DNA from: Gemmatimonas sp. UBA7669
Lineage (GTDB): Bacteria; Gemmatimonadota; Gemmatimonadetes; Gemmatimonadales; Gemmatimonadaceae
Length of the DNA stretch: 64,000 nt
NCBI RefSeq assembly: GCF_002483225.1
Contig: NZ_DLHL01000001.1
Location: 63,325-127,324 of the forward strand
Reading direction: 5' to 3'
This document shows, one piece after another, positions 1 through 64,000 of this stretch. The stretch's first letter is position 1. The number at the start of each line of letters is the position of its first letter. A model generated the notes under the pieces. That model was not told where the DNA came from. It saw only the letters and a list, made by a program, of their open reading frames with translations, and did not search any database. The translations under genes were made by a program, and so were the position numbers.

Positions 1-2
1 AC

Positions 3-1109
3 GCCGGCGGCCACCACGACCAGCAGGCTCCCGAGCCATCCGCCTGCGCCGATCACGTGCAGCGTGTCCGCCACGACCGCCAGGCCGGCGCGCCCCGGAG
101 TGGCCGCAGCGTGTCCGGAGAGTGCGGGGGTCACCGCCAGGACGACCACGCCGAACGCCGCGAGCCCCCACCCCCCTTGCCCGCGAATCGCCGTGCGGAA
201 GCCGACGATCGCCACGACCGTGGCGAGCACCTGCAACAGCCAGCCGCGTCCCCACACGGTGTCGGTGAGCATCGCACGCACGAGCTGCGGATCGAACGTC
301 GCATCCGGAGGATGCATCGCCACCGACTGCGCGCCGAGCCGCAGGAGCGCAGCTCCGCCGACGATCAGCGCGCCGAGCAGGCCGATGCGCGCGGCACCAT
401 GCCTGGAAGCGACGAGCATCGGAGCGTCTGGACCGCGCTTGCGGATCAGGAGGGGAAGCACCGCCGCCTGGAACGCGACGGCGCCGATGGCCATGAGCAG
501 GCCGAGATACAACAGTGCCCGGATGGCGGCGTACGCCGGCGACTCGGCGTCGAACGAACTGGCCGATGGCATCGACGCCTGGTCATGGTGCATCGCGGAG
601 TCGGCGGCGCCGGGTGCAGCCGGCGTCGGCGTTTGCGTCGGCGTTTGCGTCGGCGTTTGCGTCGGCGTTTGCGTCGGCGTTTGCGGCTCGCCGGACGCGG
701 GCGTCCCGGGCGGCGGTGCCGCCGGCGCCCCTTCGGCGACCGTGAACGCGTACTGCCCTCGCACCGGATGGCCATCGTCGCCCGCGATCTGCCACGTCAC
801 GGTGTAGGTGCCCGCAGCCAGTGGTGCCTCGATGCTCGCGACCAGCGCGCGCCGCGAGTCCGCGGCGACACGCAGCGGGGACAGCGCGACGGCCGCACCG
901 CCCGGCCCCCGCAACTCGAGTCGGCTGAAGGCCAGCGCCGGTGCCTCGGTGAAGGTCAACCGGATTTCTCGCGGCACGACGGTGAGTCGCTCGTTCGCGG
1001 CGGGCGCGGAGCTCTTGAGCGAACCGTGCGCCAGCGCGCGCTCGACTGGCGCAAGGAGCAGGACCGACAGCAACGCGAATCGGGAGACACGGCTCACGCC
1101 GTGTGGCAC
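3..1109 (-). CDS. copCD: CopC-CopD fusion copper resistance protein (3' partial, runs off window start)
   Basis: Absent from the ORF track because it has no stop in the window. Manual translation from GTG 1109 (GGAG RBS): signal peptide, A|HGSLKSSAP...GTYTVTWQIAGDDGHPVRG (CopC with both His ligands), QTPT linker, then membrane domain with LSGHAAA...DTLHVIGAGGWLGSL (CopD motif). Confidence 0.9.
   Translation of the reverse strand, partial: MPHGVSRVSRFALLSVLLLAPVERALAHGSLKSSAPAANERLTVVPREIRLTFTEAPALAFSRLELRGPGGAAVALSPLRVAADSRRALVASIEAPLAAGTYTVTWQIAGDDGHPVRGQYAFTVAEGAPAAPPPGTPASGEPQTPTQTPTQTPTQTPTQTPTPAAPGAADSAMHHDQASMPSASSFDAESPAYAAIRALLYLGLLMAIGAVAFQAAVLPLLIRKRGPDAPMLVASRHGAARIGLLGALIVGGAALLRLGAQSVAMHPPDATFDPQLVRAMLTDTVWGRGWLLQVLATVVAIVGFRTAIRGQGGWGLAAFGVVVLAVTPALSGHAAATPGRAGLAVVADTLHVIGAGGWLGSLLVVVAAG
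628..684. repeat. 12-bp tandem repeat (GGCGTTTGCGTC x4.75) encoding the QTPT linker of CopCD
   Basis: Read directly from the sequence; the copies are exact. Confidence 0.95.
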
Positions 1110-1159
1110 GTGTCGGCTCCGCGACCCTGACGTGCCAGGGATGACGTCTCGTGTGCGCA

Positions 1160-2209
1160 TCAGGCGGGCGGCTTCCGCATGCCGGGCATCTTGCTGTGAT
1201 CCATGCCGGGCATGGCAGGAGCGGGCTTGGCTGCGGGCTTGGCTGCGGGCTTCGCTGCCTGCTTCGCTGCCGGCTTGGCTGCAGGTCTTGATGCGGGCTT
1301 GGCCGCGGGTTTGCGGGCCGGCGTCGAGGAGGTCACTGCACCCGCCTCGCCCTTGTCCGCAGGCGATGGCGCCGTCATTCCCTGCATGCTCATGTCCATG
1401 CCCGTCATCCCGGGCATGCCGGCCATCATGCGCTGCAGGACGGGATCGGTCATCACGCGCTCGCGGATCACCGGGTCGGCCATCATGCGCATGTGGATCG
1501 CCATGAGCGTGGTGTCGCTCATCATCGACATGTTCATGCCCGACATGTTCATGCCCGACATGTTCATGCCCGACATGTTCATGCCCGACATGTTCATGCC
1601 GGCCGCGGTGCCTGTTGCTGCGCCGGTCGGCGTCGTCATCGTGGAGTGATCCATCGTCGAGTGATCCATCTTCGAATGGTCCACCGGCGCCGGCCGGCTG
1701 CCGTTCGGCGACGAGGTGAGCACCGTGTCGGTCCGCGGTGGAATCGCGCCGGTGCCCAGGGCGCCGCACGCGAGTGTCGTGGCCGCCGCGCCGGCCGACG
1801 TGCCCTGCACGACGACGTGGTACGAGCCTCCGCTCGTGAGCGGCGCATCGAGCGTCGCGCTCGCGCTGCCCGTGCCGGTCGCGTTCACGGTGATCGGTGC
1901 GAACGCACTGGCGGCGCCCGCGACGCCCTCGTCACGCGCACACGAGCCGCGACGCACCGACCACGTGCGGACCGCGCCGCCCTGATCGCCCGTCCACGCG
2001 ATGCGCACGGTCGTGCCCGCGACGGTCGCCGTGCCGGACGCCGTGCGCGAGCCCAGCGGATCGGTGAGAAGCGCCGACAGCGTGCCGTTGTTCGCCGGCG
2101 CGGACATTCCCGCGTGGCCGGCATGGTCGCCAGCCGTGGACTGCGCCTGTAGCGCGCCGCTTCCCATGACCAGCAGGGCGGCGACGGAACCGATTGAAAG
2201 CGGTCGCAT
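1160..2209 (-). CDS. Secreted Met/His-rich putative copper-binding protein with N-terminal SOD/CHRD-like beta domain
   Basis: ATG 2209 (GGAGG upstream); signal peptide MRPLSIGSVAALLVMGSGALQA; WSVRRGSC...YHVVV...LACGAL domain; DHSKMDHSTMDHSTM, (GMNMS)x5 and KPAA repeats; ends MPGMDHSKMPGM. Lies inside the copA-copB-X-copCD operon. Confidence 0.8.
   Translation of the reverse strand: MRPLSIGSVAALLVMGSGALQAQSTAGDHAGHAGMSAPANNGTLSALLTDPLGSRTASGTATVAGTTVRIAWTGDQGGAVRTWSVRRGSCARDEGVAGAASAFAPITVNATGTGSASATLDAPLTSGGSYHVVVQGTSAGAAATTLACGALGTGAIPPRTDTVLTSSPNGSRPAPVDHSKMDHSTMDHSTMTTPTGAATGTAAGMNMSGMNMSGMNMSGMNMSGMNMSMMSDTTLMAIHMRMMADPVIRERVMTDPVLQRMMAGMPGMTGMDMSMQGMTAPSPADKGEAGAVTSSTPARKPAAKPASRPAAKPAAKQAAKPAAKPAAKPAPAMPGMDHSKMPGMRKPPA
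1527..1600. repeat. 15-bp tandem repeat (GACATGTTCATGCCC x5) encoding GMNMS
   Basis: Read directly from the sequence. Confidence 0.95.
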
Positions 2210-2269
2210 CGGAGGTGCCTCCGTGAGTGATGCAGGGCCAACTGGCCCGATCGAGTGAATGAGTTCGAT

Positions 2270-2329
2270 GATGCGCGTCGCGATGCGCGTCGGGATGCTC
2301 GTCGCGATGCGCGTCGGGATGCTCATCGC
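2270..2329. repeat. 12-bp imperfect tandem repeat (GATGCGCGTCGS x5) covering the copB stop and downstream intergenic DNA
   Basis: Copies start at 2270, 2282, 2294, 2306 and 2318. Confidence 0.85.
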
Positions 2330-3147
2330 CAGATCCGCAGGCCGGCGGTGATGGTGCCGACGCTGCGCCGTTCGCCGAGGCCGTGCGCCATGGCCGCGGT
2401 CGCGCCGGTGCGCCGCAGCATCGACACGCCGACGTACGGCGCGAACTTTCGCCGGATCTCGTAGCGCATCCGCGCGCCGATCTCGACGTCGTTGAGACCC
2501 GAGCCAACGCCGATCTCCGGCACGGCCTGCACCGCCGCGTTGACCTCGATCCACGGTTGCACGATGAGCCGCTGCGTGAAGAGGAGGTCGAACGACGACT
2601 CGACCTCGAGCGAGACGTCGCCCTTGTCGCTGACGAGCAGCGTGGGCTCCACCTCGAACCAGCCCGGCGCCAGGCCGATGAAGCCGATCGCGAGCATGCC
2701 GCGCGTGAGGCGACCACCGGGCTCGCGCCGCCCGGTCGATGGATCACCGAAGTCGACCGGCGCGATGACCGTGCGCGGTCGCGTGTCGACGCGTCCGCCG
2801 GCGACGAACGACCAGAACGGCGTGATGAGCCGTCCGTAGAGCGCATCGCCCTGCATCTCTCCGCCACCGGACATCAGCGTCGACTGCTCTCCCTGCACGC
2901 GCAGATACAGGCGGCGATAGTCGCCGCCGATCCAGCTCACCAGCTCCACGTCGATCGGGCGCTCGGGCTGGTTGGCGTGGACTTCCAGCTGTTCGGCGAG
3001 GATGAACGTGCGGATGACGCGATCGAGGTCCATCCCATGTGCGGCGCCACCGGCCTGCGCGTGGACGCGTGCCGGCTGCACGAGCAGGAGCGCGGCGATC
3101 ACGAGACTCGAGCACATGACGCGCGCGCGATGCGTGACGACGCTCAT
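2323..3147 (-). CDS. copB: Copper resistance outer-membrane protein B
   Basis: ATG 3147 overlaps the copA stop (ATGA). WIGGDYRRLYL, LYGRLITPFW, GLAPGWFEVE, DLLFTQRLIVQP, GARMRYEIRRKFAPYVGV and the terminal GLRIW are typical of CopB. Confidence 0.92.
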   Translation of the reverse strand: MSVVTHRARVMCSSLVIAALLLVQPARVHAQAGGAAHGMDLDRVIRTFILAEQLEVHANQPERPIDVELVSWIGGDYRRLYLRVQGEQSTLMSGGGEMQGDALYGRLITPFWSFVAGGRVDTRPRTVIAPVDFGDPSTGRREPGGRLTRGMLAIGFIGLAPGWFEVEPTLLVSDKGDVSLEVESSFDLLFTQRLIVQPWIEVNAAVQAVPEIGVGSGLNDVEIGARMRYEIRRKFAPYVGVSMLRRTGATAAMAHGLGERRSVGTITAGLRIWR

Positions 3148-5165
3148 GATCTCGCCTCCCCCTCGGTGGTCATCGGCCCGCCGGGCTCCGACACGTGGAA
3201 CACGCGGAACATGCCGACATCCATGTGGAAGAGCACGTGACAGTGAAAGGCCCACGGTCCCGGATCCACCGGCGTCGCCAGCAGCGACACGCGCTCGGCA
3301 GGCTTCACGTTGATGGTGTGCACGTATGGGCACTCGGGCCCATGCCCGTTCTCGAGCTCCATGAACACGCCGTGCAGGTGCATCGGGTGCGCCATCATCG
3401 TGTCGTTCACGATGGTGAGGCGAATGCGCTCGCCGTGCTTGAGCGGGATCGGGTCGCGCGCATCGGAGAACTTGATGCCGTTGATCGACCACATGTAGCG
3501 CTCCATGTTGCCGGTCAGGTGCAGCTCGATCTCCCGCACAGGGGGCTCGAAGGTTTCGGCCGGCGTGAGCCGCTTCACGTCCGTCCAGACGAGCACGCGC
3601 CAACCATCTTCCCCGAGTCCGGCGCCAGGCTCCGAGAGCCGGCTCCGGGTTTCCATGGCCGTTCCGGCGCTTGCCGACCCGTGCGTGTTGTTGCCGTGCA
3701 TGACTGGCTCGGGAATCGTGCCGGGCGCCCGGAGGTTCGAGGCTCGAATGATGGTGCCGTCTCGCAACTGTCCCTCGAACACACCGGCGCCTCCGGATGC
3801 CGTCACGCCAGGCATGCTGCTCATGTCATGGCCCGCGTGACCTGATGCCGCTGCTGCCGCTGGCTTGGTCGCAGCCGCGGGCATGTCCATGCCCGGCATG
3901 CTCGCATCGGCGCCGGGCTTCGACGCCGTCCCCGTGCCCGACATGTCCATCCCAGGCATCGACATTCCCTCGTGCCCGCCCATCCCCATCGCCATGCCCA
4001 TGTCCACCATGTTGAGCGTGGGACGCGGCCGGCGGCGCGGGATCTCGGCGCTCATGCCGGCGCGCGGCGCGAGCGTGCCGCGTGCGTATCCCGAGCGATC
4101 CATCGACTCCGCGAAGATCGTGTACGCGCGATCCTCGGTGGGCTTCACGATCACATCGAATGTCTGCGCGATCTCGATGCGGAACTCGTCGAACGCGACG
4201 GGCTGCACGTGCTGGCCGCTCGCCTGCACGAGCGTCATCTCGAGGCCGGGAATGCGCACGTCGAAGTACGAACCCGCACCTGCATTGATGAAGCGCAACC
4301 GAACGCGCTCGCCTGCGCGGAACAGTCCGGTCCAGTTGGCCGCCGGCGGCAGACCGTTCAAGAGATACGTGTACGTCGAGCCCGTGACATCGGAAATGTC
4401 CGTGGGGGTCATGCGCATCTTGCCCCACTCCCAGCGGTCCGCGATGGTGGCCCGCAGCCCGTTCCGGTCGACGTCCCGGAAGAAGTCGCCGACGGTGCGG
4501 CGCTGGAAGTTGTAGTACGCCGACTGCTTCTTCAGGTTGTCGAGGATCTTGCCGGGGTCCTCGAAGGACCAGTCCGACAGCATGACCACATACTCGCGGT
4601 CGTACTGGAACGGCTCGGGTTCGGACGGGTCGATGATGAGCGGTCCGTAGTGGCCCAGCTGCTCCTGAAAGCCGGAGTGGCTGTGGTACCAGTAGGTGCC
4701 GTACTGCCGCAGCGGGAAGTCGTAGACGAACGTCTGCCCCGGATGGATGCCCGGGAAATTCACGCCCGGCACGCCATCCATGGCGTTCGGCACCAGCAGT
4801 CCATGCCAGTGAATGGAGGTGTCCTCACGCAACCGGTTCGTGACGTGAATCGTGGCACGCTCCCCTTCACGGAAGCGGAGCAACGGTCCAGGCACCGACC
4901 CGTTGATGGTCGTCGCCACGCTGCGCCGCCCGCCGAAGCCGAACGGCGTGCGATCAATGATGAGATCCACACGCGTGTCCCGACCGGAGACACCGGCCAA
5001 GGCGGCGCGGCCAGCGCCACGGTCGCTGGCAGGCAGCGCGTAGGCGGGCGCGAGGCGCTGCAAACCCGCCAGCGCGCCAACGGCGCCCGCCGCGTGCAGG
5101 AAACGGCGGCGTGTCACCGGGTGGGTAACGACGCCATCCGTGAAAGAGCGTTCCAAGTCGTTCAT
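3144..5165 (-). CDS. copA: CopA-family multicopper oxidase (Tat-exported) with Met-rich insert
   Basis: TRRRFL Tat signal; IHWHG, YWYHSH, HPMHLHG and HCHVLFHMDVGM copper-ligand motifs; MGMAMGMGGHEGMSMPGMDM insert. Confidence 0.97.
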   Translation of the reverse strand: MNDLERSFTDGVVTHPVTRRRFLHAAGAVGALAGLQRLAPAYALPASDRGAGRAALAGVSGRDTRVDLIIDRTPFGFGGRRSVATTINGSVPGPLLRFREGERATIHVTNRLREDTSIHWHGLLVPNAMDGVPGVNFPGIHPGQTFVYDFPLRQYGTYWYHSHSGFQEQLGHYGPLIIDPSEPEPFQYDREYVVMLSDWSFEDPGKILDNLKKQSAYYNFQRRTVGDFFRDVDRNGLRATIADRWEWGKMRMTPTDISDVTGSTYTYLLNGLPPAANWTGLFRAGERVRLRFINAGAGSYFDVRIPGLEMTLVQASGQHVQPVAFDEFRIEIAQTFDVIVKPTEDRAYTIFAESMDRSGYARGTLAPRAGMSAEIPRRRPRPTLNMVDMGMAMGMGGHEGMSMPGMDMSGTGTASKPGADASMPGMDMPAAATKPAAAAASGHAGHDMSSMPGVTASGGAGVFEGQLRDGTIIRASNLRAPGTIPEPVMHGNNTHGSASAGTAMETRSRLSEPGAGLGEDGWRVLVWTDVKRLTPAETFEPPVREIELHLTGNMERYMWSINGIKFSDARDPIPLKHGERIRLTIVNDTMMAHPMHLHGVFMELENGHGPECPYVHTINVKPAERVSLLATPVDPGPWAFHCHVLFHMDVGMFRVFHVSEPGGPMTTEGEARS

Positions 5166-5234
5166 GGTACCAGGAATCGAGTTCGGGGGACACGTCGAGA
5201 AGTGCCGTCAGTCAGGACCTCTCGTCGGTCACGC

Positions 5235-5249
5235 TTTACCACGCATAAA
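5235..5249. promoter_or_regulatory. Putative BlaI-family operator 1 (TTTAC-CACGC-ATAAA), upstream of copA
   Basis: One mismatch to the TTTAC-N5-GTAAA palindrome found four more times; 70 bp upstream of the copA ATG. Confidence 0.75.
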
Positions 5250-5292
5250 ATATGCGCGCAGGTACGCTGCTCTCGCTACGGTGCGCAACGCT

Positions 5293-5321
5293 TTGACATA
5301 CCCCGCCGGCCAGCATAGCTT
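5293..5321 (+). promoter_or_regulatory. Sigma70-type promoter for copC (TTGACA-N17-TAGCTT)
   Basis: Perfect -35 at 5293-5298, 17-bp spacer, -10 at 5316-5321. Confidence 0.8.
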
Positions 5322-5329
5322 CCGGATGC

Positions 5330-5344
5330 TTTACCGCGCGTAAA
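5330..5344. promoter_or_regulatory. Putative BlaI-family operator 2 (TTTAC-CGCGC-GTAAA)
   Basis: Perfect palindromic arms just downstream of the predicted copC transcription start. Confidence 0.85.
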
Positions 5345-5405
5345 ATGCCGCGGTCACGAGGCCAGCGATGCTCCATGGCCTCCCCACGCCCTCCCGAGAT
5401 TGCCA

Positions 5406-5855
5406 ATGCCCTCATCCACGTCAGCAGCAGATACGCCTGTCGTCACCACCGTCCCCAGCCGCCGTCGCGCCGCGGTGCGCCTGCTGGCCGGGGTTACCGC
5501 CGGGCTGCTCCTCGCGCTGCCGATGACCAACGTTGGTGCCGTTCGTCACATCCGCCTCGTCAGCTCCAGCCCGGCCAAGGACGCCCACGTGATGGCGCCC
5601 TTGCGCGAGATTCGCCTGACGTTCAGCGGCAAGATCGCGGTCTCCACCGCGAGCGTGCAGCTGCTGGCCGCCGATAGCACGCGGGTGAAGGTCGGCGCGC
5701 TCACGGCCGTGCCGGATTCTGAGCGCGTCGCCGTGGCAAAGGTCTCGGAGCCGCTGAAGAACGGGACCTACACCGTGCAGTGGAAGGCCATCGCCGCGGA
5801 CGGCGCGGCGGGGTCCGGGTCGTACAGCTTCATGTACATGGCCGCGAAGAAGTAA
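5406..5855 (+). CDS. copC: CopC-family periplasmic copper-binding protein (atypical, DGH motif replaced by DGA)
   Basis: Signal peptide, then HIRLVSSSPAKD...IRLTFSGKI...GTYTVQWKAIAADG; divergent from copA. Confidence 0.85.
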   Translation: MPSSTSAADTPVVTTVPSRRRAAVRLLAGVTAGLLLALPMTNVGAVRHIRLVSSSPAKDAHVMAPLREIRLTFSGKIAVSTASVQLLAADSTRVKVGALTAVPDSERVAVAKVSEPLKNGTYTVQWKAIAADGAAGSGSYSFMYMAAKK

Positions 5856-5894
5856 CGTACGGCCGGCACGCGGCGGGAGCGCAGGATGGCTTTG

Positions 5895-6974
5895 CTACCG
5901 CCGCGTGCCGGGCGCCACGTCATGCGGGCAGGGCGCCCCTGGGGTGCGTGGATGCCCCGCGAGGCAGAACAGATGCTCCACGGCCCAGCCTTGATGCTGC
6001 GTGCAGTGGCCCGCATGGGGCGCCCCGTGTTCACTAGACGCCGGAAGGGGGTGGGCGACGGCGAGGCCCGAGCTCCATACCAGCAGGAGCCCCGCGAATG
6101 CCGCCGCGAGTGACCGCCGTGTCACGTGCGTGACCACCGGCGCCTCCTCGCCCACCAGGCGATGGATGCGTCGGTCGAGCAGCGCATCACGCTGGATGCC
6201 GATGACGACGCCCGATCCGCTCGACAGCACGCGCCCGCCCAACTCGGGATCCTGACCGGGGACCCGCCACGCTGCCAGCTTCAGGATCGCGGAGGCCAGC
6301 ACCAGCGGCTGCCCCCGCACTGCCCTGTCGTCCGCCGCGATCTCGGCGTCGTCTGCCGCATCGGCCGCGAGGCGCCGCAATGCGGGCAGCCAGAACAACG
6401 CGCAGCCGACGAATCGCAGCACCGAGAGTCGGGCGGGATCGCGCCGACGTACATGTGCGTGCTCATGCGCGAGCACCGCGGTCAGCTCCTCATCGGAGAG
6501 CGCCTCAGGGAGACGGGACGCGACGTAAATGTGCGGCCGCACCCACCCAACCGTGAACGCGGGATTCGGCAGACCGTCGACGACGCGCAGCAACGTCGGC
6601 GGCACCCCGGCCGCCGCCGCCGCCGTCCAGAACGCATCGCGGTCTCGTGGTCGCACGGCCTCGACGGTGCCGAGCAACCGCCGAACGACCAGCCACGCTC
6701 GGCCGCGATCCCACACCGCATAGGTGAGCCCGGCGATCAGCAGTCCGTGAAACACCTCATGGACTGGCGCGAGCAGCTGATGCACTGCGATGACGCAGAT
6801 CACCCAGACATGATCACGCCCTGCCAGCAACTGATCGAGGCGGGACCCAACATGATGCGCCAGCACCGGACTCGTAGCGAGCAGAATGAGGACGCCCGTC
6901 GCGAAGAGGACGAGTCGGCGATGGCGGCCCTCATGCGCGCCGGTGGCTTGGGCGGGACTGTCGCGGTGTGGCAT
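5895..6974 (-). CDS. BlaR1-like M56 family membrane metallopeptidase with His/Cys-rich extramembrane segments
   Basis: PAFTVGWVRPHIYV, ELTAVLAHEHAHVRRRDP (HExxH), EIAADDRA and LDRRIHRL are M56 signatures; AGGAGG RBS; directly downstream of the BlaI-family gene. Confidence 0.9.
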   Translation of the reverse strand: MPHRDSPAQATGAHEGRHRRLVLFATGVLILLATSPVLAHHVGSRLDQLLAGRDHVWVICVIAVHQLLAPVHEVFHGLLIAGLTYAVWDRGRAWLVVRRLLGTVEAVRPRDRDAFWTAAAAAGVPPTLLRVVDGLPNPAFTVGWVRPHIYVASRLPEALSDEELTAVLAHEHAHVRRRDPARLSVLRFVGCALFWLPALRRLAADAADDAEIAADDRAVRGQPLVLASAILKLAAWRVPGQDPELGGRVLSSGSGVVIGIQRDALLDRRIHRLVGEEAPVVTHVTRRSLAAAFAGLLLVWSSGLAVAHPLPASSEHGAPHAGHCTQHQGWAVEHLFCLAGHPRTPGAPCPHDVAPGTRR

Positions 6975-7042
6975 GTCTCCTCCTGCGCTCGCTGCGAGGA
7001 ATGGCGGCCGACCGAGGTCGCGTCGCCCTGCGTCGCCGCAGC

Positions 7043-7543
7043 TCAGCCCTTGAGCCGGCGCCGAATGAGGCGCGCGAGGTCTTCGAGCTGCTGGGGATCC
7101 TGCTCCGCGAGCACGTCGACCAGCGAGGAGGCCACCGCCTGCGGACCGAAAGAGAGAATGCCCTCGACCACACGCCGGGACGCATGCGCCATGAAATCGG
7201 CCTCCGTCATCACCGCCTCGAAATGCAACAGGCCATCGCGAGTCTTGCGGCGCAGCAAACGCTTGGCGACGAGCTTGTTGAGCACCGTGATCACGGTGAG
7301 CGCTGCGATGGCATGTGTTCGTGCCACGCGCTCGTGCACCACGCGCGCCGGCGACGGCACCCCCAATGCCCAGACGGCGGTCATCACCCGCGCTTCGAGG
7401 TCGCCCAAGACCTTCGCGAGGCCGTCCGCCGAGAGTCGAACGGTGTCCTGCAGCCGCAGCTCGGACGCGCGTGGCGCGCCCAACCCCCGGCGCTTCGTGG
7501 CCCCCGGCGCTTCCAACGTTGATGACTTACGTGGCTTGGACAC
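7043..7543 (-). CDS. BlaI/MecI/CopY family transcriptional repressor
   Basis: LGDLEARVMTAVW...TVITVLNKLVAKRLLRR winged helix and C-terminal dimerisation helices; no C-terminal CxC metal motif. Exact start uncertain. Confidence 0.92.
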   Translation of the reverse strand: MSKPRKSSTLEAPGATKRRGLGAPRASELRLQDTVRLSADGLAKVLGDLEARVMTAVWALGVPSPARVVHERVARTHAIAALTVITVLNKLVAKRLLRRKTRDGLLHFEAVMTEADFMAHASRRVVEGILSFGPQAVASSLVDVLAEQDPQQLEDLARLIRRRLKG

Positions 7544-7578
7544 GAACGACCCTCTGGCGGAAGAATGCTACTGCTGCC

Positions 7579-7607
7579 AACCTACCTGACGCTTTACCCG
7601 CCGTAAA
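7579..7607 (-). promoter_or_regulatory. Promoter of blaI-blaR (TTTACG-N17-TAGGTT) with operator 3 (TTTAC-CCGCC-GTAAA, 7593-7607) overlapping the -35
   Basis: The operator half-site doubles as the -35; exact 17-bp spacer to the -10 at 7584-7579. Confidence 0.8.
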
Positions 7608-7738
7608 GAGGCACCGGCTCTCGCGTGCTCCGGCGGTACCCCACCCTCGCCGTCCCGCCCCGTGGCTTACGACGCATCGCCCGCTCCGCGTTCATGAACA
7701 CCGCCCATCGGCCCGCGCCATCGTCGCCCCCAGACATG

Positions 7739-9028
<1,290 letters not shown>

Positions 9029-9077
9029 CTGGTCAGCACCGCGTTCTCCTTCCCTCTCCTTTCACACCACATCATCC

Positions 9078-9593
9078 ATGAAGCGATCACCTACGGTTGT
9101 GCTGCTGCTGTCCGCCGCGTTTGCATCGGTTGGAGACGCACAACGTCCCACGAGTGCTCCTGCCGCGCGGCAGCGAAGCGAGGAGGCGGCCGCCACGGCG
9201 ACGCTGCGCGCCGTGTTCGCGGCGTCCGAGCGCAACGACATGAAAGCGCTAGATACGCTGTACGCCGGCGACAGCCTCACGGTCGTCGAGGGCGCCGGGA
9301 TCAATCGCGGCTGGACGGACTACCGCGATCATCACCTGGCGCCCGAGCTGAAAGAGATGAAGAACTTCCATTACCGCCCGGTGGACATCGAGATGCACGT
9401 GTCCGGGAACGTCGCCTGGGCGATCTTCCGATACAACCTCAAGGGCGAGATGGGCGCTCGCACGCTGGACAACGTCGGCCGCGGCACTGCGATCCTCGAG
9501 CGCCGTGGATCGGGCGCGGCGACGCGGTGGGTCGTGCGCCACACGCAGACGAGTTCGCGCGCGCGCCGGCCGAACGATCCGCCGGCCGGATGA
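9078..9593 (+). CDS. Secreted NTF2-like (SnoaL/DUF4440) protein 1
   Basis: Signal peptide; LRAVFAASERNDMKALDTLY, YRDHHL and SGNVAWA...GRGTAILERR fit an NTF2-like fold. Confidence 0.75.
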   Translation: MKRSPTVVLLLSAAFASVGDAQRPTSAPAARQRSEEAAATATLRAVFAASERNDMKALDTLYAGDSLTVVEGAGINRGWTDYRDHHLAPELKEMKNFHYRPVDIEMHVSGNVAWAIFRYNLKGEMGARTLDNVGRGTAILERRGSGAATRWVVRHTQTSSRARRPNDPPAG

Positions 9594-9616
9594 AACCCAA
9601 GGCGCGCTGAATGCAG

Positions 9617-9658
9617 ATCGAGCCGGTCATCGTGATGCAGCGATGACCGGCTCGATTT
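9617..9658. terminator. Bidirectional hairpin terminator between convergent genes
   Basis: 16-bp perfect stem ATCGAGCCGGTCATCG / CGATGACCGGCTCGAT with an 8-nt loop. Confidence 0.75.
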
Positions 9659-9716
9659 GTGTGTCAGCCGCGGTGACGATGCGGCAACATCGGACGACAG
9701 CGAAGCGCCGTCCCGC

Positions 9717-10589
9717 CTAGTGCTTCGTGCCGACGTTGAACACGAACGTCGTACGCGAGACGTCCCACTCCCTCGCGGCGCCGCCCGCCTTCCGGCTGGC
9801 GTATGCGGACCGCAGCATGACCGGACCGGCCTTCGCCAGCGGGATGTGCACGACGCCCTTCGCGTCCGCCGTGAACGGGACGCGGGTGACCGAGGCCGTT
9901 GCGGCTCCCGCGCTGTCGAGGCCCGTCGCGAGCTCGATGCCGATGCCGGCGACGGGGCTTCCGCTCCCGAGCATCCGCACGTGCAGCGTGTCACCAACCT
10001 GCACGTGCGATGGGTCGTTCACCGGGACGAACTCAAGGCGTATCCCGGCTGGCTTGGCGAAGGCGCGCGGTCCGCCCGTGCCGATCTCCACAATGGTGGC
10101 GGCGTAGCCGCCGTGCGTGAAGATGACGCTGTCGAGACCCGCAAACGCGTTCTCCCGCTCCAGGCGCGCGGCTTCGAGCGCCCCACCCTCGGCCTTGAGA
10201 AACCGAATGACGCCGGCTGGCGTCTCACGAAACACGCGCGGGGCCAGCCCGATCACGATCAGGTACTGGCCGGCGGCCGCGGGTTTGTGATGCAACTGGA
10301 GCGAGGTGCCCTGAACTCCCATCTCCGTGATCTTGGCCGACGAGGACGCGCCGATGATTCGTGCGTCGACGATGCGCTCCGCCGGCACCGCGGTCCCCGC
10401 CGGAAACTTCGTTCCGCCTTGTCGCACGTTGAAGTGCATCGTGGCATTCGCCGCGAAGGCGACGAGGTCGGGAATGATCCAGGTGTCGTGTGCCAACGCG
10501 GTCGAGGCGAGGGATACCATCGCGGCCGCCGCAGCAACGAGCGTGCGAGCGGTGGGCGCTGACGTGTGCTTCCGGCGGGTGGTGCGCAT
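9717..10589 (-). CDS. DUF4198 family secreted protein 1
   Basis: Signal peptide ending ALA|HDTWIIPD; GIRLEFVPVNDP...VGDTLHVRML; FTADAKGVV...GPVML DUF4198 pattern. Confidence 0.8.
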   Translation of the reverse strand: MRTTRRKHTSAPTARTLVAAAAAMVSLASTALAHDTWIIPDLVAFAANATMHFNVRQGGTKFPAGTAVPAERIVDARIIGASSSAKITEMGVQGTSLQLHHKPAAAGQYLIVIGLAPRVFRETPAGVIRFLKAEGGALEAARLERENAFAGLDSVIFTHGGYAATIVEIGTGGPRAFAKPAGIRLEFVPVNDPSHVQVGDTLHVRMLGSGSPVAGIGIELATGLDSAGAATASVTRVPFTADAKGVVHIPLAKAGPVMLRSAYASRKAGGAAREWDVSRTTFVFNVGTKH

Positions 10590-10645
10590 AGGGAAAGCCT
10601 TGGGCGGGGGTCTGACGGCTGTCGATGGTTGCTCGACTGACTTGC

Positions 10646-10674
10646 AGGATACGACGGGTTTTACGAGGTGTAAA
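10646..10674 (-). promoter_or_regulatory. Promoter (TTTACA-N17-TATCCT) with operator 4 (TTTAC-GAGGT-GTAAA, 10660-10674) overlapping the -35
   Basis: Same geometry as the blaI promoter. Confidence 0.82.
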
Positions 10675-10755
10675 GGCGGCGCGTCGGGAATCGCACTCCC
10701 CGGTGCACACGTACTCGGCGAACTGGGGCTCGTGCCGCTCGCGCGGAAGGCGTAC

Positions 10756-10770
10756 TTTACCCACGGTAAA
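10756..10770. promoter_or_regulatory. Putative operator 5 (TTTAC-CCACG-GTAAA) upstream of the NTF2-DUF4198-BNR-TlpA-CcdA operon
   Basis: Perfect palindromic arms overlapping a -10-like TACTTT at 10753-10758; 38 bp before ATG 10809. Confidence 0.82.
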
Positions 10771-10808
10771 GAGTGCACCACTCCCGTCACTTCCCGCCCG
10801 GCGATCCC

Positions 10809-11276
10809 ATGCACCCCGTCCTGCGCCTTGGCGCGCTCCCTGTCGCGCTGGGAGTCTGCCTCCTCGCTTCCCCGGTCGCCGCCCAGGCCACCCGCGCCGA
10901 CTCCAGTGCCGCCGTGGCTGTAGTCGAGCAGTTCCACGCCGCCCTGACCGCCGGAGATTCTGCCCGTGCGGTGGCCGCCCTGGCCAGTGACGTGCTCGTC
11001 CTTGAGAGCGGCGCGATCCAGACCCGGACCGAGTATCTCGGCCACCACCTTGGCGCGGACATGAAGGCGAGCAAGGGATCCAAGGCGACGCGCACCGTGG
11101 TGCAGGTGCGGGTGATGGGAGACGCTGCGTACGTGGTCTCGAAGACCGTCTCGCCACCAACGGGTGCGGAGGGTTCGACGGGCTCGGAGATGGCAGAGCT
11201 GATGGTGCTTTCCAAGACAGCATCGGGCTGGAGCATCCGGGCCGTGCACTGGTCCTCGCGCCGGCGCCGCGCGTGA
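10809..11276 (+). CDS. Secreted NTF2-like (SnoaL/DUF4440) protein 2
   Basis: Signal peptide; AVVEQFHAALTAGD, YLGHHL and WSIRAVHWSS; shares the YxxHHL motif with protein 1. Confidence 0.8.
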   Translation: MHPVLRLGALPVALGVCLLASPVAAQATRADSSAAVAVVEQFHAALTAGDSARAVAALASDVLVLESGAIQTRTEYLGHHLGADMKASKGSKATRTVVQVRVMGDAAYVVSKTVSPPTGAEGSTGSEMAELMVLSKTASGWSIRAVHWSSRRRRA

Positions 11277-12178
11277 CGCGCAGTGGAGCAACCGCGGGCA
11301 GACGCAGTGCTCAAGGCCGCATACTTCGGGCAGCCGCCGTCGTCGCGGCATTGCTCGCAGGTTCGACGTCACTCCTGACCGCGCACGATTTCTGGCTGGT
11401 GCCTGATGCGTTCGCTGTGACCCCGGGCGGGCGCATCGCGCTGCGTGGTCAGACGTCGAGCCTGTTCCCGAGCAGTCTGTCGGCCGTCACGCCGGATCGC
11501 ATCGTGGCCGCGCGCGTGGTCACGGCCAACACGGCCGTTACGGTACGCGATGTCTCGGTGCTCGGGACATCGCTTCGACTTGCGCACCCGGCAGCAGCGG
11601 CTGGACAGCATCTGGTCGGCGTGCAGCTCGCGCCGCGGAACGTCCGCGAATCCCCTGCCAGCTTTCGTCGGTATCTCGATCTGGAGGGGGCGCCGGAGGC
11701 ACGGGAGCGCTATGAGCGTGAGGGGCTGCTCCCCCGCGTGGGCGGGGACAGCATCACGCGCCGCTATGCCAAGTACGCGAAGACCGTGGTCGAAGTCGGC
11801 CGCGGGCCGCGCGCCTTTCAGCGGTTGCTGGATCACCCGCTGGAGTTCGTGCCGCTCTCCGATCCGTCGGCGCTCCGCGTCGGCGACACCTTGCGGATTC
11901 GGCTCGTGTTGCTCGGCAAACCGGCGACGTCGGCGCATCTCCATGCGGGCTCTATACCGGCCGGACCAACCGCGCTCACCGACACCGCCGCGGCACGCCG
12001 CGCCGCCGCGCGTGACGTGAAGCTGGAGACCGACGCGGGTGGCGTCGCCGCCATCGTGGTGACACAGCCCGGTCTCTGGAACATCCGTACCCTGCAGATC
12101 GTGCCCGCCGCGAAGGGCTCCGGGGCCGACTGGGATGTGCATTGGGCCACGTTGGTCTTCTCGGTCGCACGACGCTGA
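11273..12178 (+). CDS. DUF4198 family secreted protein 2
   Basis: GTGA overlap with the upstream gene; LTA|HDFWLVPD; RRYAKYAKT; PLEFVPLSDP; TDAGGVA...GLWNIR. Confidence 0.85.
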   Translation: MTRSGATAGRRSAQGRILRAAAVVAALLAGSTSLLTAHDFWLVPDAFAVTPGGRIALRGQTSSLFPSSLSAVTPDRIVAARVVTANTAVTVRDVSVLGTSLRLAHPAAAAGQHLVGVQLAPRNVRESPASFRRYLDLEGAPEARERYEREGLLPRVGGDSITRRYAKYAKTVVEVGRGPRAFQRLLDHPLEFVPLSDPSALRVGDTLRIRLVLLGKPATSAHLHAGSIPAGPTALTDTAAARRAAARDVKLETDAGGVAAIVVTQPGLWNIRTLQIVPAAKGSGADWDVHWATLVFSVARR

Positions 12179-12216
12179 CCGCCGACGCTCGCCTTCCCTT
12201 CAACCATAGGCATCCG

Positions 12217-13506
12217 ATGAAGCGTCGTCTGCTTGTTGTGTGCACTGCGCTCGGCGCAGTGGCCGTCAGTATGGGCAATCGCGCCCCCGCGGATGCTCCG
12301 TCCGGCGCTACGGAGCATGGATCGTCTGGACGCGTGCTCCCGGCGCGCATCGACAGCATCGGGAGTCCCGCGGCCCCCGGAAGCGCGGAGCCGTACCTCA
12401 CGGTGGGGCCAGACGGCCGGGTATACATGTCGTGGCTCGAGCCCGCGAATCCCGGCTACGCGCTTCGCTTCGCGGTGCACGATGGCACGCGCTGGTCGCC
12501 GGCCCAGACCATCGTCACGCGCAGCGACTTCTTCGTGAACTGGGCGGACTTCCCGTCGCTCGAAGTGCTCGGCGGCAACCGCCTCGCGGCGCACTGGCTG
12601 CAGCGCAATGGCACCGGCACGTATGCCTACGGGGTGCGCATCGCGCAGTCCGCCGACGGTGGCAAGACGTGGGGAGCGCCCGTCATCCCGCATCGCGACA
12701 CCTCCCAGACCGAGCATGGCTTCGTCGCCATGTGGAACGAGGGTGGCACGCTCGGCGCGGTGTGGCTCGACGGCCGGAAGTTCAAGCAGCCAGGCCACGG
12801 CACGCCGGCGTCCGGCGGGCATGACGCCGGCAACGAGATGATGCTGGTGTCGACCACGTTGGACGCGAAGGGAGTGCGGGGGCCCGAGGTCCGACTGGAT
12901 GAGCGCACCTGCGACTGCTGCCAGAACGCCGCCGTGATGACGAGCAGCGGGCCGATTGTCGCCTACCGCAACCGAACGACCGACGAGATCCGCGACATCT
13001 ATGTCACCCGTCGAGTCGGCGCGAAATGGGTCGCCGGTGCCCCTGTTCACAACGACAACTGGAAGATTGCGGCGTGTCCGGTGAACGGGCCGGCACTCGC
13101 CGCGAGCGGCGCTCGCGTCGCCATTGCGTGGTTCACCGCCCCCGGGGACAGCGGCCGCGTCAACGTCGCCTTCTCCGACAACGCCGGCGCGACGTTCAGC
13201 GCCCCGGTGCGCGTCGACGGCGGGAGCCCCGCAGGGCGCGTGGACGTGGCGCTACTTCCTGATGGCGCCGCGCTCGTAACCTGGGTGGAGCGCGTCGGCG
13301 GCGACGTCGCCGCGGTGCGGTCCCGGCGCGTCGGGCGCGACGGCAAGGTCGGTGCGCCAATGACCATCGCCTCCAGCTCCGCGGCGCGCGCCAGCGGCTT
13401 TCCGCGCGCCGCGATCACTGGATCGAACGTGCTCTTTGCGTGGACGGTGCCCGGCCGGCCGTCGGCGCTGCGTGTTGCCCGTGCCTCGCTCGCGGAGTTT
13501 CGATGA
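12217..13506 (+). CDS. BNR/Asp-box (sialidase-like beta-propeller) secreted protein with CDCC motif
   Basis: SADGGKTW and SDNAGATFS Asp-boxes; FFVNWADFPS, ERTCDCCQ and WKIAACPVNGP. Confidence 0.8.
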   Translation: MKRRLLVVCTALGAVAVSMGNRAPADAPSGATEHGSSGRVLPARIDSIGSPAAPGSAEPYLTVGPDGRVYMSWLEPANPGYALRFAVHDGTRWSPAQTIVTRSDFFVNWADFPSLEVLGGNRLAAHWLQRNGTGTYAYGVRIAQSADGGKTWGAPVIPHRDTSQTEHGFVAMWNEGGTLGAVWLDGRKFKQPGHGTPASGGHDAGNEMMLVSTTLDAKGVRGPEVRLDERTCDCCQNAAVMTSSGPIVAYRNRTTDEIRDIYVTRRVGAKWVAGAPVHNDNWKIAACPVNGPALAASGARVAIAWFTAPGDSGRVNVAFSDNAGATFSAPVRVDGGSPAGRVDVALLPDGAALVTWVERVGGDVAAVRSRRVGRDGKVGAPMTIASSSAARASGFPRAAITGSNVLFAWTVPGRPSALRVARASLAEFR

Positions 13507-14054
13507 GTTGTGGGGACCCAACGCGCCGGGCCACGGCGCTGTTCACGTTCGCATTGCTCGCGATCAGCGGCTGCACGTCAGCGGAGCGCAGCGGGAACGC
13601 CGCGGCGGGCGACGGCCGAGTGGAGGTTGGCTTTGCAGCTCCGGCGTACGCCACGGTGTCGCTTGACGGCGATTCGGTTTCGCTCGCCGGGCAGCGTGGC
13701 AAGGTCGTGCTGCTCAACGTGTGGGCGACGTGGTGTCACCCGTGCCGCACGGAGATCCCGGAGCTGCGCGCGATCCATGCGAAGTATCAGGCGCAGGGCC
13801 TGGAACTCATCGGCGTCAGCGTCGATACGGACGGCACCGACGAGGCCATCCGCACCTTCATGCGCGACTTCCAGATGACCTTCCCAATCTGGCGCGATCC
13901 GGACGAGCGGGTGTCGACACAGTTCCTCGTGGTGGGTGTGCCGGCGACGTTCCTGATCGACAAGGCAGGCGTCCTCCGCTGGCGAAAGACCGGCCCGATT
14001 GCGCCGGGCGATACGTCGCTCACGGCGGCTATCGAACGCGCGCTGGGCTCGTAG
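13503..14054 (+). CDS. TlpA/ResA family thiol-disulfide oxidoreductase
   Basis: VVLLNVWATWCHPCRTEIP; GVPATFLIDKAG; ATGA overlap with the upstream gene. Confidence 0.92.
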   Translation: MSCGDPTRRATALFTFALLAISGCTSAERSGNAAAGDGRVEVGFAAPAYATVSLDGDSVSLAGQRGKVVLLNVWATWCHPCRTEIPELRAIHAKYQAQGLELIGVSVDTDGTDEAIRTFMRDFQMTFPIWRDPDERVSTQFLVVGVPATFLIDKAGVLRWRKTGPIAPGDTSLTAAIERALGS

Positions 14055-14779
14055 TGCAGTCCGCGTCCATTGGCGTCACCATCAGCTTCACCGCCGGCGT
14101 CCTGAGCTTCCTCTCGCCGTGCGTGCTGCCGCTCATCCCGAGCTACGTGAGCTTCATCACGGGCATGAGCCTCGACGACGTGCAGCGCTCTCGCCGGACG
14201 ACGCTGCTCCACGCGCTGCTCTTCGTCGCTGGCTTCACCATCGTCTTCATGGCGCTGGGCGCCACGGCCACGGTGCTCGGCCGCCTGTTCCATCAGGAGC
14301 GCGATTGGGTGGGCCGCGTGGGCGGCGTGCTGGTGATCGTGCTCGGGCTCTACTTGCTGGGCGTCTTCAACATCGGCGCGTTCTCCCGCGAACGTCGCGT
14401 GCACATCGCGAACAAACCCCTGGGCTACCTCGGCACGGTGCTCGTGGGGATGGCGTTCGCCGCCGGGTGGACCCCGTGCATCGGCCCGATCCTGGGCGGC
14501 GTGCTCACCTACACGGCAAGTTCGGCGGACCTGAACCGCGGGCTGTTGCTGCTCTTCGCGTACTCGCTCGGGCTGGCGCTCCCGTTCCTGCTCGCCGCGC
14601 TCATGATCGACAAGTTCATGGCAGTCTTTCAGCGCTACAAAGGGGCGCTCGTGTGGATGTCGCGCGCGTCCGGGGTGTTGTTGATCGGGATCGGCATCCT
14701 GATGATCACCGGCAGCATGACCGTCCTCACGACGTGGCTGCAGCAGTGGACGCCGGACGCACTCCGCAACCGCATCTAG
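14054..14779 (+). CDS. ccdA: Cytochrome c biogenesis/thiol-disulfide transporter CcdA
   Basis: AGVLSFLSPCVLPLIPSY and AAGWTPCIGPILG motifs; GTG overlaps the tlpA stop. Confidence 0.92.
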   Translation: MQSASIGVTISFTAGVLSFLSPCVLPLIPSYVSFITGMSLDDVQRSRRTTLLHALLFVAGFTIVFMALGATATVLGRLFHQERDWVGRVGGVLVIVLGLYLLGVFNIGAFSRERRVHIANKPLGYLGTVLVGMAFAAGWTPCIGPILGGVLTYTASSADLNRGLLLLFAYSLGLALPFLLAALMIDKFMAVFQRYKGALVWMSRASGVLLIGIGILMITGSMTVLTTWLQQWTPDALRNRI

Positions 14780-14842
14780 GGATCGGCGCGTCGAGCCGCT
14801 GACCGGCGTGGTGTCGCCTCCCTTCGCGGCTCGCGTTGCGCC

Positions 14843-15388
14843 TCAGCGCAACGTCTCAGGTGCGATCCGCTCCGCCCGAAGGGTGCGCTGCCCATAGGGC
14901 GTCAGGCCGCGGGGCTTGTAGATCGAGAGAACGGTGGTCACCAGCAACACGAACAGCGCGGCGCCCGCGTTCGCGATCAGTTGGATACGCACCTGCCGCT
15001 CGTCGCCTGCGGCGAGCACCCGCGTCGAGGCCACGTCGGCCAGGTAGCTGATCGGACGCATGCGCAGGAGCAGGATCGCGCTTGCCGGCACGGTGAGGAC
15101 CAGCTTGGCAATCACCCAGTAGTGCCGGACCAGCCCCCACAGCGTCCCGAGTGACTGGACAAGGCCGGTCACCAAGGTAGCGATGCACAGTGGGACGATC
15201 ACGGCCCACGCCGTCGTGTCCATCGACAGGTAGGCAGCGCGAACGCTCAGGGGGTCAGGGCTGCGGATGCCGGCGACCGCCAGCGCCAGAAAGGCGGCGA
15301 CCGCGCCGAACCAGCCGAGCGAGGAGGTCACGTGCGCGGTGAGGGCGGCCTTCCGGAGCCACGGACCCATGGGAGCGAGGCGCATCAC
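14843..15388 (-). CDS. DUF2269-like four-helix membrane protein
   Basis: LTAHVTSSLGWFGAVAAFLAL, TGLVQSLGTLWGLVRHYWVIAKL and LSIYKPRGLT patterns. Confidence 0.7.
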   Translation of the reverse strand: MMRLAPMGPWLRKAALTAHVTSSLGWFGAVAAFLALAVAGIRSPDPLSVRAAYLSMDTTAWAVIVPLCIATLVTGLVQSLGTLWGLVRHYWVIAKLVLTVPASAILLLRMRPISYLADVASTRVLAAGDERQVRIQLIANAGAALFVLLVTTVLSIYKPRGLTPYGQRTLRAERIAPETLR

Positions 15389-15564
15389 GATCCGTGACCG
15401 CGGAAGCCACCGCCGGCGAGGTGCATGACGACGAAGGCGAGCAGCAGCACGGCCAGCACCGCGGCGAACACCTTCACCCAGCGTGGCATGGGTGCGATGG
15501 ATTCGTCTCCCCCGTCCTGGCGGGGGCGCTCAGTAGGCTCCGTGTTCGGACGCAGTGCAGCCAT
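15385..15564 (-). CDS. Small single-TM protein (PRWVKVF...HLAGGGFRGHGS)
   Basis: 59 aa; ATGA-coupled to the DUF2269-like gene; one hydrophobic helix with a C-terminal His/Gly tail. Confidence 0.6.
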   Translation of the reverse strand: MAALRPNTEPTERPRQDGGDESIAPMPRWVKVFAAVLAVLLLAFVVMHLAGGGFRGHGS

Positions 15565-15583
15565 GGAAGCACTCCAGCGAGTG

Positions 15584-15844
15584 TTAATTGCGCGATGGCG
15601 CCACAGCGGGCGGGCGGCCGTCGGTCCCGGCCGGCACACAACACCCGGCACCCTGCTGAACCGGCGGACAGCGTACCGACCCGTACGAGCAGAACACGCA
15701 ACAGTCGCCCGCCTTTGGGCGGAGCAGCGTCTGGCATCCGGCGCACGGGTGGAAGAAAACACAGGCGTCCGTTGGCATCTGCAGGACGTCGTGGTGTCGG
15801 CAGATCGGGCACCACATCGTTGACTCCAGAATGGTCGGTGGCAT
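15584..15844 (-). CDS. GDCCVxC domain-containing small Cys-rich protein
   Basis: CPICRH...MPTDACVFFHPCAGCQTLLRPKAGDCCVFCSYGSVRCPPVQ. Confidence 0.85.
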   Translation of the reverse strand: MPPTILESTMWCPICRHHDVLQMPTDACVFFHPCAGCQTLLRPKAGDCCVFCSYGSVRCPPVQQGAGCCVPAGTDGRPPAVAPSRN

Positions 15845-16047
15845 CGAGAAACCTACCACGGGCGTCGCCACCGAAAGCGCCCTCCGGGGCGGCCGGATCG
15901 CCACAGCAGGAAGGCGGACGGGAGACGACCCCGAAGGCGGCGCCTAGATTCTCAGGTGGCACGGCACATCGACGCCGTGCAGCAGCGGTGGACCAGGCGG
16001 CGGCGCGCTTCCTACCCACGGCGACATTCCACGAACCCACGGCGTTG

Positions 16048-17025
16048 ATGACCACAGCATCGATGGATGAGGCGGAGGATTTCGCGTACCACTACCCACC
16101 AGAACTGTTGGCGCTGCTGATCGAGGTGATCCCGCGCCTCAGCCGCGCCAAGCGCGACGTGCTCCTGTTCTTCCGCGGTGCCGGGACGCCCGAACGGCTC
16201 TTTGCCGATCTCGCTGACCAACTCGCCACCGCGCCGGACGGCGTCCGCAAGGCGGATCTCGCGCGGACCGTGTTGACGCGGGTCAATGACGGCGGGGATC
16301 CTCTGCTCCGCGTCCGCAGCGAAATCGTCAAGCGCGTGTGCGAGTGCACCGACTTCAGCCGATGCTGGCCGGACGACCAACTCATCGCGCACGGGCTCGT
16401 GGCTCGGGTCCAGCACGTGGTGAACGTCAAGGACACCTTCACGCGCATCAACCTCGAGCGGCAGCGCGAACAGCAACTGCGGCGCGAGGGCATTGAGCGG
16501 ACCGCCGCCGAGCAGGCCGACGCCCTGCGACAGCGCGCGATGGTCCAGCAGGCGTTCTTCGCGCTCTTCGGCGAGCCGGATGCGCACCGGCGGGGCAAAG
16601 CACTCGAAGGCGTGCTGAACGCGCTGTTCGCGCTCGATGGCCTGCTGGTGCGCGAGGCCTTCACCCTGCGCGGCAAGCCCGGCGATGGCATCATCGAGCA
16701 GATCGATGGCGTCGTCCAGCTCGACAGCCATCTCTACCTCGTGGAGATGAAGTGGTTGAACGCGCCCCTCGGGGCCGGTGACGTGGCCCAGCATCTGGTC
16801 CGCCTCTACCATCGCGGGGATATGCGCGGGCTGTTCCTGAGCTATACCCCGTTCACCCCGGCCGCCCTCGACGCGTGCCGGGATGCCCTGCACCAGCGCG
16901 TCGTGTCACTCGTGCTCCTCGAAGAGTTCGTCGGCGTGCTGAACCGCGGCGACAACCTCGCGGCCATGCTCCGCGCGAAGGTCACGGCCGCCATGATCGA
17001 GAAGCGCCCCTTCCTCCCGGTGTAG
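16048..17025 (+). CDS. Mrr-like restriction endonuclease with uncharacterised N-terminal helical domain
   Basis: RGKALEGVLNALF...EQIDG...YLVEMKW...GLFLSYTPFT is an Mrr_cat-type PD-(D/E)XK motif. Confidence 0.75.
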   Translation: MTTASMDEAEDFAYHYPPELLALLIEVIPRLSRAKRDVLLFFRGAGTPERLFADLADQLATAPDGVRKADLARTVLTRVNDGGDPLLRVRSEIVKRVCECTDFSRCWPDDQLIAHGLVARVQHVVNVKDTFTRINLERQREQQLRREGIERTAAEQADALRQRAMVQQAFFALFGEPDAHRRGKALEGVLNALFALDGLLVREAFTLRGKPGDGIIEQIDGVVQLDSHLYLVEMKWLNAPLGAGDVAQHLVRLYHRGDMRGLFLSYTPFTPAALDACRDALHQRVVSLVLLEEFVGVLNRGDNLAAMLRAKVTAAMIEKRPFLPV

Positions 17026-17512
17026 CGGCTCCCATCGCGTAGAGCCGGAGCACCGAACGACCGCTGTCGTGCCCGGGACGTCGTCTGCGTGAGGCGCGAA
17101 CGTGTGCTGAGGGGCCGGGCGACCGCGGCGCAGTGGGCCGCCGAGACCTGAACTGAGAGCGCACACCCTTGGCGAGCAGTCCCCCTCGGCGCGCGCGCCC
17201 GAGGCAGGCGCCGACCTGCAGGGCCGCGTGGTGTCGGCTGCTACCTGTCCCTGCGATGTGTGACATCCAACCCGGCTCACCACAGCATCTACGCCCAACA
17301 CGGGGCAACGCCGTGCTGTCCACCGAACACGCACGCGACCGCCTCGGACCGGACGCGGCCGAACCAAGTCCATACAACGGATCCTGGCACTGAAGGAGTC
17401 CGTCCGTTCCGTATCTGCGCCCCGTCCACCGCATACGGGCAGCGCCGTGCCGACGCACTGTGTCTCACGACCTCGTGCAGAGGCCGTGTTTCGCCGTCTC
17501 ATCACAAATCGC

Positions 17513-17615
17513 CGTGTCCAAACCAGCTAAGCTATTGATTTGACATGCCTTCCTTGGGCGATTTGGACACGCGACATGGACACGCCCGGATATAACGGCA
17601 ACGGCGGCAAGGTGG
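17513..17615. mobile_element. Probable att site / right boundary of an integrated island
   Basis: CGTGTCCA (17513-17520) is inverted relative to direct repeats TGGACACGC (17564-17572 and 17577-17585). A perfect IHF consensus (minus strand AATCAA-TAGC-TTA, 17528-17540) lies between them. The Hsp15 reading frame begins abruptly after ~17600. Confidence 0.7.
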
Positions 17616-17908
17616 ATGTGAACGGTGACCGGGCGAAGCGCGCCAAGCAGATCCAGGCCGGTGACACGGTACGCCTGAGGCAGGGCCCGATCGAATGGGT
17701 GCTGGTGGTGCGCGAAGCGGCGGGCCGGCGCGGGTCGGCGGACATCGCGCGTGGCCTCTACGACGAGACTGACGACGGACGCCGCAAACGCGAGACTGTG
17801 ACAGAGCAACTGCGCAGCATGCCCACGGCGTTCTCCCATGGTGACAGCAAACCCGGCAAGCGCGACCGTCGGGCTCTGAGGCGCCTCAAAGGCGACGAAG
17901 CGTGGTAA
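17576..17908 (+). pseudogene. hslR: 5'-truncated Hsp15 (S4-domain ribosome-associated heat shock protein)
   Basis: GGKVDVNGDRAK...GDTVRLRQG...RRG...LYDET...KPGKRDRR is Hsp15, but the conserved N-terminal RIDKWLWAARFFKTR helix is absent and replaced by MDTPGYNGN. Confidence 0.75.
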
Positions 17909-18019
17909 TCGGCTGCGGACCGTCACACTTCATGAATTGTGCGTCACAGTGGATGCGCGGGGGCCGTTTTTGGTTAGTGTTGGGCGCTGACGGACTCTTC
18001 CTCTTCTCTCTCCCTTCGC

Positions 18020-18691
18020 ATGCGGATACTCGTCATCGAAGATGACCACCTCGTCGCGGATCTGATGCGGCAGGTGCTGGTGGACGACGGCTACACGGTG
18101 GACGTGGCGGCAGCGGCCGAAGAAGGTCGGCAGTTGGTGGCGGCGCAGCCCTACGACGCCATCGTGCTGGACCTCGAGCTGCCCGATCGCCACGGCATTC
18201 AGTTGTTGCAGGACTTCCGTCGGGAAGGCAGTACGATTCCCATCGTGGTGGCCACAGCGCACGACAGCAACGCGGATGTGGTCCGCGCTCTCGATGCAGG
18301 CGCCGATGACTACCTGCCCAAGCCATTTGCGAACGAAGTCCTCGCCGCGCGCGTGCGTGCCGCGGTGCGACGTGGCGGCGCGCGCAGCATGGAGAAGGTG
18401 CAGGTCGGTGATCTGACTCTGCACCGCGTGAATCACGAAGTGCAGTGTCACGGTCAGCTGCTCAATCTCACGGCGCGGCAGTACGCGCTGCTCGAGTACC
18501 TGGCCATGCGCGCCGGCGAAACCGTGCGACGCTCGGCGCTGCTCGAGCACGTCTGGCACCTCAAGTTCGACCCCGGCTCGAACGTGGTCGACGTGCACGT
18601 GGCGCAGTTGCGCAAGCGGCTGCGCGATGCCAACAGCACGGTGGACATTCGCACCGTGCGCGGCGAAGGCTACGCGCTCGACGTGACCTGA
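18020..18691 (+). CDS. OmpR-family response regulator (no adjacent kinase)
   Basis: ILVIEDD, VLDLELPD and GADDYLPKPF receiver motifs; NVVDVHV...IRTVRGEGY winged helix. Confidence 0.95.
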   Translation: MRILVIEDDHLVADLMRQVLVDDGYTVDVAAAAEEGRQLVAAQPYDAIVLDLELPDRHGIQLLQDFRREGSTIPIVVATAHDSNADVVRALDAGADDYLPKPFANEVLAARVRAAVRRGGARSMEKVQVGDLTLHRVNHEVQCHGQLLNLTARQYALLEYLAMRAGETVRRSALLEHVWHLKFDPGSNVVDVHVAQLRKRLRDANSTVDIRTVRGEGYALDVT

Positions 18692-18726
18692 TCGTCACCT
18701 GATTCGCTGACGCGACCGGGGTCGAA

Positions 18727-18996
18727 TCAGGACTCCGACAACGCCCGGGAGACGAATTGCGTCATCGTCTCGCCGGGCGTTCGTGTGTGATGGGCCGCGG
18801 GCACGGTGAGCAGCGGGTCCAGCACGCACACACGCACGCTGCCGTCTCCCGTGGCTTTGGCCAATTCGGCCGGTCGGCTGGCCAGCCGCACCCGCCAGCC
18901 CGCCGCCCGCGCAAGGCGGTCAGCTTCGCGCCGCTCCTGGGGGCTGCCGCCGTAGAACACCACCACCAGCGGCAGGCCGTGCACGGCGAGGCTCAC
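18727..18996 (-). CDS. Small hypothetical protein
   Basis: GTGA overlap with the RidA stop; 89 aa; no recognised motif. Confidence 0.4.
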   Translation of the reverse strand: MSLAVHGLPLVVVFYGGSPQERREADRLARAAGWRVRLASRPAELAKATGDGSVRVCVLDPLLTVPAAHHTRTPGETMTQFVSRALSES

Positions 18997-19451
18997 CCGG
19001 CTGCCTGTGGCACGGCCTGAGGCAGCACCGCAATGGCGGCGATCTCCACCAGAATGCCGCGCAACGACGCACCTACCACGGCGCGTGTGGGGAACGGCGC
19101 CGTGAACACCGTACGATATACCGCGTCGAAGGTGCCCCAGTCCTTTTCGTCGGCGAGATACACGGTCACGCTTACCACATCGCGCAACGTGGCGCCACCA
19201 GCCAGAAGAATGCGCTCCAGGTTGGCGAGCGTCACGCGTGTCTGTTCTTCCACCGTGCTGCCCTCGATCTGCCCGGTGGCGGGATTGCGAGGGGTTTGTC
19301 CCGACACGAACAACAGCCCATTTGCGGTGCGGACGCCCGGCGAGTAGGCTCCCGCAGGCGGCGGCAGGTCCGGCAGCACCACCGGAGTCCAACTCCGGGT
19401 GGTGTCAGAGTTCGCAGGCCGGGCAGGGACAGCGTTCTGGTCTGGCGTCAT
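18993..19451 (-). CDS. RidA/YjgF family enamine-imine deaminase
   Basis: GAYSPG...LFVSGQ...QTRVTLANL...YRTVFTAPFPTRAVV...VEIAAIA. Confidence 0.92.
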   Translation of the reverse strand: MTPDQNAVPARPANSDTTRSWTPVVLPDLPPPAGAYSPGVRTANGLLFVSGQTPRNPATGQIEGSTVEEQTRVTLANLERILLAGGATLRDVVSVTVYLADEKDWGTFDAVYRTVFTAPFPTRAVVGASLRGILVEIAAIAVLPQAVPQAAG

Positions 19452-19475
19452 TATCTCGGGTGGTGGAGGATAGCG

Positions 19476-20612
19476 GTGGGAACATATCTCGAGCAGCTCG
19501 AGACGCCGGTACCGATCGTTGATCTCGATCGGCTCACGACCAATCTGGACCGGATGGCGGCCTACGTCACCCTCCACGGTCTGCAAGTGCGTCCGCACGT
19601 CAAGACGCACAAGTCGCCACGCATTGCCGCCGAGCAGTTGCGACTGGGCGCGGTGGGCCTCACCTGCGCCACGCTGCACGAGGCGGAAGTCATGAGTGAG
19701 GTCTGCGACGACCTGCTGATCGCCTATCCCCCCGTGGGGGCCGCGCGCCTGGAGCGGCTCATGCGTCTGCCCGACCATGTGCGGGTGCGCGTGGCGGCAG
19801 ACGATCCGGCCTCATTGGACGCGCTGGGCGTGGCCGCCAAACTCGGACGCCGCATTGTCGATGTGCTGGTGGAAGTGGACCTCGGCATGCACCGCGTGGG
19901 CGCCACCTCGCCAGCCAAGGCCCTGGCGGTGGCGCAACAGGTGGAGCGGGCTTCGGCGCTGCGTTTTGCGGGGCTGCAGTTCTATCCGGGCCACATTCGC
20001 GCGCATGTCGATGAGCAGGCGCCGCTGCTGCGGCAATTGTCGCAGGATCTCGCGCAGTACATCGAGGTACTCACCGACGCCGGTCTCGCGCCGCCCACGG
20101 TGAGTGGTGGCTCGACTCCGGCTGCGTGGCGCATGCACGAAATTGCCGGCGTCACCGAGGTCCGTCCTGGCACCTACGTGTACAATGACCGCACGACGGC
20201 GCAGATCGGGGCCTGTGACTGGGAAGACTGTGCGCTCACCGTGCTGGCCACGGTCATCAGCACGACGGTCAAGGGTCAGGTGGTCATCGATGCCGGCACC
20301 AAGGCGCTTGGGCGCGAGCCACTGCGCGCCGAAGGCGAGGGCTACGGCGCGGTGCTCGAGCATCCGGATGTCGTGGTCTCGCGCATGTCCGAAGAACACG
20401 GCATCCTCGACCTGTCCAAGTCCTCCTGGCGACCGCGTCTCGGCGAACAGGTGCGCATCGTGCCCAATCACGTGTGCATCGTGGTGCATCAGTTCGACGA
20501 AATCATTGGCGTGCGCGGGCATGTGGTGGAGACGCGCTGGCCGGTGGCCGCGCGCGGGCGCGCATCCAATCAGACGCTCGAATCGCCGGCCGGCCGTCCG
20601 CGGGCGGTTTGA
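19476..20612 (+). CDS. D-threonine aldolase / D-serine dehydratase-like fold-type III PLP enzyme
   Basis: RPHVKTHKS (PLP Lys), SGGSTP, EVRPGTYVYND, DAGTKAL, SEEHG and PNHVC; divergent from RidA. Confidence 0.88.
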   Translation: MGTYLEQLETPVPIVDLDRLTTNLDRMAAYVTLHGLQVRPHVKTHKSPRIAAEQLRLGAVGLTCATLHEAEVMSEVCDDLLIAYPPVGAARLERLMRLPDHVRVRVAADDPASLDALGVAAKLGRRIVDVLVEVDLGMHRVGATSPAKALAVAQQVERASALRFAGLQFYPGHIRAHVDEQAPLLRQLSQDLAQYIEVLTDAGLAPPTVSGGSTPAAWRMHEIAGVTEVRPGTYVYNDRTTAQIGACDWEDCALTVLATVISTTVKGQVVIDAGTKALGREPLRAEGEGYGAVLEHPDVVVSRMSEEHGILDLSKSSWRPRLGEQVRIVPNHVCIVVHQFDEIIGVRGHVVETRWPVAARGRASNQTLESPAGRPRAV

Positions 20613-20647
20613 GTGCACGACCGCGTGAACGTCTGAGCAACGCGGGC

Positions 20648-21928
20648 ATGACGGCGCGTCGCATTCTGCTCGTGGACGCCGACGCGTTTTTTGTGGCCGT
20701 GGCGCGGCAGGTGGATCCGGAGGGCGCGGGCAAGGCGCCGCTGCTCATCGTGGGCGGGCGTCCGGGCTCCCGTGGCGTGGTCTGCTCGGCGTCGTACGAA
20801 TGCCGCGCCTATGGTGTGCGCTCGGCCATGCCCATTCAGCGCGCCCTCAAACTCTGCCCGGAGGCCACGTGTGTGCCGGTGCCGCGTCAGGCCTGCAGCG
20901 CGCGCAGTCGAGACATCCAGGCCGTGCTGGCGCGCTTTGCGCCGGTCGTGCAGGCCTCGAGCATCGACGAGTGGTACTGCGACCTGGGCGGCACGGAGGC
21001 GCTCTACGGCCACGAGCCGCTCGATGTCACGGCGCATCGCATTCGGGACGCCGTGTTCGAGGCCACGGGGCTGCGGGTGTCCATCGGCGGCGCCACCTCC
21101 CGTCTGGTGGCCAAGATGGCCGTCGAGGTGGCCAAGCCCAAGCCGGGAACGGGCGCCAGCGGCGTGCACTGCGTGCCTCCGGGCACGGAAAGGGCCTTTC
21201 TGGCCCGTTTCCGCCTGTCGGACATCCCGGGAGTCGGTCCGCGCTTCGCGGAGCGTCTGGCGCGCATGGGGCTGGTCACGGTGCCCGATGCCCAGGCCTG
21301 GCCCGAGGAAGCCCTGGTCCAGCGCCTGGGAGAGCGCGGCGGGCAGTGGCTGGCCCGCCGGGTCCGCGGCGAGGACGAGAGTGTGGTGTCGTCGCGCGAT
21401 CGGCAGAAGCAGGTGAGCCGAGAGAGCACGTATGGCCGCAATCTGGAGGACGACGAAACCATACAGCGCGAGTTGCTGCGGCTGGCGGTGCGGGTCAGCG
21501 CCGACCTGCGGCGTCAGGCGCTACGGGCGCGCACGGTTACCGTCAAGCTGCGCACCCCCGACTTCGTGACCCGTACGGCGCAGCGCTCGCTGACCCGTTT
21601 TGTGGACTCCGAACGGGCCGTGTCTCGGGTGGCCAGCGAATTGCTGGGCCAGTTGCGCGCCGGACGGGGTGGGCCGGTGCGTCTCCTGGGGATTGCCCTG
21701 TCCCACTTTGACGACGAAGACGTCCCGCTGCCGCCAGCCCTGGCCCAGTTGGGCCTCTTTCAGGACCCGAAGGCCGCCGCCGCCCCGGAGGCGGTGCCTG
21801 ACGAGGCCAGGGAGCAGGCGCTGACCCGGGCACTGGACCGCATCCGCGGGCGTTTTGGCAGCGATGCCATTCTTCCCGCCCGTCTGTTGGACCGGGCGCC
21901 CGATACCGGGCCAAGGGTGGAAGAATGA
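20648..21928 (+). CDS. dinB: DNA polymerase IV
   Basis: LLVDADAFFVAV, SASYECRAYGVRSAMP, SIDEWYCD and IPGVGP Y-family motifs. Confidence 0.95.
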   Translation: MTARRILLVDADAFFVAVARQVDPEGAGKAPLLIVGGRPGSRGVVCSASYECRAYGVRSAMPIQRALKLCPEATCVPVPRQACSARSRDIQAVLARFAPVVQASSIDEWYCDLGGTEALYGHEPLDVTAHRIRDAVFEATGLRVSIGGATSRLVAKMAVEVAKPKPGTGASGVHCVPPGTERAFLARFRLSDIPGVGPRFAERLARMGLVTVPDAQAWPEEALVQRLGERGGQWLARRVRGEDESVVSSRDRQKQVSRESTYGRNLEDDETIQRELLRLAVRVSADLRRQALRARTVTVKLRTPDFVTRTAQRSLTRFVDSERAVSRVASELLGQLRAGRGGPVRLLGIALSHFDDEDVPLPPALAQLGLFQDPKAAAAPEAVPDEAREQALTRALDRIRGRFGSDAILPARLLDRAPDTGPRVEE

Positions 21929-22016
21929 CCGGACAGGCTTTACCTTGCGCGTGCTGCGGCGGACCCAGTGGTCTGGCCGCCCTCTCCATCAAGCCGGATG
22001 TTCCTCGGGGTTCCAG

Positions 22017-22271
22017 ATGAGTGCTACTCAGTACGATCCGAACAAGTTGGGTTGGGGCGCGGCCCTCGTGACCTGTGTGCTGACCGCAGCGCTCGGGTTC
22101 GGCGCGTACACGATCCACAACAACACCTACCGTCATCCGCGCGATCCGATGGCCAAGCAGGTGTATTATGAGCGTGACAACGCCAAGCACGCCGGCGGTG
22201 GGGAGCATGCGGCGACGGGCGAGTCGCACGGAGCCGAAGCGGCGCCCAAGGCCGAGGGCGCGGCGCACTGA
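22017..22271 (+). CDS. Small membrane-anchored hypothetical protein with His-containing tail
   Basis: 84 aa, one TM segment (GWGAALVTCVLTAALGFGAY), followed by a clear terminator. Confidence 0.65.
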   Translation: MSATQYDPNKLGWGAALVTCVLTAALGFGAYTIHNNTYRHPRDPMAKQVYYERDNAKHAGGGEHAATGESHGAEAAPKAEGAAH

Positions 22272-22294
22272 GGAGTTCGGGTTGTGATGGCAAG

Positions 22295-22330
22295 ACGCCG
22301 CGGTCAAATGACCGCGGCGTTTCCTTTTTT
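22295..22330 (+). terminator. Rho-independent terminator
   Basis: ACGCCGCGGTC-AAAT-GACCGCGGCGT followed by TTCCTTTTTT. Confidence 0.88.
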
Positions 22331-22369
22331 GCGTGAGGTTGTGCCGAGCCGGAATTGTTCTTTGCGCGA

Positions 22370-22515
22370 TCCACTGCTCTGGGCCGTGCGCCGTGGGCTA
22401 TGAGTGTGCGTGGTGTCGCGTCGGGATCACGCGATCCGCAGCTTCCGGATAGCGTGATGCGGCAGCATGAACCACGCACACTCATAGCCCACGGCGCACG
22501 GCCCACAGCAGTGGA
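22370..22515. repeat. Long inverted repeat element (45-bp arms, 1 mismatch, 56-bp structured spacer)
   Basis: Arms at 22370-22414 and 22471-22515; inner ATCACGC/GCGTGAT and ATCCG/CGGAT stems. Confidence 0.9.
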
Positions 22516-22552
22516 CCGGGGCAGTTGACGCAGTTCAGTCGAGATTATCCCC

Positions 22553-24175
22553 CTACCTCACCGGCAACGTAAACCAGAACGTCGCCCCCTTCCCCGGCTC
22601 CGAATCCACCCCGATCTCGCCGCCGTGCGCCTCGACAATGCCCTTGGCGATATACAGCCCGAGCCCCGAGCCCGCACGCAACAGCCGCGGCGCCTGCCAG
22701 TAGCGTTCGAACAGGCGCGGCACGTCGTCGGGCGCCACCCCAGGTCCCGTGTCACTCACCGCGACCCGCACCGCGTCATCGTGCAGCGTGGCCGACAGCA
22801 CAATGCGTCCACCTGATGGCGTGAAGCGCACCGCGTTGCCCAGCAGGTTCGACAACACCTGCTGCAGCCGCTGCCGGTCAGAGAGCAACTGCGGGAACGG
22901 TCGGTCGATATCGCGCACCAGCGTGAGCCCGGCATCGGCGATGACCGGCTCGAACAGATCGGCCGATTCCTTGAGCAGGTTGGCCAGCATCACCGGACGC
23001 TGTTCCACGCGCAGTCGACCCGCCGAAATGCGCGTGACATCCTGCAGATCCTGAATGAGCCCGTCCGCCTGACGGGCGGCCGCGCGAATCGCTTCCACCT
23101 CATCGCGCGCCATGAGTGGCACGTCGTCCTGCACGTCATCGGTGTCGCGGCCGAGCACCGCGCCGGTGAGCATCACAATCGCGTTCACCGGGTTGCGGAG
23201 ATCATGCGACACGATGGCCAGCATTTCGTCGCGCTCCCGCACCGCGCGTCGCGACTCCTGATACAGCCGCGCGTTCTCCAAGGCGAGCGCCGCCAGTCCG
23301 GCGAACTGATCGCCCACATGCATTTCGTCGATGGCGTGCGACGCGCCAGGCCTGGTGCGCACGAGGTGGAGCGCGCCGATGGCGCGCCCCCCCGCACGCA
23401 ACGGCACGAGCAACACCGCACTCGCGCCCAGTGACTCGGCGCGCGCGCGCGATTCGGCGTCCGGGAAGTTGGCCTGCAACCACGCGCCCATGTCGGTGAC
23501 CCGCTGCGCTTCCATTTCGTGCGCGACCCGCGCGCCGCTGGCAATGCGCGGCTCATCGGGCACGGGCTCGGCATGACGCATGACCAGCGCCGCCGTGTCC
23601 TCGTGGCGATGTGGATCCATGTGCGTGGCGGCGGCACGCCTGATGGCCCCATCGGGTGTGAGCAGCTCCAGCAGGCTCCAGTCGCCCAGCAGCGGCACCG
23701 GCAGTTCGGCAATCGTGGCCATGGTGGACTCCACGTCGAGCGAGGCGGCCAGCACCCATCCTGCCGTAGCCAGCAACTTCTGCCTTTCCTCCCAGCGGCG
23801 GCGCTCACTTACATCACGCAGCGTGACCATGAACGTGCGCTCGCCGTTGATCGTCACGCGCGCAATGGACGCCTCGGCGGGAAACTGCTCGCCGTTCTTG
23901 CGCAGCCCGGCAATCTGCCGACGATCAGCCATCGTGCGTGCGTCGCTGGGCCCCTCGGCGAACGTGCGCATGTGGCCACGATGTACCGCGCGGGAGGCCA
24001 TGGGCAGCAGGCGATCGAGCGCCTGCCCCAGCATCTCGGCCTCCATCCAGCCGAAAATCTGTTCCGCACCGCGGTTGAACCGCACGATGCGGAAATTGTC
24101 GTCCAGCGCGATGATGGCGTCGGATGCGATATTGACGACGGCCGCGAGCGCTGCATGCGAGTGCGAATCGGTCAT
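22553..24175 (-). CDS. Cytoplasmic PAS-GAF sensor histidine kinase
   Basis: PAS (FNRGAEQIFG...GLRKNGEQFPAE), GAF, H-box VSHDLRNP, N-box NLLGNAVRF and GLGLYIAKGIVEAHGG. Confidence 0.95.
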   Translation of the reverse strand: MTDSHSHAALAAVVNIASDAIIALDDNFRIVRFNRGAEQIFGWMEAEMLGQALDRLLPMASRAVHRGHMRTFAEGPSDARTMADRRQIAGLRKNGEQFPAEASIARVTINGERTFMVTLRDVSERRRWEERQKLLATAGWVLAASLDVESTMATIAELPVPLLGDWSLLELLTPDGAIRRAAATHMDPHRHEDTAALVMRHAEPVPDEPRIASGARVAHEMEAQRVTDMGAWLQANFPDAESRARAESLGASAVLLVPLRAGGRAIGALHLVRTRPGASHAIDEMHVGDQFAGLAALALENARLYQESRRAVRERDEMLAIVSHDLRNPVNAIVMLTGAVLGRDTDDVQDDVPLMARDEVEAIRAAARQADGLIQDLQDVTRISAGRLRVEQRPVMLANLLKESADLFEPVIADAGLTLVRDIDRPFPQLLSDRQRLQQVLSNLLGNAVRFTPSGGRIVLSATLHDDAVRVAVSDTGPGVAPDDVPRLFERYWQAPRLLRAGSGLGLYIAKGIVEAHGGEIGVDSEPGKGATFWFTLPVR

Positions 24176-24257
24176 GGACGACAATCAGGCTGGGGGAGAG
24201 GCGTTCTGCCAGTCGTTCGGCAACGATTTGCATCGTGCAGGATCAACCAGCAATCAC

Positions 24258-26123
24258 ATGCCACGATCCATTTTACGAGGTCTGTCTCCGCTTCCGCCAG
24301 CCGCGCTCGCCTTTCTGCTCGTGGGCGGCGTGCTGTGGATGCTGGACCGCGGCAGCGCGTGGAGCCACCACATCTGGTTGGCTGGCCTGGTGCTCACCGG
24401 CCTGCCGGTGGCCTGGCGCACGCTGCGTGGCATGCTGCGCGGCGAGTTTGCGGCCGATGTGGTGGCCATGCTCGCCATTGTCGGTGCCGTGCTGCTGGAC
24501 CAACCACTGGCGGGTCTGGTGGTGGTACTCATGCAGACGGGGGGCGAGGCGCTGGATGCCTACGCCGTGGCGCGCGCGTCGGACGCCGTGGAAGCGCTGG
24601 AAGCCGATGCGCCGCGAACCGCACACCGGCTGGTGAACGGTCGTGTGCAGGACATTGCCGCTGAAGACATCGCGCTGGACGATGTGCTGCTCGTGCGGCC
24701 CGGTGAGTTGGTGCCCGCCGACGGCGTGGTGACCGATGGGTCGTCGCATGTCGACACGTCGCGACTCACGGGCGAGCCCGTGCCGCGGCGTGTGGGCGCG
24801 GGTGCGCAACTGCAGTCGGGGTTCGTCAATCAGGAAGGCGCGCTGCAGATGCGCGCGCTGCGCCGATCGCAGGACAGCCAGTACGCGCAGATCGTGGAGC
24901 TCGTGCGCCGCGCGCAGGGATCCAAGAGTCCGCTGCAGCGCACGGCGGATCGCTGGGCGGTGTGGTTTACGCCGCTCACGCTGCTGGTGTGCGTGGTGGC
25001 GTGGTGGGTATCACGCGATTGGTCGCGCGTGCTGGCCGTGCTCGTGGTGGCCACGCCCTGCCCGCTCATTCTGGCGGCGCCGGTGGCCATCATTGGTGGC
25101 ATCAACCGCGCCGCGCGGCGTTCCATCATCGTGCGCAGTGGCGCGGCGCTCGAGGGCCTGGCACGCGTGAACATGCCGGTATTCGACAAGACGGGCACGC
25201 TGACCATCGGGCAGCCTCGTGTTACGCATGTGCAGGTGAGCGAAGGCGCTGACACCTTGCTGGCCCTTTCGCGCGTGGGGGCCGTGGAACAAGGCTCAGG
25301 GCACTTGCTGGCGCGGGTGCTGGTGCACGAAGCCGAGACGCGCGGCGCGCCGCTGCGTGTGGCAAGTGCGTTGGTGGAAACACCGGGGCGCGGCGTACAG
25401 GGCGTGGTTGACGGCATCGTGGTGGCCGTGGGGGCGCTGCCCTACGTGCGCGAACAGTTTGCGGCGCATCACGAGGTGCTGGCGCGACTCGATACGCTGG
25501 ATGACGGAGCGGACGGATTGCGGGCCTGGGCCGGCATGTCCGACGGCGCGGTGGCGCGCATTCAGTTTGCAGATACGCTGCGCGAGGATTTGGCGCCGAT
25601 GTTTCGTGAACTCGCGGAGCTGGGCTTTGCGCCCGCGCTGCTGTTGAGTGGTGACAAGGCGGTCAACGTGCAGGCCATCGCGCGCGCGGTGGGTATCGCC
25701 GAAGCCGAGGGCGATCTCACGGCGGAGGACAAGGTGCGGCGTGTGGCTGCGCTCGAGGCCGCGGGCCATCGGGTGCTGATGGTTGGCGACGGCACCAACG
25801 ATGCACCGGCGCTGTCAACGGCCACGGTGGGCGTGGCACTCGCCGGCCACGGCGGTGGTGTGGTGGCCGAGGCGGCTGATGTCGTGCTGCTCATTGATGA
25901 TCCCACGCGTATTCCGGAGGCGGTGCGCATTGGCCGGCACGCGCTGGGCATCGCGCGTCAATCGATCTTTGTGGGCCTTGGCCTGTCGCTGGTAGGCATG
26001 CTGTTCGCCGCAGCGGGCATGCTGCATCCGGTGGCGGGTGCGCTGGTGCAGGAGGCCATTGATGTGGCGGTCATTCTCAATGCGCTACGGGCGGCGCGGG
26101 CGCCGGGAACTGCGGGAGCCTGA
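24258..26123 (+). CDS. Heavy-metal P1B-type ATPase (TPCP / QExxD, P1B-5-like)
   Basis: LTGEP, VVATPCPLIL, FDKTGT, GDGTNDAPAL and QEAIDVAVILNALR. Confidence 0.93.
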   Translation: MPRSILRGLSPLPPAALAFLLVGGVLWMLDRGSAWSHHIWLAGLVLTGLPVAWRTLRGMLRGEFAADVVAMLAIVGAVLLDQPLAGLVVVLMQTGGEALDAYAVARASDAVEALEADAPRTAHRLVNGRVQDIAAEDIALDDVLLVRPGELVPADGVVTDGSSHVDTSRLTGEPVPRRVGAGAQLQSGFVNQEGALQMRALRRSQDSQYAQIVELVRRAQGSKSPLQRTADRWAVWFTPLTLLVCVVAWWVSRDWSRVLAVLVVATPCPLILAAPVAIIGGINRAARRSIIVRSGAALEGLARVNMPVFDKTGTLTIGQPRVTHVQVSEGADTLLALSRVGAVEQGSGHLLARVLVHEAETRGAPLRVASALVETPGRGVQGVVDGIVVAVGALPYVREQFAAHHEVLARLDTLDDGADGLRAWAGMSDGAVARIQFADTLREDLAPMFRELAELGFAPALLLSGDKAVNVQAIARAVGIAEAEGDLTAEDKVRRVAALEAAGHRVLMVGDGTNDAPALSTATVGVALAGHGGGVVAEAADVVLLIDDPTRIPEAVRIGRHALGIARQSIFVGLGLSLVGMLFAAAGMLHPVAGALVQEAIDVAVILNALRAARAPGTAGA

Positions 26124-26130
26124 AACACGA

Positions 26131-26154
26131 AGCGCCGCCCGGTTGGGCGGCGCT
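26131..26154. terminator. Hairpin between convergent genes
   Basis: AGCGCCGCCC-GGTT-GGGCGGCGCT. Confidence 0.65.
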
Positions 26155-26183
26155 GGTGTCTTGGGGATTACGTGGAGAGTTGC

Positions 26184-26870
26184 TCAGGCCTTGCGGCGGC
26201 GGGCAACGAAGCCCAGGCCGGCGAGGCCGGCGGCGAGCAGGCCGAGTGACGCGGGTTCGGGGACCTGCTGAGTCGTTACGATTGTGGCAGCGAGATACTC
26301 CGGTCCGCCAGCGATGTCAGAAAAGGTTCCGCCAGCACCAAGTCCACCGTTCGGGTTTGCCGCGATGAAGTTGTCGAAGAGGCCCCAGGAGGACTGCGAA
26401 ATTCCAAAGACGAGTCCAAGCGCGCCAAGGCCCTGTCCACCGGTGTACGTACCCTTATCGTCTTCGATCAGGTCGAACTGAACAAAGGTTGTGGCATCAG
26501 CCCACAGCCGGAGGTTGAGAGACAAAATGTTCAGATCGCCATCACTGCCCGGCTCATTGCCGTTCAGGATTAGCCTGAAGGTGGAGCCCTGCAAGTTGAC
26601 AAACTCCGAGAATGAGCGGAACGAGCCCTGAGAAGGGCCAAGGCTCACACCGTTGTCAGCCACGCCACAATTGGTGGTCGAGTTGCCCCAGCCTACGCAA
26701 CCCCCTTCGGTCGTGCTGTTTCCCTTACCCTTGAAGGTGACAATGACCGACTGACTCCCAAAACCGTTTCCGAGATCAACGATCTCGCCTGTGTAGAACA
26801 TCGATCCTTGCGCGGCGGCAGTCTGCGACCAAACGGTGAAAGCAGCTGCGATAACGAGTTTCTTGAGCAT
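26184..26870 (-). CDS. PEP-CTERM sorting-domain secreted protein
   Basis: Signal peptide; C-terminus VPEPASLGLLAAGLAGLGFVARRRKA; visibly lower GC than its neighbours. Confidence 0.92.
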   Translation of the reverse strand: MLKKLVIAAAFTVWSQTAAAQGSMFYTGEIVDLGNGFGSQSVIVTFKGKGNSTTEGGCVGWGNSTTNCGVADNGVSLGPSQGSFRSFSEFVNLQGSTFRLILNGNEPGSDGDLNILSLNLRLWADATTFVQFDLIEDDKGTYTGGQGLGALGLVFGISQSSWGLFDNFIAANPNGGLGAGGTFSDIAGGPEYLAATIVTTQQVPEPASLGLLAAGLAGLGFVARRRKA

Positions 26871-26911
26871 TGTTCGGATCCCGAAGGGGGGTGGAGTGAT
26901 TCCCGTTACAC

Positions 26912-26990
26912 TTCAATCCCCGTGCCAATCCATCACATAGATGATGCACGCTTAATGTTGTGTAAACCATTAATTTTCAACATTTTACAC
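26912..26990 (-). promoter_or_regulatory. Sigma54-type promoter plus palindromic upstream site for the PEP-CTERM gene
   Basis: Minus strand TTGGCACGGGGATTGAA (26928-26912; -12 reads GA instead of GC); GTGTAAA-N17-TTTACAC at 26960-26990. Confidence 0.55.
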
Positions 26991-27168
26991 TCTACAGGGC
27001 AACCAAGAACAATGAAGATCTCTTCACCATTTACATTGATGCTGCAGGCGAGCCACACCACGTGTCAGTTCCGAGCCACAGTCCGCACAGTCGAGGCAAA
27101 AATGCAACGGGTGGCTTTCACGCAAAACTGCGGAGCCACCCGTCCAAGAAGATGCGCTTGGCACCGAC

Positions 27169-28362
27169 TCACACCAGCGGCACCAACCCCTCCGCGATGC
27201 ACACCCGCTCGCGCCCGTTCTGCTTGGCCTTGTACAGGGCCTTGTCCGCCCGCGCCACCCACTCCTCCACATCCTCGTGGATCTCGAGCTGGGCCACGCC
27301 CACGCTCGCGCCCACCGAGAACTCCATCGCCGGATGCGGCGCCGGCATGGCCGCCAGCTGCTCCTGCAGCCGACGCGCCAAGGTCTGCGCCATCTTCCAG
27401 TCGGTGTTGTGCAGAATGGCCGCAAACTCGTCGCCGCCCAGTCGGCACAACACGTCGCTCTGACGCAGGAAGGTCTTGCCCAGTGCCTTGCCCAGATTCT
27501 GGATGGCCTGGTCGCCCGCCTGATGCCCGTACATGTCGTTGACGAGCTTGAGCTTGTCCATGTCCACCATCAGCAGCACCACGGGCTGACGGCCCAGCGA
27601 GAACATCTGCAGCGCACGTGGCGCCATCACATCGAACAGCTTGCGGTTGCCAAGCCCGGTGAGCGCATCGGTGGTGCTTTCGCGCCGCGCCTCTTCGAGC
27701 TGCTTGCCCAGTCGGTCGAGCTTGGTGGCCAAACTCACGTACTGTTCCTGCTGCTGCTCACGGCGCTCCTGCAGTGCGCTTTCAATGGCCAGCACGGCGC
27801 CCAGCACTTCCTGCTTGATGGTGCCCGTCTGCATACGCTTGAGCGCGCCCTTGGCCCGCTCCATCTGTTCTTCGGTGGTCTGGTCGGCATGGTGATCGAC
27901 CTTCACCGCATTGTGCACCGTCTCCACGCAGGCCCACAGGGCATCGCGCAACTCACTGATGCTCGCGCTCACATACCGATGTTCATCGCGGCGCTGATCC
28001 GTCACCGCCCGCACCACACCCGTCCAATCGCGCTCATGCACGGCGGCCGATCCGCGCTCGTGCTCGTCCAGCGGGAAGCCCAGCGTGGCATGGCGATGCC
28101 AGCGGGTCAGCTCACGCGACGTGTCCTCGCCCGATCGATCGGGCAGATCCAGAGGGTAGCGGGAGAGGGCGGTGAGAATTCCACCCAAGGCATCGAGTAC
28201 CAGGCCAAGACTCTGCTCGGCAGATGCCAAGCTGTTGCCGGATGGCGAGCCGTTCGACGCAGGCGCAGCAGATGATACGGACAGTTGGGGAGAGCCGTTC
28301 GCGCGGTCCGAGCTTCCTCGCTCGGACGAAGGGCGCGGCTCCATGAGCTTCTTGAAAAACAT
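27169..28362 (-). CDS. Cytoplasmic diguanylate cyclase with coiled-coil N-terminus
   Basis: DALTGLGNR, DMDKLKLVNDMYGHQAGD, RQSD I-site, RLGGDEF and ADKALYKAKQNGR. Confidence 0.93.
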   Translation of the reverse strand: MFFKKLMEPRPSSERGSSDRANGSPQLSVSSAAPASNGSPSGNSLASAEQSLGLVLDALGGILTALSRYPLDLPDRSGEDTSRELTRWHRHATLGFPLDEHERGSAAVHERDWTGVVRAVTDQRRDEHRYVSASISELRDALWACVETVHNAVKVDHHADQTTEEQMERAKGALKRMQTGTIKQEVLGAVLAIESALQERREQQQEQYVSLATKLDRLGKQLEEARRESTTDALTGLGNRKLFDVMAPRALQMFSLGRQPVVLLMVDMDKLKLVNDMYGHQAGDQAIQNLGKALGKTFLRQSDVLCRLGGDEFAAILHNTDWKMAQTLARRLQEQLAAMPAPHPAMEFSVGASVGVAQLEIHEDVEEWVARADKALYKAKQNGRERVCIAEGLVPLV

Positions 28363-28513
28363 GGGTCGTGGTGAGGGTTTGTCATGAGAATCGACACATC
28401 CTCCCAAGAGCTTGAGCCTTTGCTCCCACCCTCACCACGGCTTGCCACACCTCAGCCTGCGAATTGCTCACACCACCGGCACCACCGTCACCGAGGCGGC
28501 CAAAAAGCCGCCG

Positions 28514-30304
28514 TCAGAACTCACTGGCCTCAAATGCCATGATGGGCGCCGCCCCTGCCTGCATGGCCGTGAGCAGCGTGCCACACTCGGGCAGTACGCG
28601 CGCGAAGTAGAAGCGCGCCGTCTTGAGCTTGGCCTGATGGAACGCGGCGTCACCACGCCCCGCAGCCAGGGCGTCCGACGACACGGTGGCCATGCGCAGC
28701 CACTGCCAACCCACCGCCACATACCCCATGAGATGCAGGTACTCCGTGGCCGACGCGCCCGCCTCGTCCGGGTTGGCAAACCCGCGCTCGGCCAGCAGCA
28801 TGGTGGCCTTCTGCAACTGATACAGCGACGCGCCAAGCGCCTTGGCGTGATCGGCCAACGCATCGTTGGTCGCCGCCGCGTCGATGTCCGCCTTCACGAG
28901 TTCGAAGAAGCGACGCACCAAACGGCCGCCTTCCATGGGCAGCTTGCGGCCCACGAGGTCAAGTGCCTGCACGGCATTCGTGCCCTCGTAAATCTGCGCG
29001 ATGCGCGCATCCCGCACGTACTGCTCCACGCCATACTCGCGGATGTAGCCGTGACCACCCAGCGTCTGCAGCGCGATATTGGTGTTGTCGAAGCCCTTGT
29101 CGGTGAGAAACGCCTTGATGACCGGTGTCATGAGCGCCACCATATCCTGCGCATCCTGACGTACCGACGCATCGGGATGGCGATGCTCGAGATCAATGCG
29201 CACGCCCACCCAGTAGGCCAGCGAGCGCATGCCCTCGTTGAAGGCCTTGATGCGCAGCAGACCCTTGCGCACATCGGGATGCACGAGGATGGGATCGGCG
29301 GGCCCTTCGGCGTTCTTCACGCCGGTAAGCGCCCGTCCCTGCAGGCGCTCCTTCGCATAGGCCAGCGCATTCTGATACGCCACCTCCGACAGACCCAGTC
29401 CCTGCAGACCCACCGCCAGGCGCGCGCTGTTCATCATGACGAACATGGCGCGCATGCCCTTGTGCGGCTCACCCACCATCCATCCCGTGGCGCCGTCGAA
29501 GTTGAGCACACAGGTGGCCGAGGCCTTGATGCCCATCTTGTGCTCGACACTGCCGCAGGTCACGCCGTTGCGCGCGCCCACACCACCATCAGCTGTCGGC
29601 AGGAACTTGGGCACCAGAAACAGCGAGATGCCCTTCGTGCCACTCGGTGCGTCCGGCAACTTGGCCAGCACGAGATGCACGATGTTCTCGGTGAGATCGT
29701 GCTCGCCCGCCGAGATGAAAATCTTCTGACCCGTGATGCGATACGTGCCGTTCTCGGCCGGCTCGGCCCGGGTGGTGAGAATGCCAAGGTCTGTGCCGGC
29801 GTGCGCTTCCGTGAGACACATGGTGCCGCCCCACGAGCCGTCGATGAGCTTGGGCAGGAAACGCTGCTTGAGTTCATCGGAACCATGACTCATGAGTGCG
29901 CTGTACGCGCCGTGTGACAGACCCGGATACATGCTGAAGGAGAGGTTGGCCGAGCACAACATCTCCTCCATGACAAAGCGCACCATCTCCGGGAGTCCCT
30001 GGCCTCCGTACTCGCTGGTGGCGGCCACGCCGGTCCAGCCGTCGGCCGCATAGCGCGTGTACGCCTCCTTGAAACCAGAGGGCGTGCGCACCTCACCGTT
30101 CTCAAAGTGCACACCTTCGATGTCCCCCGGCTGATTGAGCGGAAACAGCACGTCCTCGCAGAAGGCCGCGCCGCCCGCCAGCACCTCGTCGATCATGTCC
30201 GGTGTGGCGTCCTCGAAGCCCGGCAGACGGGACAACTGCGCGATGTCGTGGACCTCGTGCAGGAGGTAGCGGATATCCTGGAGGGGAGCGCGGTAGCTGG
30301 GCAT
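28514..30304 (-). CDS. Acyl-CoA dehydrogenase
   Basis: MCLTEAHAGTDLG, GQKIFIS, EHKMGIKASATC, GGHGYIRE and QIYEGTN. Confidence 0.95.
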   Translation of the reverse strand: MPSYRAPLQDIRYLLHEVHDIAQLSRLPGFEDATPDMIDEVLAGGAAFCEDVLFPLNQPGDIEGVHFENGEVRTPSGFKEAYTRYAADGWTGVAATSEYGGQGLPEMVRFVMEEMLCSANLSFSMYPGLSHGAYSALMSHGSDELKQRFLPKLIDGSWGGTMCLTEAHAGTDLGILTTRAEPAENGTYRITGQKIFISAGEHDLTENIVHLVLAKLPDAPSGTKGISLFLVPKFLPTADGGVGARNGVTCGSVEHKMGIKASATCVLNFDGATGWMVGEPHKGMRAMFVMMNSARLAVGLQGLGLSEVAYQNALAYAKERLQGRALTGVKNAEGPADPILVHPDVRKGLLRIKAFNEGMRSLAYWVGVRIDLEHRHPDASVRQDAQDMVALMTPVIKAFLTDKGFDNTNIALQTLGGHGYIREYGVEQYVRDARIAQIYEGTNAVQALDLVGRKLPMEGGRLVRRFFELVKADIDAAATNDALADHAKALGASLYQLQKATMLLAERGFANPDEAGASATEYLHLMGYVAVGWQWLRMATVSSDALAAGRGDAAFHQAKLKTARFYFARVLPECGTLLTAMQAGAAPIMAFEASEF

Positions 30305-30500
30305 GACGGGCCTCGGGCAGGGGTTCACTGGTCCTGTCTCTCACGCTACGTGCCGTTCACGAGGGCGGCAAGGGGTTTTGCGACGATTCCGTCATGTTTT
30401 TTTCCTGACCCCGGGGCGGCACCCTGTCAGGACTGCAACCCCTGCCCCGTCGGGCGCAGCCCCTTAGACTGCAGATGACCCTTTCGGAGACCTGCCCCTC

Positions 30501-32411
30501 ATGAAGCAGTTTTTCACCGCCCTGGCGGCGAATCTGGTGACCATTGCCGTGTGTGTCGTGGGATTCATTCTCATCGGCGTGGGACTCATTGCCTCGGCCG
30601 GAGCACGCGCGCCCGTCGAGGTGCGCCAGGGCTCGGTGCTGATCGTGGATCTCGACCGCCCGCTCAGCGATCAACCGGCGCGCCTCGAAGCCAAGTCGTT
30701 GTTTGACGACGCGCTGCAGCCGGGTGGCATGGCGCTGCCCCTGCGCGCTGCCACCATCGGCATTCGCGCCGCGGCATCGGACGATCGCATCTCGGCGCTG
30801 CTCATTCGTGGCAATGTGGCCAGCGACGGCACACGCTCCGGGTTCGCGGCGCTCAAGGAATTGCGCGCGGCGGTGGACAGCTTTCGCGTGAGCAAGAAGC
30901 CGGTGCACGCCTATCTCGTCACACCCGACACGCGCAGCTATTACGTGGCCTCCGCGGCGAGCACCATTACGCTCGACCCGTTCGGTACGCTCATGTTGCC
31001 CGGCCTCGCGGCCGAGCCGGTGTTTCTTACCGGCCTGTTCGAGAAGTACGGCATTGGCATGCAGGTCAGCCGCGTCGGGCGATTCAAGGCCGCCGTGGAG
31101 CCCTTTACGCGGCGCGACATGAGCAGCGAGAACCGCGTGCAGACACAGGCCTACCTGAACGACCTCTGGAGCGAGGTGAAGTCAGCCATCGCGCGCTCGC
31201 GCGGCATTGACACGGTGGCATTGCAGACGCTGGTGGACACGCAGGGGCTTCTGCTCCCCGCTGACGCCGAAGCCGCCAAGCTCATCGATCGCCGTGCCTA
31301 CTTCGACGTGGTGCTCGACGAACTGCAGCGCACCGCAACCGGGGGAACCAACAGTGGCACCGACAAGACGTCGGCCCGCGACAGTGCCCGCTCCTCGGAC
31401 CTGGACCTCCTGCTCGACCGTCCGGCGCTTCCTCAGATCACGCTCGAACAGTACGCGCCGCTGGCCATGGCCAAGGAGCGACTCTATAGCGCGAGCCAGG
31501 TGGTGGCCGTGGTGTACGCGGAAGGCGACATCGTGGACGGCGAAGGCGGCGACGGCACCATTGGTGGAGCCTCGCTGTCGCGTGAACTGCGCAAGCTGCG
31601 CCGCAATGCCAAGGTGAAGGCGGTCGTGCTGCGGGTGAACAGTCCGGGCGGCAGCGCCATTGCCTCTGAGCAGATTCAGCGCGAACTCGCGCTCATCAAG
31701 CAGCAGAAGCCGGTTGTGGTGTCCATGGGTTCGCTCGCCGCCTCCGGTGGCTATTGGATTTCCACGGCAGCGTCTCGTGTGTTCGCCGAGCCCAACACCA
31801 TTACGGGTTCGATTGGCGTGTTTGCGCTGGTGCCCAACATCCAGACGCTGGCCAACCGTCAGGGCATCACGTTTGACACCGTCAAGACCGGACGCTACGC
31901 CGACCTGTTCACCATTGCTCGTCCGCGCACGGACGCCGAGCTGGCGGTGCTGCAGCGCGGCACCGATGCAGTATACGACGCCTTCCTGCAGCGCGTGGCC
32001 GACGCGCGTGGACTCGCGCTGGATTCCGTGCGCGCCATTGCGGAAGGCCGCGTGTGGTCTGGCGTACGGGCGCAGCAGCTGGGACTTGTCGACTCGCTCG
32101 GCAGCCTGCCCAGCGCCATCAAGAGTGCCGCGTCACTGGCCAAGATCACCGGCGACTATGACGTGCAAGAGTTCCCGCGTCTCAAGAGTCCCACCGAGCG
32201 TCTGACGGAGCTGCTGGAAGACAAGCCGGCGCCCGTGGCGGCGCGCCACACCGCGGCCGACATGGCCGAGGCGGCGGCGGGAGCCATGGGTGGCAACTCA
32301 GCCGCCGCGCGCCTTGGGCGCAGTTTCGTGCGTGAACTCGAGGTGCTGCTGCGCTACAACGACCCGCGCGGTGTGTATGCGCGCATGCCGTACATCCTCG
32401 GCATTCATTGA
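30501..32411 (+). CDS. sppA: Signal peptide peptidase SppA (67K type)
   Basis: YYVASAA, GRFKAAVEPF, LRVNSPGGSA, SMGSLAASGGYWIS, TITGSIGV and AEGRVWSG. Confidence 0.95.
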   Translation: MKQFFTALAANLVTIAVCVVGFILIGVGLIASAGARAPVEVRQGSVLIVDLDRPLSDQPARLEAKSLFDDALQPGGMALPLRAATIGIRAAASDDRISALLIRGNVASDGTRSGFAALKELRAAVDSFRVSKKPVHAYLVTPDTRSYYVASAASTITLDPFGTLMLPGLAAEPVFLTGLFEKYGIGMQVSRVGRFKAAVEPFTRRDMSSENRVQTQAYLNDLWSEVKSAIARSRGIDTVALQTLVDTQGLLLPADAEAAKLIDRRAYFDVVLDELQRTATGGTNSGTDKTSARDSARSSDLDLLLDRPALPQITLEQYAPLAMAKERLYSASQVVAVVYAEGDIVDGEGGDGTIGGASLSRELRKLRRNAKVKAVVLRVNSPGGSAIASEQIQRELALIKQQKPVVVSMGSLAASGGYWISTAASRVFAEPNTITGSIGVFALVPNIQTLANRQGITFDTVKTGRYADLFTIARPRTDAELAVLQRGTDAVYDAFLQRVADARGLALDSVRAIAEGRVWSGVRAQQLGLVDSLGSLPSAIKSAASLAKITGDYDVQEFPRLKSPTERLTELLEDKPAPVAARHTAADMAEAAAGAMGGNSAAARLGRSFVRELEVLLRYNDPRGVYARMPYILGIH

Positions 32412-32433
32412 GGAGAGCGGCACGCAACCGGTC

Positions 32434-34617
32434 TCAGTCGCGACGCACCTGCATCACGAATGCGAGGCGTCGCGGCAGGCCGGGCTCGAAGAAACGGTTG
32501 CGCGTGGCGTTGATGACCAGCGACGACGCGTAGCGCCGGTCGAACAGGTTTTCGACGGAGAGCGTGGGTTCAAGCGTCACGCCAGCCCAGCGGGATGACG
32601 AGGCGCCGAGTCGCATGTTCCACACCGAAAATCCGGCGCCCTGCACTGTGCCGGCATCGTTGGCGGCGGCCGCACTGCTGCCTGTCCATTCCAGCGTGGC
32701 AAAGGCCCCGCGCGCCCGTGCGGTGACAAACCCCTGCCCGTAGTGTTCGGGCACACCGGGAATGCGTTGACCGGCAAACGACGTCGTGCCGACATCGTAG
32801 CGATCGAAGCGGAACCGCGACCAGGTGTACGACGCGCCGACATCAATCATCGACCACGCCAACCGCACGGCCGACTCGGCGCCGCGCCGTGTGGTCTGGC
32901 CTGCATTGCGAAAGGCACGACGACCAGGCTGGTTGGGCACATCAAAGGGCACAAGCTCGTCCTGCACCACGGCCTCGAACAGCGCGAGATCGGCGCGCAC
33001 GCGCTGCCCCAGCAGCGCCTGGGTTCCCACTTCCATCGTGCGTGTACGCTGCGGTTCGAGCGTTGCGTTGAGTCCTGCGGCACCCGTTTCCTGATTGGTG
33101 AGCTCGGTGACCGTGGGCGTTTCAAACGCCGTGGCAAGGTTGCCGTAGAGCGACCAGCGCGGCTGGGCCCGCCAGGTCACACCGAGCATGGGGCTCACCG
33201 CGCGCAGGCTGCGGTCACCCGAGTCGTCGACGTTGCTGGCCGTGATGAAGCGATCGCGCACACCGAACTGCACCTGATCGAATCGCAGAGCCGTGCTCAC
33301 GAACACCTGCCGCGGCGCTTCGATCTCCACCCGGGCGTAACCACCCAGGTTTGCGGCGCGCTCCTGCTGATCGAGTCGCGTGGCTCCACGCTCATTGCCC
33401 GGCACCGGGCAGCGCGTTGACGGCGGGGCGCTGGGCAGTTGCTCCGCGCAGTTTTCGTAGTTGTAGCGTTCGTCCACGAGACGCTGCGCATCGACACCCG
33501 CACCCAAACGAAGCGGCCAGGGTGTGGACGGCAGACGCCAGGAGCCATGTACGCTGCCGCCCATCACGGCCCTGTCGACGGCCACCATGGCAAAGGGCAG
33601 CGGATTGTCGAGCATACGTGTGCCGCCAAAGAGCGACGCCCGAAGCTGTCCGTTGCCCACATCCCGCTCGGCCATGAGCGCCAGTTGCGTTTGCTGCACC
33701 GCCTTGCGCGAACGCCGCGTGATGTTGAGCGAATCGGGCAGGCGCGGATCGCGCGACAGTTCAGCGGCCGTCAGAGCGCCGGTGTTTTCTGCGCGCGGCG
33801 CGTCGTACACCGTGCCTTGCAACTCGAAGCGCGTGCCGCCGACTGTGGTGAGGCCTCGCGCAAACACGCTGCTGGCGTCGAAGCGCGACCACGCGCGCGG
33901 ACCGTCGCCCGCGGTGCGTGTGAAACTGGCCAGCCACTGACTCTGCTGCAGTACACCGCTCGAGTCACCCAACGCTCCGCGCAGGCTGCCCGAGGCCTGC
34001 ACATTGGCCCGCTGCAGGCCTCCGCCGTTCCACCATCGCGCCTGCAGGGCGAGGGGCAGAGTGGATGGCGCACGCGAGCGCATATCCACCACACCACCGG
34101 CCGCATTGCCATACAGCGCGGCCGCGGTTCCGCGCACCACATCCACACGGTCCACCGTTTCGAGATCGATCCAGTCGATGGGTGTCTGCCCGTCTGGCAG
34201 CGAGACCGGTACGCCATCACGCAGCACCCGCACGCCGCGCACGCCAAAGGCCGATCGCGCACCGAATCCGCGAACCGCAATGCGCGAATCCTGGGAAGGA
34301 TTGCTGCGGTCCTGCACCTGAACGCCCGGCACCGCGAGCAGCAAGTCGCTTACGCTGGTACGGCGCTGCGCGGGGCGCGCAGGCAATGGCGCTGTGGTCA
34401 GCGCAAAGGGCAACTCGAAGGGTGATCGCGCGGCGTCACGCGTGACAGAGACACGCACCGTATTGAGGCGGCGCGCCGTGGAGTCGTCGGCCACACTGTC
34501 GCGTGTTGCCACCTGCGCGACCAGTGGGACGGGCGCTGCCAGCGCGGCAACCACCGTGATGCGCCGGAGCAGAATGAACGGACGCAGGTTGGGCCGGAAA
34601 GTCGGATTGGAAGTCAC
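32434..34617 (-). CDS. TonB-dependent receptor
   Basis: Plug RGFGARSAFGVRGVRVLRDGVP...DVVRGTAAALYGNAAGGVV; C-terminal VENLFDRRYASS...FEPGLPR. Start uncertain. Confidence 0.92.
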   Translation of the reverse strand: MTSNPTFRPNLRPFILLRRITVVAALAAPVPLVAQVATRDSVADDSTARRLNTVRVSVTRDAARSPFELPFALTTAPLPARPAQRRTSVSDLLLAVPGVQVQDRSNPSQDSRIAVRGFGARSAFGVRGVRVLRDGVPVSLPDGQTPIDWIDLETVDRVDVVRGTAAALYGNAAGGVVDMRSRAPSTLPLALQARWWNGGGLQRANVQASGSLRGALGDSSGVLQQSQWLASFTRTAGDGPRAWSRFDASSVFARGLTTVGGTRFELQGTVYDAPRAENTGALTAAELSRDPRLPDSLNITRRSRKAVQQTQLALMAERDVGNGQLRASLFGGTRMLDNPLPFAMVAVDRAVMGGSVHGSWRLPSTPWPLRLGAGVDAQRLVDERYNYENCAEQLPSAPPSTRCPVPGNERGATRLDQQERAANLGGYARVEIEAPRQVFVSTALRFDQVQFGVRDRFITASNVDDSGDRSLRAVSPMLGVTWRAQPRWSLYGNLATAFETPTVTELTNQETGAAGLNATLEPQRTRTMEVGTQALLGQRVRADLALFEAVVQDELVPFDVPNQPGRRAFRNAGQTTRRGAESAVRLAWSMIDVGASYTWSRFRFDRYDVGTTSFAGQRIPGVPEHYGQGFVTARARGAFATLEWTGSSAAAANDAGTVQGAGFSVWNMRLGASSSRWAGVTLEPTLSVENLFDRRYASSLVINATRNRFFEPGLPRRLAFVMQVRRD

Positions 34618-34674
34618 GCCTGCAAATATCGCGCGACACCCAGCCTTGCGGGTATGGGACGGCGGGCCGGTCGC

Positions 34675-35472
34675 TCAGCGCAGCGGCTTGGTGCAGTTCG
34701 GCGTGCGGTCGTTGGGGCCGTCGTCAAAGAGCTCGCCGGTGCGTGAACAGATCACGCCCGTCTCCACATCACGCAGCGAGACGAACCAGTGCGAGGCCGT
34801 GGAGTTGGACTGCACCATACGCTGGCCTTCGGGCACTTTCATGCCGGCGGCCTGCAGCTCAGACCACGACGCAAAGCGCCGATTCAGCACACGGAAGGTC
34901 TGCTGACGATCATTCACCTGCGCCAGCGTGCCGGTGAGCGCCGTGGTGCGCCGTTCGACCGTCATGTTGCCGCGAACGGTTACCGAGGCCACGGCCACCG
35001 TGAGCAGCGCAAACGTCGCCAGCAGGCTCGTGACCAGCATGCTCTCGTTTCGCGAGCGGGTGCTGGCCTGGGCGACCACCTTGGCCTTTGCGGAGGAGCG
35101 GGTCTTGGCCGCCGACTTGGACGCCGGCTTGCTGGCCGTCGAGGAAGGCGCCGGGGTTGGCAGCTCCACGGCGCCCGCCACCACGCGCGGCTGCGGCGCG
35201 CCGGCCTTCGGCCCGGTGACATTGGCCCAGGGGTCATTGAGCCGCGCGGCACCGCCAGGCGCCGGCTTTCGCTCGCGGCCGCTGCGTTCGTTCTCCGCAT
35301 GCATGTCCTTCCACGTGCGACGCGGCGCGGCCATCACCGGCACGGTCTCCTTGGGGATCTCGTGCGGCACGCGTGGCTTGAGATCCACGGGCGCCCCCAA
35401 TGGCCGAGACGCCGCGCGGAAGCGATCCGCAGCGAGCGTGGACGGTCGGCGTTTCGGGGGCGTGGTGGACAT
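34675..35472 (-). CDS. Membrane-anchored protein with a pilin-like C-terminal domain
   Basis: Long basic Pro/Ala/Ser-rich N-terminus, one TM helix, then an amphipathic helix and beta region ending in a Cys pair. Confidence 0.55.
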   Translation of the reverse strand: MSTTPPKRRPSTLAADRFRAASRPLGAPVDLKPRVPHEIPKETVPVMAAPRRTWKDMHAENERSGRERKPAPGGAARLNDPWANVTGPKAGAPQPRVVAGAVELPTPAPSSTASKPASKSAAKTRSSAKAKVVAQASTRSRNESMLVTSLLATFALLTVAVASVTVRGNMTVERRTTALTGTLAQVNDRQQTFRVLNRRFASWSELQAAGMKVPEGQRMVQSNSTASHWFVSLRDVETGVICSRTGELFDDGPNDRTPNCTKPLR

Positions 35473-35643
35473 GAGATCATGCTATTTCCCTGACGACGGA
35501 ACGGAAATAGCGACACCGGCATCAGCGTCACACTGCCGGCATATTTTTTGGACACGGTCCCGACTGTCAGGCGTTACAATCGGGACCGCTCCCGCCCTCG
35601 CGGCTCGCGATCAGGCGTCCTTCAGGCCTACCTCAGGCGCGGT

Positions 35644-36213
35644 TCAGGCGGCGCGGGCCTGTAGCGTCTGCCGAAGCCGCTCGGCCACCGCCTGACGCTG
35701 CGCCGGTGTTCCTACACGCAGCGCGTCGACTCCGGCCAGCAGCAGATGCATGCGGGGGTCCTTGGTGGCCACCTTGGTGAGGCCACTGAACAGGGGTGCG
35801 AGCGACTCGCCTCGGACCTCGCCGCCTTCGGCCGCCCACACAAAATTGCGCGGCTCGGCGCCGCCACTCGTCGCCCCGCCGCCCACGGCCGCCGCCAGCT
35901 CCGGGTGCGCGAAGGCCGTGGGATGGCCGCTGCGTTCGGGGCCATGCACGGCCGGGAACGCGAAGCGCACGCCATGCTCGAGGAATTCCATGAGCGCATC
36001 GATGCGCACGGTGCGGCTGCCCGGCCCGCAGATCCCCGCCAGCTGCAGTCGCGCTACGCTGCGATGCACCGCGCTGGTGCTGGTGGCAAGGGCATTGGCG
36101 AGCGGCTCGTAGCGATCCTCGGGCACCAGCACGAGACGGAGCGCGACGGCGATGTCGAACGGGCGGAGCGACGGTTGAGATGGCACGGTGAACCTGGGGT
36201 GGGAGACAGGCAT
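35644..36213 (-). CDS. HTH-containing protein resembling type IV TA antitoxin-like regulators
   Basis: LRPFDIAVALRL...TSTSAVHRSVARL HTH; EFLEHGVRFAFP...PTAFAHP...LAGVDALRVG pattern (family recalled, not searched). Confidence 0.55.
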   Translation of the reverse strand: MPVSHPRFTVPSQPSLRPFDIAVALRLVLVPEDRYEPLANALATSTSAVHRSVARLQLAGICGPGSRTVRIDALMEFLEHGVRFAFPAVHGPERSGHPTAFAHPELAAAVGGGATSGGAEPRNFVWAAEGGEVRGESLAPLFSGLTKVATKDPRMHLLLAGVDALRVGTPAQRQAVAERLRQTLQARAA

Positions 36214-36451
36214 ATGGGGAATGCTCCCAAAGTATGGAAGATCGGAATTTCCATGTTGCGACTTGTGGCAGTTATCCGTCCCGCATTTTTAACCATTTGC
36301 CACTACTAAACGGCCTTTCCCGTACCGTTCGGAACGTCTGACCATACAGCAGCTAAGGAGTTCTTAATTGTGGTAAAGCGTTGCCAGCACGGCGCTTGCG
36401 CAACCCATTGGCTCACTGGCGAGAGATGGCCCGTTCTGTCAGCTTTGCAGC

Positions 36452-37630
36452 ATGACCGAACCCGTCGTCTTTCATGCCACGCCGCGCTTCCCGCGTGGCT
36501 TTCGTTGTGCCAGTCGGAACGTGGGACTCAAGCCCACCGCGCGCGACCTGACGCTGTTTGCCAGCGACCGTGATGCGGCCGCTGCCGCCGTGTTCACCCG
36601 CAATCACTTCCCGGGCGCGCCGGTCATTCTGGGTCGAGAGACACTGCGCAGTGGTGTGCTGCGCGCCGTGATTGCCAACAGCAAGGTGAGCAATGTGGCC
36701 ACGGGTCAGGCCGGCGTGGACCACGCGCGCCGCATGGCGGCCGCGGCCGCGCAGGAACTCGGCACGTCACCCGACAAGGTGCTGGTCTCCTCAACGGGGG
36801 TGATCGGCGTGCCGCTGCCCATCGAAAAGATCGAGCGCGGTGTGGTGGGGATGTCCGCCGACCTGCAGGACGATCCCATGGTCGGCGCCGAAGGCATCAT
36901 GACCACCGACTCGCATCCCAAGGCGCTGTCGGCGTCGGTTGGTGATGCGACCATCACCTGGGTGGCCAAGGGCTCCGGCATGATCGAGCCGAACATGGCC
37001 ACCATGCTCTCGTACATCTTCACCGACGCGGCGCTCGATGCCGCCACGCTCGACCGTCTGCTGCGCGAAGCGGTGAGTGGCTCGTTCAACATGCTGTCGG
37101 TAGACACGGATACCAGCACCTCGGACACCTGCGCCATTCTGGCCAACGGCGCCGCGGGTGCGGTGGACGAAGCGGAGTTTCTGCGCGTGCTGCGCGAAGG
37201 CTGCACGCGCATGACGGAAATTCTCGCGCGTGATGGCGAGGGCGCGGAGCATCTGCTGCGGGTGAGCGTGCGGGGCGCGCTCAACGCCACGGAAGCGCGT
37301 GTGGTGGCCAAGTCCATCGTGAACTCGCCGCTGGTCAAGACCATGGTGCACGGCGCCGACCCCAACGTGGGGCGCCTGCTCATGGCGGTGGGCAAGTGCT
37401 TCAGCTGCACCATCATGCCGTCGTCCACCGATGCCTGGATCAACGGCTTTCAAGTAGTGGGACGTGGTGAGCGTCTGGCCTTTGACGATGCCGTCGTGCG
37501 CGAAACGCTCTCGCGCGAAGTGGTGGACATCGAGGTCGCACTCGGCGTGGGCGAGGGCTCGGCCACCGCCTACGGCTGCGACCTCACCAAGGGCTACGTG
37601 GACGAGAACGCGGCGTACTACAGCTCCTGA
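36452..37630 (+). CDS. argJ: Bifunctional glutamate N-acetyltransferase / amino-acid acetyltransferase
   Basis: SSTGVIG, IMTTD, AKGSGMIEPNMATML, DTDTSTSDT, RDGEGA, GADPNVGR and GCDLTKGYVDENA. Confidence 0.96.
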   Translation: MTEPVVFHATPRFPRGFRCASRNVGLKPTARDLTLFASDRDAAAAAVFTRNHFPGAPVILGRETLRSGVLRAVIANSKVSNVATGQAGVDHARRMAAAAAQELGTSPDKVLVSSTGVIGVPLPIEKIERGVVGMSADLQDDPMVGAEGIMTTDSHPKALSASVGDATITWVAKGSGMIEPNMATMLSYIFTDAALDAATLDRLLREAVSGSFNMLSVDTDTSTSDTCAILANGAAGAVDEAEFLRVLREGCTRMTEILARDGEGAEHLLRVSVRGALNATEARVVAKSIVNSPLVKTMVHGADPNVGRLLMAVGKCFSCTIMPSSTDAWINGFQVVGRGERLAFDDAVVRETLSREVVDIEVALGVGEGSATAYGCDLTKGYVDENAAYYSS

Positions 37631-37662
37631 GTGGCCGGCCCTCTTGGCGTTCGCATGATAGT

Positions 37663-37935
37663 CAACCGCTCACGCAGAGAAGGGGAGAGCGCAGAGTTCG
37701 CAGAGAACCGCGGTCGGGGTTGAACTGCCTTGTCGCGGATGACACGGATGGAGCGGAAACAGCACGGATTGAACAGCAGTCAAGAGTTGGCGGAGTGTTC
37801 ATGCCTTACCCTCTGCGGCCTCGGCGCCCTCTATTCCTCTGCGTGAGCTGTTGTCAGTCTCAGCTCACGCACCGGAGCCCGGGCACGGCGAGCAGTCAAT
37901 CCGTGCTGTTTCCGTTTGTTGTCCGCGAAATCCGT
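37663..37935. repeat. REP-like palindromic repeat cluster A
   Basis: Internal inverted pairs 37663-37679/37837-37853 and 37754-37770/37899-37914; 37685-37770 is an inverted near-copy of 48034-48118. Confidence 0.85.
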
Positions 37936-37944
37936 GATAATCAG

Positions 37945-39495
37945 TTACGGACGCGGCGCCTTCCAATGACGCGTGGCCTGCTCGTAGTCGTAGCCGAGCT
38001 GGATGAGCCGGTACTCGCTCCACGCGCGCCCCATGAAGGTCATGCCCGCCGGAAGCCTGCCACCACGCGTGTAGCCCATGGGCACCGTGATGGCGGGAAA
38101 GCCCGTCATGGGTGAAAAGAGCTGGCTGTTGTCACCGTGCGGCGTGTTGAGATCGCCGATGAGCCGCGGCGGATTGCTCCACGTGGGATACACGACCGCA
38201 TCAAGCTTGAGTGTATCGAGCGTCGCTGTGAACGCCACGCGCAGCGCCGCGCGAACCTGCTCGCGGCTCTGGCATCCCGGTGCCGCTTCGGGCAGTTGCG
38301 TGGCCTGCGCCGCATCGCGCAGGCGCGGCTCAACGGTCGGGTGATAGCGACGACTGCGGATGATGTCGTCCAGCGTCTTGACGGGCGCGTTGGGCGCGCG
38401 CGCCGCAAAGTAGCGCTCGAGATCGGCCTTGAAGCGATTGCAGCCACCCTGCTGCCGCCGCAGGATGCTGTCGAGTGAATCCACAAGCACCGTGTCGATC
38501 ACCACGGCACCGGCCGCCCGCAGATCACGTACGGCGCGCTCGAACACCGTGCGCACCTCGGCGTCGAGCGTGGGGCGCTCATAGGCCTGACGCAGCACGC
38601 CAATGCGTGCCCCACGCAACGCGCCGCGCGTGAGTGCCGGGAGATACGACGCCGGCCGGCGGCTGTCGGCCTGGGCCGTCACCGTGTCGGCCGGGTCGCT
38701 GTGCGCAATCACGTCAAACACGCGCACCGCATCAGCCATGCTGCGCGCCATTGGCCCCGCAATGTCCGCACCCTCGTTGAGCGGAATCACGCCAGCACGC
38801 GAGGTGAGCCCCATGGTGGAGCGAATGCCCACCAGCGCCTGATGTGCCGAGGGCCCGCGAATGCTGTTGCCGGTGTCGGTGCCCAGGCCAAGTGTGCCGA
38901 AGCCCATGGCCACGGCCGCTGCGGTACCGCCGCTGGAGCCCGCCGTGACCCGGTCGAGGGCGTAGGGGTTGCGCGTGTAACCGGGCAAAATCGAGCTCAC
39001 CGTTTCGTAGGGCGTAAAGGCCCACTCGGCGAGATTGCTCTTGGCCAGCACGATGGCGCCGGCGGCCTTCACCTGCGCCACCATGGTGGCATCCTGCGGC
39101 GGCTTCCAGCCTTCGAGCGCGAGTGACCCGCCAGTGGTTTGCAGGCCGCGCGTTTCGAAGTTGTCCTTCACAATGAGCGGCACGCAGTGCAGCGAACCGC
39201 GCGCTGCACGAGTGGCCTGCGCGCGATCCAGCGAGTCGGCGGTAGCCAGCGCCTCGGGGTTGAGCACGACAATGCTGTTGACGGCCGGCCCCTGCTTGTC
39301 GAGCGAATCGATGCGCGCGAGGTAGCGCTGCACCAACTGTCGGCACGTCAGCCGCCCGCTGGCAAGCGCCGCCTGCACCGTGGCAATGGATGCCGTGTCG
39401 ACAGGGAACGAGCCGACCGGCGCACGCTGCGCCTCGAGTGGGGTGGCGAGGGCCACGCAGAGCGTAACGGACAGACCACGAAGTTGGGTGCGCAT
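37945..39495 (-). CDS. Amidase signature family protein (secreted)
   Basis: PLIVKDN, AGSSGGTAAAVA, GTDTGNSIRGPS and G-x-P-x-G C-terminal motifs. Confidence 0.93.
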   Translation of the reverse strand: MRTQLRGLSVTLCVALATPLEAQRAPVGSFPVDTASIATVQAALASGRLTCRQLVQRYLARIDSLDKQGPAVNSIVVLNPEALATADSLDRAQATRAARGSLHCVPLIVKDNFETRGLQTTGGSLALEGWKPPQDATMVAQVKAAGAIVLAKSNLAEWAFTPYETVSSILPGYTRNPYALDRVTAGSSGGTAAAVAMGFGTLGLGTDTGNSIRGPSAHQALVGIRSTMGLTSRAGVIPLNEGADIAGPMARSMADAVRVFDVIAHSDPADTVTAQADSRRPASYLPALTRGALRGARIGVLRQAYERPTLDAEVRTVFERAVRDLRAAGAVVIDTVLVDSLDSILRRQQGGCNRFKADLERYFAARAPNAPVKTLDDIIRSRRYHPTVEPRLRDAAQATQLPEAAPGCQSREQVRAALRVAFTATLDTLKLDAVVYPTWSNPPRLIGDLNTPHGDNSQLFSPMTGFPAITVPMGYTRGGRLPAGMTFMGRAWSEYRLIQLGYDYEQATRHWKAPRP

Positions 39496-39549
39496 GCAGC
39501 AAACATGGCACCAACTCCGCGCGATGTCAGCTCAACCTGCCTCTGTCCG

Positions 39550-40803
39550 TCATCGCTGCTCCAGCCAGGGCCGCTTGGTCCAGACGAGAATGGTGCCGCA
39601 TCCCGTGTGGGCGCTCAAATCAAAGACAGGCGGGATGCCGACGGGATTGTTGTAGACCTCGACAGCGGCAATGGTGGACGGTGGTGCCATGGCGTCGAGG
39701 TCCTCCATCGTCAGACCATCAGGGGGAGCACTCCTATCGAGGGAAGAAGCCATCCTGAAGTACATGCCATCGATGAACATATTTGGCACGCAGCGCGCCC
39801 CGATGAAGCCCCTCAGCCTCGGTGCGCGAGATCGGCCGGTACCTTCGAAGAACACCCCGCGCATGCCGGCCAGAATATCCGATAGCGACTGCGCTCTCAC
39901 CGAGGTGGCCTCGTCGACCTTGAAGAAGGCACCCATGCCCACCCGACGACGACTCTCAAAACCTTCGTACGCGCCCATGACGCCAGCGGTCGCCGTGCCC
40001 GACGCGGTCGCATCGGCCTTGATGCTCACACCGCGCAACGCCTGCACCGGCCGCTCACCGTTCACACTGTCCCGTGACGGTGGCAGCAGCGCCACACGCG
40101 CCACGCCCAAGCCGCCCAGAGTCAGGGCGCTTTGCCCCACGGTATCGCGGCCTGCCACCGCTGTGAGTTGCACTCGGGGTGTGCTCGGCACCCCGCACAA
40201 CAGAAAGGTGCCGTTGGAGTCCGGCGTGAGATCCACCTGACGTGGTACGCGATTGAACGCCCTGTTCTCGATGACCATATCCGTCCATTCCGCGCGGACA
40301 CTGACTGGGGCACTCCCCTTCGCGGATGTTGGCGCAGGCCGAGGCACGGTGCCAATGACCAGCCCCGCACCTTCCGGTGCCTCGCTGCCACACACCAGGC
40401 GATGCAATCCGCGCACCGCGGGCACCGTGTAAACCACCCGGGTGTCCCAGATACCCACCGTGACCGGCGCGGGGGGCAGCGTGAGATCGAGCGAGTCAAG
40501 CACGGGGTGCAGCAGGGCCAGTCGGTAGTTTCCTGCCGGCACACTGTCAAATACGAACTGTCCGACGCTGTCCACATTGGCGTAGCGATTGCCGGGCATG
40601 AGCACCATGGTGCCGCCGGCAAGCGCGCGACCTCCATGCAGTGAATCCACCACCGCCCCCATCAATCGCGCGGGCGCACTGGTCTGCGCCTGTGCGGCAT
40701 TGGGCGCGGCGGCCATGCACACACCGAGCCACACCAACCGGCTCATCTTTGCGAACCGCGTGGACCACCGTACTGCAGCAGGTGGCAGGACAGGGCGCGA
40801 CAT
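39550..40803 (-). CDS. Secreted carboxypeptidase-regulatory-like domain protein with C-terminal TonB-plug-like domain (no barrel)
   Basis: DSVGQFVFDSVPAGNY; GFESRRRVGMG; CVPNMFIDG...IAAVEVY...CGTILVWTK. Confidence 0.7.
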   Translation of the reverse strand: MSRPVLPPAAVRWSTRFAKMSRLVWLGVCMAAAPNAAQAQTSAPARLMGAVVDSLHGGRALAGGTMVLMPGNRYANVDSVGQFVFDSVPAGNYRLALLHPVLDSLDLTLPPAPVTVGIWDTRVVYTVPAVRGLHRLVCGSEAPEGAGLVIGTVPRPAPTSAKGSAPVSVRAEWTDMVIENRAFNRVPRQVDLTPDSNGTFLLCGVPSTPRVQLTAVAGRDTVGQSALTLGGLGVARVALLPPSRDSVNGERPVQALRGVSIKADATASGTATAGVMGAYEGFESRRRVGMGAFFKVDEATSVRAQSLSDILAGMRGVFFEGTGRSRAPRLRGFIGARCVPNMFIDGMYFRMASSLDRSAPPDGLTMEDLDAMAPPSTIAAVEVYNNPVGIPPVFDLSAHTGCGTILVWTKRPWLEQR

Positions 40804-40902
40804 GCGCGGCATTGGACTCTCCAAAGGGTGGGATGTTGACCACTACCCCGGAAGGTGGTGCAGGTTCACGGCCTGCACCACCCGCGCACGTTCAGCCAGG
40901 CA

Positions 40903-41958
40903 TTACGCGGCGTTTGCCACCCGTCCCCGTACCAGCGGAATCACGGTTTCGGCAAAGCGCTCCATCTCTTCGAGCTGTGGACTGCATTGCAGCAGCAGCA
41001 GGTCCACCCCCGCACGCTCGTACGCCCGGATGCGATCAGCCACCTGCTCCGCCGTGCCCACCAGATTGGCGCGCAGCCCACGATTGGACACGGAGTAGTC
41101 CTGCAGCGAGACCTGCTGATCAAGCTGCGTGTTGGCAATCCAGTCCTGATAGTTGCCGAAGCCCGGCGAGCCAGGCTGCACGTTGGTAATGCGCGCCAGT
41201 TCGCGCTGCGCCTCGGCTTCACTGTCACGCACGATGACATACGCGGCCATGCCACAACGCATGGGCGCCAGCCCAGCACGCGCGCGGCGTTCCTGCATGT
41301 CGGCCACCTTGGGCGCGATACGCTCCGCGGGATCACCGTGCATGACATAGGCATCGCACCGGTTCGAGATCAGCGTGCGCGCCGCCTCCGATTCGCCGCC
41401 GGCATAGAGCACCGGATGCGGGCGTCCGAAGCTCGAAACCGGCTTGGGTTCGACGACAAGGTCCTCGACCTGATAGTAGCGCCCCCGATACGTGGTGGAC
41501 GGCTGCGACCACGCACCGCGCAGCACCTCGAGCCACTCCGACGTGCGCGCATAGCGGTCGTCGTGTTCGTCGAACTGCGAGCCGTAGCGCCGCGCCTCAT
41601 CCTTCCACCAGCTTGACACCACATTCAGCGACAGCCGGCCGTTGCTGATGCGGTCGATGTTGGCCGCCTGCTTGGCCAGCGTGGCGGGGTGATGAAACGT
41701 GGGACGCACGGCCACCATGAGCTCGAGGCGGTGCGTCACCGCGGCCAGTGCGGCCGCCGTGCTCCACGCATCAAGCGCCGGCGCCTCAATGCCCTTGATG
41801 TCGTTGAGAAAGAGCTCGGCGATGAGAGTAAGGTCGAAGCCGATCTCCTCACTGCGCCGCGCCAGACGCTGTACGTACGGCCAGCTCGCGTCCATGCCCT
41901 CGTCGGGCACATTGCGCAGCCAGCCGCCGAATACCGGCAACCAGTAGCCGAAGCGCAT
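40903..41958 (-). CDS. LLM-class flavin-dependent monooxygenase (SsuD/SfnG-like)
   Basis: FGYWLPVFGG, GFDLTLIAE, AVRPTFH, IDRISNGRLSLNVV, YAGGES and LVGTAEQVA. Confidence 0.9.
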   Translation of the reverse strand: MRFGYWLPVFGGWLRNVPDEGMDASWPYVQRLARRSEEIGFDLTLIAELFLNDIKGIEAPALDAWSTAAALAAVTHRLELMVAVRPTFHHPATLAKQAANIDRISNGRLSLNVVSSWWKDEARRYGSQFDEHDDRYARTSEWLEVLRGAWSQPSTTYRGRYYQVEDLVVEPKPVSSFGRPHPVLYAGGESEAARTLISNRCDAYVMHGDPAERIAPKVADMQERRARAGLAPMRCGMAAYVIVRDSEAEAQRELARITNVQPGSPGFGNYQDWIANTQLDQQVSLQDYSVSNRGLRANLVGTAEQVADRIRAYERAGVDLLLLQCSPQLEEMERFAETVIPLVRGRVANAA

Positions 41959-42944
41959 CAGACCGACGCTCCCGAATTGGCCGTGGCAAAACCGGCGCGC
42001 ACTTCGAGATAGTCCACCAGCTTCGCGAACGGGTCGAAGCCCACCACGTTCACTGCATCGGCCACGAAGTTGGACAGCGCATTCACGTCGTAGAAGTAGT
42101 GCTGACCGTCGCGGTCATCGACGAGATACTCGATACCTCCCACATCGATGCCGGCCGCCTGCGAGATGCGCTCCACCTGCGCGATGATGTGCGCCGGCGG
42201 ATCGGCGCGCTCCACCCGCATGCCGGTCTTCGGCGCGTCCACGGCGCAGGCGCCACGCACCAACTCCACGCCATTTGTCGTCTGACAGGCGTCCGCCGGG
42301 CAGAGATCAAACGAACCCACGGCCGGATACACGTTGATGGCGTAGAGAAAGCGACCGTTGAGCGTTTCCACGCGCGTGATGTGGCCACCGCGCAGCGGCG
42401 CGGCTTCCTGCACCAGGGCAGTGCCGTCGACGCCAAGGTCCACGGTGCCGGCAGATACCGCGGCCTGCAGTGCGTCGGGCGAGTCGTACTTCACAATGCC
42501 GGCGCCGCTGCCGCCCACGTTGGCCTTCACCAGCACCGGATAACGCAGGCCTTCGGCGGCCGTTACCGCCTGGGCCGGGTTGTTGATGACACGGCTCTTC
42601 GGAAACGGCAGGCCCAGCGAACGCAGCAGGTCGAGCTGTGTCGCCTTGGACAATTCGTTGGCATAGGCCTGCACGCCGTTCACCACCGGCACCCCCAGCG
42701 ACTCCAGATGACGCAGGTAGTGCAGTGTGTGAAAGGTGGTCTGCGCATGGCCACGCAGATAGGCCGAGGGGCTCGCACGATTGAAGACCAGCGAGTACGG
42801 TACCTCGGTCTCACTCGGATCGAAGACATGCGACGCGGCATCCAGTCGCTCGTACGGCAACCCGCGCGCGTCCAGTTCGGCAAACAGCGGCCGGAACCAA
42901 TCGGGATGCTCGTGATACACGGCAATGGGGCGAAGCTCGGACAT
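41958..42944 (-). CDS. RimK-like ATP-grasp ligase
   Basis: YPVLVKANVGGSGAGI, LVQE, DVGGIEYL and FYDVNALSNF; stop overlaps the LLM start. Confidence 0.85.
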   Translation of the reverse strand: MSELRPIAVYHEHPDWFRPLFAELDARGLPYERLDAASHVFDPSETEVPYSLVFNRASPSAYLRGHAQTTFHTLHYLRHLESLGVPVVNGVQAYANELSKATQLDLLRSLGLPFPKSRVINNPAQAVTAAEGLRYPVLVKANVGGSGAGIVKYDSPDALQAAVSAGTVDLGVDGTALVQEAAPLRGGHITRVETLNGRFLYAINVYPAVGSFDLCPADACQTTNGVELVRGACAVDAPKTGMRVERADPPAHIIAQVERISQAAGIDVGGIEYLVDDRDGQHYFYDVNALSNFVADAVNVVGFDPFAKLVDYLEVRAGFATANSGASV

Positions 42945-43158
42945 ACGGACTCCTTGCGGAGGTGACGCCGTCCCACAACGACAAAGCCCGGGCAGTTGAG
43001 CCGCCCGGGCGTCGCGTTTTAGCTCGTTGTTTTACGTGGCGGCAATAGGCGGCAAAAGACCACGGATCGGTTGTCTCCTAAAGTGACAACCGCCCCGGCA
43101 TTTTGTCAAGCACTGAGACTCTTGGCGCACGCCTACTTTGCGCAGCGCCCTGACTCCG

Positions 43159-44733
43159 TCAGGCCACTCGGCGACGGCGGGCGTCCAGGGACAACGCATC
43201 GGGACCGCGCGCAGCCTGGTCCCGTGTGCGGAAGGCCTGGACCAGCGCCGACAACTGCGCGGCCTGCCCCTGCAGTTCCTCGGCCGAGGCGGCCGACTCC
43301 TCGCTGGACGCCGCCACCTGACGCGTGATGTCGTTCATCGCGTCCACGCCGTGCTGCACCTGCCGGACATCCTCCACCTGGCGGCTCGAATCCGCAGAGA
43401 GTTCGTCGAGGGAATGGCGCATGTGCAGCACGTCGTCACGCACCGCCGTAAGCGCATCACGCACCTGCTGCTCACGCGACACGCCGGCGTCGACATTGCG
43501 GATCTCCTCTTCGATGAGCGTGCTGGTTTGCCGCGCCGCTTCAGCAGCGCGCAGCGCGAGCGCCCGCACTTCGTCAGCCACCACCGCAAAGCCACGCCCC
43601 GCCTCACCGGCCCGAGCCGCTTCGACGGCGGCATTGAGCGCCAGCAGGTTGGTCTGGAACGCAATCTCGTCGATGGTTTTCACAATGCGTTGTGACGCAT
43701 CCGCCGACTGCTTGATGCGCGACATGTCCTGACGCAGCGCATCCATGGTGTGGTAGCCGGCGGAGGCGCGATCCGCCGCCGAGGCCGCGCGCTCGCGGAG
43801 CTCATCGGTCTGCTGGGCCGCATGCGTCACACGGCGGGTGAGATCCTGCAATGCCGTGCCAATGGCATGCGCCTGCGCGGCCTGGGTGGATGCCCCATTG
43901 GCCAGCGAGGTGCTGCCGTCGGCCAATTGCTGCGCCGCGTGATTGACATGCTCGGCCGCCGTGCGCACCTGCCCGATGGTGTGCGCGAGTTCGTGCACGG
44001 CGCCGCCGAACGCCTGCTGCATGCGCGCAAAGTCACCGGCGTACTGGCCGGTCATGCGCGCCTCGAGATCACGAGTGGCCACCGCTTCGAGTGCCAGGCA
44101 GGCCGCGTCGAACGGAGCGCGCACGGCATGCAGCACGCCATCCACGCCGTGCAGCACATCGGCGTACATGCCCTGCACACCCGCATCATTGACGTGAACC
44201 TGCAATTGGCCTTCGCGGGCCGCATCGGCCACACGCGTGATTTCCGATACCGTGGCGCCGATGGCCTGCTGCGCGGCGGCACAGGCCTCGAGGGACTGTC
44301 GGCAGGCTTGCGCCATGTTGTTGACGGCGCTCGCCACGACACCCAGTTCGTCCGGCACGTCATCGTGCAACACGCCATGCGTGTCGGGCGGCACGACCAC
44401 GCGTTCGCCGCGTGCCAGTGCCCTGAGCGCGGCGTGTACGGGCGCGACTCCATGCTCCTGCAGGTGCGCCACGTGCCGCGCCACACGCTGCAGCCGTTGC
44501 TCGAGATGCACGGCCACCTGGTACGCGAGGCTCAATACGGCCAGCAGAAAGAGGCCGGTGACCGCGAGCAGCAGCGAAACGCCTGGCCCGGAAAACACAG
44601 CCGTGTGGGCCTGCGGGGCGCGGGCCTCAAGCGCCCACAATGCCGCTGCGGCGACGGCCAGAATGCCCGTGGCACCAAGCACGGCCACGGCGCGCAGTTG
44701 CGCACGAAGCGTCCGAATTTCCAGAAAGGACAC
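43159..44733 (-). CDS. Methyl-accepting chemotaxis protein
   Basis: [37 protein letters not shown]; two TM helices with a very short loop; HAMP domains. Confidence 0.95.
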
Positions 44734-44866
44734 GGAAGATAAGGCGGGAGAACCTGCCGGCCGGGCGCCCTCGCCCCTGCCGGGAGCGCAGCGCTGGGGC
44801 TGTGCTCCGACAAGGGGGTATCGGACGCTGTCTTATGTCACTTGAATCGCCGGTCCGAACGGCCGG

Positions 44867-46933
44867 TCAGGGGGTAGAGGTCCGACCGGTGGCGGCCGCC
44901 GCGGGCCAGACGTTGTCGCTCGGATTGCGATCGGGGAAGCGCCGCTGCGGGTCGAGTTGCACCTTCTCGATGGAACGGCCACCGAACACGAGATTCACCG
45001 TGTGCTGACGACGGCCGTCGAACCACACGTCCACCGGCACCGTTACCCGCGCCGTGCTGTCGTTGAGCATGACGGCATTGCGCATGGGGCGGATGGCCGG
45101 CCCCGTCTTCGCGAAGGTCACGTCGAGCACGATGGGCGCTGGCATGTTGCCGTCCTGCGCCACGGTGACGGCCGTGTTGAGGCCCTGACGCTTCACACTC
45201 GCGAGCCGGTGATTGACGGCGTCCGTGCTGAAGAGCCAACTGTACCAGAACCAATCGAGATTCTGCCCGAGCGCCTTGTTCATGAAGAACATCCAGTCCC
45301 ATGGCGAGGGATGCTTGAACAACCAGGCGTTGGCAAACTCGCGGTGCGCGCGCTGTACGGCCGAATCCCCCACGATGCCGCCGAGCATGGACAGCATGAG
45401 CGGCGTCTTGACGTAGGTGGTGAAGCCGTAGCGTGTGGGGCCGCCATAGTTGGCGTTCCACATCATCGGCGCTTCAGCCTCGTCGCCACTGGTGCGCCCA
45501 TAGCTCTGCCCCAATCCGTCGAGCACCGGCGGCTTGCCCTCAGCGTCGGCGTCGGAGAGGATGTTCATGTACTGATTGAAGCCCTCGTCCATCCAGCCGT
45601 ACCACGTTTCGTTGTTGCCCACCACCATGGGCCACCACATGTGCGCCGTTTCGTGATCGGCGGCGCCCACGTTGGAGTTGATCACCATGGGATATTCCAT
45701 GCCGGCACTCGGTCCGTCCTGCAGCGTGAGCTGCGGGAACTGGTACGGGAACCAGAGCTTCGAGTAGAACTCGAGGGCATGACGGGACACCTGTCCCGCA
45801 CGCGCGTACAGATTCGCACGCGCCGGCAGATACACCATGTGAACCGGCACGGCGCCCTTGCCGGGGATCGTGGCCCGCGTAGCCTGCCACACGTACTTCT
45901 TTGCCGTGGCCCAGGCGAAGTCGTTCACCGAATCGGCGTGGAAGCGCCACACCAGCCGGCCCGTGCTGCTCGTGGCGGTGGCCTGACCCGGTCCCACTTC
46001 CGTCGGACCGACAATGGTGGTGATGTCATCGCTGCGCAGCACGGTGGCGAGACGCTCACGTGCCGTGGGTGTGAGCACCTGTTCGGGATTCTGCAGCAGA
46101 CCGGTGCCGCTCACGATCCAGCCGTGTGGCACGTCAATGCGCACATCCCAGGTGCCGAAGTTGTTGTAGAACTCCGAGGGCCCGAGATAGAGCTCGCTGT
46201 CCCATCCGCGCAGATCGTCGTACTTGGCGATGCGCGGATACCACTGCGTGGGCTGAAACAGGGTATCAGCCCAGCGTTGCGTCATGCGATGTCCCGTGCC
46301 GGGGCCACCGGGCAGCTTGTGCGACCAGTCCACTTCCAACACGGCCTTCGCGCCCGCCTTGATGGGCGTGGCCAGACGAATGCGCGCGTTAGTGGAGCGG
46401 CCGTTGAGCAACGTATTCGCATTGGCCGCATTGGCCGCGGCCGCCTGCTGCGTCTGAATGGCGCGTGCACCTTCCGCCCCGGCGCCCACCAGCTTGTTGG
46501 AGCTGATGTCCACCGGCTGGCCGTTGATGCTCATGCGCGAGAGCACCATGCCGTCGGTGACTTCAGCCGGCACCCAGGGCGCCGCGTGCGGCGCGTTGCC
46601 CAGAAAGTGATTGGGATCGAGACGCAGTCCGATGACGGGCAGCGAATCGGGGCTGGTATTGTGAATGGTGATGCGCGCCTTGCCCGTGAGCCGCGACGAA
46701 ACCGGGTCGAGCGACACGTCAATGTCGTAGTCGGTGCGCAGCTGCCAGTAGTTGCGGCCGGGCCGTCCGGTGCTGTCGCGTGTGCCCGCCTCGAGCGCAC
46801 GACGAATGGCGTTGGTGATGGGGACATCGCGGCGCACCGCACGCGGCGGCGCGCTCTGGGCAATGGCGTGACTGGCGCACAACAGCGTCGCGGCCGCGGC
46901 CGGGCCCAGCGCGCGCAGGAAAGACTGGCTCAT
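44867..46933 (-). CDS. M1 family metallo-aminopeptidase (secreted)
   Basis: GMEYPM, HETAHMWW and WMDEG. Confidence 0.92.
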   Translation of the reverse strand: MSQSFLRALGPAAAATLLCASHAIAQSAPPRAVRRDVPITNAIRRALEAGTRDSTGRPGRNYWQLRTDYDIDVSLDPVSSRLTGKARITIHNTSPDSLPVIGLRLDPNHFLGNAPHAAPWVPAEVTDGMVLSRMSINGQPVDISSNKLVGAGAEGARAIQTQQAAAANAANANTLLNGRSTNARIRLATPIKAGAKAVLEVDWSHKLPGGPGTGHRMTQRWADTLFQPTQWYPRIAKYDDLRGWDSELYLGPSEFYNNFGTWDVRIDVPHGWIVSGTGLLQNPEQVLTPTARERLATVLRSDDITTIVGPTEVGPGQATATSSTGRLVWRFHADSVNDFAWATAKKYVWQATRATIPGKGAVPVHMVYLPARANLYARAGQVSRHALEFYSKLWFPYQFPQLTLQDGPSAGMEYPMVINSNVGAADHETAHMWWPMVVGNNETWYGWMDEGFNQYMNILSDADAEGKPPVLDGLGQSYGRTSGDEAEAPMMWNANYGGPTRYGFTTYVKTPLMLSMLGGIVGDSAVQRAHREFANAWLFKHPSPWDWMFFMNKALGQNLDWFWYSWLFSTDAVNHRLASVKRQGLNTAVTVAQDGNMPAPIVLDVTFAKTGPAIRPMRNAVMLNDSTARVTVPVDVWFDGRRQHTVNLVFGGRSIEKVQLDPQRRFPDRNPSDNVWPAAAATGRTSTP

Positions 46934-47053
46934 GGATGTGGGGGTTGAGGCTGCTCAACGCTACACAGAATGGCGCGACATGGACAGCGGGTGCGTGTTC
47001 CACGTCGTTCCTGACGACTCGACTTCGGCACGCGCACGCCGTAGGCTTGCAGC

Positions 47054-47854
47054 ATGCCTGTGCTGCGTCTGGCCCTTGCCACCCTGCCCTATCCGGATTC
47101 TCGGGACGACGCGCTGCGTCGCGCCACAGCCGCCATGGACGAGGCGGGAGCCGCCGGTGCGCAGCTGTTGGTGCTCCCCGAGTGTTATGTGCCCGGCTAC
47201 CGACGGCCGGGCCGACATGTGGCGCCCCCCGACGCCGCGTGGCTCGACGCGGCATGGCACTCGCTCGCCCGCCATGCGGCCGCGTCTCGCGTGGCGGTGG
47301 TGGTTTCCACAGAGCGCGTTTCACCCACCGGCCGTCCCATTCCGACGGCCGTGGTCATTGATGCCACCGGCCATGTGCTGGGCATGCAGGACAAGGTGCA
47401 GATCCCACCCGAAGAAGAAGACACGTATGTGGGAGGCGACGCACGGCGCGTCTTTGTGCTTGGCGACGTGACGCTGGGCGTCGTGATCTGCCACGAAGGC
47501 TGGCGCTACCCGGAGACCGTGCGCTGGGCCGCGCGCGCCGGGGCGCAATTGGTGGTGCATCCGCATTACAGCTGGGCAGAACCCGGAAGCCACATTCCGC
47601 GCGAGTTCGGCGAGCCGGCCAATTCGTTTCACGAGAAGGCCGCCCAATGCCGCGCCGCCGAGAACACGGTGTGGTTTGCCACCGTGAACTACGCGGAATC
47701 CAACGCGCCCACCACCTCGGCCATCATCGACCCCGAGGGCGTGGTGGTGGCATGGCAGCCCTACGGACAGGCAGGGCTGCTGCTGGGTGACCTTGATGTG
47801 GCGCGCGGCACGGGCTTTCTCGCCAAGCGATTGCGCGCGCTGCCCGACAATTGA
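47054..47854 (+). CDS. Carbon-nitrogen hydrolase (nitrilase superfamily)
   Basis: Catalytic triad contexts VLPEC, QDKVQ and VICHEG. Confidence 0.9.
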   Translation: MPVLRLALATLPYPDSRDDALRRATAAMDEAGAAGAQLLVLPECYVPGYRRPGRHVAPPDAAWLDAAWHSLARHAAASRVAVVVSTERVSPTGRPIPTAVVIDATGHVLGMQDKVQIPPEEEDTYVGGDARRVFVLGDVTLGVVICHEGWRYPETVRWAARAGAQLVVHPHYSWAEPGSHIPREFGEPANSFHEKAAQCRAAENTVWFATVNYAESNAPTTSAIIDPEGVVVAWQPYGQAGLLLGDLDVARGTGFLAKRLRALPDN

Positions 47855-47951
47855 GCGCCACGCGAACTGCAGCAGACAAATGAATGGCTCTCTCCCGGTG
47901 AGCTGTTCGCGATCTCGCGGTGGCAGCGAGTGTCGATGCAGCAGCAGGACC

Positions 47952-48140
47952 GTCAACAGCTCACGCAGAGAACTGCCGGAGAACCGCAGAGAACGCAGAG
48001 CAACGGATCGCTACTGATGGATCCTCATATCTGATCCGTGTGGTTTCCGCCCAATCCGCGTCATCCGCGACAAGGCGGTTCAACCCCGACCGCAGTTCTC
48101 TGCGAACTCTGCGCCCTCTCCTTCACTGCGTGAGCTGCTG
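47952..48140. repeat. REP-like palindromic repeat cluster B
   Basis: GTCAACAGCTCACGCAGAGA matches 37661-37680 at 19/20; the right half is an inverted copy of cluster A. Confidence 0.85.
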
Positions 48141-48199
48141 GCGATTTCGCCTTGGGGACGAGTGGCAGAGCCCACTTCAAACCACAAGTGGCCAAATAA

Positions 48200-48973
48200 T
48201 CAGGCCACGTGCTGCGCTTGCGCGACCGCGCGGGCCAGTCCGTCGGCCGTGATGCCACCGTGTGAAGCGTGCCACAGTACCTGTCCCCGCTGCACGACAA
48301 TGGCCTGCGGTGACTCGTGGCGAACGCGCAGCCGATCTTCGAGCGCGTCGGAGAGCGCGCGTTCGTGTTGCACCACCACCAGACGCGTGGGCACCTGCGG
48401 ATGCGCCTGCACAAAGGCGTCGTAGCGGCGCTTGACCGACTGCGAGACCCCACAGGTTGCCGAGTGCTTGAAGATCACCAGCGGCTGCTCGGCGGACACC
48501 AGCGCGTCGAGCTCGGGATCGTAACTGGCGTTGGAGGTTGCCGGCGCCGCGGCCACCGTGCGGGCAGCGTGCGCGGCAGGGTGCGCGGCAGCGTGAGCGG
48601 CAGCATGCGCTGTTCCGTCCCGCGTCCCGTCCAGTTCACCGCGCAGCACCGCGTCGAGCTGCGCAGCGTAGGTGCCGTAGGCCTGCGCGCCTGACTGCCG
48701 GGCCACCAGCACGCCGCGGTGAAATACGAGCACGGTGGGCAGCGCCCGCACGTCGTAACGCGTGACCGTCTCGAGATTCTGGTCCGCATCGAGGGTCAAC
48801 ACCCGCGCGCGCCCATGGTAGGTTTCAGCCAGACGCGCGAGCACCGGCTTCAGGGTGACGCAGGGGGCACACCAGGCGGCCCAGACATCCACGAGTACGG
48901 GCAGCGGCGACTCCAGCACGTCGGTGCTGAACCCGGCGTCCGTGACCTCGGCAAGGAACTCGACATCGCTCAT
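48200..48973 (-). CDS. Thioredoxin - BrxC(YtxJ/DUF2847) fusion protein
   Basis: N-terminal VWAAWCAPC...VRALPT thioredoxin; HAAAHAAAHPAAH linker; C-terminal VIFKHSATCGVS...VRHESPQAI...WHASH. Confidence 0.85.
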   Translation of the reverse strand: MSDVEFLAEVTDAGFSTDVLESPLPVLVDVWAAWCAPCVTLKPVLARLAETYHGRARVLTLDADQNLETVTRYDVRALPTVLVFHRGVLVARQSGAQAYGTYAAQLDAVLRGELDGTRDGTAHAAAHAAAHPAAHAARTVAAAPATSNASYDPELDALVSAEQPLVIFKHSATCGVSQSVKRRYDAFVQAHPQVPTRLVVVQHERALSDALEDRLRVRHESPQAIVVQRGQVLWHASHGGITADGLARAVAQAQHVA

Positions 48974-49010
48974 GACTGAGAAGATAACTGATCGGGCCAC
49001 CCTGGAAGCC

Positions 49011-49889
49011 ATGGCGGCCCAACTCGAGGCCTCCAAGGACTACCGGGTGCTGCGGCGCTTCGTGCCCCGGCCGGCCTACGAGCAGCCGACGCCGGCCAAG
49101 GTGCACCGAGGTCTCATTGTCGATGTCGAAAGCACCGGGCTTGATACGGCCAACGACGCCATCATCGAACTGGGTCTGGTGGCCTTCGAGTTCGACACGC
49201 AGGGCCGCGTGTACGGCGTGGACGAGGCGCGCAGTTGGTTCGAGGACCCGGGGCGCCCCATTCCGGCTGAATGCGTGGAACTCACGGGCATCACCGACGA
49301 GATGGTGCGTGGACAGCGCATTGACGACGCGGCCGTGGAACGCGAGATCGCACGCGCAGTGCTGGTCATTGCGCACAATGCCGGCTTTGATCGGCGCATG
49401 CTGGAGCGTCGCTTCCCCGGCTTTGCCGACAAGCACTGGGGCTGCAGCATGCAGGAGGTCCCCTGGCCGCGCTTCGGTTGCCGGGGGTTAAAGCTGGAGT
49501 ATCTGCTCTTCCGCGCCTGCGGGGAGTTTCACACCGGGCATCGCGCCGGCGACGACTGTCTCGCCACCCTGCACGTGCTGGCCATGCCGCGTGACGGCGA
49601 CGTGTCGCCCTTGCAGTTGCTGCTGGAACAGGCGCGGCGTGTGACGCATCGGCTCTGGGCGATTGGCACACCCATCGAACTCAAGGACGTGCTCAAGAGT
49701 CGGGGCTATCGCTGGTATCCAGGTGGCTCGCGCACGCCCAAGAGCTGGTACCGCGATTGCAGCGCGCAGGAACTGGAGGTCGAGCAGTCCTGGCTCCGGG
49801 AACACGCCTACGACGGACGACCCAATCCGCCGTGGCGTGTCGATCGCTACACGGGGAAGGAGCGTTACAGCGAGCGCATGGGCGGCTGA
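49011..49889 (+). CDS. DEDDh 3'-5' exonuclease (DNA Pol III epsilon-like)
   Basis: VDVESTGLD, IAHNAGFDR and HRAGDDC; alternative in-frame ATG at 48972. Confidence 0.9.
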   Translation: MAAQLEASKDYRVLRRFVPRPAYEQPTPAKVHRGLIVDVESTGLDTANDAIIELGLVAFEFDTQGRVYGVDEARSWFEDPGRPIPAECVELTGITDEMVRGQRIDDAAVEREIARAVLVIAHNAGFDRRMLERRFPGFADKHWGCSMQEVPWPRFGCRGLKLEYLLFRACGEFHTGHRAGDDCLATLHVLAMPRDGDVSPLQLLLEQARRVTHRLWAIGTPIELKDVLKSRGYRWYPGGSRTPKSWYRDCSAQELEVEQSWLREHAYDGRPNPPWRVDRYTGKERYSERMGG

Positions 49890-50623
49890 CGCCGGCGACG
49901 CGCGCCCATGATCATGAGGCCGAGCATGGCGGCACTCAGCGACCAGAGACCGGCCGGCTCGGACACGTAGACGGGGACAGTTGGGGTGCCGTCGATGGTC
50001 GCAATCTGCTCGGCGGTGAGCGCATCGTCGTAGAGTCCGATGTATGACACGACACCGTCACTGGCTTCGGCCTGCGTGCGATTGTCGTCCATGAAAAAGC
50101 GCAGGGGATCGATGGCCGACTGCACGCCAATGCCCGCAGCATCGAGCACCGCGAATTGCTGCACGCCGTTGACGTAGGCGCGCAGCATGCCATCAGCGGA
50201 GCGCGTGAGAACCGTTACCGCGAACTGCCCGTCGACGTACACCGGGGTGGTATTGCGGGCCACGTCGTACCACCGTGCGGCACCGTGATGTGAGTAGTAG
50301 CCATCATCGATTCGCCCGCCGTCGAGATCGAGGATCTTGTTGTAGTTGCGGTTGTCGTTGAACGACGAGCGCAGGACCACGGACCACGACGCCCCGAGAT
50401 TAACGTTCAGGGACAGGCCCTGATTGTGCTGGAAGCGATAGCCGTCCTGGGCGATCTGACCGCCGTGGGACACGAGGGCAGTGCCGCCGTGGAGATCCTG
50501 CAGTGAGTGGGTGAGGGCGTATTCGTGCGTTTGCGCGTGGGCAATGGACGCAGGCGCCAGCGCCAGAAGCGCGTGCAGGCAGAGGTGGCGCGTCTTCGCG
50601 CCGACGATACGATGAAACAACAT
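49865..50623 (-). CDS. LamG/ConA-like secreted protein with variant PEP-CTERM tail (VSEP)
   Basis: Signal peptide; LTRSADGMLRAYVNG...IGLYDDALTAEQI; tail VSEPAGLWSLSAAMLGLMIMGARRRR. Confidence 0.7.
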   Translation of the reverse strand: MLFHRIVGAKTRHLCLHALLALAPASIAHAQTHEYALTHSLQDLHGGTALVSHGGQIAQDGYRFQHNQGLSLNVNLGASWSVVLRSSFNDNRNYNKILDLDGGRIDDGYYSHHGAARWYDVARNTTPVYVDGQFAVTVLTRSADGMLRAYVNGVQQFAVLDAAGIGVQSAIDPLRFFMDDNRTQAEASDGVVSYIGLYDDALTAEQIATIDGTPTVPVYVSEPAGLWSLSAAMLGLMIMGARRRRQPPMRSL

Positions 50624-50894
50624 CGGGTATCCGGTTCTATGGGAGCAGGCCCCGCGGCAGCCGTTCGAGACGGCGCGCGAGGGTCATCTGTCCGATGACG
50701 AATGCGCTACCCGCTTCGTGGGCCCCGGCGTCACAAACGTATACGTTTTGGTGCCGCGCATTTCGAACCGCTGGTGGAGACGGTACCTCGCGCCTGCGCC
50801 GTCGTCCGCGTGCCCTGCGCCGTTCGTCACAGCCGCTTGGCCGTTCACCACGGCCGACTCGCGCCGCCCCCCGTCTTTGGGCTAAGCTTGCCAC

Positions 50895-51695
50895 ATGACA
50901 CCCTCCATTCGGCGCGTGCTGGTAGCCGACGACGAACCGCTGTCCCGCGAACGGCTGGCGGACCTGCTGCGTGTGCATGCCCCCGATGCCACGGTGCGCG
51001 ATGTGGGCAACGGGCAGGCCGTTCTTGATCTGGTGCCCGGCTGGCAGCCCGACGTGCTGTTGCTCGACATCCAGATGCCCGGTCGCAGCGGCCTGGATGT
51101 GGTGGCCGCGCTGGACCCGGCACAGATGCCGCTCGTGGTGTTTGTCACCGCCCACGACGAACACGCGGTGCACGCCTTCGAGCTGTCGGCGGTGGACTAT
51201 CTGCTCAAACCCTTTGACGACGCCCGGTTTGCGGCCATGTGGCGACGCGTTGAAGAACGGCGCACGGCCGGCCTGGTGGTGGCGCAGGCTCGTCTCCTCG
51301 CAGCATTGGCAGGCGGGCCCGAGGCTTCGGTGCGCAGCGCCACACCGGCGCAGCCACGTTTCATCGACCGCATCGTCATCAAGCAGGACCAGCGCACCCG
51401 CGTGGTGATGCTGCAGGACGTGCAGTGGATGGAGTCCGACGGCAACTACGTGCGCCTTCACGCGGGACGCGACGTGCATCTCGTGCGCGAAACGCTCAGC
51501 AGCCTGGAATCCCGACTCGACCCGCGTCGCTTCCTGCGCATCCATCGGCGCACCATCGTGGACATGCGCGCCATGAAGGAAATGCAGCCGTGGTTTGGCG
51601 GCGACCTCGTGATGATCCTCAAGGACGGCACCAAGCTGCGTGTTGGACGCAGTATGCGAGCGAACGTGACGCGGCGCATCGCCGGCGAGCTGTAG
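50895..51695 (+). CDS. LytTR-family response regulator
   Basis: VADDEP, LLDIQMP, FVTAHDEHA and DYLLKPF; LDPRRFLRIHRRTIV LytTR domain. Confidence 0.95.
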   Translation: MTPSIRRVLVADDEPLSRERLADLLRVHAPDATVRDVGNGQAVLDLVPGWQPDVLLLDIQMPGRSGLDVVAALDPAQMPLVVFVTAHDEHAVHAFELSAVDYLLKPFDDARFAAMWRRVEERRTAGLVVAQARLLAALAGGPEASVRSATPAQPRFIDRIVIKQDQRTRVVMLQDVQWMESDGNYVRLHAGRDVHLVRETLSSLESRLDPRRFLRIHRRTIVDMRAMKEMQPWFGGDLVMILKDGTKLRVGRSMRANVTRRIAGEL

Positions 51696-51732
51696 GGCGC
51701 CGCGTGTCACGCCGCCACATCGCCACCGCCTC

Positions 51733-52836
51733 ATGAGTGAATGGGCGCTGCGGCGCCGCCTGCTGCTGTTCTGGCTCGTTCCGGCGGCCATGGGCACCCT
51801 GGGCTTTCAACTTGTTCCATCGCGGCTCAACCCGGATCTGTCGCTGACGGCGTTGATCGCGGTGCAGTTGGCCATGTGGGGAGCCTGGGCACTCTGGACC
51901 ACGCTCACCTGGGTGCTGGGCGACCAACTGGCGCGGCGCCGCGCCTCCCCATGGGGGCAGGGCGCCGCGTATGTCGCATTCGGCGCCGTGGTCATTCTTT
52001 GTCAGATCCTCATCCAGGCCCGTTTGGGTGTGGCCTTCGGTATTGCGGAGCGACGAGGGATCGAAAGCACGCTGGTCATTGGCCTGCGCCAGTACGGCGA
52101 CTTTTCGGTGGTGGTGTACTCGGCCATCGTGGTGTCGCAGTTGGCGCTGCGCTGGTACACCTCGTGGCAGCAGGAGCGCGTGCAAGCCGCACGGGCGGCT
52201 GAAGCGCTGGCCTCAGCACGATTGCGCGCCCTCCAGGGGCAGTTGCAGCCGCACTTCCTGTTCAACACGCTCAACTCAATTGTCTCACTGATCGGGCGCG
52301 ATCCCGAGCAGGCGCAGAAGCTCGTGGTGCGGGTGGCCGATCTGCTGCGCAGTTCGTTGCGCCTTGGAGATCGCCAGGAAATTCCTCTTGCGCAGGAACT
52401 CGAGCTCACGCGGCAGTACCTCGAGATTGAACGCATTCGTTTCGCCGATCGGCTGACGCTGCAGTGGCCCGACGTGGTACCTGGCGACCTGCTCGTGCCG
52501 GCCTTCGCCGTGCAGGTGCTGGTGGAGAATGCCGTGCGCCACGGCATTGCCCGCAATCCGGCACCGGGTGTCGTCTCGCTGGATGTGCTGGCCGACGCTG
52601 ACAGCCTGGTGCTGCGCGTACACGACACGGGCGCAGCCGATACCGATGCCGATGGCACCGACACGACCGTGGTCGGATCGGGCACCTCGCTGCGCACCTT
52701 GCAGGAGCGCTTGCATCACCTGTATGGCGCGTCGGGGCACGTGACGTTGACGGCGAGGCCTGGTGGTGGCACAACCGCGGAACTGCGTGTGCCGCGGCTC
52801 GAGAGCGGCGGCACAGCCGAATTCAGCGGCGGCTGA
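51733..52836 (+). CDS. LytS/YehU-type sensor histidine kinase
   Basis: LQGQLQPHFLFNTLNSI, YLEIERIRF, LVENAVRHG and GTSLRTLQERL. Confidence 0.93.
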   Translation: MSEWALRRRLLLFWLVPAAMGTLGFQLVPSRLNPDLSLTALIAVQLAMWGAWALWTTLTWVLGDQLARRRASPWGQGAAYVAFGAVVILCQILIQARLGVAFGIAERRGIESTLVIGLRQYGDFSVVVYSAIVVSQLALRWYTSWQQERVQAARAAEALASARLRALQGQLQPHFLFNTLNSIVSLIGRDPEQAQKLVVRVADLLRSSLRLGDRQEIPLAQELELTRQYLEIERIRFADRLTLQWPDVVPGDLLVPAFAVQVLVENAVRHGIARNPAPGVVSLDVLADADSLVLRVHDTGAADTDADGTDTTVVGSGTSLRTLQERLHHLYGASGHVTLTARPGGGTTAELRVPRLESGGTAEFSGG

Positions 52837-54112
52837 ATCCACGCAGTCGCACCACACGCGCAGCACGCAGCGGGCGATTGGCCACGCGGCTGCCATCCGG
52901 TGCGTAATCGTCCCACTGTGTGTTGGCAAACAGCCACAACGCCTCGCCATCCGAAGTCAGCGTGGTCGGCGAAACCAGCATGGTGGTATCACGCCACAGC
53001 GTGACCACATCGCGCACACGGCGCGCGTCATGATCGAGGGCAATCGCCACCACGCGCGGGGTCGTGAGGCCGTTCTGCACCGCGACCAGCTGCCCCTTGT
53101 GCCACGCAAGGCCGTCGAGCCCCAATACACTGCGATCGACGGCATCGTCCACGCGCTGGACGTTGCTGGTGGCAAGATTGATGCGCAGCAGGCCGTGGGA
53201 GTAGTCCGCCACCAGCACCACGTCAGTGTCTGACCCCGCTCGATCTGCTGGCAGCTCCACCATGCCCTGCGGGCTGCGCAACAACGGATGCCGAATGGTC
53301 TCTATCCGTCCTGCGCGCGGATGCAGCACATAGAGCGCGGCCGTCCCGGCATCGCTCACCAGGACGCGTCCGTCGCGCAGCACGAGCAGGTCACCGGGCG
53401 CATGTTCGGCCAATGAATCGGGCAACGCCCATCGCCCCGTGACCGCACCGCGTTTGCTGTCGACCTGCCAGATGGCTGCGGCGGGAACCGAAGCGGCATG
53501 CGCGCGCGCGTGTGGTGGCATGGACGCCGAACTCACCCAGAGACTTTGTCCATCGGGTGCGGCGCGCGCGGCCCACACGGCACTCATGCCGGGCACGGTA
53601 TCGAGGCGGAGATCATGTGACCTGCCCTCTCGTGTCATGCGCCACGCCGTGCCGCGTCGCATCTCGGTGAGCAGCAGCACACCATGACGGGCGTCCCAGG
53701 CGATGCCTTCCATGTAGTCCAGTGAATCGGGCATGCTGAACATCAGCTGCACACTGTCAGGCAGCACGCGAGCACGTCCCACGTCGAGTGCATCAAGGGT
53801 GCGCCGAGCCCGCTGTGCGCTGGCAGTGTCTCCCGTCGCCAGCGCGGCGCGCTCGAGCATCTGCCAATAGGCGGGCTGACTGGGCCAGGCCTGCGTGGCG
53901 CGTTGCATGAGTTGCACCCGCTCGGACCCGCCGCTGCTTCGTGACGCTTCCCGCGCCGCGGCGCGGGCCGCGGCGGCGGAGTCCACGGCGGGATGCGAGG
54001 TTGGCGTGGGGGCCGTCCGAGCGGGCTGCTGTGCGGCAGCAGACCGTGTGCCCAGCGGCCCGACGGCCGCAGCCGTGACGATGACGGCAAGGGTTGCGCT
54101 GCGGCGTCTCAT
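52823..54112 (-). CDS. Secreted SMP-30/NHL-like beta-propeller protein
   Basis: Signal peptide; EGIAWD, PGDLLV, SPQGMV and GLDGLAW blade repeats. Confidence 0.7.
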   Translation of the reverse strand: MRRRSATLAVIVTAAAVGPLGTRSAAAQQPARTAPTPTSHPAVDSAAAARAAAREASRSSGGSERVQLMQRATQAWPSQPAYWQMLERAALATGDTASAQRARRTLDALDVGRARVLPDSVQLMFSMPDSLDYMEGIAWDARHGVLLLTEMRRGTAWRMTREGRSHDLRLDTVPGMSAVWAARAAPDGQSLWVSSASMPPHARAHAASVPAAAIWQVDSKRGAVTGRWALPDSLAEHAPGDLLVLRDGRVLVSDAGTAALYVLHPRAGRIETIRHPLLRSPQGMVELPADRAGSDTDVVLVADYSHGLLRINLATSNVQRVDDAVDRSVLGLDGLAWHKGQLVAVQNGLTTPRVVAIALDHDARRVRDVVTLWRDTTMLVSPTTLTSDGEALWLFANTQWDDYAPDGSRVANRPLRAARVVRLRGFSRR

Positions 54113-54912
54113 GGCACGGGCGTTTCACGTCGACCCGGACGCGCCGGGTTGATCGTCAAACTGGCCATGGCTGCCTGCTGCAGACGTCGCACGTCGGACT
54201 CGGAAATGTTGGTACCCGGAATGCGCAGCGGCAGTTGATCCGGGCGGATGTCGCGCACCCGATGCAGTACCACCAAGGCGGCGAGATAGGTGCCACGTGG
54301 TGAGGGATGCAGCCCGTCCGAGTACAGCGCGTTGTAGTCACCATAGCGCGTCCAGGCATCGCCAGCCGGTGCATACAGGCCATTCACCGCGGCCGCCGCG
54401 TTGGTGTACGACATGGCCACGTTGGGAAAGTCGAACAGGCGATCCTGTTGTGGCCACACACCAAGCAGCACCGGCTCGGCACCACTCGCCCGCACCAGCG
54501 GCGCAAAGCGCTCGGTCCAGTACTTGAGATGTTCCTGGCTGGCCGGCAGGGCCGACGAGCCCTGTTGCATGACCACGTGCTGCCAACGGCGCTCACGCAG
54601 CAATGCCGGCACCTGCCCCTGATGCCAGTGATCCTCGAGCGCGAAGTTGGGATTGGCCACACTGGCCGCCTGCAGCTTCGTGTCGCCGGCCATGCGGGCC
54701 AGCGTGATCACCATACCCGGCAAGTCATTCGTGTAGGTCAGCGAGTTGCCGACGAACAGAATGCTGTGATCGTCCGGCCCAAAGACCGGCATGGTCGGGC
54801 TGCCGTTGGCGCAGGCCGTGCCGGTGAACAGCGTGATGGAGGCGCCAATCGATAGCGCGGTGCGCGCCCGTCTCCAGGCGCGGGTGTTGGTAATCGTGTT
54901 GGTGAACGTCAT
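54109..54912 (-). CDS. SGNH/GDSL hydrolase-like lipoprotein
   Basis: ILFVGNSLTYTN, VVMQQGS and YSDGLHPS; lipobox-like FTGTAC. Confidence 0.85.
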   Translation of the reverse strand: MTFTNTITNTRAWRRARTALSIGASITLFTGTACANGSPTMPVFGPDDHSILFVGNSLTYTNDLPGMVITLARMAGDTKLQAASVANPNFALEDHWHQGQVPALLRERRWQHVVMQQGSSALPASQEHLKYWTERFAPLVRASGAEPVLLGVWPQQDRLFDFPNVAMSYTNAAAAVNGLYAPAGDAWTRYGDYNALYSDGLHPSPRGTYLAALVVLHRVRDIRPDQLPLRIPGTNISESDVRRLQQAAMASLTINPARPGRRETPVP

Positions 54913-55105
54913 GCGTACCACTCCAGCGTGCGAGTCCTGCCCTGGACGGAGAATGCCATGGGCCGGTGTGCAAAGTGGGACGCGTGGCGCTCCGCGTCGT
55001 GGCCCAAGTGGCCAACGGCGCCTCGTGGCTGATGAACACGATGCGGGCAAGGCTCAGCCGCGTGGCTGCGACGGTCTAGTGCCCGTCGGACTCCATCTGG
55101 CTCCG

Positions 55106-55612
55106 TCAGACGCCGCCAAAGGCCGCCGTCCGGGCGTGCTCGTAGATGAGCGAGGTTTCCACGTGCACCACTTCGGGTCGTGCGGCGAATGCGCGAAGGA
55201 TGAGATCACGCAGCGCGTCGCTGTGTGGCACGGCCACATGCACGAGAAAGTCGTTGGCGCCAGCCACATGGAATACGGCCATGGCCTCCGGCAAGTCGAG
55301 CATGGCGCGACGAAATGTCGCCACGGCTGCACTGGTATGCCGCGCCAGTCGCACCGCCACCAGCGCCTGCAGCGCCGCACCGATGGCGCGCGGGTCCACA
55401 TCAGCGTGAAAGCCGCGCAACACCCCGCGCTGCACGAGGCGCTTGACCCGCTCATGACAGCTCGACTCGGCCAGTTTCACCCGCGCAGCCAGTTCCTTGT
55501 TGCTCAGCCGCGCATTCTGCTGCAACGCGGCCACCAGGGCCTGATCGATTCGGTCGAGCTCCTCAACAGGCGCCACTTGCCGAAGGTTCTTCGGTGTTTC
55601 GTCCTTTTTCAT
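55106..55612 (-). CDS. Lrp/AsnC family transcriptional regulator
   Basis: LDRIDQALVAALQQNARLSNKELAARVKLAESSCHERVKRL; VAGANDFLVHV. Confidence 0.95.
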   Translation of the reverse strand: MKKDETPKNLRQVAPVEELDRIDQALVAALQQNARLSNKELAARVKLAESSCHERVKRLVQRGVLRGFHADVDPRAIGAALQALVAVRLARHTSAAVATFRRAMLDLPEAMAVFHVAGANDFLVHVAVPHSDALRDLILRAFAARPEVVHVETSLIYEHARTAAFGGV

Positions 55613-55670
55613 GGAGAACAATCTATGCTGCAATTGCCCACCTGCTTGCTGCCTTCCCCTGGAGGCCACC

Positions 55671-56876
55671 ATGTACCACGTCGATTTTGCCACCCTGGCG
55701 GTTCACGCCGGTCGCCACGACTTCACGCAGCACGGCGTGCACGCCGCGCCAATCGACCTGTCGTCCACCTATCCGGTGCCCGACCCTGAAGCCGGCACCG
55801 CCAGCTACGATGCCATGGCGGCGGGCGGCACGCCCGTGGGCAGCGCCATCTATGCCCGGCTGTACAACCCGACGGTAGCGCGTGTGGAGGAGGCCATTGC
55901 CGAACTGGAGGGCGCGGAGGCCTGCGTGGCCTTTGCGTCGGGCATGGCCGCGACCACGGCCGTGCTGCTGGCCACGGCCATGGACGGCGCACATGTCGTG
56001 GCCGTGCGCCCCATGTATGGCGGGACCGATCATCTGCTCGAGTCGGGCATGCTGCCCATTCAGGTGAGCTTTGTGGCGCCGCATGAGGTGGCGTCGGCCA
56101 TTCGTCCGGACACGGGTCTGGTGTTCATCGAGACGCCAGCCAATCCCACGCTGGCGCTGCTCGATATCGCCGCGATCGTCGAGGCGGCCGGCACGGTCCC
56201 GGTGCTGGTGGACAGCACCTTTGCCACACCGGTGCTGCAGCAGCCACTGCGGCACGGGGCGGCCATGGTACTGCACAGCGCCACCAAGTTCCTCGGCGGA
56301 CATGGCGACGTGGTGGCCGGTGTGCTGTGCACGAGTGAAGCGCGCGCGCGTCGCCTGCGTCAGGTGCGTGTTCTCACCGGCGGCATTCTGCATCCGCTGG
56401 CGGCGTTTCTGCTGCTGCGTGGCTTGCCAACGCTGCCCCTGCGCGTGGAGCAGGCACAGCGCAACGCCATCGCACTGGCCGAACGCATCGCCTCACACGC
56501 CATGGTGTCACGCCTGCATTTCCCCGGCCATGGTGACAGCGACCCCACGGGTCTCATTGGCCGACAGATGCGCGGGCCCGGTTCACTCATGGCATTCGAG
56601 CTGCATGGCGGAACCGACGCGGCCAACGCGTTTTTGCGCGCGCTGCGTCTCATCACGCCGGCCGTGAGTCTCGGCAGCACCGATTCGCTCATTCAGCATC
56701 CGGCCGGACTCACGCACCGGCTCATGGATCCGGCGGTGCGTGAGGCGCAGGGCATTACCGATGGTCTGCTGCGCTTGTCCGTGGGCCTCGAGTCGGTGGA
56801 CGCGCTGTGGCAGGATCTGCTGCAGGGGTTTGCGGCAGCGGAACAGCTGGTGATGACGGCCGCAGGACGCGGCTGA
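55671..56876 (+). CDS. Methionine gamma-lyase / trans-sulfuration PLP enzyme
   Basis: [47 protein letters not shown] and LRLSVGLE; divergent Lrp regulator. Confidence 0.92.
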
Positions 56877-56931
56877 CGATTGGGCTGACGCGGGAGCTGA
56901 CGCTGGAGCTGACGCGGGAACTGACGCGTCA
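56872..56931. repeat. 12-bp tandem repeat (GCTGACGCGGGA-like x5) filling the whole convergent intergenic gap
   Basis: Copies at 56872, 56884, 56896, 56908 and 56920; includes both stop codons. Confidence 0.85.
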
Positions 56932-57621
56932 GCTCACCTCGGTCAGTGGCCCGTCGTACACCTGCAGCACATAGGTTTGCACGTCACGTGGCCACTTGGC
57001 CATGTGAGCAACGAGTCCTGCGCGATCATCGCGAAAGAGGGCTCGGGTGGCGTCTTCGTAGTGTGTACGGTCGCCCGCCAATGCCGTCATGACCGCATAG
57101 GCGGCGTCGCGACGCGCGCGCGCGGCATCGACATCGGCCTGTGCCTTGCGCGCTGCGTCGACGAGCTTGCGCAGCGCCACCGACGCACCACCGGGCTGTG
57201 ACGCCAGCCACTCCCAATGGCGTGGCAGCAGCGTGACTTCGCGGGCCACCACGCCAAGCCGCGGGCGTCCCGGGCCGCGGTCAGCCCTGGGCACGGCGGC
57301 ACGTGTGGCATCATGTGCGGCATTGTGTGCGGCAACACCTGGGGCGGGCAGACTCGGCGGGAGCAAACCACGCGCACTCAGGTTGGCCAGCATGGCCCGC
57401 GCGGTGCCGCGCATCTCGAGATCCACGACTCGGCCCGTGCGATCATCAAACAGCAGAATGGCATCAGCCGCACGCGCCGATTGGGTTTGCGCGTCCTGCA
57501 CGTGGGTGTAGACCATCTGCGCCACCTCACGCAGCGCCCCCTGCGCCAGGCGGCGACTGCCGCGGAAGGCCGTGTAGCTGGCGACCGACGCACCACCGGC
57601 CGGATCAGCGTGGTCGGGCAT
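56929..57621 (-). CDS. DUF2239 family protein
   Basis: YTAFRGSRRLAQG, LLFDDRTGRVVDLE, GRPRLGVVAREVTLLPRHWEWLASQPGGASVALRKLV and YEDATRALF. Confidence 0.9.
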   Translation of the reverse strand: MPDHADPAGGASVASYTAFRGSRRLAQGALREVAQMVYTHVQDAQTQSARAADAILLFDDRTGRVVDLEMRGTARAMLANLSARGLLPPSLPAPGVAAHNAAHDATRAAVPRADRGPGRPRLGVVAREVTLLPRHWEWLASQPGGASVALRKLVDAARKAQADVDAARARRDAAYAVMTALAGDRTHYEDATRALFRDDRAGLVAHMAKWPRDVQTYVLQVYDGPLTEVS

Positions 57622-57958
57622 AGAGCTGTTCCGGGTTGGCGTGACGTTCGAACCACAGCGCGAGCAGCGTATCGAGATCCGCTCGCGGCTGGTAGTCGGG
57701 CGACTCGTCGGGCCAGGCGAGCTCGTCGAGCACCACAAACTCGAACGCCCCCTCACCGAGTGTGCGCCAGTCGGCCTGCAGCGGTTCGCAGCGATGCGCG
57801 CCGGTCTGCAGTTGCAGTCGTTCGCGATTGAAGATGGCGGGCAGGTTGGACGATGCGCCGAGGTACTGTCGCCCGGTGGCACGACAGCGAATGGCATAGA
57901 TGCCCATGGCAGTGCGCATGGCTTTGTAGGCGCGCTTGAGCGCCTGACGATCCGTCAC
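57605..57958 (-). CDS. GIY-YIG nuclease family protein
   Basis: MGIYAIRC...YLGASSNL...LQADW...FEFVVLDEL. Confidence 0.85.
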   Translation of the reverse strand: MTDRQALKRAYKAMRTAMGIYAIRCRATGRQYLGASSNLPAIFNRERLQLQTGAHRCEPLQADWRTLGEGAFEFVVLDELAWPDESPDYQPRADLDTLLALWFERHANPEQLYARPR

Positions 57959-57986
57959 GGGGTCTCCGGTGTGCGGGAGTGCATAA

Positions 57987-58013
57987 TACCCGGATAATAT
58001 GAATTACCCGGAT
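57987..58013. promoter_or_regulatory. Direct repeat TACCCGGAT x2 (18-bp period) upstream of the GIY-YIG/DUF2239 operon
   Basis: Copies at 57987-57995 and 58005-58013 in an AT-rich patch. Confidence 0.65.
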
Positions 58014-58150
58014 GAAATACAAGACCAGCACGGCGGCGCCGTTCGTCGGCGCATCGTGACCGTTGGGCGGATGCAGCGGGCCGTTCGTCGAACAGTGAAA
58101 CCCGTGTGTGCCCCCCGGCGTCGGGACGCCACCCATTCACCCCGGTGCAT

Positions 58151-59671
58151 ATGAACGGTATAGACGTCGCCCCGACCCCGACTTTGACCCCAACCCCAAC
58201 CCAGCCCCCAACCACGACACAAGCGGTAACTGCAGTTCGCCCTCCTCGGCTCCCGCAGCCACGGCTTCTGTGGTCCGGGCTTCTGCTCTCCTGGCTGCCG
58301 CTGTTTGCCGTTCAATCCCAACCCTCTGCCATCTCATCTCTCGACTCCGCCATCTCACGTATGGGCGGCGCCGAACGCCTGGCCAGCCTGACCAGCTCGC
58401 GTGCCGAGTACATGACCATGTGGCTGCGGACCACCTGGGACTCCCGTCCAGCCGCCGATGCCCCGAGCTACGAACGGCACGTGGATCTGCGTGACTACGC
58501 GACGCGTCGCTGGCGCAACACGCGCTACTTCGTGCCAGGCACCATGAGCATCGCCGATGTGGTGAACGACACCATCGGCGCCCGCACGCAACCCGCCCGC
58601 ACGGGCGGCAATGAAACCGTGCCGCTCAACGTGACCTACGTCGACGAGCGACGCGAACTCTTCGCCTTTGCGCCCGAGCGTACCCTGCTGTTGGCGCGCG
58701 CCGCGCGCGATCTGCGTGCCCTGCCCGATACCACCATCGATGGCCAGCGCCATCGCCGGGTGCGTGCCACGGTGGAGGGGTTCGTGGCCACGTACTATTT
58801 GCGCGATGCCGACAAGTTGCCGGCCCGTGTGCACTATCGCGCCGATGCCACGAACGACTTCGGTCTCGCGCAGTGGGAAGTGCACGACATCGACGTGTGG
58901 TATGGCAACTGGATCCGTGTCGCGCCTGGTGTGCTGGTGCCGCGGCAGCGTGATGTCTATCGCGTTGGGCGTCCCTACAAGCGCATGACCGCGCTCACGC
59001 TGGCCTTCAACGTCCCGGCGCCCGCCGATTCCTTTTCCATTGCCGACACCGTGGCGCAGCGTTTCCTCGCCACCGAGCAGCGGCCGATGTGGAAGGTGTC
59101 GCTCGATTCGGCGCAGATTACCGCGGAACACTTCGCCAGCTTCCCGCGCTTCATTGGCTCAGTTGGTGCCCTGCGCGTGGGCGGTCAGTGGGTGCTGATC
59201 GAAACCGCGCAGCATCGCGGCGCGGTGGATCTCGTGGACCAGTGGCTGCGCGCGCGTGGAGAGAGCGGCGTGCGAGCCGGCGTCGTCGCCCGTCCCTTCA
59301 GTGGCAATGGTGGCGCGCGCTGGTTTGCTGCGGGCAAGGGCCGTCTCTACGCGGCGCCTGGCGCGCTCGCGCCGCTGCGCGCGATGAACGCGGCGCAGCC
59401 CACGACCACCACCTTCGTGTCCGGCGCACGATGGGTGCGCATCGGTAGCGACTCGCTGTACATGGAACCGGTGGACTTTGCCGATGGCAACGGCGCCATG
59501 GTGCTGTACTCCCCCACCCATCGCTGGTTCTACAGTCCCTTCATGGGCGTGCCACAGCACCAGGCCCAGCATGACGCGCTGATGGCGCGCTATCGTGCCC
59601 GAGGCTGGCCCATCGAGTGGGTGGGCTCCGTAGTCGGCCTGCGTGCGCCAGCCCCCGCTGTCAGCAAGTAA
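58151..59671 (+). CDS. Secreted hypothetical protein, possibly a degenerate metallo-beta-lactamase fold
   Basis: Hydrophobic signal-like segment; C-terminal VLIETA...GVVARPFSGNGGARWF region lacks HxHxDH. Confidence 0.55.
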   Translation: MNGIDVAPTPTLTPTPTQPPTTTQAVTAVRPPRLPQPRLLWSGLLLSWLPLFAVQSQPSAISSLDSAISRMGGAERLASLTSSRAEYMTMWLRTTWDSRPAADAPSYERHVDLRDYATRRWRNTRYFVPGTMSIADVVNDTIGARTQPARTGGNETVPLNVTYVDERRELFAFAPERTLLLARAARDLRALPDTTIDGQRHRRVRATVEGFVATYYLRDADKLPARVHYRADATNDFGLAQWEVHDIDVWYGNWIRVAPGVLVPRQRDVYRVGRPYKRMTALTLAFNVPAPADSFSIADTVAQRFLATEQRPMWKVSLDSAQITAEHFASFPRFIGSVGALRVGGQWVLIETAQHRGAVDLVDQWLRARGESGVRAGVVARPFSGNGGARWFAAGKGRLYAAPGALAPLRAMNAAQPTTTTFVSGARWVRIGSDSLYMEPVDFADGNGAMVLYSPTHRWFYSPFMGVPQHQAQHDALMARYRARGWPIEWVGSVVGLRAPAPAVSK

Positions 59672-59807
59672 GAGGCACCAACCCAGTCAAACTCCGCCTC
59701 ACGAAGGAGTGTATCGAGACGAGTCGTCGACCATGCCGGCGGCTCGTCTCCTCCTGCGTCACGACGCAGCGGACACGGGCATTTCTTGCGCTGGCCCCGC
59801 CTCACGT

Positions 59808-60269
59808 TCAGCCAAGCAGCAACCGCGGATCAAACTGAAACGGCGCTTCGTGCACGACCTGCAAACGCGACATGTCCGCGTGCTGTGGATTGATGAGCAG
59901 ATTTCGCTCCAGCGGAATGATCACCGAGGGTATCGACAGGACGAGCGTTTCGCCGCGCGCGACAAAATGATCACCGACTGCGCGGCACGTTGCCGGCGGC
60001 TCTGTGGCCCGCCAGGCATGCGGCAGATCGGCATGCGCGACCGTCTCGGGAAGCAGGTCGTCTGGCACCTCGATACCCAGTGCCACGAGATCATCTGGTG
60101 CGTTGGCCGGATCGACGTGCACCAGCAACTCCAGCGCGGCCAGTGACAGCGTGCTGGAGGCGTAGACCACGGCGACGCCTTTGCTGTTCCAGCGGCCACC
60201 GGCGCGGCGCGCCCCCTCACCATCGAGTGCACGATAGCGGGAACGGGCGAGGCGCCAAGCGAGACTCAA
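59808..60269 (-). CDS. RES-domain toxin (NAD+ phosphorylase/mART type)
   Basis: GARRAGGRWNSKG..VVYASSTLSLAALELLVH...IPSVIIPLERNLLINPQH; overlaps the antitoxin stop. Confidence 0.92.
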   Translation of the reverse strand: MSLAWRLARSRYRALDGEGARRAGGRWNSKGVAVVYASSTLSLAALELLVHVDPANAPDDLVALGIEVPDDLLPETVAHADLPHAWRATEPPATCRAVGDHFVARGETLVLSIPSVIIPLERNLLINPQHADMSRLQVVHEAPFQFDPRLLLG

Positions 60270-60703
60270 CCGATCACGCCATGCTCGATGCGATCGAGGA
60301 CGTCCTCGACCAACACCGTGCCCGTGTCGGTGTGTACCAGCTCGATGGGCGGTTGACCACCGAGGGCGCGATTGGGTGTCACAAGCCAGCGGTTGGCCTT
60401 TTCCTGTGAACCCAGGGCTTCGGCGGCACGCACCGCAATACGCGCGAGTCGCGCCAGACGGTCGGACTCCGCCGCCGAAAGACGCTCTCGCGACTTCTGC
60501 TTGCGCTGCAAGGTGCGCTCACTGCCCACCACGGCGTACACCGCCTCACGTGTCATCATGGGCCTGAGCGCGTTGGCCACATACTGCAACGATGCCGAGG
60601 GGAGCCCCTGCCGCACCTGAATGGCGAGGTCGAGATCACTTTCCACGACCTCGCCCAGGACGGCCGCTCCGCCGAGCATCGCGGAAACCGTATCTGCCGA
60701 CAT
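60266..60703 (-). CDS. Xre/MbcA/ParS-type antitoxin
   Basis: VRQGLP, ERTLQRK, LSAAESDRLARLARI, WLVTPNRALGGQPPIEL and VLDRIEHGV. Confidence 0.92.
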   Translation of the reverse strand: MSADTVSAMLGGAAVLGEVVESDLDLAIQVRQGLPSASLQYVANALRPMMTREAVYAVVGSERTLQRKQKSRERLSAAESDRLARLARIAVRAAEALGSQEKANRWLVTPNRALGGQPPIELVHTDTGTVLVEDVLDRIEHGVIG

Positions 60704-60772
60704 GAAATCCTCTGATCCGTCGTATGACGTAAGCTGCCCGCCATTTGACGGCTCGTCAAGACCCTAGCCGAG

Positions 60773-61075
60773 CTAGCGCTGGCAGCCCACACAGTGCGTG
60801 ACCTCGGGCATCACCAGCAGCCGGCCGTACGGGATGGCTTCGCCGCAGCGTTCGCAGAGGCCGTAGCTGCCCGTGGCTACCCGCTCGAGTGCCGCCAGCA
60901 CCGCGTCGTGTTGCGACTCGAGCTGCGCACGCGCCGTGGCGGCTTCGTCGCCCAGCGTCTCTTCCATCAGCGCCAGCGCCCGCGCCAGCCGAGCACGATC
61001 GGTATTGAGCTCGTTCACGAGCCAGCGGATTTCCGTCATGCTGAGGTGTGCGTTGGTGTGGGGCAGAGTGTTCAT
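60773..61075 (-). CDS. TraR/DksA-family C4 zinc-finger protein (short)
   Basis: ALERVATGSYGLCERCGEAIPYGRLLVMPEVTHCVGCQ. Confidence 0.88.
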   Translation of the reverse strand: MNTLPHTNAHLSMTEIRWLVNELNTDRARLARALALMEETLGDEAATARAQLESQHDAVLAALERVATGSYGLCERCGEAIPYGRLLVMPEVTHCVGCQR

Positions 61076-61098
61076 CGTTGTCTCCGGTGAGTGGTTGA

Positions 61099-61140
61099 TG
61101 AATCGGTGGTGAATCGGTGGTGAATCAGTGGTGAATCGGG
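61099..61140. repeat. 11-bp tandem repeat (TGAATCGGTGG x3.8) upstream of the DksA-like gene
   Basis: Copies at 61099, 61110, 61121 and 61132. Confidence 0.85.
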
Positions 61141-61790
61141 GTTGCGTGACGGGCAACAAAAAACGCGCCCCGACGAACAGAGCCCGCGCGCAGCGATGGC
61201 TGCGCACGCACTCCTGTTGTCGGGACGCGACTCCCAAACGAATACTACACGAGGAACCGGCCGAGGTTCCAGCGCGCAGGCGCGCTGGCTTTTCTGCGTG
61301 CAATTGGCGATACTTGAGACATGAAGTTTCGCCTGCCCCACACTGCCTCCGGCCCTGCGATGATTCCCGTGCATCGCACTCGCGTTTCCGCCGCACGACT
61401 CGTGCGACGGACGGTGCGTGGCGTGTGTTCTTCGCCGTGCGCCGCTCCGGGTTTCCTCCAGTGTGCGCAGCGCAAGTGCTCGGCTCCTTCAACCGTGGAG
61501 GATCGCCGCTAGCACCGGTCGATCGTTTGACGAGAGCAGCTCTCGTAACGAACGCCCCACCTGCCGCACTCGGCAGGTGGGGCGTTTTGCATTTGCCATC
61601 CCACCTCGCGAGGCAGTCTGGCCATGGCTCGCACCAGATCACGCGACTCTCCTGCGGGATTCATGGCCAGCTGCTCGCGACACACGACAACCCGCCACCT
61701 CGAGCGCACCTTGCGCCCCGGCCGTGCAAGGGGCAACGTTGCGGCGTTCCATTGCACTCCCCCACCCCTGCCCCGCCCGAGGACGCCTCT

Positions 61791-62429
61791 GTGGCTGAAA
61801 CAACCAGCAAGCTGCCCGATTTCCCGGGCTTCGCCGTTCGTTACGATCCGTCCAAGAACCCGTTTTTCCAGGCCATCATGGTGGAGAACCTGCGGATCCT
61901 GGACAGCAAGGAGATTGGCAAGTCGCTGCTGAAGCAGATCGGCGAGGCGTCACCCAAGCACCGCGGCCAGTTCCCCGACGGCGTGAACGTGATGTGCACG
62001 CCATACCACATCAACTACACGCAGTCGGGCTTTTCGCGTCAGGGCCAGTTCACGGGGGACGGGGGCTTCAAGGTGGAGGGCATGAAGCCGTCCACCGCCG
62101 CCTCGCATAACCTGAAGAACTGCCCGTTCCATATTGCCGGAAGCAGCTTCAACAAGGCGGACGATCCCTCATTCAACGACAAGGGACGGGGCACGGTGTG
62201 CTGGATGGCCTTCAGCAATGCGCAGTTCATCACCAGCAAGGGTGAGACCGCGCAGCCGTTCATCGTGCTGGCGCATGAGCTGATTCACTCGCTGCACTGT
62301 CTCACCGGCACGCACAACGGGTCGGAGGAAGAGCTGATGACCAGCGGCATCGGCAAGTACTCCGATCTGCCGATGTCGGAGAACGCGTTCCGCAAAGCGT
62401 TCGGCTTGCCGCCGCGGGTGTCGTACTAA
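61791..62429 (+). CDS. Peptidase M91 (NleD/HopH1-like) zinc metalloprotease
   Basis: GAGGA RBS and GTG start; VLAHELIHSLH...EEELMTSGIGKY...SENAFRKAFGLPPRVSY matches the M91 C-terminal pattern. Confidence 0.75.
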   Translation: MAETTSKLPDFPGFAVRYDPSKNPFFQAIMVENLRILDSKEIGKSLLKQIGEASPKHRGQFPDGVNVMCTPYHINYTQSGFSRQGQFTGDGGFKVEGMKPSTAASHNLKNCPFHIAGSSFNKADDPSFNDKGRGTVCWMAFSNAQFITSKGETAQPFIVLAHELIHSLHCLTGTHNGSEEELMTSGIGKYSDLPMSENAFRKAFGLPPRVSY

Positions 62430-62451
62430 GGCGCCAAGGCGCACCGCGCAC

Positions 62452-63519
62452 TCACCAGGCAACCGGGCGATGTGCGCGGGCGCTGAGCCCCGGCGTGAGC
62501 AGCAACAGCGTGAGCAGCAACAGCGTGAGGTTGGCGCTCCACATCGCAAGGGATGGAGAGAGCATGCCGCTGTCTCCCAGCGACTCACCGACAATGAACA
62601 GCACGTAGTACCCGCTGAACACCGCCACAGTGAGCGGCACCTGCCAGGCTATCGGGATGCGCCGTAGGCGCCTCGTCAGGGAAACGGCAAAGAGTGTGAG
62701 GAACAGGCAGGCCGCCGAGATCGCGTACTTCTTGTGGTACTCAACGCGGTAGTTGTTGATCAACTCACGGGCGTTGCTTTCAGCCCTGCTTGTTCGACCA
62801 GACGCGAGTTGCGTTTCGAGCTCGCGCCACCGGTCCTGCAGCTCGCGCGGTGTGAGGCTGCGGTCACCCCTGAAGCCATCCCGTTTGCCAGACTGCAGCC
62901 ACTGCAGTTCGGTGTTGGCTTTCGGCAACACCTGCGTGTTCAGCCCGTACGCAAGTATGGTGACCACCACACCCAGCAGTGCCAGCGGCATCATGCGCGG
63001 CGTTTTCCCGCTGTCCTCCTCGCGCTCCGGCGGCGTGGCATGTCTGCCCTTTTTGTTCAACGCTGCCAGCACGGCCACGAACAGCGCCATGGGTATTGTC
63101 ATGGCCGCGATATAGGGCACCGAGTACCAGAGCACGCTGAGCCACTGTTCGGCCGACATACTGCGGGATTGGCGTCCCATGGACAGCGCCAGCATGATAT
63201 CAGTGAGCACAAAGAACGCGAGGGCGAAGGACAGCACGGAGTTTCTGAGCACCGTGCGCTCTGCCTGACCGAAGCCCCGCCTTTCGTCGGCAATGCGCTC
63301 ACGCAGTCCGCGGCCAAGCAGATCACCAAGCCCTGCGAGTGCCGCAGCGCTGGTGGCGAACAGGCCCTGCGCTTCTTTGCGCGCGAGCTCGCGTGCAAAC
63401 AGATCGAGCATGGCGCTGCCGTGACGCTCGCGCAGCTCGCGAGGCAGCAGAACCAGCAGCGCACGATAGGCCGTGCGCCACACGCGATGCGTGGCAGATT
63501 GTGAAGTTGAGGCGCTCAT
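62452..63519 (-). CDS. PadR-linked membrane protein with LptF/LptG-like TM core but no periplasmic jellyroll
   Basis: N-terminal YRALLVLLPRELRERHGSAMLDLF prefix; IPMALFVAVL, LNTQVLPKAN, EYHKKYAISAACLF, GYYVL and LAMWSANL LptF/G-like motifs. Confidence 0.7.
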   Translation of the reverse strand: MSASTSQSATHRVWRTAYRALLVLLPRELRERHGSAMLDLFARELARKEAQGLFATSAAALAGLGDLLGRGLRERIADERRGFGQAERTVLRNSVLSFALAFFVLTDIMLALSMGRQSRSMSAEQWLSVLWYSVPYIAAMTIPMALFVAVLAALNKKGRHATPPEREEDSGKTPRMMPLALLGVVVTILAYGLNTQVLPKANTELQWLQSGKRDGFRGDRSLTPRELQDRWRELETQLASGRTSRAESNARELINNYRVEYHKKYAISAACLFLTLFAVSLTRRLRRIPIAWQVPLTVAVFSGYYVLFIVGESLGDSGMLSPSLAMWSANLTLLLLTLLLLTPGLSARAHRPVAW

Positions 63520-63842
63520 GCCAGTGCCTCCATGCCAGCCAGTCTGGCCCGTGCGGTGCGGGCCATTTGCTCCAGGCGCGCGCATTCGGCCTCGAGCAAC
63601 TCCCGGCCGACCGCTGTCAGTCGATAGAAGCGCTCACGACCGAGGCCGCCGGCCGGGCGGTCCTGCTCGGGCAGCTCCTCAATCCAGCCCTGGCGCACGA
63701 GTTCTTCGAGGGAACCGTACAGGGTGGCGGGCCAGAGCCGGACGGCGCCGTCGCTGAGTGCACGGGCCTCGTCCTGGATGGCGCTGCCGTGCCTGGGGCC
63801 GGTGGCCAGCGAAAGGAGGATGTAGAACCAGTTGGGTTTCAT
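63516..63842 (-). CDS. PadR family transcriptional regulator
   Basis: ILLSLATGPRHGSAI...LWPATLYGSLEELVRQGWI...RFYRLTAVGR. Confidence 0.93.
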   Translation of the reverse strand: MKPNWFYILLSLATGPRHGSAIQDEARALSDGAVRLWPATLYGSLEELVRQGWIEELPEQDRPAGGLGRERFYRLTAVGRELLEAECARLEQMARTARARLAGMEALA

Positions 63843-63863
63843 GGGCCGTTGTGTAGGTACGGA

Positions 63864-63893
63864 ATCATACTATTATTTGATACTATTAGACAA
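63864..63893 (-). promoter_or_regulatory. padR promoter (TTGTCT-N18-TATGAT) with ATACTATTA direct repeats in the spacer
   Basis: Repeats at 63867-63875 and 63880-63888 in a very AT-rich patch. Confidence 0.65.
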
Positions 63894-64000
63894 TACCCAG
63901 GTTCCACAGGAAACGACGCGGAAGCCCAAGAGCTCCCGCGTCGTCCGCTCCCACTCACACCACCGTGTACCCACCGTCGACGAGGTAGTAGCCGCCCGTC

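Follow-up and report, generated by a model that had tools for sequence, protein, structure and literature searches.

A methionine-rich protein of a Gemmatimonadota copABCD operon: a putative Cu(I) hand-off accessory with a DP-like helical cassette

Background

In the E. coli Pco system, PcoC has a Met-rich Cu(I) site and presents Cu(I) to the oxidase PcoA, and the Met repeats of CopB and CopA bind copper in the Pseudomonas syringae and E. coli systems. To our knowledge, copper handling in Gemmatimonadota is essentially unstudied, and no paper that deals with Gemmatimonas, copper resistance and multicopper oxidase together was retrieved in a literature search. In the stretch of 64,000 nucleotides of Gemmatimonas sp. 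UBA7669 analysed here (the window), an additional gene, called X below, stands between copB and a copC-copD fusion (Table 1). This raises the question of what an extra Met-rich protein contributes to a CopABCD system. An earlier note, made from the DNA alone, saw in X a candidate copper sponge that supplies in trans the buffering role of a Met-rich CopB N-terminus, with a capacity tuned by expansion or contraction of an exact DNA repeat.

Table 1. Features of gene X and of its neighbours, in window coordinates
Feature	Coordinates	Strand	Residues of X	Basis and remarks
gene X	1160..2209	(-)	349 aa + stop	open frame; putative accessory protein of the copA-copB-X-copCD operon
Shine-Dalgarno GGAGG of gene X	2218..2222	(-)		sequence read directly; 8 nt before the ATG at 2209
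predicted signal peptide	2141..2209	(-)	1-23	Sec type; without lipobox Cys or twin Arg
His/Met tail of mature X	2090..2140	(-)	24-40	DHAGHAGM = residues 28-35
degenerate Cu,Zn-SOD/CHRD-like beta barrel	1754..2089	(-)	41-152	AlphaFold2, Foldseek, profile
Pro-rich linker	1685..1753	(-)	153-175	pLDDT <50
variable Met/His tract	1523..1684	(-)	176-229	predicted disordered
exact tandem repeat (GMNMS)5	1526..1600	(-)	204-228	Tandem Repeats Finder: 15 bp x 5.0
DP-type helical core	1421..1522	(-)	230-263	LMAIHMRMMADPVIRERVMTDPVLQRMMA; AlphaFold2, conservation, profiles
second Met tract	1376..1420	(-)	264-278	GMPGMTGMDMSMQGM; 6 Met in 15 aa
Lys/Pro/Ala-rich (KPAA) spacer	1217..1375	(-)	279-331	predicted disordered
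C-terminal peptide	1160..1216	(-)		AMPGMDHSKMPGMRKPPA + stop; conserved
copC-copD fusion	3..1160	(-)		PF04234, NF033814, NF033808; runs off the window start
copB outer-membrane barrel	2323..3147	(-)		PF05275, 200.9 bits; short mature N-terminus
copA multicopper oxidase	3144..5165	(-)		TIGR01480, 778.5 bits, and three Cu-oxidase domains; own Met-rich insert
two TTTAC-N5-GTAAA palindromes	5235..5344	(.)		copA/copC divergent intergenic region

Results and discussion

Position and distribution of gene X

The genes follow one another on the reverse strand in the order copA, copB, X and the copC-copD fusion. The earlier note had placed X inside the cop operon and this stands: the gene is co-oriented with copA, copB and copCD and is located precisely between the latter two. 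Its translation runs without a stop over 349 aa, and the GC content at codon positions 1, 2 and 3 (0.60/0.63/0.86, in a window of 66.8% GC) indicates that it is a real coding frame.

Fifteen full-length homologues of X were found, sharing 47-66% identity with it. They originate from metagenomes and one Gemmatimonas sp. record, and all are annotated as hypothetical or unnamed. When one genome per species was considered (185,579 species), full-length X was present in 9 genomes, all labelled Gemmatimonadota. Among 301 genomes of the phylum it was restricted to the source genome, which has two copies, and to one other species; a third match in this search covers the N-terminal half of X only. The second copy of the source genome (56% identity) lies on another contig, in a second copA-copB-X-copCD operon. 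A protein considered as a paralogue of X within the window (P0011) was rejected, as tblastn finds gene X itself only. Matches outside Gemmatimonadota (Williamsia, Chitinophagaceae-type, Nevskia and others) were also rejected as relatives because they lack the DP motif described below and share only the Met/His/PAAK composition. The full-length X family was found only in Gemmatimonadota.

The order copA-copB-X-copCD was observed in 12 of the 14 loci examined, including those of copies with as little as 33% identity; L007 and L022 show a 4-nt overlap of X with copCD. The other two loci are also metal loci: in L029, X is located between a DUF4198 gene and that of a heavy-metal P-type ATPase, and L031 has a DUF4198 gene after copA-copB-X. 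X is the fastest-diverging protein of these loci, with 33-59% identity compared to 60-91% for CopA. By its conserved order and orientation, X is a component of the copABCD operon.

A probably secreted Met-rich protein

All the features of X listed by the earlier note were recovered on re-reading the translation and in a Tandem Repeats Finder (TRF) run, and Met/His motifs of the type known from CopA, CopB, PcoE and SilE are indeed present. Met represents 10.1% of the mature protein. Of the 33 Met in total, 32 are concentrated in the C-terminal 174 residues (18.4% Met), together with 5 His, while the beta domain has none; 26 motifs of the MxM, MxxM, HxxM or MxxH form were counted. The N-terminus (MRPLSIGSVAALLVMGSGALQAQ) resembles a signal peptide and has low pLDDT and a short helix at residues 7-14 in the AlphaFold2 model; cleavage likely occurs after ALQAQ, as judged by eye. 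The whole protein has no match in Pfam or NCBIfam (E<=1). The earlier description of X as an exported and uncharacterised protein is therefore consistent with its predicted signal peptide and with these searches. No homology to any proven copper-binding protein was detectable in Pfam, NCBIfam or PDB sequence searches, and the PDB search with an X-family profile returned a low-complexity PAAK match and noise, nothing else. We regard X as a probably secreted Met-rich protein, belonging to a small, unnamed and uncharacterised family, that most likely catches periplasmic Cu(I).

The AlphaFold2 model includes a barrel and three helices, outside of which all residues have a pLDDT below 50, as in the segments 158-230 and 270-328. 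The His/Met tail that precedes the barrel is poorly conserved (24% identity), and similar tails are carried by the stand-alone relatives of the barrel discussed below.

A degenerate SOD/CHRD-like barrel

The barrel of X (about 112 aa) gives a confident eight-stranded AlphaFold2 model (residues 41-150; pLDDT 85-95, block means 80-95) whose top Foldseek matches are Cu,Zn SODs (probability 1.00, TMq 0.53-0.58). In Pfam, X matches neither Sod_Cu (PF00080) nor CHRD (PF07452, gathering score 24.1 bits). An exhaustive search with the barrel alone retrieved 239 proteins. The majority stand alone as secreted proteins of ~150 aa and show the signature PWHVHxGxC...VxVHxS...ACGxL. A profile of the stand-alone relatives produces sub-threshold SOD matches in which the copper-ligand HxH and the ACG of the disulfide are brought into register, and 12 of 63 are matched weakly by Pfam CHRD (the best seen, P0063, with 27.3 bits for a cut-off of 24.1). 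In the source genome, the stand-alone SOD-like paralogues adjoin a TonB-dependent receptor or HupE/UreJ and exhibit no copper link.

Where X has S84, R86 and Q135, His is present in 45, 46 and 42, respectively, of the 62 stand-alone relatives. The two Cys, C90 and C148, do not vary among 63 sequences. The beta domain had previously been described as SOD/CHRD-like without the SOD His ligands, and both parts of this description are borne out, the first by the Foldseek matches and the second by the S84/R86/Q135 triad. X has the eight-stranded Greek-key barrel common to Cu,Zn SOD and CHRD domains, and its Cys pair aligns with the SOD disulfide. However, it is devoid of metal ligands and remains below threshold for both Pfam models. 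Crystal structures of CHRD domains show SOD-like folds without metal ligands (PMC13382577). Since the His triad is lost while the Cys pair is invariant, the barrel of X can be described, on the alignments and the model, as a disulfide-stabilised SOD-like scaffold which has lost its presumed metal site. A divergent copper-only SOD, or another redox enzyme with a Met-rich tail, would share this fold and the conserved disulfide pair, but the barrel contains one His and no Met, has S, R and Q at the His positions of most relatives and gives no Pfam Sod_Cu match. With its His ligands lost, X is most improbable as such an enzyme and this reading was rejected.

A Met/His tract that varies by repeat gain and loss

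The conservation of each segment was estimated as the mean identity to the X of the window over 16 aligned proteins. It reaches 85% for the DP helices, 77% for the end peptide and 62% for the barrel, and falls to 32% for the Met/His tract, whose length ranges from 22 to 54 aa in these proteins. In X, this tract comprises three DHSxM motifs (DHSKMDHSTMDHSTM), then a Thr/Gly/Ala spacer and (GMNMS)5, which together include 14 Met and 3 His in 54 aa. The underlying repeat of 15 bp x 5.0 has 100% matches and no indels (TRF score 150), and homologues contain 0-2 GMNMS units.

Over 14 copies, the stretch that connects the barrel to the helices measures 36-85 aa and includes 2-15 Met and 1-5 His, in the form of lineage-specific short repeats (DHSxM, GMNMS, TAMPG, GGAMAGMDHSKMDM). 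The idea that the Met tract grows and shrinks through short repeats thus holds across species. The X of the window has the longest and richest variable tract of these copies owing to its (GMNMS)5 expansion. Within the family the Met content ranges from 4.3% to 10%, and one member (P0003) is almost without a Met tract, suggesting that a large capacity is not essential.

These data bear on the proposal that X is a bulk periplasmic Cu(I) sponge which replaces the CopB N-terminus in trans and whose capacity is tuned by repeats. Such a protein would have a precedent in SilE and PcoE, which are encoded by the sil and pco determinants and act as 'molecular sponges' for Ag(I)/Cu(I) in the periplasm (PMC5008109). 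The 32 Met of the C-terminal half, and the presence of an exact 15-bp x 5 repeat within a tract of widely varying length and Met count, would be expected of it. The premise concerning CopB was also correct: the mature N-terminus that precedes the barrel domain of CopB in the window is short (QAGGAAHGMDLDR...). However, a CopB just as short is encoded in L020, a locus in which none of the genes listed was called as an X-family member, so that, to the extent that a single locus can tell, the link in trans to CopB has no specific support. Moreover, the CopA of the same operon already possesses a Met-rich insert, and the capacity tract is the poorly conserved part of X, of which one family member has little. 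The strongest selection bears instead on the helix motif and on the end peptide, both dispensable for a sponge. We therefore consider a bulk sponge unlikely.

Conserved helices and end peptide shared with a second protein family

Downstream of the variable tract, X carries a Met-rich helical stretch (LMAIHMRMMADPVIRERVMTDPVLQRMMAGMPGMTGMDMSM) for which AlphaFold2 predicts helices at residues 229-244, 246-254 and 256-263 (pLDDT 66-77). The segment RMMADPVIRERVMTDPVLQRMM of this helical core is the best conserved of the protein (85% identity), and synonymous differences outnumber non-synonymous ones in the DP-type motif within the X family. On a helical wheel, by our own reckoning, M229, M236, H239, M240 and M243 fall on one face. 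The KPAA spacer contains neither Met nor His and is 20-73 aa long across the family; in X it includes 7.8 copies of a 12-bp repeat (1221-1313). The protein terminates with MPGMDHSKMPGMRKPPA, which includes the end motif MPGMDHSKMPGM. Residues G335, M336, D337, H338, S339, M341, P342, K346 and P347 of this end peptide are invariant.

A search with 45 residues of the helical core retrieved 77 proteins of two kinds, the X family and a second family of 500-600 aa. Members of the latter carry the same helices and an N-terminal domain that is unrelated to X and uncharacterised. The DP-type motif is almost letter-perfect in 93 proteins of the two architectures. The second family can be subdivided according to the end of the protein. 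One branch (P0167 in L015; L032, L035-L039) also has a K/P/A-rich spacer and the end peptide DSMPGMDHSKMPGM(R/K)KP, and its gene in L015 is directly upstream of copCD. The branch without the end peptide (L020, L021) is found in clusters with a BlaI/BlaR1-like pair and copCD. The source genome includes one second-family gene, ~44 kb before the window. The helices and the end peptide thus appear to travel together as a cassette, and it is this cassette rather than the bulk Met content that, from the alignments, seems to be under selection. Its conservation, and the fact that it is shared with the second family, fit docking or hand-off better than bulk buffering, and its reuse on a second protein points to a specific, mappable interaction.

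Resemblance of the helices to STI1/Hop DP domains

Many proteins of the second family have precomputed matches to PF17830 (STI1/HOP DP), which gave 24.6-33 bits on rescanning (cut-off 29.1). For P0175 and P0214, the stretch that matches best appears to be the motif shared with X. A profile restricted to the motif identified yeast Sti1 DP2 as its top match in the PDB (2llw, E=0.0022 over 45 residues). X and these domains have in common the paired pattern ...M.DP.......DP.[LM]Q..[LM] in short Met-rich helices. However, X is bacterial, predicted to be periplasmic and encoded in a copper operon, and the DP profile is covered at positions 1-36 of 55. As X itself has no PF17830 match at E<=1 (the X-family member P0207 scores 13.6 bits), its helical core, which resembles the STI1/Hop DP motif, is called DP-like and membership is not claimed. 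The similarity concerns ~30 residues, and a short DP repeat of this kind could be convergent.

STI1 domains form flexible 'helical hands' whose Met-rich groove accommodates hydrophobic segments of low helicity, among them disordered 'placeholder' sequences of their own (PMC13083928). X may accordingly be read as a metal-independent periplasmic adaptor or chaperone, whose STI1/DP-like helices would grip an unfolded or Met-rich segment of a partner. The client would be CopA not yet loaded with copper, CopB not yet inserted in the membrane, or CopCD, and the Met tracts of X would be internal placeholder sequences, as in the STI1 domains of ubiquilin. The DP-type motif is reached by two routes (PF17830 on the relatives, and the profile leading to Sti1 DP2) and is extremely conserved across two architectures, both of which agree with such a role, as do the segments and placeholders that STI1 domains bind. 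In eukaryotes the motif is a peptide- or client-binding element and not a metal site (PMC13083928), an argument against the hand-off of Cu(I) through these helices. On the other hand, the lack of a Pfam match for X itself at E<=1 and the small number of similar residues, possibly convergent, weaken the comparison, and the flanking MDHSxM and MPGM sequences are classic copper-ligand motifs. We know of no periplasmic STI1-type chaperone, and a metal-independent role for X seems doubtful.

Both aspects might be combined. The RMMADPVIRERVxTDPVLQRMM helices would then be a true prokaryotic periplasmic STI1/DP 'helical hand', included with the K/P/A spacer and the MPGMDHSKMPGM peptide in a portable Gemmatimonadota cassette that would link the capture of Cu(I) to a specific partner, which may be CopCD, CopA or a copper sensor. 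The Met groove may bind Cu(I), or may grip Met-rich segments in a copper-dependent manner. We judge this quite unlikely. If true, it would introduce into bacterial metal handling an ATP-independent, chaperone-like module of a kind that, so far as we know, has not been described.

Proposed function of X and comparison with known systems

The position in the operon, the likely export signal and the density of soft-metal motifs make periplasmic Cu(I) binding the best reading of X. In broad terms, we are confident that X is a copper-handling periplasmic protein. More specifically, and with a confidence that only slightly exceeds our doubts, we propose that it is a Sec-exported periplasmic capture-and-hand-off accessory protein of the Gemmatimonadales CopABCD system. 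Its Cu(I) binding is likely, and we infer it, as well as export and the hand-off partner, from the organization of the protein and of its locus. The conservation pattern of X suggests an adaptor for hand-off rather than a sponge.

In the capture-and-hand-off model, the degenerate SOD/CHRD-like barrel, stabilised by its disulfide and without a metal site, would serve as a stable scaffold. The disordered Met/His tracts (DHSxM, GMNMS, MPGM) would capture Cu(I) through thioether and imidazole ligands, in the same way as the CopA/PcoA inserts, the CopB/PcoB N-termini, PcoE and SilE. The Met-lined three-helix DP motif, together with the K/P/A spacer and the invariant MPGMDHSKMPGM-(R/K)KP peptide, would then make a specific contact allowing Cu(I) to be passed on. 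The partner would most likely be the CopA oxidase or else CopCD. In the latter, the CopC domain, which begins at HGSLKSS, contains no Met, and is therefore taken to lack the Met-rich Cu(I) site of the PcoC-type CopC.

X can be compared with three kinds of Met-rich proteins or regions. SilE and PcoE are disordered and fold on binding Ag(I) or Cu(I) via His/Met motifs spaced i to i+3 (PMC5008109). Like them, X is encoded in a copper/silver resistance locus, carries short Met/His motifs, and is predicted to be exported and largely disordered with helix-forming Met/His segments. It shares no sequence homology with them in Pfam, NCBIfam and PDB sequence searches, however, and is more than twice as long. 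The folded SOD-like domain, the K/P/A spacer and the invariant end peptide also set X apart, and its conserved core consists of the DP-type motif instead of MxxH/HxxM repeats. With the Met-rich CopB/PcoB N-terminus and the CopA/PcoA inserts (MDHSxMxGM-type), X has in common MDHSxM, MPGM, the operon and the compartment; it differs in that these motifs are borne by a separate polypeptide, the CopB encoded here being without such a region. As to PcoC/CopC proteins with a Met-rich Cu(I) site, the role that we propose on functional grounds would be the same, i.e. to present Cu(I) for oxidation, the resulting Cu(II) then being on CopC, but the fold of X is different and the CopC domain here is the one without Met.

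Met-rich periplasmic proteins of copper loci are, as a general kind, well known; the architecture of X and its DP-like cassette are new. In this family the low-complexity capacity part evolves freely by gain and loss of repeats, and the helix motif and the end peptide stay almost invariant. X suggests a solution for a CopABCD system in which both CopC and CopB are without a Met-rich Cu(I) segment, namely a separate Cu(I)-presenting subunit.

Gene junctions and intergenic regions of the operon

The stop codon of copA and the start codon of copB overlap (ATGA). The last base of the TGA stop of X is also the first base of the earliest in-frame ATG of copCD (1160). Since copCD has three start candidates (this ATG at 1160 and GTG alternatives at 1109 and 1097, 51 and 63 nt downstream of it), this gives only a hint of translational coupling between X and copCD, which would depend on the copCD start that is used.

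Between copB and X lies a gap of 113 nt with a 12/24-bp tandem repeat. This spacer folds slightly better than its shuffles (z = -2.2), an observation to which no meaning is attached. In a scan of positions 1-6000, neither a sigma-70-like promoter nor, within the operon, a terminator-like site was identified, which together with the overlapping stops and starts would fit co-transcription of the genes. Rfam returned for the same region a chance miRNA-like match and nothing else. TTTAC-N5-GTAAA palindromes occur five times in the window, compared to 0.03 expected, and the two located upstream of copA are common to the rest of the copper cluster.

Families sharing domains with the Met-rich protein

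A second, uncharacterised Gemmatimonadota protein family (500-600 aa; Table) has in common with the Met-rich protein X, encoded between copB and copCD, the DP-type (STI1/Hop-like) helices. One branch of this family also carries the K/P/A spacer and the MPGMDHSKMPGM end of X. The N-terminal domain of the family (~340 aa) is helical, includes many conserved His (motifs FDYGHAILYE, EWAHLxHRQ and FDNLHxMHDV) and matches neither Pfam nor PDB entries. Its gene occurs together with copCD at the related locus L015 and is grouped with a BlaI/BlaR1-like pair and copCD at L020 and L021. In L020, a related metagenomic contig, a copper storage protein gene (Csp) and a DUF305/DUF4142 gene share the copper cluster with it. 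At two further related loci, L006 and L007, copCD is followed by DUF305/DUF4142 genes.

Secreted SOD/CHRD-like proteins of ~150 aa also occur as a stand-alone domain, with 239 matches in the representative library. Matches were found in 70 of 301 Gemmatimonadota genomes, nearly all of them restricted to the barrel. These proteins exhibit the signature PWHVHxGxC...VxVH...ACG and likely hold a three-His site; they could correspond to minimal copper-only SOD-like proteins. Some carry Met/His tails, and one of the genes adjoins copCD.

Coordinates of related genes, the CopC domain and tandem repeats
Feature	Location	Strand	Remark
Stand-alone SOD/CHRD-like gene	L003 1492-2298	-	own genome
Stand-alone SOD/CHRD-like gene	L004 1486-1917	-	own genome
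Stand-alone SOD/CHRD-like gene	L010 1435-1965	+	
Second-family gene	L015 1498-3078	-	
Second-family gene	L020 7001-8815		
Second-family gene	L021 7001-8593		
Second-family gene	G000:C4:18617-20227		own genome, ~44 kb before window
Csp gene	L020 13901-14311		PF03860
CopCD fusion, with CopC domain	window 3-1100	-	
Tandem repeat, 12-bp x 5.2	window 623-685		exact; inside copCD
Tandem repeat, 12/24-bp	window 2270-2329		24-bp unit x 2.5 copies, 94% matches

CopC domain and tandem repeats

In the CopCD fusion, CopC begins with His1 after the signal peptide and includes a GDDGHPV motif; this domain contains no Met and probably provides a Cu(II) site only.

The 12/24-bp repeat covers the final copB codons and the copB-X spacer. 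As RNA, this spacer has a slightly more favourable fold than shuffled versions of it (z = -2.2), and it has no Rfam match. The repeat within copCD codes for (PTQT)n in the linker joining the CopC and CopD domains, and the L010 relative carries MDAT x5 at the end of CopCD. In-frame microsatellite expansions seem common in the linkers of these copper genes.

Follow-up and report, generated by a model that had tools for sequence, protein, structure and literature searches.

Synechocystis sp. PCC 6803 has a BlaI/M56 switch that depends on copper, PetR/PetP (Slr0240/Slr0241; Garcia-Canas et al. 2021; bioRxiv 10.1101/2020.07.31.226407). PetP degrades PetR only in the presence of copper, while the binding of PetR to its operator, GAC-N5-GTC, is unaffected by Cu; the pair controls four genes, petE, petJ and slr0601/2, in a cofactor swap (10.1101/2020.07.31.226407). 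In Enterococcus, Streptococcus and Lactococcus, copper export genes are repressed by CopY, TcrY and CopR, members of the BlaI family whose operator is an inverted repeat with TAC/GTA (PMC7253601; PMC10141476). The preliminary description of the present locus knew of no comparable system; PetR/PetP, with its N5 operator, is one (10.1101/2020.07.31.226407).

The window analysed here, a stretch of DNA of 64 kb, contains a copper cluster with adjoining genes for a BlaI-type repressor and a sensor-less M56 protease (Table 1). Comparative genomics strongly supports the core of the preliminary description, in which this pair controls a copper regulon via the 15-bp palindrome TTTAC-N5-GTAAA. We put at roughly 60% the probability that the pair is a PetR/PetP-type one-step transmembrane copper switch for copper resistance.

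Table 1. Predicted operators and genes of the copper cluster (window coordinates).
Feature	Position	Strand	Remarks
Operator O1 (predicted), TTTACCACGCATAAA, one mismatch	5235..5249	.	70 bp upstream of copA (MCO) start codon at 5165
Operator O2 (predicted), exact	5330..5344	.	upstream of copC
Operator O3 (predicted), exact	7593..7607	.	50 bp upstream of repressor gene
Operator O4 (predicted), exact	10660..10674	.	overlaps -35 of DUF4198 promoter
Operator O5 (predicted), exact	10756..10770	.	39 bp upstream of ATG 10809, NTF2-DUF4198-BNR-TlpA-CcdA operon
copC-domain protein, copC(D)	3..1130	-	last gene of copA operon; PF04234 76 bits; open-ended ORF past the window's left end
ORF between copB and copC(D)	1160..2554	-	no family match
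copB, outer-membrane copper resistance protein B	2323..3603	-	PF05275 199 bits
copA, CopA/PcoA-type multicopper oxidase (MCO)	3144..5165	-	first gene of operon under O1; TIGR01480 778 bits (cut-off 479); three Cu-oxidase Pfam domains
Second copC	5400..5855	+	under O2; PF04234 70 bits
Sensor-less M56/M48 zinc protease, PetP-like	5895..6974	-	359 aa; PF05569 48.3 bits (cut-off 31); PF01435 36.6 bits
BlaI/MecI-family winged-helix repressor, PetR-like	7043..7543	-	166 aa, GTG start; PF03965 64.2 bits (cut-off 22.6)
DUF4198 periplasmic protein	9717..10589	-	under O4; PF10670 78 bits; signal peptide ...ALA/HDTW (cleavage before HDTW)
Operon under O5	10809..14779	+	five genes, NTF2/SnoaL-like to CcdA
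Exported NTF2/SnoaL-like	10809..11276	+	O5 operon
DUF4198	11273..12178	+	O5 operon
BNR-like	12142..13506	+	O5 operon
TlpA thioredoxin	13440..14054	+	O5 operon
CcdA/DsbD_TM	13721..14779	+	O5 operon

The palindrome is present in four exact copies and one copy with a single mismatch, all exactly where the preliminary description had placed them. All five sites are intergenic, and the gene calls agree with the genes assigned around them. A scan of the 64 kb found no further match with one mismatch or fewer, as had been the first impression; 0.03 sites are expected (the shuffle mean, with a maximum of 1), and none of 100 shuffles reached five. In the syntenic locus of the congener G092, the aligned counterpart of O1 ahead of copA is an exact site, TTTACGCGTAGTAAA, with conserved flanks (GCGCATATTTTA..GTAAAGCG). 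O2 lies just downstream of a promoter-like pair, TTGACA-17-TAGCTT (5294-5322), and a site directly upstream of copC is also found in the relatives L021, L022, L080, L085 and L087 and on contigs C1, C8 and C20 of the same genome. The position of O3 predicts autoregulation of the repressor gene, and this site is kept upstream of the repressor gene in G092, though that genome lacks the divergent ORF 7625-9028. Promoters with an exact 17-bp spacing had been proposed at both O3 and O4. The pair at O4 (TTTACA-17-TATCCT, 10674-10646, minus strand) was found independently by a promoter consensus scan and is fully conserved in G092, operator and -10 alike; the pair at O3 (TTTACG-17-TAGGTT, 7607-7579, minus strand), whose -35-like hexamer is one half-site of the operator, has the sequence and spacing described, but its hexamers are weak (7/12) and the scan does not list it. 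O5 is also conserved in G092, and in this comparison the half-sites are retained amid otherwise diverged intergenic DNA. The palindrome is flanked by Y at -1 in 56/62 and by R at -2 in 50/62, with a free N5 spacer; the RY flanks and the conserved half-sites suggest selection beyond the search pattern.

Because the listed copB ORF overlaps copA, the true start of copB is probably near 3140. The ORF that follows has no match in Pfam or NCBIfam, and homologues of it come after copB in G092 and on contig C20. The copC-domain protein at the end of this operon is probably a CopCD fusion, while the second copC scores 71.9 bits against the copper_CopC model, under the cut-off of 95. The whole O5 operon is syntenic in G092 (72-83% amino acid identity), and in G168 it is partly present, adjoining the pair. 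CusRS, CopRS and CueR had been reported as absent from the copper cluster, which requires one correction: an OmpR-type response regulator is encoded at 17978-18691, 3 kb beyond the cluster; at 187 bits it does not reach the CopR/CusR cut-off of 279, and it has no homologue in any of 16 related loci.

Where a single pair with five operators had been described, the genome has four paralogous pairs, 12 exact operators (the reversed-pattern control gives 0) and about eight further one-mismatch copies in copper islands. Each of the four pairs consists of a Cys-free BlaI-family repressor and an M56 protease of 340-360 aa and lies in a motif-bearing copper island; the C20 protease gene is frameshifted. 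There are seven BlaI/M56 pairs in the genome, and only these four short-protease pairs (C4, C8, C20, C38) adjoin motif sites. At least 10 of the 12 exact copies are directly upstream of regulator genes, including those for repressors, or of copper genes, the latter comprising CopA-type multicopper oxidases (C4, C8, C38), copC (C1, C4, C8, C20), Cu-type P1B ATPases such as C4:16119-18359 (TIGR01511 564 bits), DUF4198 and NTF2-like genes. One-mismatch sites precede copD, DUF305 and NTF2-like genes and the C20 ATPase, and a CusCBA-like set on C56 has such a copy about 600 bp upstream. Overall, outside this cluster the palindrome is found ahead of two more MCO operons, three genes for Cu-type P1B ATPases, copC/copD genes, DUF305 and, in one RND set, the outer-membrane gene. 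No palindrome site accompanies one close Cu-ATPase paralogue, C4:26683-28887.

The composition of this regulon bears on the nature of the signal. The same repressor, operator and protease could respond, through the outward-facing Cys and His residues, to envelope thiol/disulfide damage or to another soft metal (Ag, Cd, Zn, Hg); the presence of TlpA and CcdA/DsbD_TM in the regulon, a gene for a thioredoxin-like protein close to the C4 ATPase island and three conserved Cys in the protease tail are all compatible with such a signal. We regard it as unlikely, though as the most serious competitor to copper, as the genes downstream of the predicted operators are mostly copper-specific (CopA-type MCO of TIGR01480, CopB, CopC, CopD and Cu-type P1B-1 ATPases), no palindrome accompanies the window's Zn/Cd-type ATPase, and TlpA and CcdA also serve in cuproprotein maturation.

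The closest solved relatives of the repressor are MecI, BlaI and 2g9w, which is labelled 'conserved hypothetical protein' and is presumably M. tuberculosis BlaI Rv1846c. Identity among the four repressor paralogues is 50-56%; they keep the recognition helix and have one operator consensus in common, which leaves room for cross-talk. From hydropathy, residue counts and a model, the protease is predicted to cross the membrane with three helices, with its HExxH domain in the cytoplasm and a His8/Cys3 tail (308-359) in the periplasm. The AlphaFold2 model (pLDDT 77, pTM 0.75) has its best fold matches in the TM/protease module of S. aureus BlaR1 (8exq/8exr); three TM segments would put the protease domain on the cytoplasmic side and the tail on the outer side. 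The tail itself is modelled at low confidence (pLDDT <50). It occupies the place of the penicillin-binding domain of BlaR1. All of 18 orthologues retain H170-E171-x-x-H174 and E211, and H55, C60, H65 and H308 show little or no variation across the alignment of 18 sequences; the four paralogues and most orthologues also have H41, H72 and H76. These conserved His and Cys residues are predicted to lie at the periplasmic face, where TM1, TM2 and TM3 end. The tail motif HCxH...HLFC...CPH is kept in about 15 of 19 sequences, and a few orthologues (L086, L089, L091, L092) lack the tail or have a divergent one.

It is conceivable that the repressor itself senses the metal or a loaded chaperone, like CopY, with the M56 protein serving turnover only or an unrelated membrane function, and H70 and H77 are indeed invariant among the four repressor paralogues. 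This appears improbable. As had been noted, the repressor lacks the C-terminal CxC copper site of CopY, since it contains no cysteine at all; it has no C-terminal extension and scores 27.8 against the CopY_TcrY cut-off of 122. The conserved outward-facing His and Cys are in the protease and not in the repressor, the protease gene follows the repressor gene in 20 of 20 loci examined, and copper leaves the DNA binding of PetR unaffected (10.1101/2020.07.31.226407).

The preliminary description had proposed scanning this genome and its relatives for the motif near cop genes that co-occur with blaI/M56 pairs. Besides the 12 exact copies in the genome itself, this revealed an association: within the same family, the exact motif is found in 12 of 14 genomes with the pair and in 4 of 25 without it (Fisher p = 3e-5), and in the sister family, of about 100 genomes, no pair is present and only three have a single motif copy. 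The protease subfamily occurs in 16 of 201 Gemmatimonadota genomes. Related loci were examined in 14 of these and in two public MAGs (n = 16); all 16 have the repressor/protease pair, about 13 have genes for an MCO, copB, copC, P1B-ATPase, DUF4198, NTF2 or TlpA/CcdA adjoining it, and about 10 have exact palindromes in intergenic regions. Some orthologous loci (L081, L086, L089, L090) have no site with one mismatch or fewer. Among the relatives, 14 of 26 exact sites fall in the 20 kb around the protease gene.

Copper control is not exclusive to the BlaI/M56 system, because the genome also encodes CsoR homologues (C4:21871, C8:32575) and MerR/CueR-like regulators adjoining other metal ATPases (C4:5853, C4:13574, C27:6996). 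That one of these or the OmpR-type protein binds the palindrome, or that it is a promoter element, the pair being a mere passenger of copper islands, is very improbable: CsoR and MerR-like genes do lie on the same contig, the OmpR-family gene is near the cluster and one half-site resembles a -35 hexamer, but the motif tracks the pair across genomes and precedes the repressor gene itself, the OmpR-type regulator is missing from the related loci and below the CopR cut-off, the perfect dyad with two conserved half-sites and symmetric RY flanks fits a dimeric wHTH protein and not a sigma factor, its xAC-N5-GTx geometry is that of PetR, and known CsoR and CueR operators are unlike it.

For the favoured copper switch, we infer from sequence that the repressor binds the palindrome, that copper is the signal, that the protease cleaves the repressor, and which protease residues sense the metal. 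In the absence of copper, dimers of the Cys-free repressor would bind RY-TTTAC-N5-GTAAA-RY, overlapping or abutting the promoters of copA-copB-X-copC(D), copC, the repressor/protease operon, the DUF4198 gene and the NTF2-DUF4198-BNR-TlpA-CcdA operon. Conserved His and Cys of the protease would bind excess periplasmic copper, most likely Cu(I) and perhaps Ag(I) as well; the candidate ligands are those in the C-terminal HCxH...HLFC...CPH tail and those at the periplasmic ends of TM1, TM2 and TM3. Metal binding would then activate the cytoplasmic HExxH domain, and cleavage of the repressor would derepress the regulon.

Compared with BlaI/BlaR1 and MecI/MecR1 (Staphylococcus aureus, Bacillus licheniformis), the repressor belongs to the same family, PF03965, and its solved relatives include MecI and BlaI; the protease passes the PF05569 cut-off, and the best match of its model is the TM/zinc-protease module of BlaR1; and the repressor gene adjoins the protease gene, with an operator upstream of the pair that would give autoregulation. 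In contrast, the protease has no C-terminal penicillin-binding sensor domain (359 aa vs about 585; blaR1_generic 19 bits vs a cut-off of 400), no beta-lactamase or PBP2a gene is found near the pair, and the operator spacing is, as correctly pointed out at the outset, one base longer than in the BlaI/MecI/CopY box, TACA-N2-TGTA. CopY, TcrY and CopR share the BlaI-family fold assignment and an inverted repeat containing TAC/GTA; however, CopY senses Cu(I) itself via a C-terminal CxCx4CxC and needs no protease, and its cop box is TACA-N2-TGTA, whereas the present repressor lacks Cys altogether and scores below the CopY_TcrY cut-off.

The likeness to PetR/PetP (Slr0240/Slr0241) is one of family, architecture and operator geometry. 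In both systems, the gene for a BlaI/CopY-family factor lacking the CopY Cys motif immediately precedes that for a short M48/M56 membrane protease that has no penicillin-binding domain; both proteases run through a TM helix, a short outer loop (12-14 residues), a TM helix, the cytoplasmic HExxH domain and a further TM helix; each operator is an inverted repeat with an N5 spacer (GAC-N5-GTC vs TAC-N5-GTA); and both are linked to copper. The differences are in output (four genes vs a copper-resistance regulon of about 20 candidate operators), in the half-site (TTTAC here vs GAC) and in the protease: PetP has one more N-terminal TM helix and two Met in its loop, while the loop here has no Met, and the present protease has conserved His and Cys at the loop ends and in TM2 and a 52-aa His8/Cys3 tail, which is not described for PetP. 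The host, a Gemmatimonas-like soil bacterium with four paralogous pairs, belongs to the Gemmatimonadota, so that the Gram-negative cop cluster first described is not a classical proteobacterial cop system. The principle of the switch is already known from cyanobacteria; what is new here is the predicted copper-resistance regulon as its output, the candidate sensor residues and the phylum.

The palindrome TTTAC-N5-GTAAA, with at most one mismatch allowed, occurs five times in the 64-kb window, at 5235 (one mismatch), 5330, 7593, 10660 and 10756 (candidate operators O1 to O5), and nowhere else in it. The pattern search confirms the five sites and their positions in the preliminary description; the chance expectation is a mean of 0.03, and none of 100 dinucleotide-preserving shuffles reaches five. 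Each of the five falls between genes, 40-80 bp ahead of the first gene in its unit. The whole 4.63-Mb, 66% GC assembly contains 12 exact palindromes, compared with 0 for the reversed-pattern control, and 27 when one mismatch is allowed, clustering on contigs C4 (which contains the window, at C4:63325-127324), C8, C20, C25, C38 and C56. The occurrence of the palindrome is genuine and very far from random.

Alignment of 31 exact sites, giving 62 half-sites, extends the dyad outwards: position -1 is C or T in 56/62 and position -2 is A or G in 50/62, while the five-base spacer shows no conservation. The candidate operator is therefore RY-TTTAC-N5-GTAAA-RY. The enriched palindrome is, as had been proposed, one base longer in its spacing than the canonical TACA-N2-TGTA (TAC-N4-GTA). 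The locus supplies a defined 15-19-bp candidate operator and about 20 candidate target promoters. The TTTACA-17-TATCCT pair described as overlapping the site at 10660 was recovered independently by a consensus promoter scan. At 7593 the sequence and spacing of TTTACG-17-TAGGTT are as described, but the hexamers are weak and the scan does not list them; reading the surroundings of O1, O2 and O5 by eye gave only weak hexamers.

Family scans uphold the gene map previously drawn for the copper cluster, which is collected below together with the genes that carry palindrome sites across the genome.

Genes of the copper cluster and locations of palindrome sites (plain coordinates refer to the window)
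Feature	Location	Strand	Basis
CopC-domain gene, continuing past window end	3-1130	-	family scan
ORF without family match	1160-2554	-	no NCBIfam name
copB	2323-3603	-	family scan
CopA/PcoA-type multicopper oxidase (MCO)	3144-5165	-	TIGR01480, 778 bits
Second copC	5400-5855	+	family scan
M56/M48 protease	5895-6974	-	family scan
Penicillinase_R repressor	7043-7543	-	family scan
DUF4198	9717-10589	-	family scan
Operon NTF2/SnoaL-DUF4198-BNR-like-TlpA-CcdA	10809-14779	+	family scan
Exact site, upstream of MCO genes	C4, C8, C38 (three)		
Exact site, upstream of Cu-type P1B-1 ATPase	C4:16119-18359		TIGR01511, 564 bits
Exact site, upstream of copC homologues	C1, C4, C8, C20		
Exact site, upstream of DUF4198 genes, NTF2-like genes and repressor genes			
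Exact site, upstream of RND outer-membrane factor	C25:910, contig end		
One-mismatch site, directly upstream of copD and DUF305	C56		
One-mismatch site, directly upstream of ATPase / NTF2-like pair	C20		
One-mismatch site, about 600 bp upstream of CusCBA-like RND set	C56		

For the repressor and the protease, as for DUF4198, the BNR-like protein and ORFs 1160-2554 and 7625-9028, an NCBIfam search gives no informative name. The Zn/Cd-type ATPase of the window (23577-26123) has no palindrome site; its stop-to-stop ORF on the plus strand overlaps an opposite-strand PAS-GAF histidine kinase ORF (22553-24184, -) by 600 bp, and its true start is probably near 24200.

Several features of the cluster deserve mention in their own right. 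ORF 7625-9028 (+, 467 aa), between the repressor gene and DUF4198, has a strong coding signal, and neither Pfam nor NCBIfam gives a match; it is missing at the syntenic locus of the congener G092, and its paralogues (61-73% amino-acid identity) at C25:15833, at the contig end, and C56:10979-12253 both lie in copper islands other than this one. The gene could be mobile or associated with the islands, rather than part of the regulon. Between this ORF and DUF4198, the listed ORF 8733-9593 (+) encodes another SnoaL/DUF4440-like domain in its residues 157-260, so that the module of NTF2-like protein and DUF4198 is present twice in the cluster. DUF4198 genes recur adjoining the pair in relatives. 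The signal peptide of the DUF4198 protein encoded at 9717-10589 (-) ends ...ALA|HDTW, so the mature protein would start with histidine; a metal (copper) site using this N-terminal His may be worth testing.

The repressor has an N-terminal winged-helix domain matching PF03965 (Penicillinase_R) with 64.2 bits against a cut-off of 22.6 (residues 46-160). Its closest solved relatives in the PDB are MecI, BlaI and 2g9w, an entry titled merely 'conserved hypothetical protein' which we take to be M. tuberculosis BlaI (Rv1846c). It scores 27.8 bits with the CopY/TcrY equivalog TIGR02698, under the cut-off of 121.95, and its 166 residues include no cysteine, which excludes a CopY-type Cu(I) site (C-terminal CxCx4CxC or CxC) and bears out the earlier remark that the CopY CxC site is lacking. 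Two segments are invariant across the four paralogous repressors described below: LT..TVLN.LV.K in the recognition helix, and a C-terminal S-x-VDVLAE-x-DP, which aligns with the cleavage-site helix of BlaI/MecI.

The protease matches PF05569 (M56) with 48.3 bits against a cut-off of 31, with an M48 match too, and 18 orthologues all keep H170-E171-x-x-H174, RRDP and E211 unchanged. Three membrane segments are predicted from hydropathy (19-42, 56-75(-88) and 288-310), and a strongly basic stretch comes after the second. An AlphaFold2 model (pLDDT 77, pTM 0.75) likewise shows these segments as three long helices, the last two of which flank the protease domain; this topology places the domain in the cytoplasm and the last 52 residues outside. 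The top Foldseek matches of the model are the S. aureus BlaR1 cryo-EM structures 8exq, 8ext, 8exp and 8exr (prob 1.00), including the isolated TM/protease module of BlaR1 (8exq, 8exr). The score with NF000326 (blaR1_generic) is 19.4 bits (cut-off 400), and a PDB search with the sequence profile returned HtpX and Ste24 only and no BlaR1, so the kinship to BlaR1 is visible by fold only. The Pfam scan finds no transpeptidase or beta-lactamase domain in the protease, which ends 52 residues past the last TM helix and lacks a penicillin-binding (class D beta-lactamase-like) sensor domain.

Residues H55, C60, H65 and H308 of the protease are kept in at least 90% of the 18 orthologues, and H41, H72 and H76 occur in all four paralogues and in most orthologues. 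The outer loop 44-55 has no methionine; the conserved residues of that region are H41, H55, C60 and H65. The tail, modelled with low confidence, has 8 His and 3 Cys in the window's protease, and its motif HCxH...HLFC...CPH is conserved in about 15 of 19 proteases. The locus provides a defined set of candidate ligand residues, and we tentatively suggest that this His/Cys cluster of loop and tail could be the sensing site.

Of the seven BlaI/M56 pairs in the genome, three have no motif close by, and their proteases are long (open frames of about 500-660 codons); the other four (on C4, that of the window, and on C8, C20 and C38) belong to the short-protease subfamily, and each lies in a motif-bearing copper island. 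The repressors of these four are 50-56% identical and their proteases 39-45%, and a single candidate operator consensus is common to all four repressors. The C20 protease (C20:7995-9009, locus L014) matches in two frames, 7995-8282 and 8320-9009, which points to a frameshift or an error in sequencing immediately ahead of the last TM helix and the Cys/His tail.

Among the matches listed, the public sequences closest to the protease come from Gemmatimonadota (Gemmatimonas sp., Gemmatimonadaceae and Gemmatimonadota MAGs, 43-57% identity), and those listed in a wider contig search are mostly distant actinobacterial M56 genes without the motif. The subfamily is present in 16 of 201 sampled Gemmatimonadota genomes, mostly in single copy and mostly in the same family. 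Homologues of the window proteins and the motif were mapped in 20 kb around each protease gene at 16 loci (14 genomes and two MAGs). At all 16 the protease gene comes directly after the repressor gene; the arrangement is kept in 20/20 loci examined, the window genes being 68 bp apart on the same strand. Genes for MCO, copB, copC, P1B-ATPase, DUF4198, NTF2-like or TlpA/CcdA proteins adjoin the pair in about 13 of the 16, and exact palindromes are found in about 10; a few orthologous loci have no palindrome with up to one mismatch within these 20 kb. Two layouts are seen repeatedly: MCO <- site(s) -> repressor-protease - site -> copC, and ATPase <- sites -> NTF2. At the syntenic locus of G092 (72-85% amino-acid identity) the intergenic DNA has diverged, yet the half-sites and the TATCCT -10 are retained, and an exact site stands in place of the window's one-mismatch copy.

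Within the family, at least one exact motif is found in 12 of 14 genomes with the pair and in 4 of 25 without it (Fisher's exact test, p = 3e-5; 7e-5 excluding the window's own genome). No genome of the sister family has the pair; of the roughly 100 genomes there, only three carry the motif, each as a single copy. The relatives have 26 exact sites, and 14 of them fall in the 20-kb neighbourhood of the protease gene, a stretch that makes up about 0.5% of a genome. The scan for enrichment in own and related genomes that had been proposed earlier shows that the motif tracks the pair.

Four genomes of another family in the same class (G064, G087, G192 and G130) contain 6-27 copies of an AT-rich palindrome, TTTACA-N3-TGTAAA, for example TTTACATAATGTAAA; the reversed-pattern control gives 0 in three of them and 2 in the fourth, and none scored for the short-protease subfamily in the phylum genome search. 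These copies probably form a different regulon, perhaps that of another BlaI-family protein.

Textbook control of copper resistance regulons is by CueR (MerR family), CsoR, CopY or CopRS/CusRS. Candidates of the CueR, CsoR, CopS/CusS and OmpR types were examined, and another regulator as the main binder of the palindrome was rejected. CsoR homologues are present in the genome, beside other ATPases only; no CueR equivalog was found there (best 95 bits against a cut-off of 147), and all CopS/CusS scores fall short of the cut-off. As for the OmpR-type regulator at 17978-18691, it does not resemble CopR and is missing from the related loci. One MerR/CueR-like gene (C4:13574-13903) and two CsoR-family genes (C4:21871-22113 and C8:32575-32811) all lie next to other P1B ATPases, which have no palindrome sites; at least three kinds of metal regulator seem to operate in parallel in this genome.

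We put the probability that the predicted assignment of operator, repressor and regulon holds at roughly 85%. The earlier proposal, that a repressor/protease pair of beta-lactam type serves as a transmembrane metal sensor for the cop cluster, is well supported by comparative genomics. Copper is the likely signal, and, by analogy and with slightly less assurance, the protease would inactivate the repressor.

A profile search with the protease subfamily gives 125 cluster representatives at E<=1e-30 and 7,011 at E<=1e-10; many of those sampled are 300-350 aa long, with the same plan and Cys/His- or Met-rich tails. Distant short M56 proteases with this TM/protease plan, P0104 and P0130 among them, have Met-rich tails (...MPMMSCSLPM..., ...RPMMAMPMMPGCPVMC...) or CPH/His-rich ones, and the outer tail, which varies, looks like a metal-binding module that can be exchanged within a large family. 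A wider reading, somewhat short of an even chance, is that the short M56 proteases whose outer tails are rich in Cys/His (or Met) may constitute a broad and so far unrecognised class of one-component transmembrane metal sensors; PetP, the protease of the Synechocystis copper switch PetR/PetP, would be its minimal member. In Gemmatimonas-like bacteria four of these, with Cys-free BlaI repressors, would control virtually all of the copper resistome (MCO, CopB/C/D, Cu-ATPases and CusCBA-like pumps) by regulated proteolysis, in the role of CueR, CsoR or CopRS/CusRS; the HCxH...HLFC...CPH tail and the loop His/Cys would together make up a new Cu(I)-sensing module on the periplasmic side, gating a protease of BlaR type directly. 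The locus suggests what many sensor-less M56 proteases, represented by the 7,011 clusters, may sense. Complete genomes exist in the genus, probably of cultured strains, so genetics should be feasible.

The protease shares with BlaR1/MecR1 a membrane-embedded M56 zinc protease domain with HExxH, while the C-terminal penicillin-binding sensor domain is theirs only. The repressor is a PF03965 member like BlaI, MecI and CopY, but its predicted palindrome is N5-spaced, in contrast with their TACA-N2-TGTA; the C-terminal CxCx4CxC (or CxC) Cu(I)/Zn(II) site of CopY/TcrY has no counterpart in a protein without Cys. No paper in the literature searched reports a BlaI/M56 pair in control of cop/pco-type resistance genes, and within the searchable literature experiments have demonstrated a single BlaI/M56 proteolytic copper switch, PetRP. 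A 2023 survey calls the role of BlaR homologues in heterotrophs unknown (PMC10141476), and the accessible text of a 2024 review of metal sensing gives CopY alone for the BlaI/CopY family (PMC11672702). PetR is a BlaI/CopY-family factor without the CopY ligands, with the operator GAC-N5-GTC; PetP, an M48/M56 protease, has no beta-lactam domain; its HExxH domain lies in the cytoplasm, flanked by TM helices, and its proposed ligands are two conserved Met in a 14-residue outer loop, which connects the TM helices ahead of that domain (bioRxiv 10.1101/2020.07.31.226407). [quoted passage not shown] The preliminary description knew of no such system; a PetRP-kind switch was already known, and the system is not categorically new. 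Here too a BlaI-family factor without the CopY Cys site is encoded directly upstream of a sensor-less M48/M56 protease, and the two systems have their plan in common; the protease has both M56 and M48 matches, as reported for PetP, and the predicted operator has the xAC-N5-GTx geometry of PetR's but another half-site. The locus is a concrete, testable candidate for the PetRP principle driving classical copper resistance. The system is probably a PetRP-kind switch in a new form, differing in output (a predicted copper-resistance regulon, as against petE/petJ), in candidate ligands (His/Cys at the loop ends and a Cys/His tail with no Met in the loop, as against two loop Met), in half-site sequence (TTTAC, as against GAC) and in phylum.

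Follow-up and report, generated by a model that had tools for sequence, protein, structure and literature searches.

Near position 17600 of the DNA analysed here, a cluster of short repeats and a perfect match to the IHF consensus abut a truncated reading frame for Hsp15, the product of hslR. This raises the question of whether the junction is the edge of a mobile element and, if so, what kind of machinery placed it there. The window, by which we mean the whole stretch of 64,000 nucleotides that was analysed, is C4:63325-127324 of the 63-contig assembly of Gemmatimonas sp. UBA7669. We conclude that window positions 17455-17601 are very probably the right end (attR) of a large integrative island, seated in codon ~43 of hslR and moved by a module of four genes.

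hslR is interrupted at codon ~43

The truncated Hsp15 frame runs from the GGC at 17603 to a stop codon at 17906-17908, and its first ~43 codons are absent. By tblastn, residues 33-128 of E. coli Hsp15 align to this frame and residues 3-32 align, with 77% identity, at C14:127016-127105. The 5′ part of hslR (…RLDKWLWAARFFKTRALAAEAIE) thus lies on a separate contig, at C14:126978-127105, where it has a normal start (MSRGRLQDEEADDESPPGKVRLDKWLWAARFFKTRALAAEAIE) and then breaks into TATATCCGAAGG…. No second or island-borne spare copy of hslR was found in the genome by tblastn. The part that remains in the window is the following.

17602..17908, plus strand: 3′ part of hslR (Hsp15), starting with the final base of an Asp/Glu codon and extending to the stop codon (tblastn)

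This fragment aligns with the intact hslR of relatives exactly from base 17602 on. The C-terminal part of hslR is present in 28 of the 30 related genomes searched; in the closest relatives the gene is uninterrupted (…GCC ATC GAC GGC GGC AAG…), and relatives with an intact hslR keep the same flanking genes. Over the 1.8 kb that precede the C14 breakpoint, and up to GCCATTGA, the sequence is collinear with the DNA upstream of the intact hslR in genomes G012 and G010, and the window is collinear with the same two genomes from GGCGGCAAG through the hslR stop codon. Because both flanks are collinear with intact relatives, the insertion can be placed between C14:127104/5 and window 17601/2. hslR is inactivated by this insertion at codon ~43. 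Any truncated product would be without the first ~43 residues, which in Hsp15 make up half, the first, of an S4-like RNA-binding domain. Further downstream, a response-regulator gene (window 18020-18691) stands between hslR and a RidA-like gene and is absent from that place in G012 and G010.

A first-pass annotation, made from the window, had proposed that an integrative element targets hslR, and had advised comparison with related genomes; the split gene here and the intact gene in close relatives bear this out. It had also expected an integrase and the 5′ piece of hslR upstream of the window. Both exist at the far end of the island, and the hslR peptide is almost exactly the one predicted, but they are not upstream on the same contig and lie instead on C14, ~134 kb away via contig C21. 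Among the hits examined in our literature search there was no report of hslR as an integration target.

The same insertion in two other genomes

A scan with IntA, the first recombinase of the module described below, identified the metagenome-assembled genome GEMMA1 (87% identity), which belongs to the same genus as UBA7669, and a small Gemmatimonas contig, L019 (99%). In GEMMA1 the 5′ piece of hslR is followed by the same GTATATCCGAAGGTT, and the 3′ piece is found 53.8 kb away on the same 653-kb contig. The GEMMA1 element (C3:103717-157479) is thus 53,763 bp long and occupies the same hslR codon as the UBA7669 insertion. A further genome, G014, has the same right junction; the adjacent element DNA is 83-90% identical to window 5571-14779 and the chromosomal flank beyond hslR only ~73% identical. 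IntB was not found in G014, whose assembly is 84% complete.

Between UBA7669 and GEMMA1 the recombinase genes are ~85% identical and element DNA overall is 85-100% identical, compared with 72-81% for the chromosomal flanks. Moreover, starting at the end of IntB, a stretch of 10.4 kb (C14:133799-144188) matches C3:137527-147907 of GEMMA1 (G031) with 100% identity. As the identity of the element is far above that of the chromosomal flanks, these data show recent horizontal exchange, and the island is a mosaic in which some exchange has been very recent.

Anatomy of the island ends

The features of the right end, and the left terminus with which it pairs, are as follows.

17460..17471, plus strand: subterminal repeat GTGTCTCACGAC, conserved in UBA7669, GEMMA1 and G014
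17494..17505, plus strand: subterminal repeat CCGTCTCATCAC, in the same orientation as GTGTCTCACGAC, a conserved block in the three right ends
17513..17520, plus strand: CGTGTCCA, an inverted copy of the TGGACACG repeat; GTGTCCA is invariant in the three right ends
17527..17545, no strand assigned: AT-rich block CTAAGCTATTGATTTGACA, which includes the IHF-consensus match, in surroundings of 66-67% GC
17528-17540, minus strand: IHF-consensus match AATCAATAGCTTA, a perfect fit to WATCAANNNNTTR
17564-17571 and 17577-17584, plus strand: two direct TGGACACG repeats with a 13-bp period, conserved in sequence and spacing in the three elements
17576..17578, plus strand: in-frame ATG within the second TGGACACG repeat, a putative start that would fuse MDTPGYNGN to truncated Hsp15 (17576-17602)
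17586..17595, plus strand: right terminus CCGGATATAA, which repeats the left terminus in inverted orientation and ends with the last base of the element
17596..17601, plus strand: 6-bp spacer CGGCAA between the terminus and host sequence
C14:127105-127113: left terminus GTATATCCG

The repeats, the IHF consensus and the Hsp15 frame all lie where the first-pass annotation had placed them. In longer form the direct repeats read TGGACACGC (17564-17572 and 17577-17585), followed by GGATATAACGGCAACGGCGGCAAGG. Within the 64-kb window TGGACACG has 8 matches against 4.1 expected, with three of them in 72 bp here, and the IHF consensus has a single match against 0.15 expected. The three right ends have in common GTGTCTCACGAC, CGTCTCA, GTGTCCA, CTAAGYTATTG, TGGACACG-N5-TGGACAC and CCSGATATAA, whereas DNA deeper inside the three elements does not align. 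Chance is an unlikely source of the repeat and IHF features, since the junction repeats, their spacing, the AT-rich block and the terminus are conserved in two other genomes. At the left end, a related repeat, GAGTCTCACG, lies ~17-26 bp inside the terminus and is conserved in UBA7669 and GEMMA1. These short conserved repeats are plausibly protein-binding sites, as predicted from their conservation, and the TGGACACG copies are likely candidates for sites bound by the recombinases.

The reading of this region as arm-type repeats with an IHF site held only in part: the repeats are conserved in three elements, but the IHF consensus, complete in UBA7669 and G014, is lost in GEMMA1, and it is CTAAGYTATTG that is found in all three. 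The genome has one HU/IHF-family gene (C57:109713-109997), the product of which scores nearer to IHF subunits than to HU, yet below the NCBIfam cut-offs.

The in-frame ATG in the last repeat, also present in GEMMA1 and G014, could in principle start a putative truncated Hsp15 product. It may simply be a consequence of the conserved element end, and no promoter-like site for the truncated hslR was found.

The termini GTATATCCG and TTATATCCG are inverted with respect to each other and identical at 8 of 9 positions; beyond 9-10 bp the ends diverge. The two ends of the UBA7669 element share an inverted TATATCCG, and the end sequences are single-copy in the genome. A left junction ending in a copy of AACGGCGGCAAGG had been anticipated. 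No such copy is present there, and the two junctions of UBA7669 have no core repeat in common.

The sole variable stretch at the right junction is the 6-bp spacer, which reads CGGCAA in UBA7669, GATCGA in GEMMA1 and GGGCAA in G014. After the spacer all three junctions resume with (C/T)GGCGGCAAGG. At the left junction (attL) the corresponding 6 bp are CATTGA in UBA7669 and GATCGA in GEMMA1, both of which fit the native CATCGA/GATCGA. In UBA7669 the left six belong to codons of the host gene itself and those at the right are foreign; in GEMMA1, GATCGA stands at both junctions. Under the mechanism proposed below, the GEMMA1 element would have come from another hslR site. The UBA7669 and G014 elements, which have related right halves, would have brought SGGCAA with them from a site occupied earlier. 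A further CGGCAA stands 3 nt downstream in hslR itself, and this repetition accounts for the AACGGC-AACGGC picked out in the first reading of the sequence; it may be coincidence.

A four-gene recombinase module at the left end

Just inside the left end of the island, on C14, a gene for a PemK/MazF-type toxin is followed by four tightly packed genes on the plus strand.

C14:128238-129806, plus strand: IntA, 522 aa
C14:129799-131919, plus strand: second protein, 706 aa, with a recombinase fold
C14:131904-134204, plus strand: IntB, 766 aa
C14:134207-134647, plus strand: fourth protein, a small HTH protein of 145 aa

The genes overlap or sit 2 nt apart and are translationally coupled. IntA matches Phage_int_SAM_1, Phage_integrase and XerC/XerD, the Pfam match being weak, and its match to GmtY of the NCBIfam 'gamma-mobile-trio' models (E 6e-4) is likewise weak and far under the cut-off. 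IntA is an ordinary tyrosine recombinase. IntB is a large tyrosine recombinase in which the R-K-R-H-Y set is complete: among 54 aligned members of its family R410, K443, R555 and Y586 are invariant and H577 nearly so, and there are four C-terminal cysteines. Its N-terminal part resembles the SAM-like domain of integrases, and its AlphaFold model (pLDDT 85.7) finds its best fold matches in Cre, XerH, XerA, Flp and lambda integrase.

In an alignment of the second protein with its relatives, box I reads TG.PP and not TG.R, so that the first catalytic arginine is missing, and RLRK and DHT…Y are conserved. Its model is weaker (pLDDT 62.8), and the fold matches are all to tyrosine recombinases. Relatives of this protein occupy the same position in other loci. 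The fourth protein has a conserved helix-turn-helix (…LT..NLA.EAGVSRAT.YR…), followed in relatives by a coiled-coil tail.

Pfam, NCBIfam and PHROG, the SE ('gamma-mobile-trio') models included, contain no model that matches proteins 2, 3 or 4, and none of the 54 IntB relatives matches an NCBIfam model. A direct sequence search of the PDB with proteins 2 and 3 gave no match, and single-sequence hhalign among the three large proteins was uninformative. A six-frame Phage_integrase scan of the whole genome produced six matches, none of them in the island, and missed IntA, whose Pfam match is weak. A serine recombinase was considered because of the missing core repeat; there is no gene with a Resolvase domain in the genome, and this candidate was rejected.

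Directly after the module, at C14:134737-137139, lies a RecD2-like helicase that occupies two overlapping frames; the record has ambiguous bases (N) here. An intact RecD2-like counterpart follows the module in the metagenome locus L027, and the helicase may be a fifth conserved gene of the module.

Ahead of the module, the left end is more variable. In GEMMA1, upstream of intA (L018:5796-5900), ~11 tandem copies of GCGCCCCTTG sit just before a conserved intA leader of ~90 bp (CTTAGGTCGCTGGCC…GTGTCTCGCCGCC…TATAC); the left end of the UBA7669 element has a similar pair, CTTAGATCGC…GCGTGTCTC. Positions 1-1793 of L019, a contig from a Gemmatimonas MAG, hold a PemK-intA region of 95% identity encoding an IntA of 99% identity, preceded by unrelated DNA and with no hslR. 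Given this unrelated DNA, a second slot for variable cargo seems to lie between the left terminus and intA. Reading of the sequence suggests that the slot in GEMMA1, 4 kb long, holds a putative restriction-endonuclease-like gene, a putative protein-kinase gene and a third large ORF.

Extent and cargo of the island

The island runs from C14:127105-144763 through C21 to C4:1-63324 and then into the window, where it forms the following segment.

1..17595, no strand assigned: right-hand island cargo, including multicopper oxidase, CopC, DUF4198 and DsbD-type proteins

The earlier suggestion that the whole of the window left of the junction is cargo is supported. The interior of the GEMMA1 element is unbroken from DNA like that of C14 into DNA like that of C21:1523-17239 (99.6%, then 90.5% identity). 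C21 starts and ends within inverted IS21-type istA genes, and the matching 3′ halves of istB are found where C14 ends and where C4 starts, in orientations that fit. The assembly breaks are thus explained by two inverted IS21-like copies with identical middles that were collapsed, and we infer the order C14, IS21, C21, IS21, C4 from these sequence ends. The 21 bases shared by the C14 end and the C4 start had raised the possibility of an unknown IS; the two inverted IS21-like copies fit better. Contig C60 begins with the same 24 bases as the IS21 break points. On this path the island amounts to ~17.7 + 32.7 + 80.9 kb plus two IS copies, or ~134 kb.

Further cargo includes several HMA P-type ATPases and RND pumps; on C4, left of the window, there are HMA P-type ATPases and an RND pump. 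Moreover, the left cargo contains a complete QatABCD system on the minus strand at C14:137770-143095 (L014:11771-16919), for which PADLOC returned QatA at 6e-118, QatB at 7e-30, QatC at 2e-102 and QatD at 1e-75.

Proposed mechanism and alternatives

By analogy with SEs, Tn554 and GInts, we propose that the recombinases would bind the inverted terminal 9-mers GTATATCCG and CSGATATAA. The two catalytic recombinases would cut on either side of the 6-bp spacer, the exact cuts being deduced from three junctions, and the ends would be joined into a circle with the joint CCGGATATAA-NNNNNN-GTATATCCG. This circle would then recombine with hslR at GC|CATYGA|YGGCGGC, the uninterrupted target site presumably reading GCCATTGAYGGCGGC. 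After integration the host 6 bp would be left at the left junction and the circle-borne 6 bp at the right. The GTGTCYCA and TGGACAC repeats, together with the AT-rich block, are candidate accessory sites for the second and fourth proteins or for an IHF-like protein.

Whether the module still works is a separate matter. The fourth gene has an in-frame TAG (C14:134645-134647; L014:8646-8648), after which the conserved coiled-coil continues in frame, and GEMMA1 carries the identical TAG allele. This stop codon makes present-day mobility doubtful, and by analogy the island may now be locked in place. GinD, Srap and TnpC, the counterparts of the fourth protein, have been reported to be essential for recombination (PMC5385486, PMC10214605).

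The most serious alternative is accordingly that the boundary is a relic, which entered by the mechanism proposed and is now fixed. We put this at somewhat less than an even chance. The TAG allele common to GEMMA1 takes away the conserved coiled-coil half of a protein with essential counterparts, although the helix-turn-helix half is intact and IntA, the second protein and IntB are all full length. In addition, IS elements have invaded the island, inside which two IS21-like copies lie. Against this, two species have the TAG-bearing 10.4 kb with 100% identity, a sign of very recent exchange. Finally, IntB was not found in G014, but that assembly is incomplete.

A lambda- or ICE-type att site would involve a single integrase, arm repeats, bending by IHF, an Xis and an identical core. 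This was the machinery assumed in the first-pass annotation, and it is consistent with the direct and inverted repeats and the perfect IHF consensus by the junction, and with the one IHF-like gene in the genome. We consider it very improbable. There is no single Int/Xis pair at either end, the six Phage_integrase matches of the genome scan, which missed IntA, all lie outside the island, and the junctions of UBA7669 share no core. What is found in place of an Int/Xis machinery is the four-gene module, with inverted 9-mers around a variable 6-bp spacer and an IHF consensus that GEMMA1 has lost.

A DDE-type transposon of the Tn7 or Mu kind, with terminal inverted repeats and several transposase-binding sites, is harder still to credit. 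It would accommodate the terminal inverted repeats and the multiple subterminal repeats at both ends, but no DDE transposase adjoins either end, and the genes at the left end have a tyrosine-recombinase fold. Moreover, UBA7669 has no target-site duplication, and three elements sit at one codon. A duplication of TA or TATA, of the DDE/mariner type, was also tried on the junction: TA would create a stop codon in hslR and TATA would add four residues that are absent in relatives, and both were rejected. Lastly, that hslR was split by chromosomal rearrangement or by an assembly artefact is a negligible prospect, as the junctions are identical in two independent assemblies, the GEMMA1 insertion is whole on one 653-kb contig and the UBA7669 end sequences are single-copy, even though different contigs hold the two halves of the gene and IS elements abound in the genome.

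Comparison with known systems

Integration of the island by the four-gene module can be set beside several described systems. In architecture and junction behaviour SEs fit best, GInts and Tn554 fit partly, and RIT and lambda-type elements do not fit at all. The link to SEs rests on architecture and fold, the proteins standing outside the NCBIfam SE families by sequence.

As in SEs, four coupled genes stand at the left end in the order ordinary recombinase, protein with the fold and an incomplete site, large recombinase and helper (intA-tfp-intB-srap; PMC10214605, PMC9345347). The island further resembles SEs in its imperfect terminal inverted repeats and specific target gene, in its junctions, where the 6 bp of attL are of host type and those of attR are different and brought by the element, and in that no transfer genes were seen near the module. 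It differs from them in several respects. Its host belongs to the Gemmatimonadota, whereas SEs are reported only in Gammaproteobacteria; its terminal repeat is 9 bp, whereas the SE motifs C and C′ are 13-19 bp; and it is ~54-134 kb long, compared with an SE median of 15.7 kb. The second protein of the island keeps its conserved tyrosine, unlike that of SEs, and IntA matches GmtY only weakly and proteins 2-4 match the SE models not at all. None of the hits examined in our literature search reported SE-type elements outside the Gammaproteobacteria.

GInts, compared by description, likewise have three recombinase-like genes and a small HTH/HLH gene at the 5′ end (PMC5385486). They share with the island a cargo that is large and variable, with genes for metal resistance and defence, as well as a short AT-rich 3′ end and site-specific insertion into a gene, and 6-nt staggered cuts with variant junction sequences are a feature of GInts (PMC5385486). 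However, the non-catalytic protein is third in ginABCD and second in the island. GInts are also flanked by imperfect direct repeats of 10-17 nt, whereas UBA7669 has none and GEMMA1 has 6 bp.

Tn554, an element of 6.7 kb, has a strongly preferred target and no regular target duplication, as does the island. Unlike the island, it has tnpA-tnpB-tnpC only, with no counterpart of the second protein, and its hosts are Firmicutes (staphylococci). A 6-bp sequence from the previous site is carried to one junction of Tn554 (PMC10214605). RIT elements resemble the island in three adjacent tyrosine-recombinase genes and terminal inverted repeats. Their proteins, however, are 315-410 aa long and all have the catalytic tyrosine, their repeats measure 34 bp and a fourth gene is lacking (PMC10214605), compared with proteins of 522, 706 and 766 aa and a fourth gene in the island.

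Relatives of the module and significance

The module is rare, being found in 1 of 401 sampled genomes of the phylum and 2 of 87 of the genus. A word-indexed protein search returned only three near-identical relatives of IntB. An exhaustive HMMER search with IntB (E <= 0.001, clusters at 50% identity) gave 676 cluster representatives, mostly of ~700 aa. The four-gene order, with 4-nt overlaps, recurs in four distant metagenome contigs, and a Sphingopyxis plasmid has an annotated version with three genes. Relatives of IntB with 28-30% identity are encoded on 141 plasmids of Alphaproteobacteria and Actinomycetota, the hosts of these plasmids being Sphingomonadales, Agrobacterium/Rhizobium, Streptomyces, Rhodococcus and Mycolicibacterium. 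hslR was considered as the target of the distant relatives too and rejected, since it is not so in loci L026-L029 or L019.

In summary, a known kind of element, until now described mainly from Gammaproteobacteria and staphylococci, has here a new lineage, a new host phylum and a new target. A multi-recombinase element of the SE/GInt/Tn554 type is now recognised in the Gemmatimonadota, a phylum without an earlier description of one, and hslR codon ~43 is a protein-coding target that was not found in the literature searched. Such a module carries islands of ~54 to ~134 kb with copper and cation resistance and Qat phage defence. The rule that the 6 bp at the left are the host's and the 6 bp at the right imported, otherwise known only from a few laboratory events, gains support from three natural insertions at a single site. 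The insertion also explains the "short Hsp15" gene call and two contig breaks.

We hypothesise, with slightly better than even confidence, that the module is part of a large, unnamed lineage of SE-like four-gene modules well outside the Gammaproteobacteria, of which the Gemmatimonas branch homes on one hslR codon and carries more than 130 kb. If this is true, the narrow host range reported for SEs would be an effect of the search method and not of biology, and integration with an imported 6 bp would be an ancient and widely distributed means of moving very large islands.

Follow-up and report, generated by a model that had tools for sequence, protein, structure and literature searches.

A thioredoxin–bacilliredoxin (BrxC/YtxJ) fusion protein conserved within one genus-level clade of Gemmatimonadota

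BrxC (YtxJ) of Bacillus subtilis is a monothiol bacilliredoxin that removes bacillithiol (BSH) from proteins via a BrxC-SSB intermediate (PMC8113031). Brx-SSB forms are generally resolved by BSH to give BSSB, which is then reduced by Bdr (PMC8301015). According to a passage of PMC8945050 that cites PMC8113031, BrxC-SSB is a poorer substrate for the Bdr of B. subtilis than BrxB-SSB is, which makes a dedicated recycler of BrxC plausible. A BrxC-type domain in another setting is found in AbxC (DR_1832), an atypical BrxC of Deinococcus radiodurans, in which the BrxC domain is N-terminal, the fusion partner is colicin-immunity-like and the active-site motif is TCHKT (PMC8301015).

In a window of 64 000 nucleotides from Gemmatimonas sp. 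UBA7669 (the whole stretch of DNA that was analyzed), a single gene encodes a BrxC domain preceded by a thioredoxin (Trx) domain. With BrxC of B. subtilis and Staphylococcus aureus (PMC8113031; PDB entry 3IV4), the encoded protein shares matches to PF11009 and TIGR04019, a single cysteine in a T-C-x-x-S motif, an HESPQA block and co-occurrence with bshABC and bdr. It differs in that the BrxC domain sits behind a full Trx domain and a tether, giving a length of 257 residues compared with 108 for B. subtilis BrxC (PMC8945050). The active-site motif also differs (TCGVS here and TC[S/P/G/I]xS in the clade, compared with TCPIS), and the host is a Gram-negative member of the Gemmatimonadota. Like AbxC, which comes from a BSH-producing non-Firmicute, it is a lineage-specific BrxC-type fusion; identity with AbxC was rejected on the basis of an NF053651 score of 19.6 bits (cut-off 340), the TCGVS motif and the lack of a C-terminal extension.

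Fusions of a Trx-fold module to a redox client, such as Neisseria PilB (Trx-MsrA/B), Prx-Grx hybrids and NTRC, usually mark a direct electron relay. In eukaryotic Grx3/PICOT the CGFS glutaredoxin domains bind Fe–S clusters with GSH, and the Trx domain is devoid of a CxxC dithiol. The Gemmatimonas protein has only the domain order in common with Grx3/PICOT (an N-terminal Trx fold followed by a monothiol redoxin): its redoxin is a BrxC domain with a TCGVS motif and no PF00462 match, and its Trx domain keeps CxPC. What it shares with the Trx-fold-client fusions, of which PilB is mentioned in PMC8945050, is the principle of attaching a reductant module to the very enzyme that this module recycles; it differs from them in that the client would be a bacilliredoxin. 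We found no description in the literature of a Trx–bacilliredoxin fusion or of bacilliredoxins in Gemmatimonas.

The fusion gene and its surroundings

The complete coding sequence occupies nucleotides 48200–48973 on the minus strand, a strand that the earlier note on this DNA had left unstated, and runs uninterrupted from an ATG at 48973 to a stop codon at 48200–48202, encoding 257 residues. That note had placed a thioredoxin and a BrxC domain in one frame and had quoted three motifs from them. Both domains of this single open reading frame score above their Pfam cut-offs, and WCAPC (residues 34–38), FKHSATCGVS (residues 168–177) and VRHESPQ (residues 217–223) were all located in that frame. 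It had also named an assembly artefact joining two genes as a possible undoing of the fusion. That explanation is excluded, and we assign practically no chance to an assembly or frameshift error of this kind or to a misassembled His repeat (described below). Five contigs, each assembled independently and derived from separate sequencing runs, encode the exact 257-residue protein; one such assembly (L113) carries a repeat array that agrees base for base with that of the window, and the fusion is also present in the complete, single-contig genomes G067, G136 and G257.

The search for other proteins of the same architecture that had been proposed in the note returned about 105 homolog clusters (clustered at 90% identity) containing both Trx and BrxC, at 92% to 44% identity, and all of their named members are assigned to Gemmatimonas, Gemmatimonadaceae or Gemmatimonadota. 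These homologs carry the automatic NCBI annotation ‘bacillithiol system redox-active protein YtxJ’. One metagenomic protein of 286 residues (P0202) contains an N-terminal thioredoxin, an unrelated middle section and only the last ∼43 BrxC residues (VRHESPQAIV...), and has the look of a chimera, of a gene rearrangement or of an assembly error. The MAG JBBQXC01 (Gemmatimonadales) holds two differing copies of the fusion on contigs L029 and L034 (52% and 50% identity to the protein of the window), which may represent true paralogy or a bin in which strains are mixed.

An M1-family peptidase gene lies downstream on the strand of the fusion gene in all 13 related loci, and in seven loci a gene for an RNase T-like exonuclease divergently abuts the fusion gene. 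A CN-hydrolase gene lies between the fusion and the M1 peptidase in this genome and in its closest relative (L112). In the window it spans 47054–47854 on the strand opposite to the fusion; it is missing from this position in 13 other Gemmatimonas-type loci, in which the peptidase comes immediately after the fusion, and looks like a recent insertion. No redox partner is found among these neighbors (M1 peptidase, RNase T-like exonuclease and CN hydrolase), and the gene context therefore adds nothing to the functional reading developed below, in which Trx recycles BrxC.

In the segment 48971–49011, the ATG of the fusion (48973–48971, minus strand) overlaps a plus-strand ATG (48972–48974) within a CATG, and this head-to-head start arrangement with the exonuclease is repeated in seven related loci. 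The tblastn identity extends to residue 1–2 of the exonuclease; gene callers pick an internal ATG 37 bp away. Whichever ATG is used, there is almost no intergenic space for a promoter, suggesting that the promoters lie within the gene on the other strand or that the transcripts are leaderless. On the other side of the gene, the independent metagenome contigs L113 and L114, which both carry it, stop ∼143 bp beyond the stop codon (window positions 47952–48140), a pattern that fits a dispersed repeat at which assemblies break off.

Domain structure and predicted electron path

By every sequence criterion tested, the C-terminal domain (residues 154–247, nucleotides 48233–48514, minus strand) belongs to the BrxC/YtxJ family. 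Residues 160–244 match PF11009 with 93 bits (Pfam cut-off 24.2) and the TIGR04019 (YtxJ) model of NCBIfam is matched with 94.3 bits (cut-off 77.25), which bears out the family assignment made in the note. Among solved structures, the nearest in sequence is PDB entry 3IV4 (E = 1.3e-13), a homolog deposited as a ‘putative oxidoreductase’, and the AF2 model of the domain has a thioredoxin-like fold with pLDDT values above 90. No glutaredoxin family, PF00462 included, is found among the Pfam and NCBIfam matches of the fusion protein at E ≤ 0.1. The monothiol active site, TCGVS with Cys174 (residues 173–177, nucleotides 48443–48457, minus strand), lies in a region where Lys169, His170, Ser171, Cys174 and Ser177 are invariant among 104 homologs. 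In the BrxC-domain alignment, His219, Pro222 and Gln223 of the HESPQA block and His238 are likewise invariant, and Glu220, Ser221, Ala224, Ser237, Ile241 and Thr242 are shared by at least 90% of the sequences. The fusion gene contains the only PF11009 match in its own genome, and with 257 residues and an N-terminal Trx domain its product departs from the stand-alone form of ∼110 residues that characterizes BrxC/YtxJ.

The N-terminal Trx domain (residues 8–110, nucleotides 48644–48952, minus strand) matches PF00085 over residues 8–99 with 82.5 bits (Pfam cut-off 23.5). The AF2 model of this domain, also with pLDDT values above 90, aligns with E. coli TrxA structures in Foldseek with an r.m.s.d. 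of 1.1–1.2 Å and a TM score of 0.92, and Foldseek matches to the AF2 model were to single Trx domains only. The dithiol active site is WCAPC (Cys35 and Cys38; residues 34–38, nucleotides 48860–48874, minus strand), in which Trp34, Cys35, Pro37 and Cys38 are invariant among the 104 homologs. Trp31, Asp29 and Pro79 are invariant in alignments of both 20 and 104 sequences, and Arg76, Gly95 and Ala96 are invariant or nearly so in the same alignments. Asp29 is the buried aspartate and Pro79 the cis-proline of the thioredoxin fold; Arg76, Pro79, Gly95 and Ala96 occupy what we take to be the TrxR-contact positions of E. coli TrxA. With TIGR01068, the fusion Trx domain scores 79–81 bits against an equivalog cut-off of 96.8, which two other thioredoxin genes of the same genome exceed. 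Judged by these profiles and motifs, it is a paralog that has diverged while keeping a complete catalytic site, and not the housekeeping TrxA equivalog.

The best tblastn matches of the Trx domain outside the clade are picocyanobacterial thioredoxins (Synechococcus/Cyanobium contigs L035–L039), with 51–53% identity over residues 9–108 in a scan that was biased by pre-selection with the pattern VDVWAxWC. The stand-alone Trx paralogs in genomes of the genus Gemmatimonas are ∼36–43% identical to the fusion Trx among the matches listed. The possibility that the Trx module came from a foreign source merits a proper tree.

Cys35, Cys38 and Cys174 are kept in all 104 homologs, 92 of which contain exactly three cysteines. 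Because an intact dithiol Trx is conservedly tethered to the sole BrxC of the genome, with exactly three cysteines between them, the simplest reading is one of intramolecular recycling, in which the CxPC pair of Trx would regenerate the single BrxC cysteine and TrxB with NADPH would recharge Trx. We give this arrangement slightly better than an even chance of being correct, and recycling of BrxC by Trx, which the note had put forward, is the most plausible reading that we infer for the conserved three-cysteine fusion. Cys174 of the BrxC domain would attack S-bacillithiolated proteins, giving BrxC-S-SB or another oxidized form. Cys35 of the tethered Trx would then attack the BrxC-S-SB disulfide and Cys38 would resolve the interdomain disulfide, leaving BrxC reduced and Trx oxidized, and TrxB and NADPH would re-reduce the Trx domain. 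De-bacillithiolation would in this way be wired to Trx/TrxB instead of, or alongside, BSH/Bdr.

Electrons could also flow in the reverse direction, with the BrxC domain and BSH (itself reduced by Bdr) reducing the Trx domain, which would make the latter a BSH-dependent thioredoxin comparable to the glutaredoxin-reduced poplar Trx h4 or to the situation of the Grx domain in thioredoxin-glutathione reductase. The residue between Cys35 and Pro37 fits such a role: it is Ala, Thr, Gln or Arg in 104 of 104 homologs and never the canonical Gly, so that the active site is WC[A/T/Q/R]PC and in no case WCGPC. The TIGR01068 score (81 compared with 96.8 bits) belongs to a diverged paralog that may have lost its specificity for TrxB, and genes for Bdr and BSH synthesis are present in the genome. 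Reverse flow is nevertheless unlikely in our estimation, given that the presumed TrxR-contact residues Arg76, Pro79, Gly95 and Ala96 are conserved, that TrxB is present and that the genome already contains two canonical thioredoxins.

The two domains are joined by an Ala/Pro-rich flexible linker (residues 111–153, nucleotides 48515–48643, minus strand), which ranges from 23 to 55 residues across homologs, is unconserved in sequence and contains 29% Ala and 15% Pro (20- and 104-sequence alignments). The AF2 model has a mean pLDDT of 88 and a pTM of 0.71, with pLDDT values below 50 at residues 127–143. The linker is thus predicted to be a disordered tether, and the pTM value hints at a preferred arrangement of the domains.

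Alternatively, the two domains might function independently, the fusion serving only to co-express or co-localize a bacilliredoxin with an extra thioredoxin; BrxC could then act, for instance, as a thiol switch or BSH-dependent peroxidase in the manner of AbxC. We regard this as improbable, since both active sites are strictly kept and exactly three cysteines are found in 92 of 104 homologs at ∼50% divergence; moreover, a Trx-fold module fused to a redox client usually signifies a direct electron relay, as outlined above. More in keeping with independent domains are the length, disorder and lack of conservation of the linker, which place no constraint on geometry, and the precedent of AbxC, evidence that domains of the BrxC type can be joined to unrelated partners (PMC8301015).

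Within the linker, the HAAAHAAAHPAAHAA stretch is the product of a 12-bp tandem repeat, CGCGGCAGCGTG, with 5.2 copies at nucleotides 48548–48610 (minus strand; TRF), which encodes HAAA repeats and includes a 36-bp in-frame expansion. A relative with 92% identity (P0003/L112, 245 residues) shows a clean 36-bp gap at this place, corresponding to three 12-bp units fewer than in the window, and the His repeat is therefore not a conserved feature of the family. Across 103 homologous linkers the number of His residues has a median of zero, and a conserved metal-binding linker was rejected on these two grounds. The repeat is therefore a recent strain-specific expansion of microsatellite type within the tether and serves no conserved role. 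The earlier note had described a His-repeat linker; its account of HAAAHAAAHPAAHAA as encoded by a 12-bp repeat stands, whereas the repeat does not define the family, the 36-bp expansion being private to the strain.

Distribution and origin of the fusion

Among 301 genomes sampled from the phylum, full-length matches to the fusion are confined to the window's own GTDB genus (ten of its 14 genomes, including this one), with none found outside that genus; named records identify the genus of the carriers as Gemmatimonas. The BrxC domain itself is present in 70 of the 301 genomes and absent from the other 231. The statement in the note that BrxC normally stands alone agrees with the norm of ∼110–160 residues elsewhere in the phylum, where nine of ten stand-alone loci examined are open reading frames of 111–159 residues. 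At the tenth (L105:3036–4328; genome G283, same family) the open reading frame is 430 residues long, with BrxC at residues 324–421 and no Pfam match in the ∼320 residues before it. Two readings fit this locus: a frame that is too long because the DNA is GC-rich, or a BrxC fusion of another kind.

No Trx gene lies within 4 kb of the stand-alone BrxC at any of these ten loci, and none of the window's neighbors is shared with them; there is thus no support for an origin of the fusion from trx and brxC genes that once lay side by side. In G103, a genome of the same genus, the only BrxC stands alone; it is 37% identical to the BrxC domain of the fusion and groups with other stand-alone sequences in the tree. 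In this BrxC-domain tree, the stand-alone sequences from Gemmatimonadota and Acidobacteriota cluster apart from the fusions (support 87/84), the S. aureus sequence forming a long branch that makes the rooting unsure. The tree would allow the fusions to have arisen once, although it does not prove this.

A profile search against 1.84 billion cluster representatives yielded, among the best 150, three 50%-identity clusters that span both domains (P0051, P0086 and P0102), the other members being multi-thioredoxin proteins. Among 185 579 species genomes scanned, 13 full-length loci were found, labeled as Gemmatimonas, Gemmatimonadaceae, Gemmatimonadales or Gemmatimonadetes/Gemmatimonadota, and a word search with the C-terminal domain, an insensitive method, found no other architecture. 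Fusions outside the clade were not seen in the best 150 representatives (a set crowded by multi-Trx proteins), in the genome scan or in the word search; these searches are not exhaustive, and distant independent Trx–BrxC fusions elsewhere are possible. The fusion is real, conserved and restricted to one genus-level clade, and its component domains are known ones.

Bacillithiol gene set and implications

The genome of the window, which is 99.9% complete, encodes BshA (TIGR03999, 527.8 bits), BshB1 (TIGR04001, 226 bits), Bdr/YpdA (TIGR04018, 375.5 bits), a BrxA/B-type bacilliredoxin (PF06491, 207.6 bits) and TrxB (TIGR01292, 368.6 bits), all above their cut-offs, as well as BshC (TIGR03998), which with 249.4 bits falls just below its cut-off of 265.8. 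The genome check for bshA, bshB, bshC and bdr suggested in the note therefore recovered each of these genes. Neither the glutathione synthetase GshB (TIGR01380) nor a class II monothiol CGFS glutaredoxin (TIGR00365) was found in this genome. Across the phylum, bshC is present in 288 of the 301 genomes; it occurs in 69 of the 70 BrxC-positive genomes, which is a weak test of co-occurrence for a gene that is nearly universal. Since the bsh, bdr and brxA/B genes are present, GshB and the CGFS glutaredoxin were not found and bshC is so widespread, the principal low-molecular-weight thiol of this organism is very probably BSH or one of its derivatives.

Bacillithiol-like chemistry in a Gram-negative lineage, at which the note had hinted, is well supported by this gene set. 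The point is not new, because BSH synthesis in Gemmatimonadetes was predicted by comparative genomics by Hiras et al. (2018; PMC6282198), and bshB1 has been noted in the transcriptome of Gemmatimonas phototrophica (PMC11406998); we found no report in the literature of measured BSH in any Gemmatimonas. The BshC match in this genome (G000:C57:26701–28053; L001) begins at profile position 58. The BshC proteins of the listed members of the genus and family also score below the cut-off (∼249 compared with 265.8 bits), whereas those of more distant families of the phylum reach 340–460 bits. These scores point to a BshC that has diverged in this lineage, with that of the present genome appearing N-terminally different as well.

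FeS cluster biogenesis is listed among the roles of BSH (PMC8113031). The parallel in domain order with Grx3/PICOT, taken together with the failure to find TIGR00365 and GshB in a 99.9%-complete genome, would accommodate an Fe–S protein in which the BrxC domain ligates a [2Fe–2S] cluster with BSH as co-ligand and replaces the missing CGFS glutaredoxin. We consider such a function very unlikely. The Trx domain has the full CxPC that PICOT Trx domains lack, 231 of the 301 phylum genomes are without BrxC even though nearly all have bshC, and we found no report of Fe–S binding by BrxC.

Intramolecular recycling of BrxC by Trx, the reading that we prefer, has to be weighed against two features of these genomes. 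Bdr and BrxA/B are kept, so a canonical recycling route exists, and the absence of BrxC from 231 of the 301 genomes indicates that its function is dispensable. A more far-reaching version, in which the fusion is a self-contained de-bacillithiolase driven by TrxB and NADPH that circumvents Bdr and whose product is free BSH, not BSSB, is put forward tentatively, as something that we would expect to prove wrong somewhat more often than right.

The reach of the finding is limited by its restriction to one genus-level clade, by domains that are already known and by a gene that is already annotated automatically as YtxJ. Within these bounds, it bears on the regeneration of oxidized BrxC: the fusion predicts a direct electron path from Trx to BrxC and offers a single polypeptide in which this relay is testable. 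It also provides a compact candidate enzyme for bacillithiol redox biology outside the Firmicutes, in a phylum where the use of BSH is predicted from genomes only. If the fusion does act as a self-contained de-bacillithiolase, it would be a ‘Rosetta stone’ that identifies thioredoxin as a physiological reductant of BrxC-type bacilliredoxins generally.
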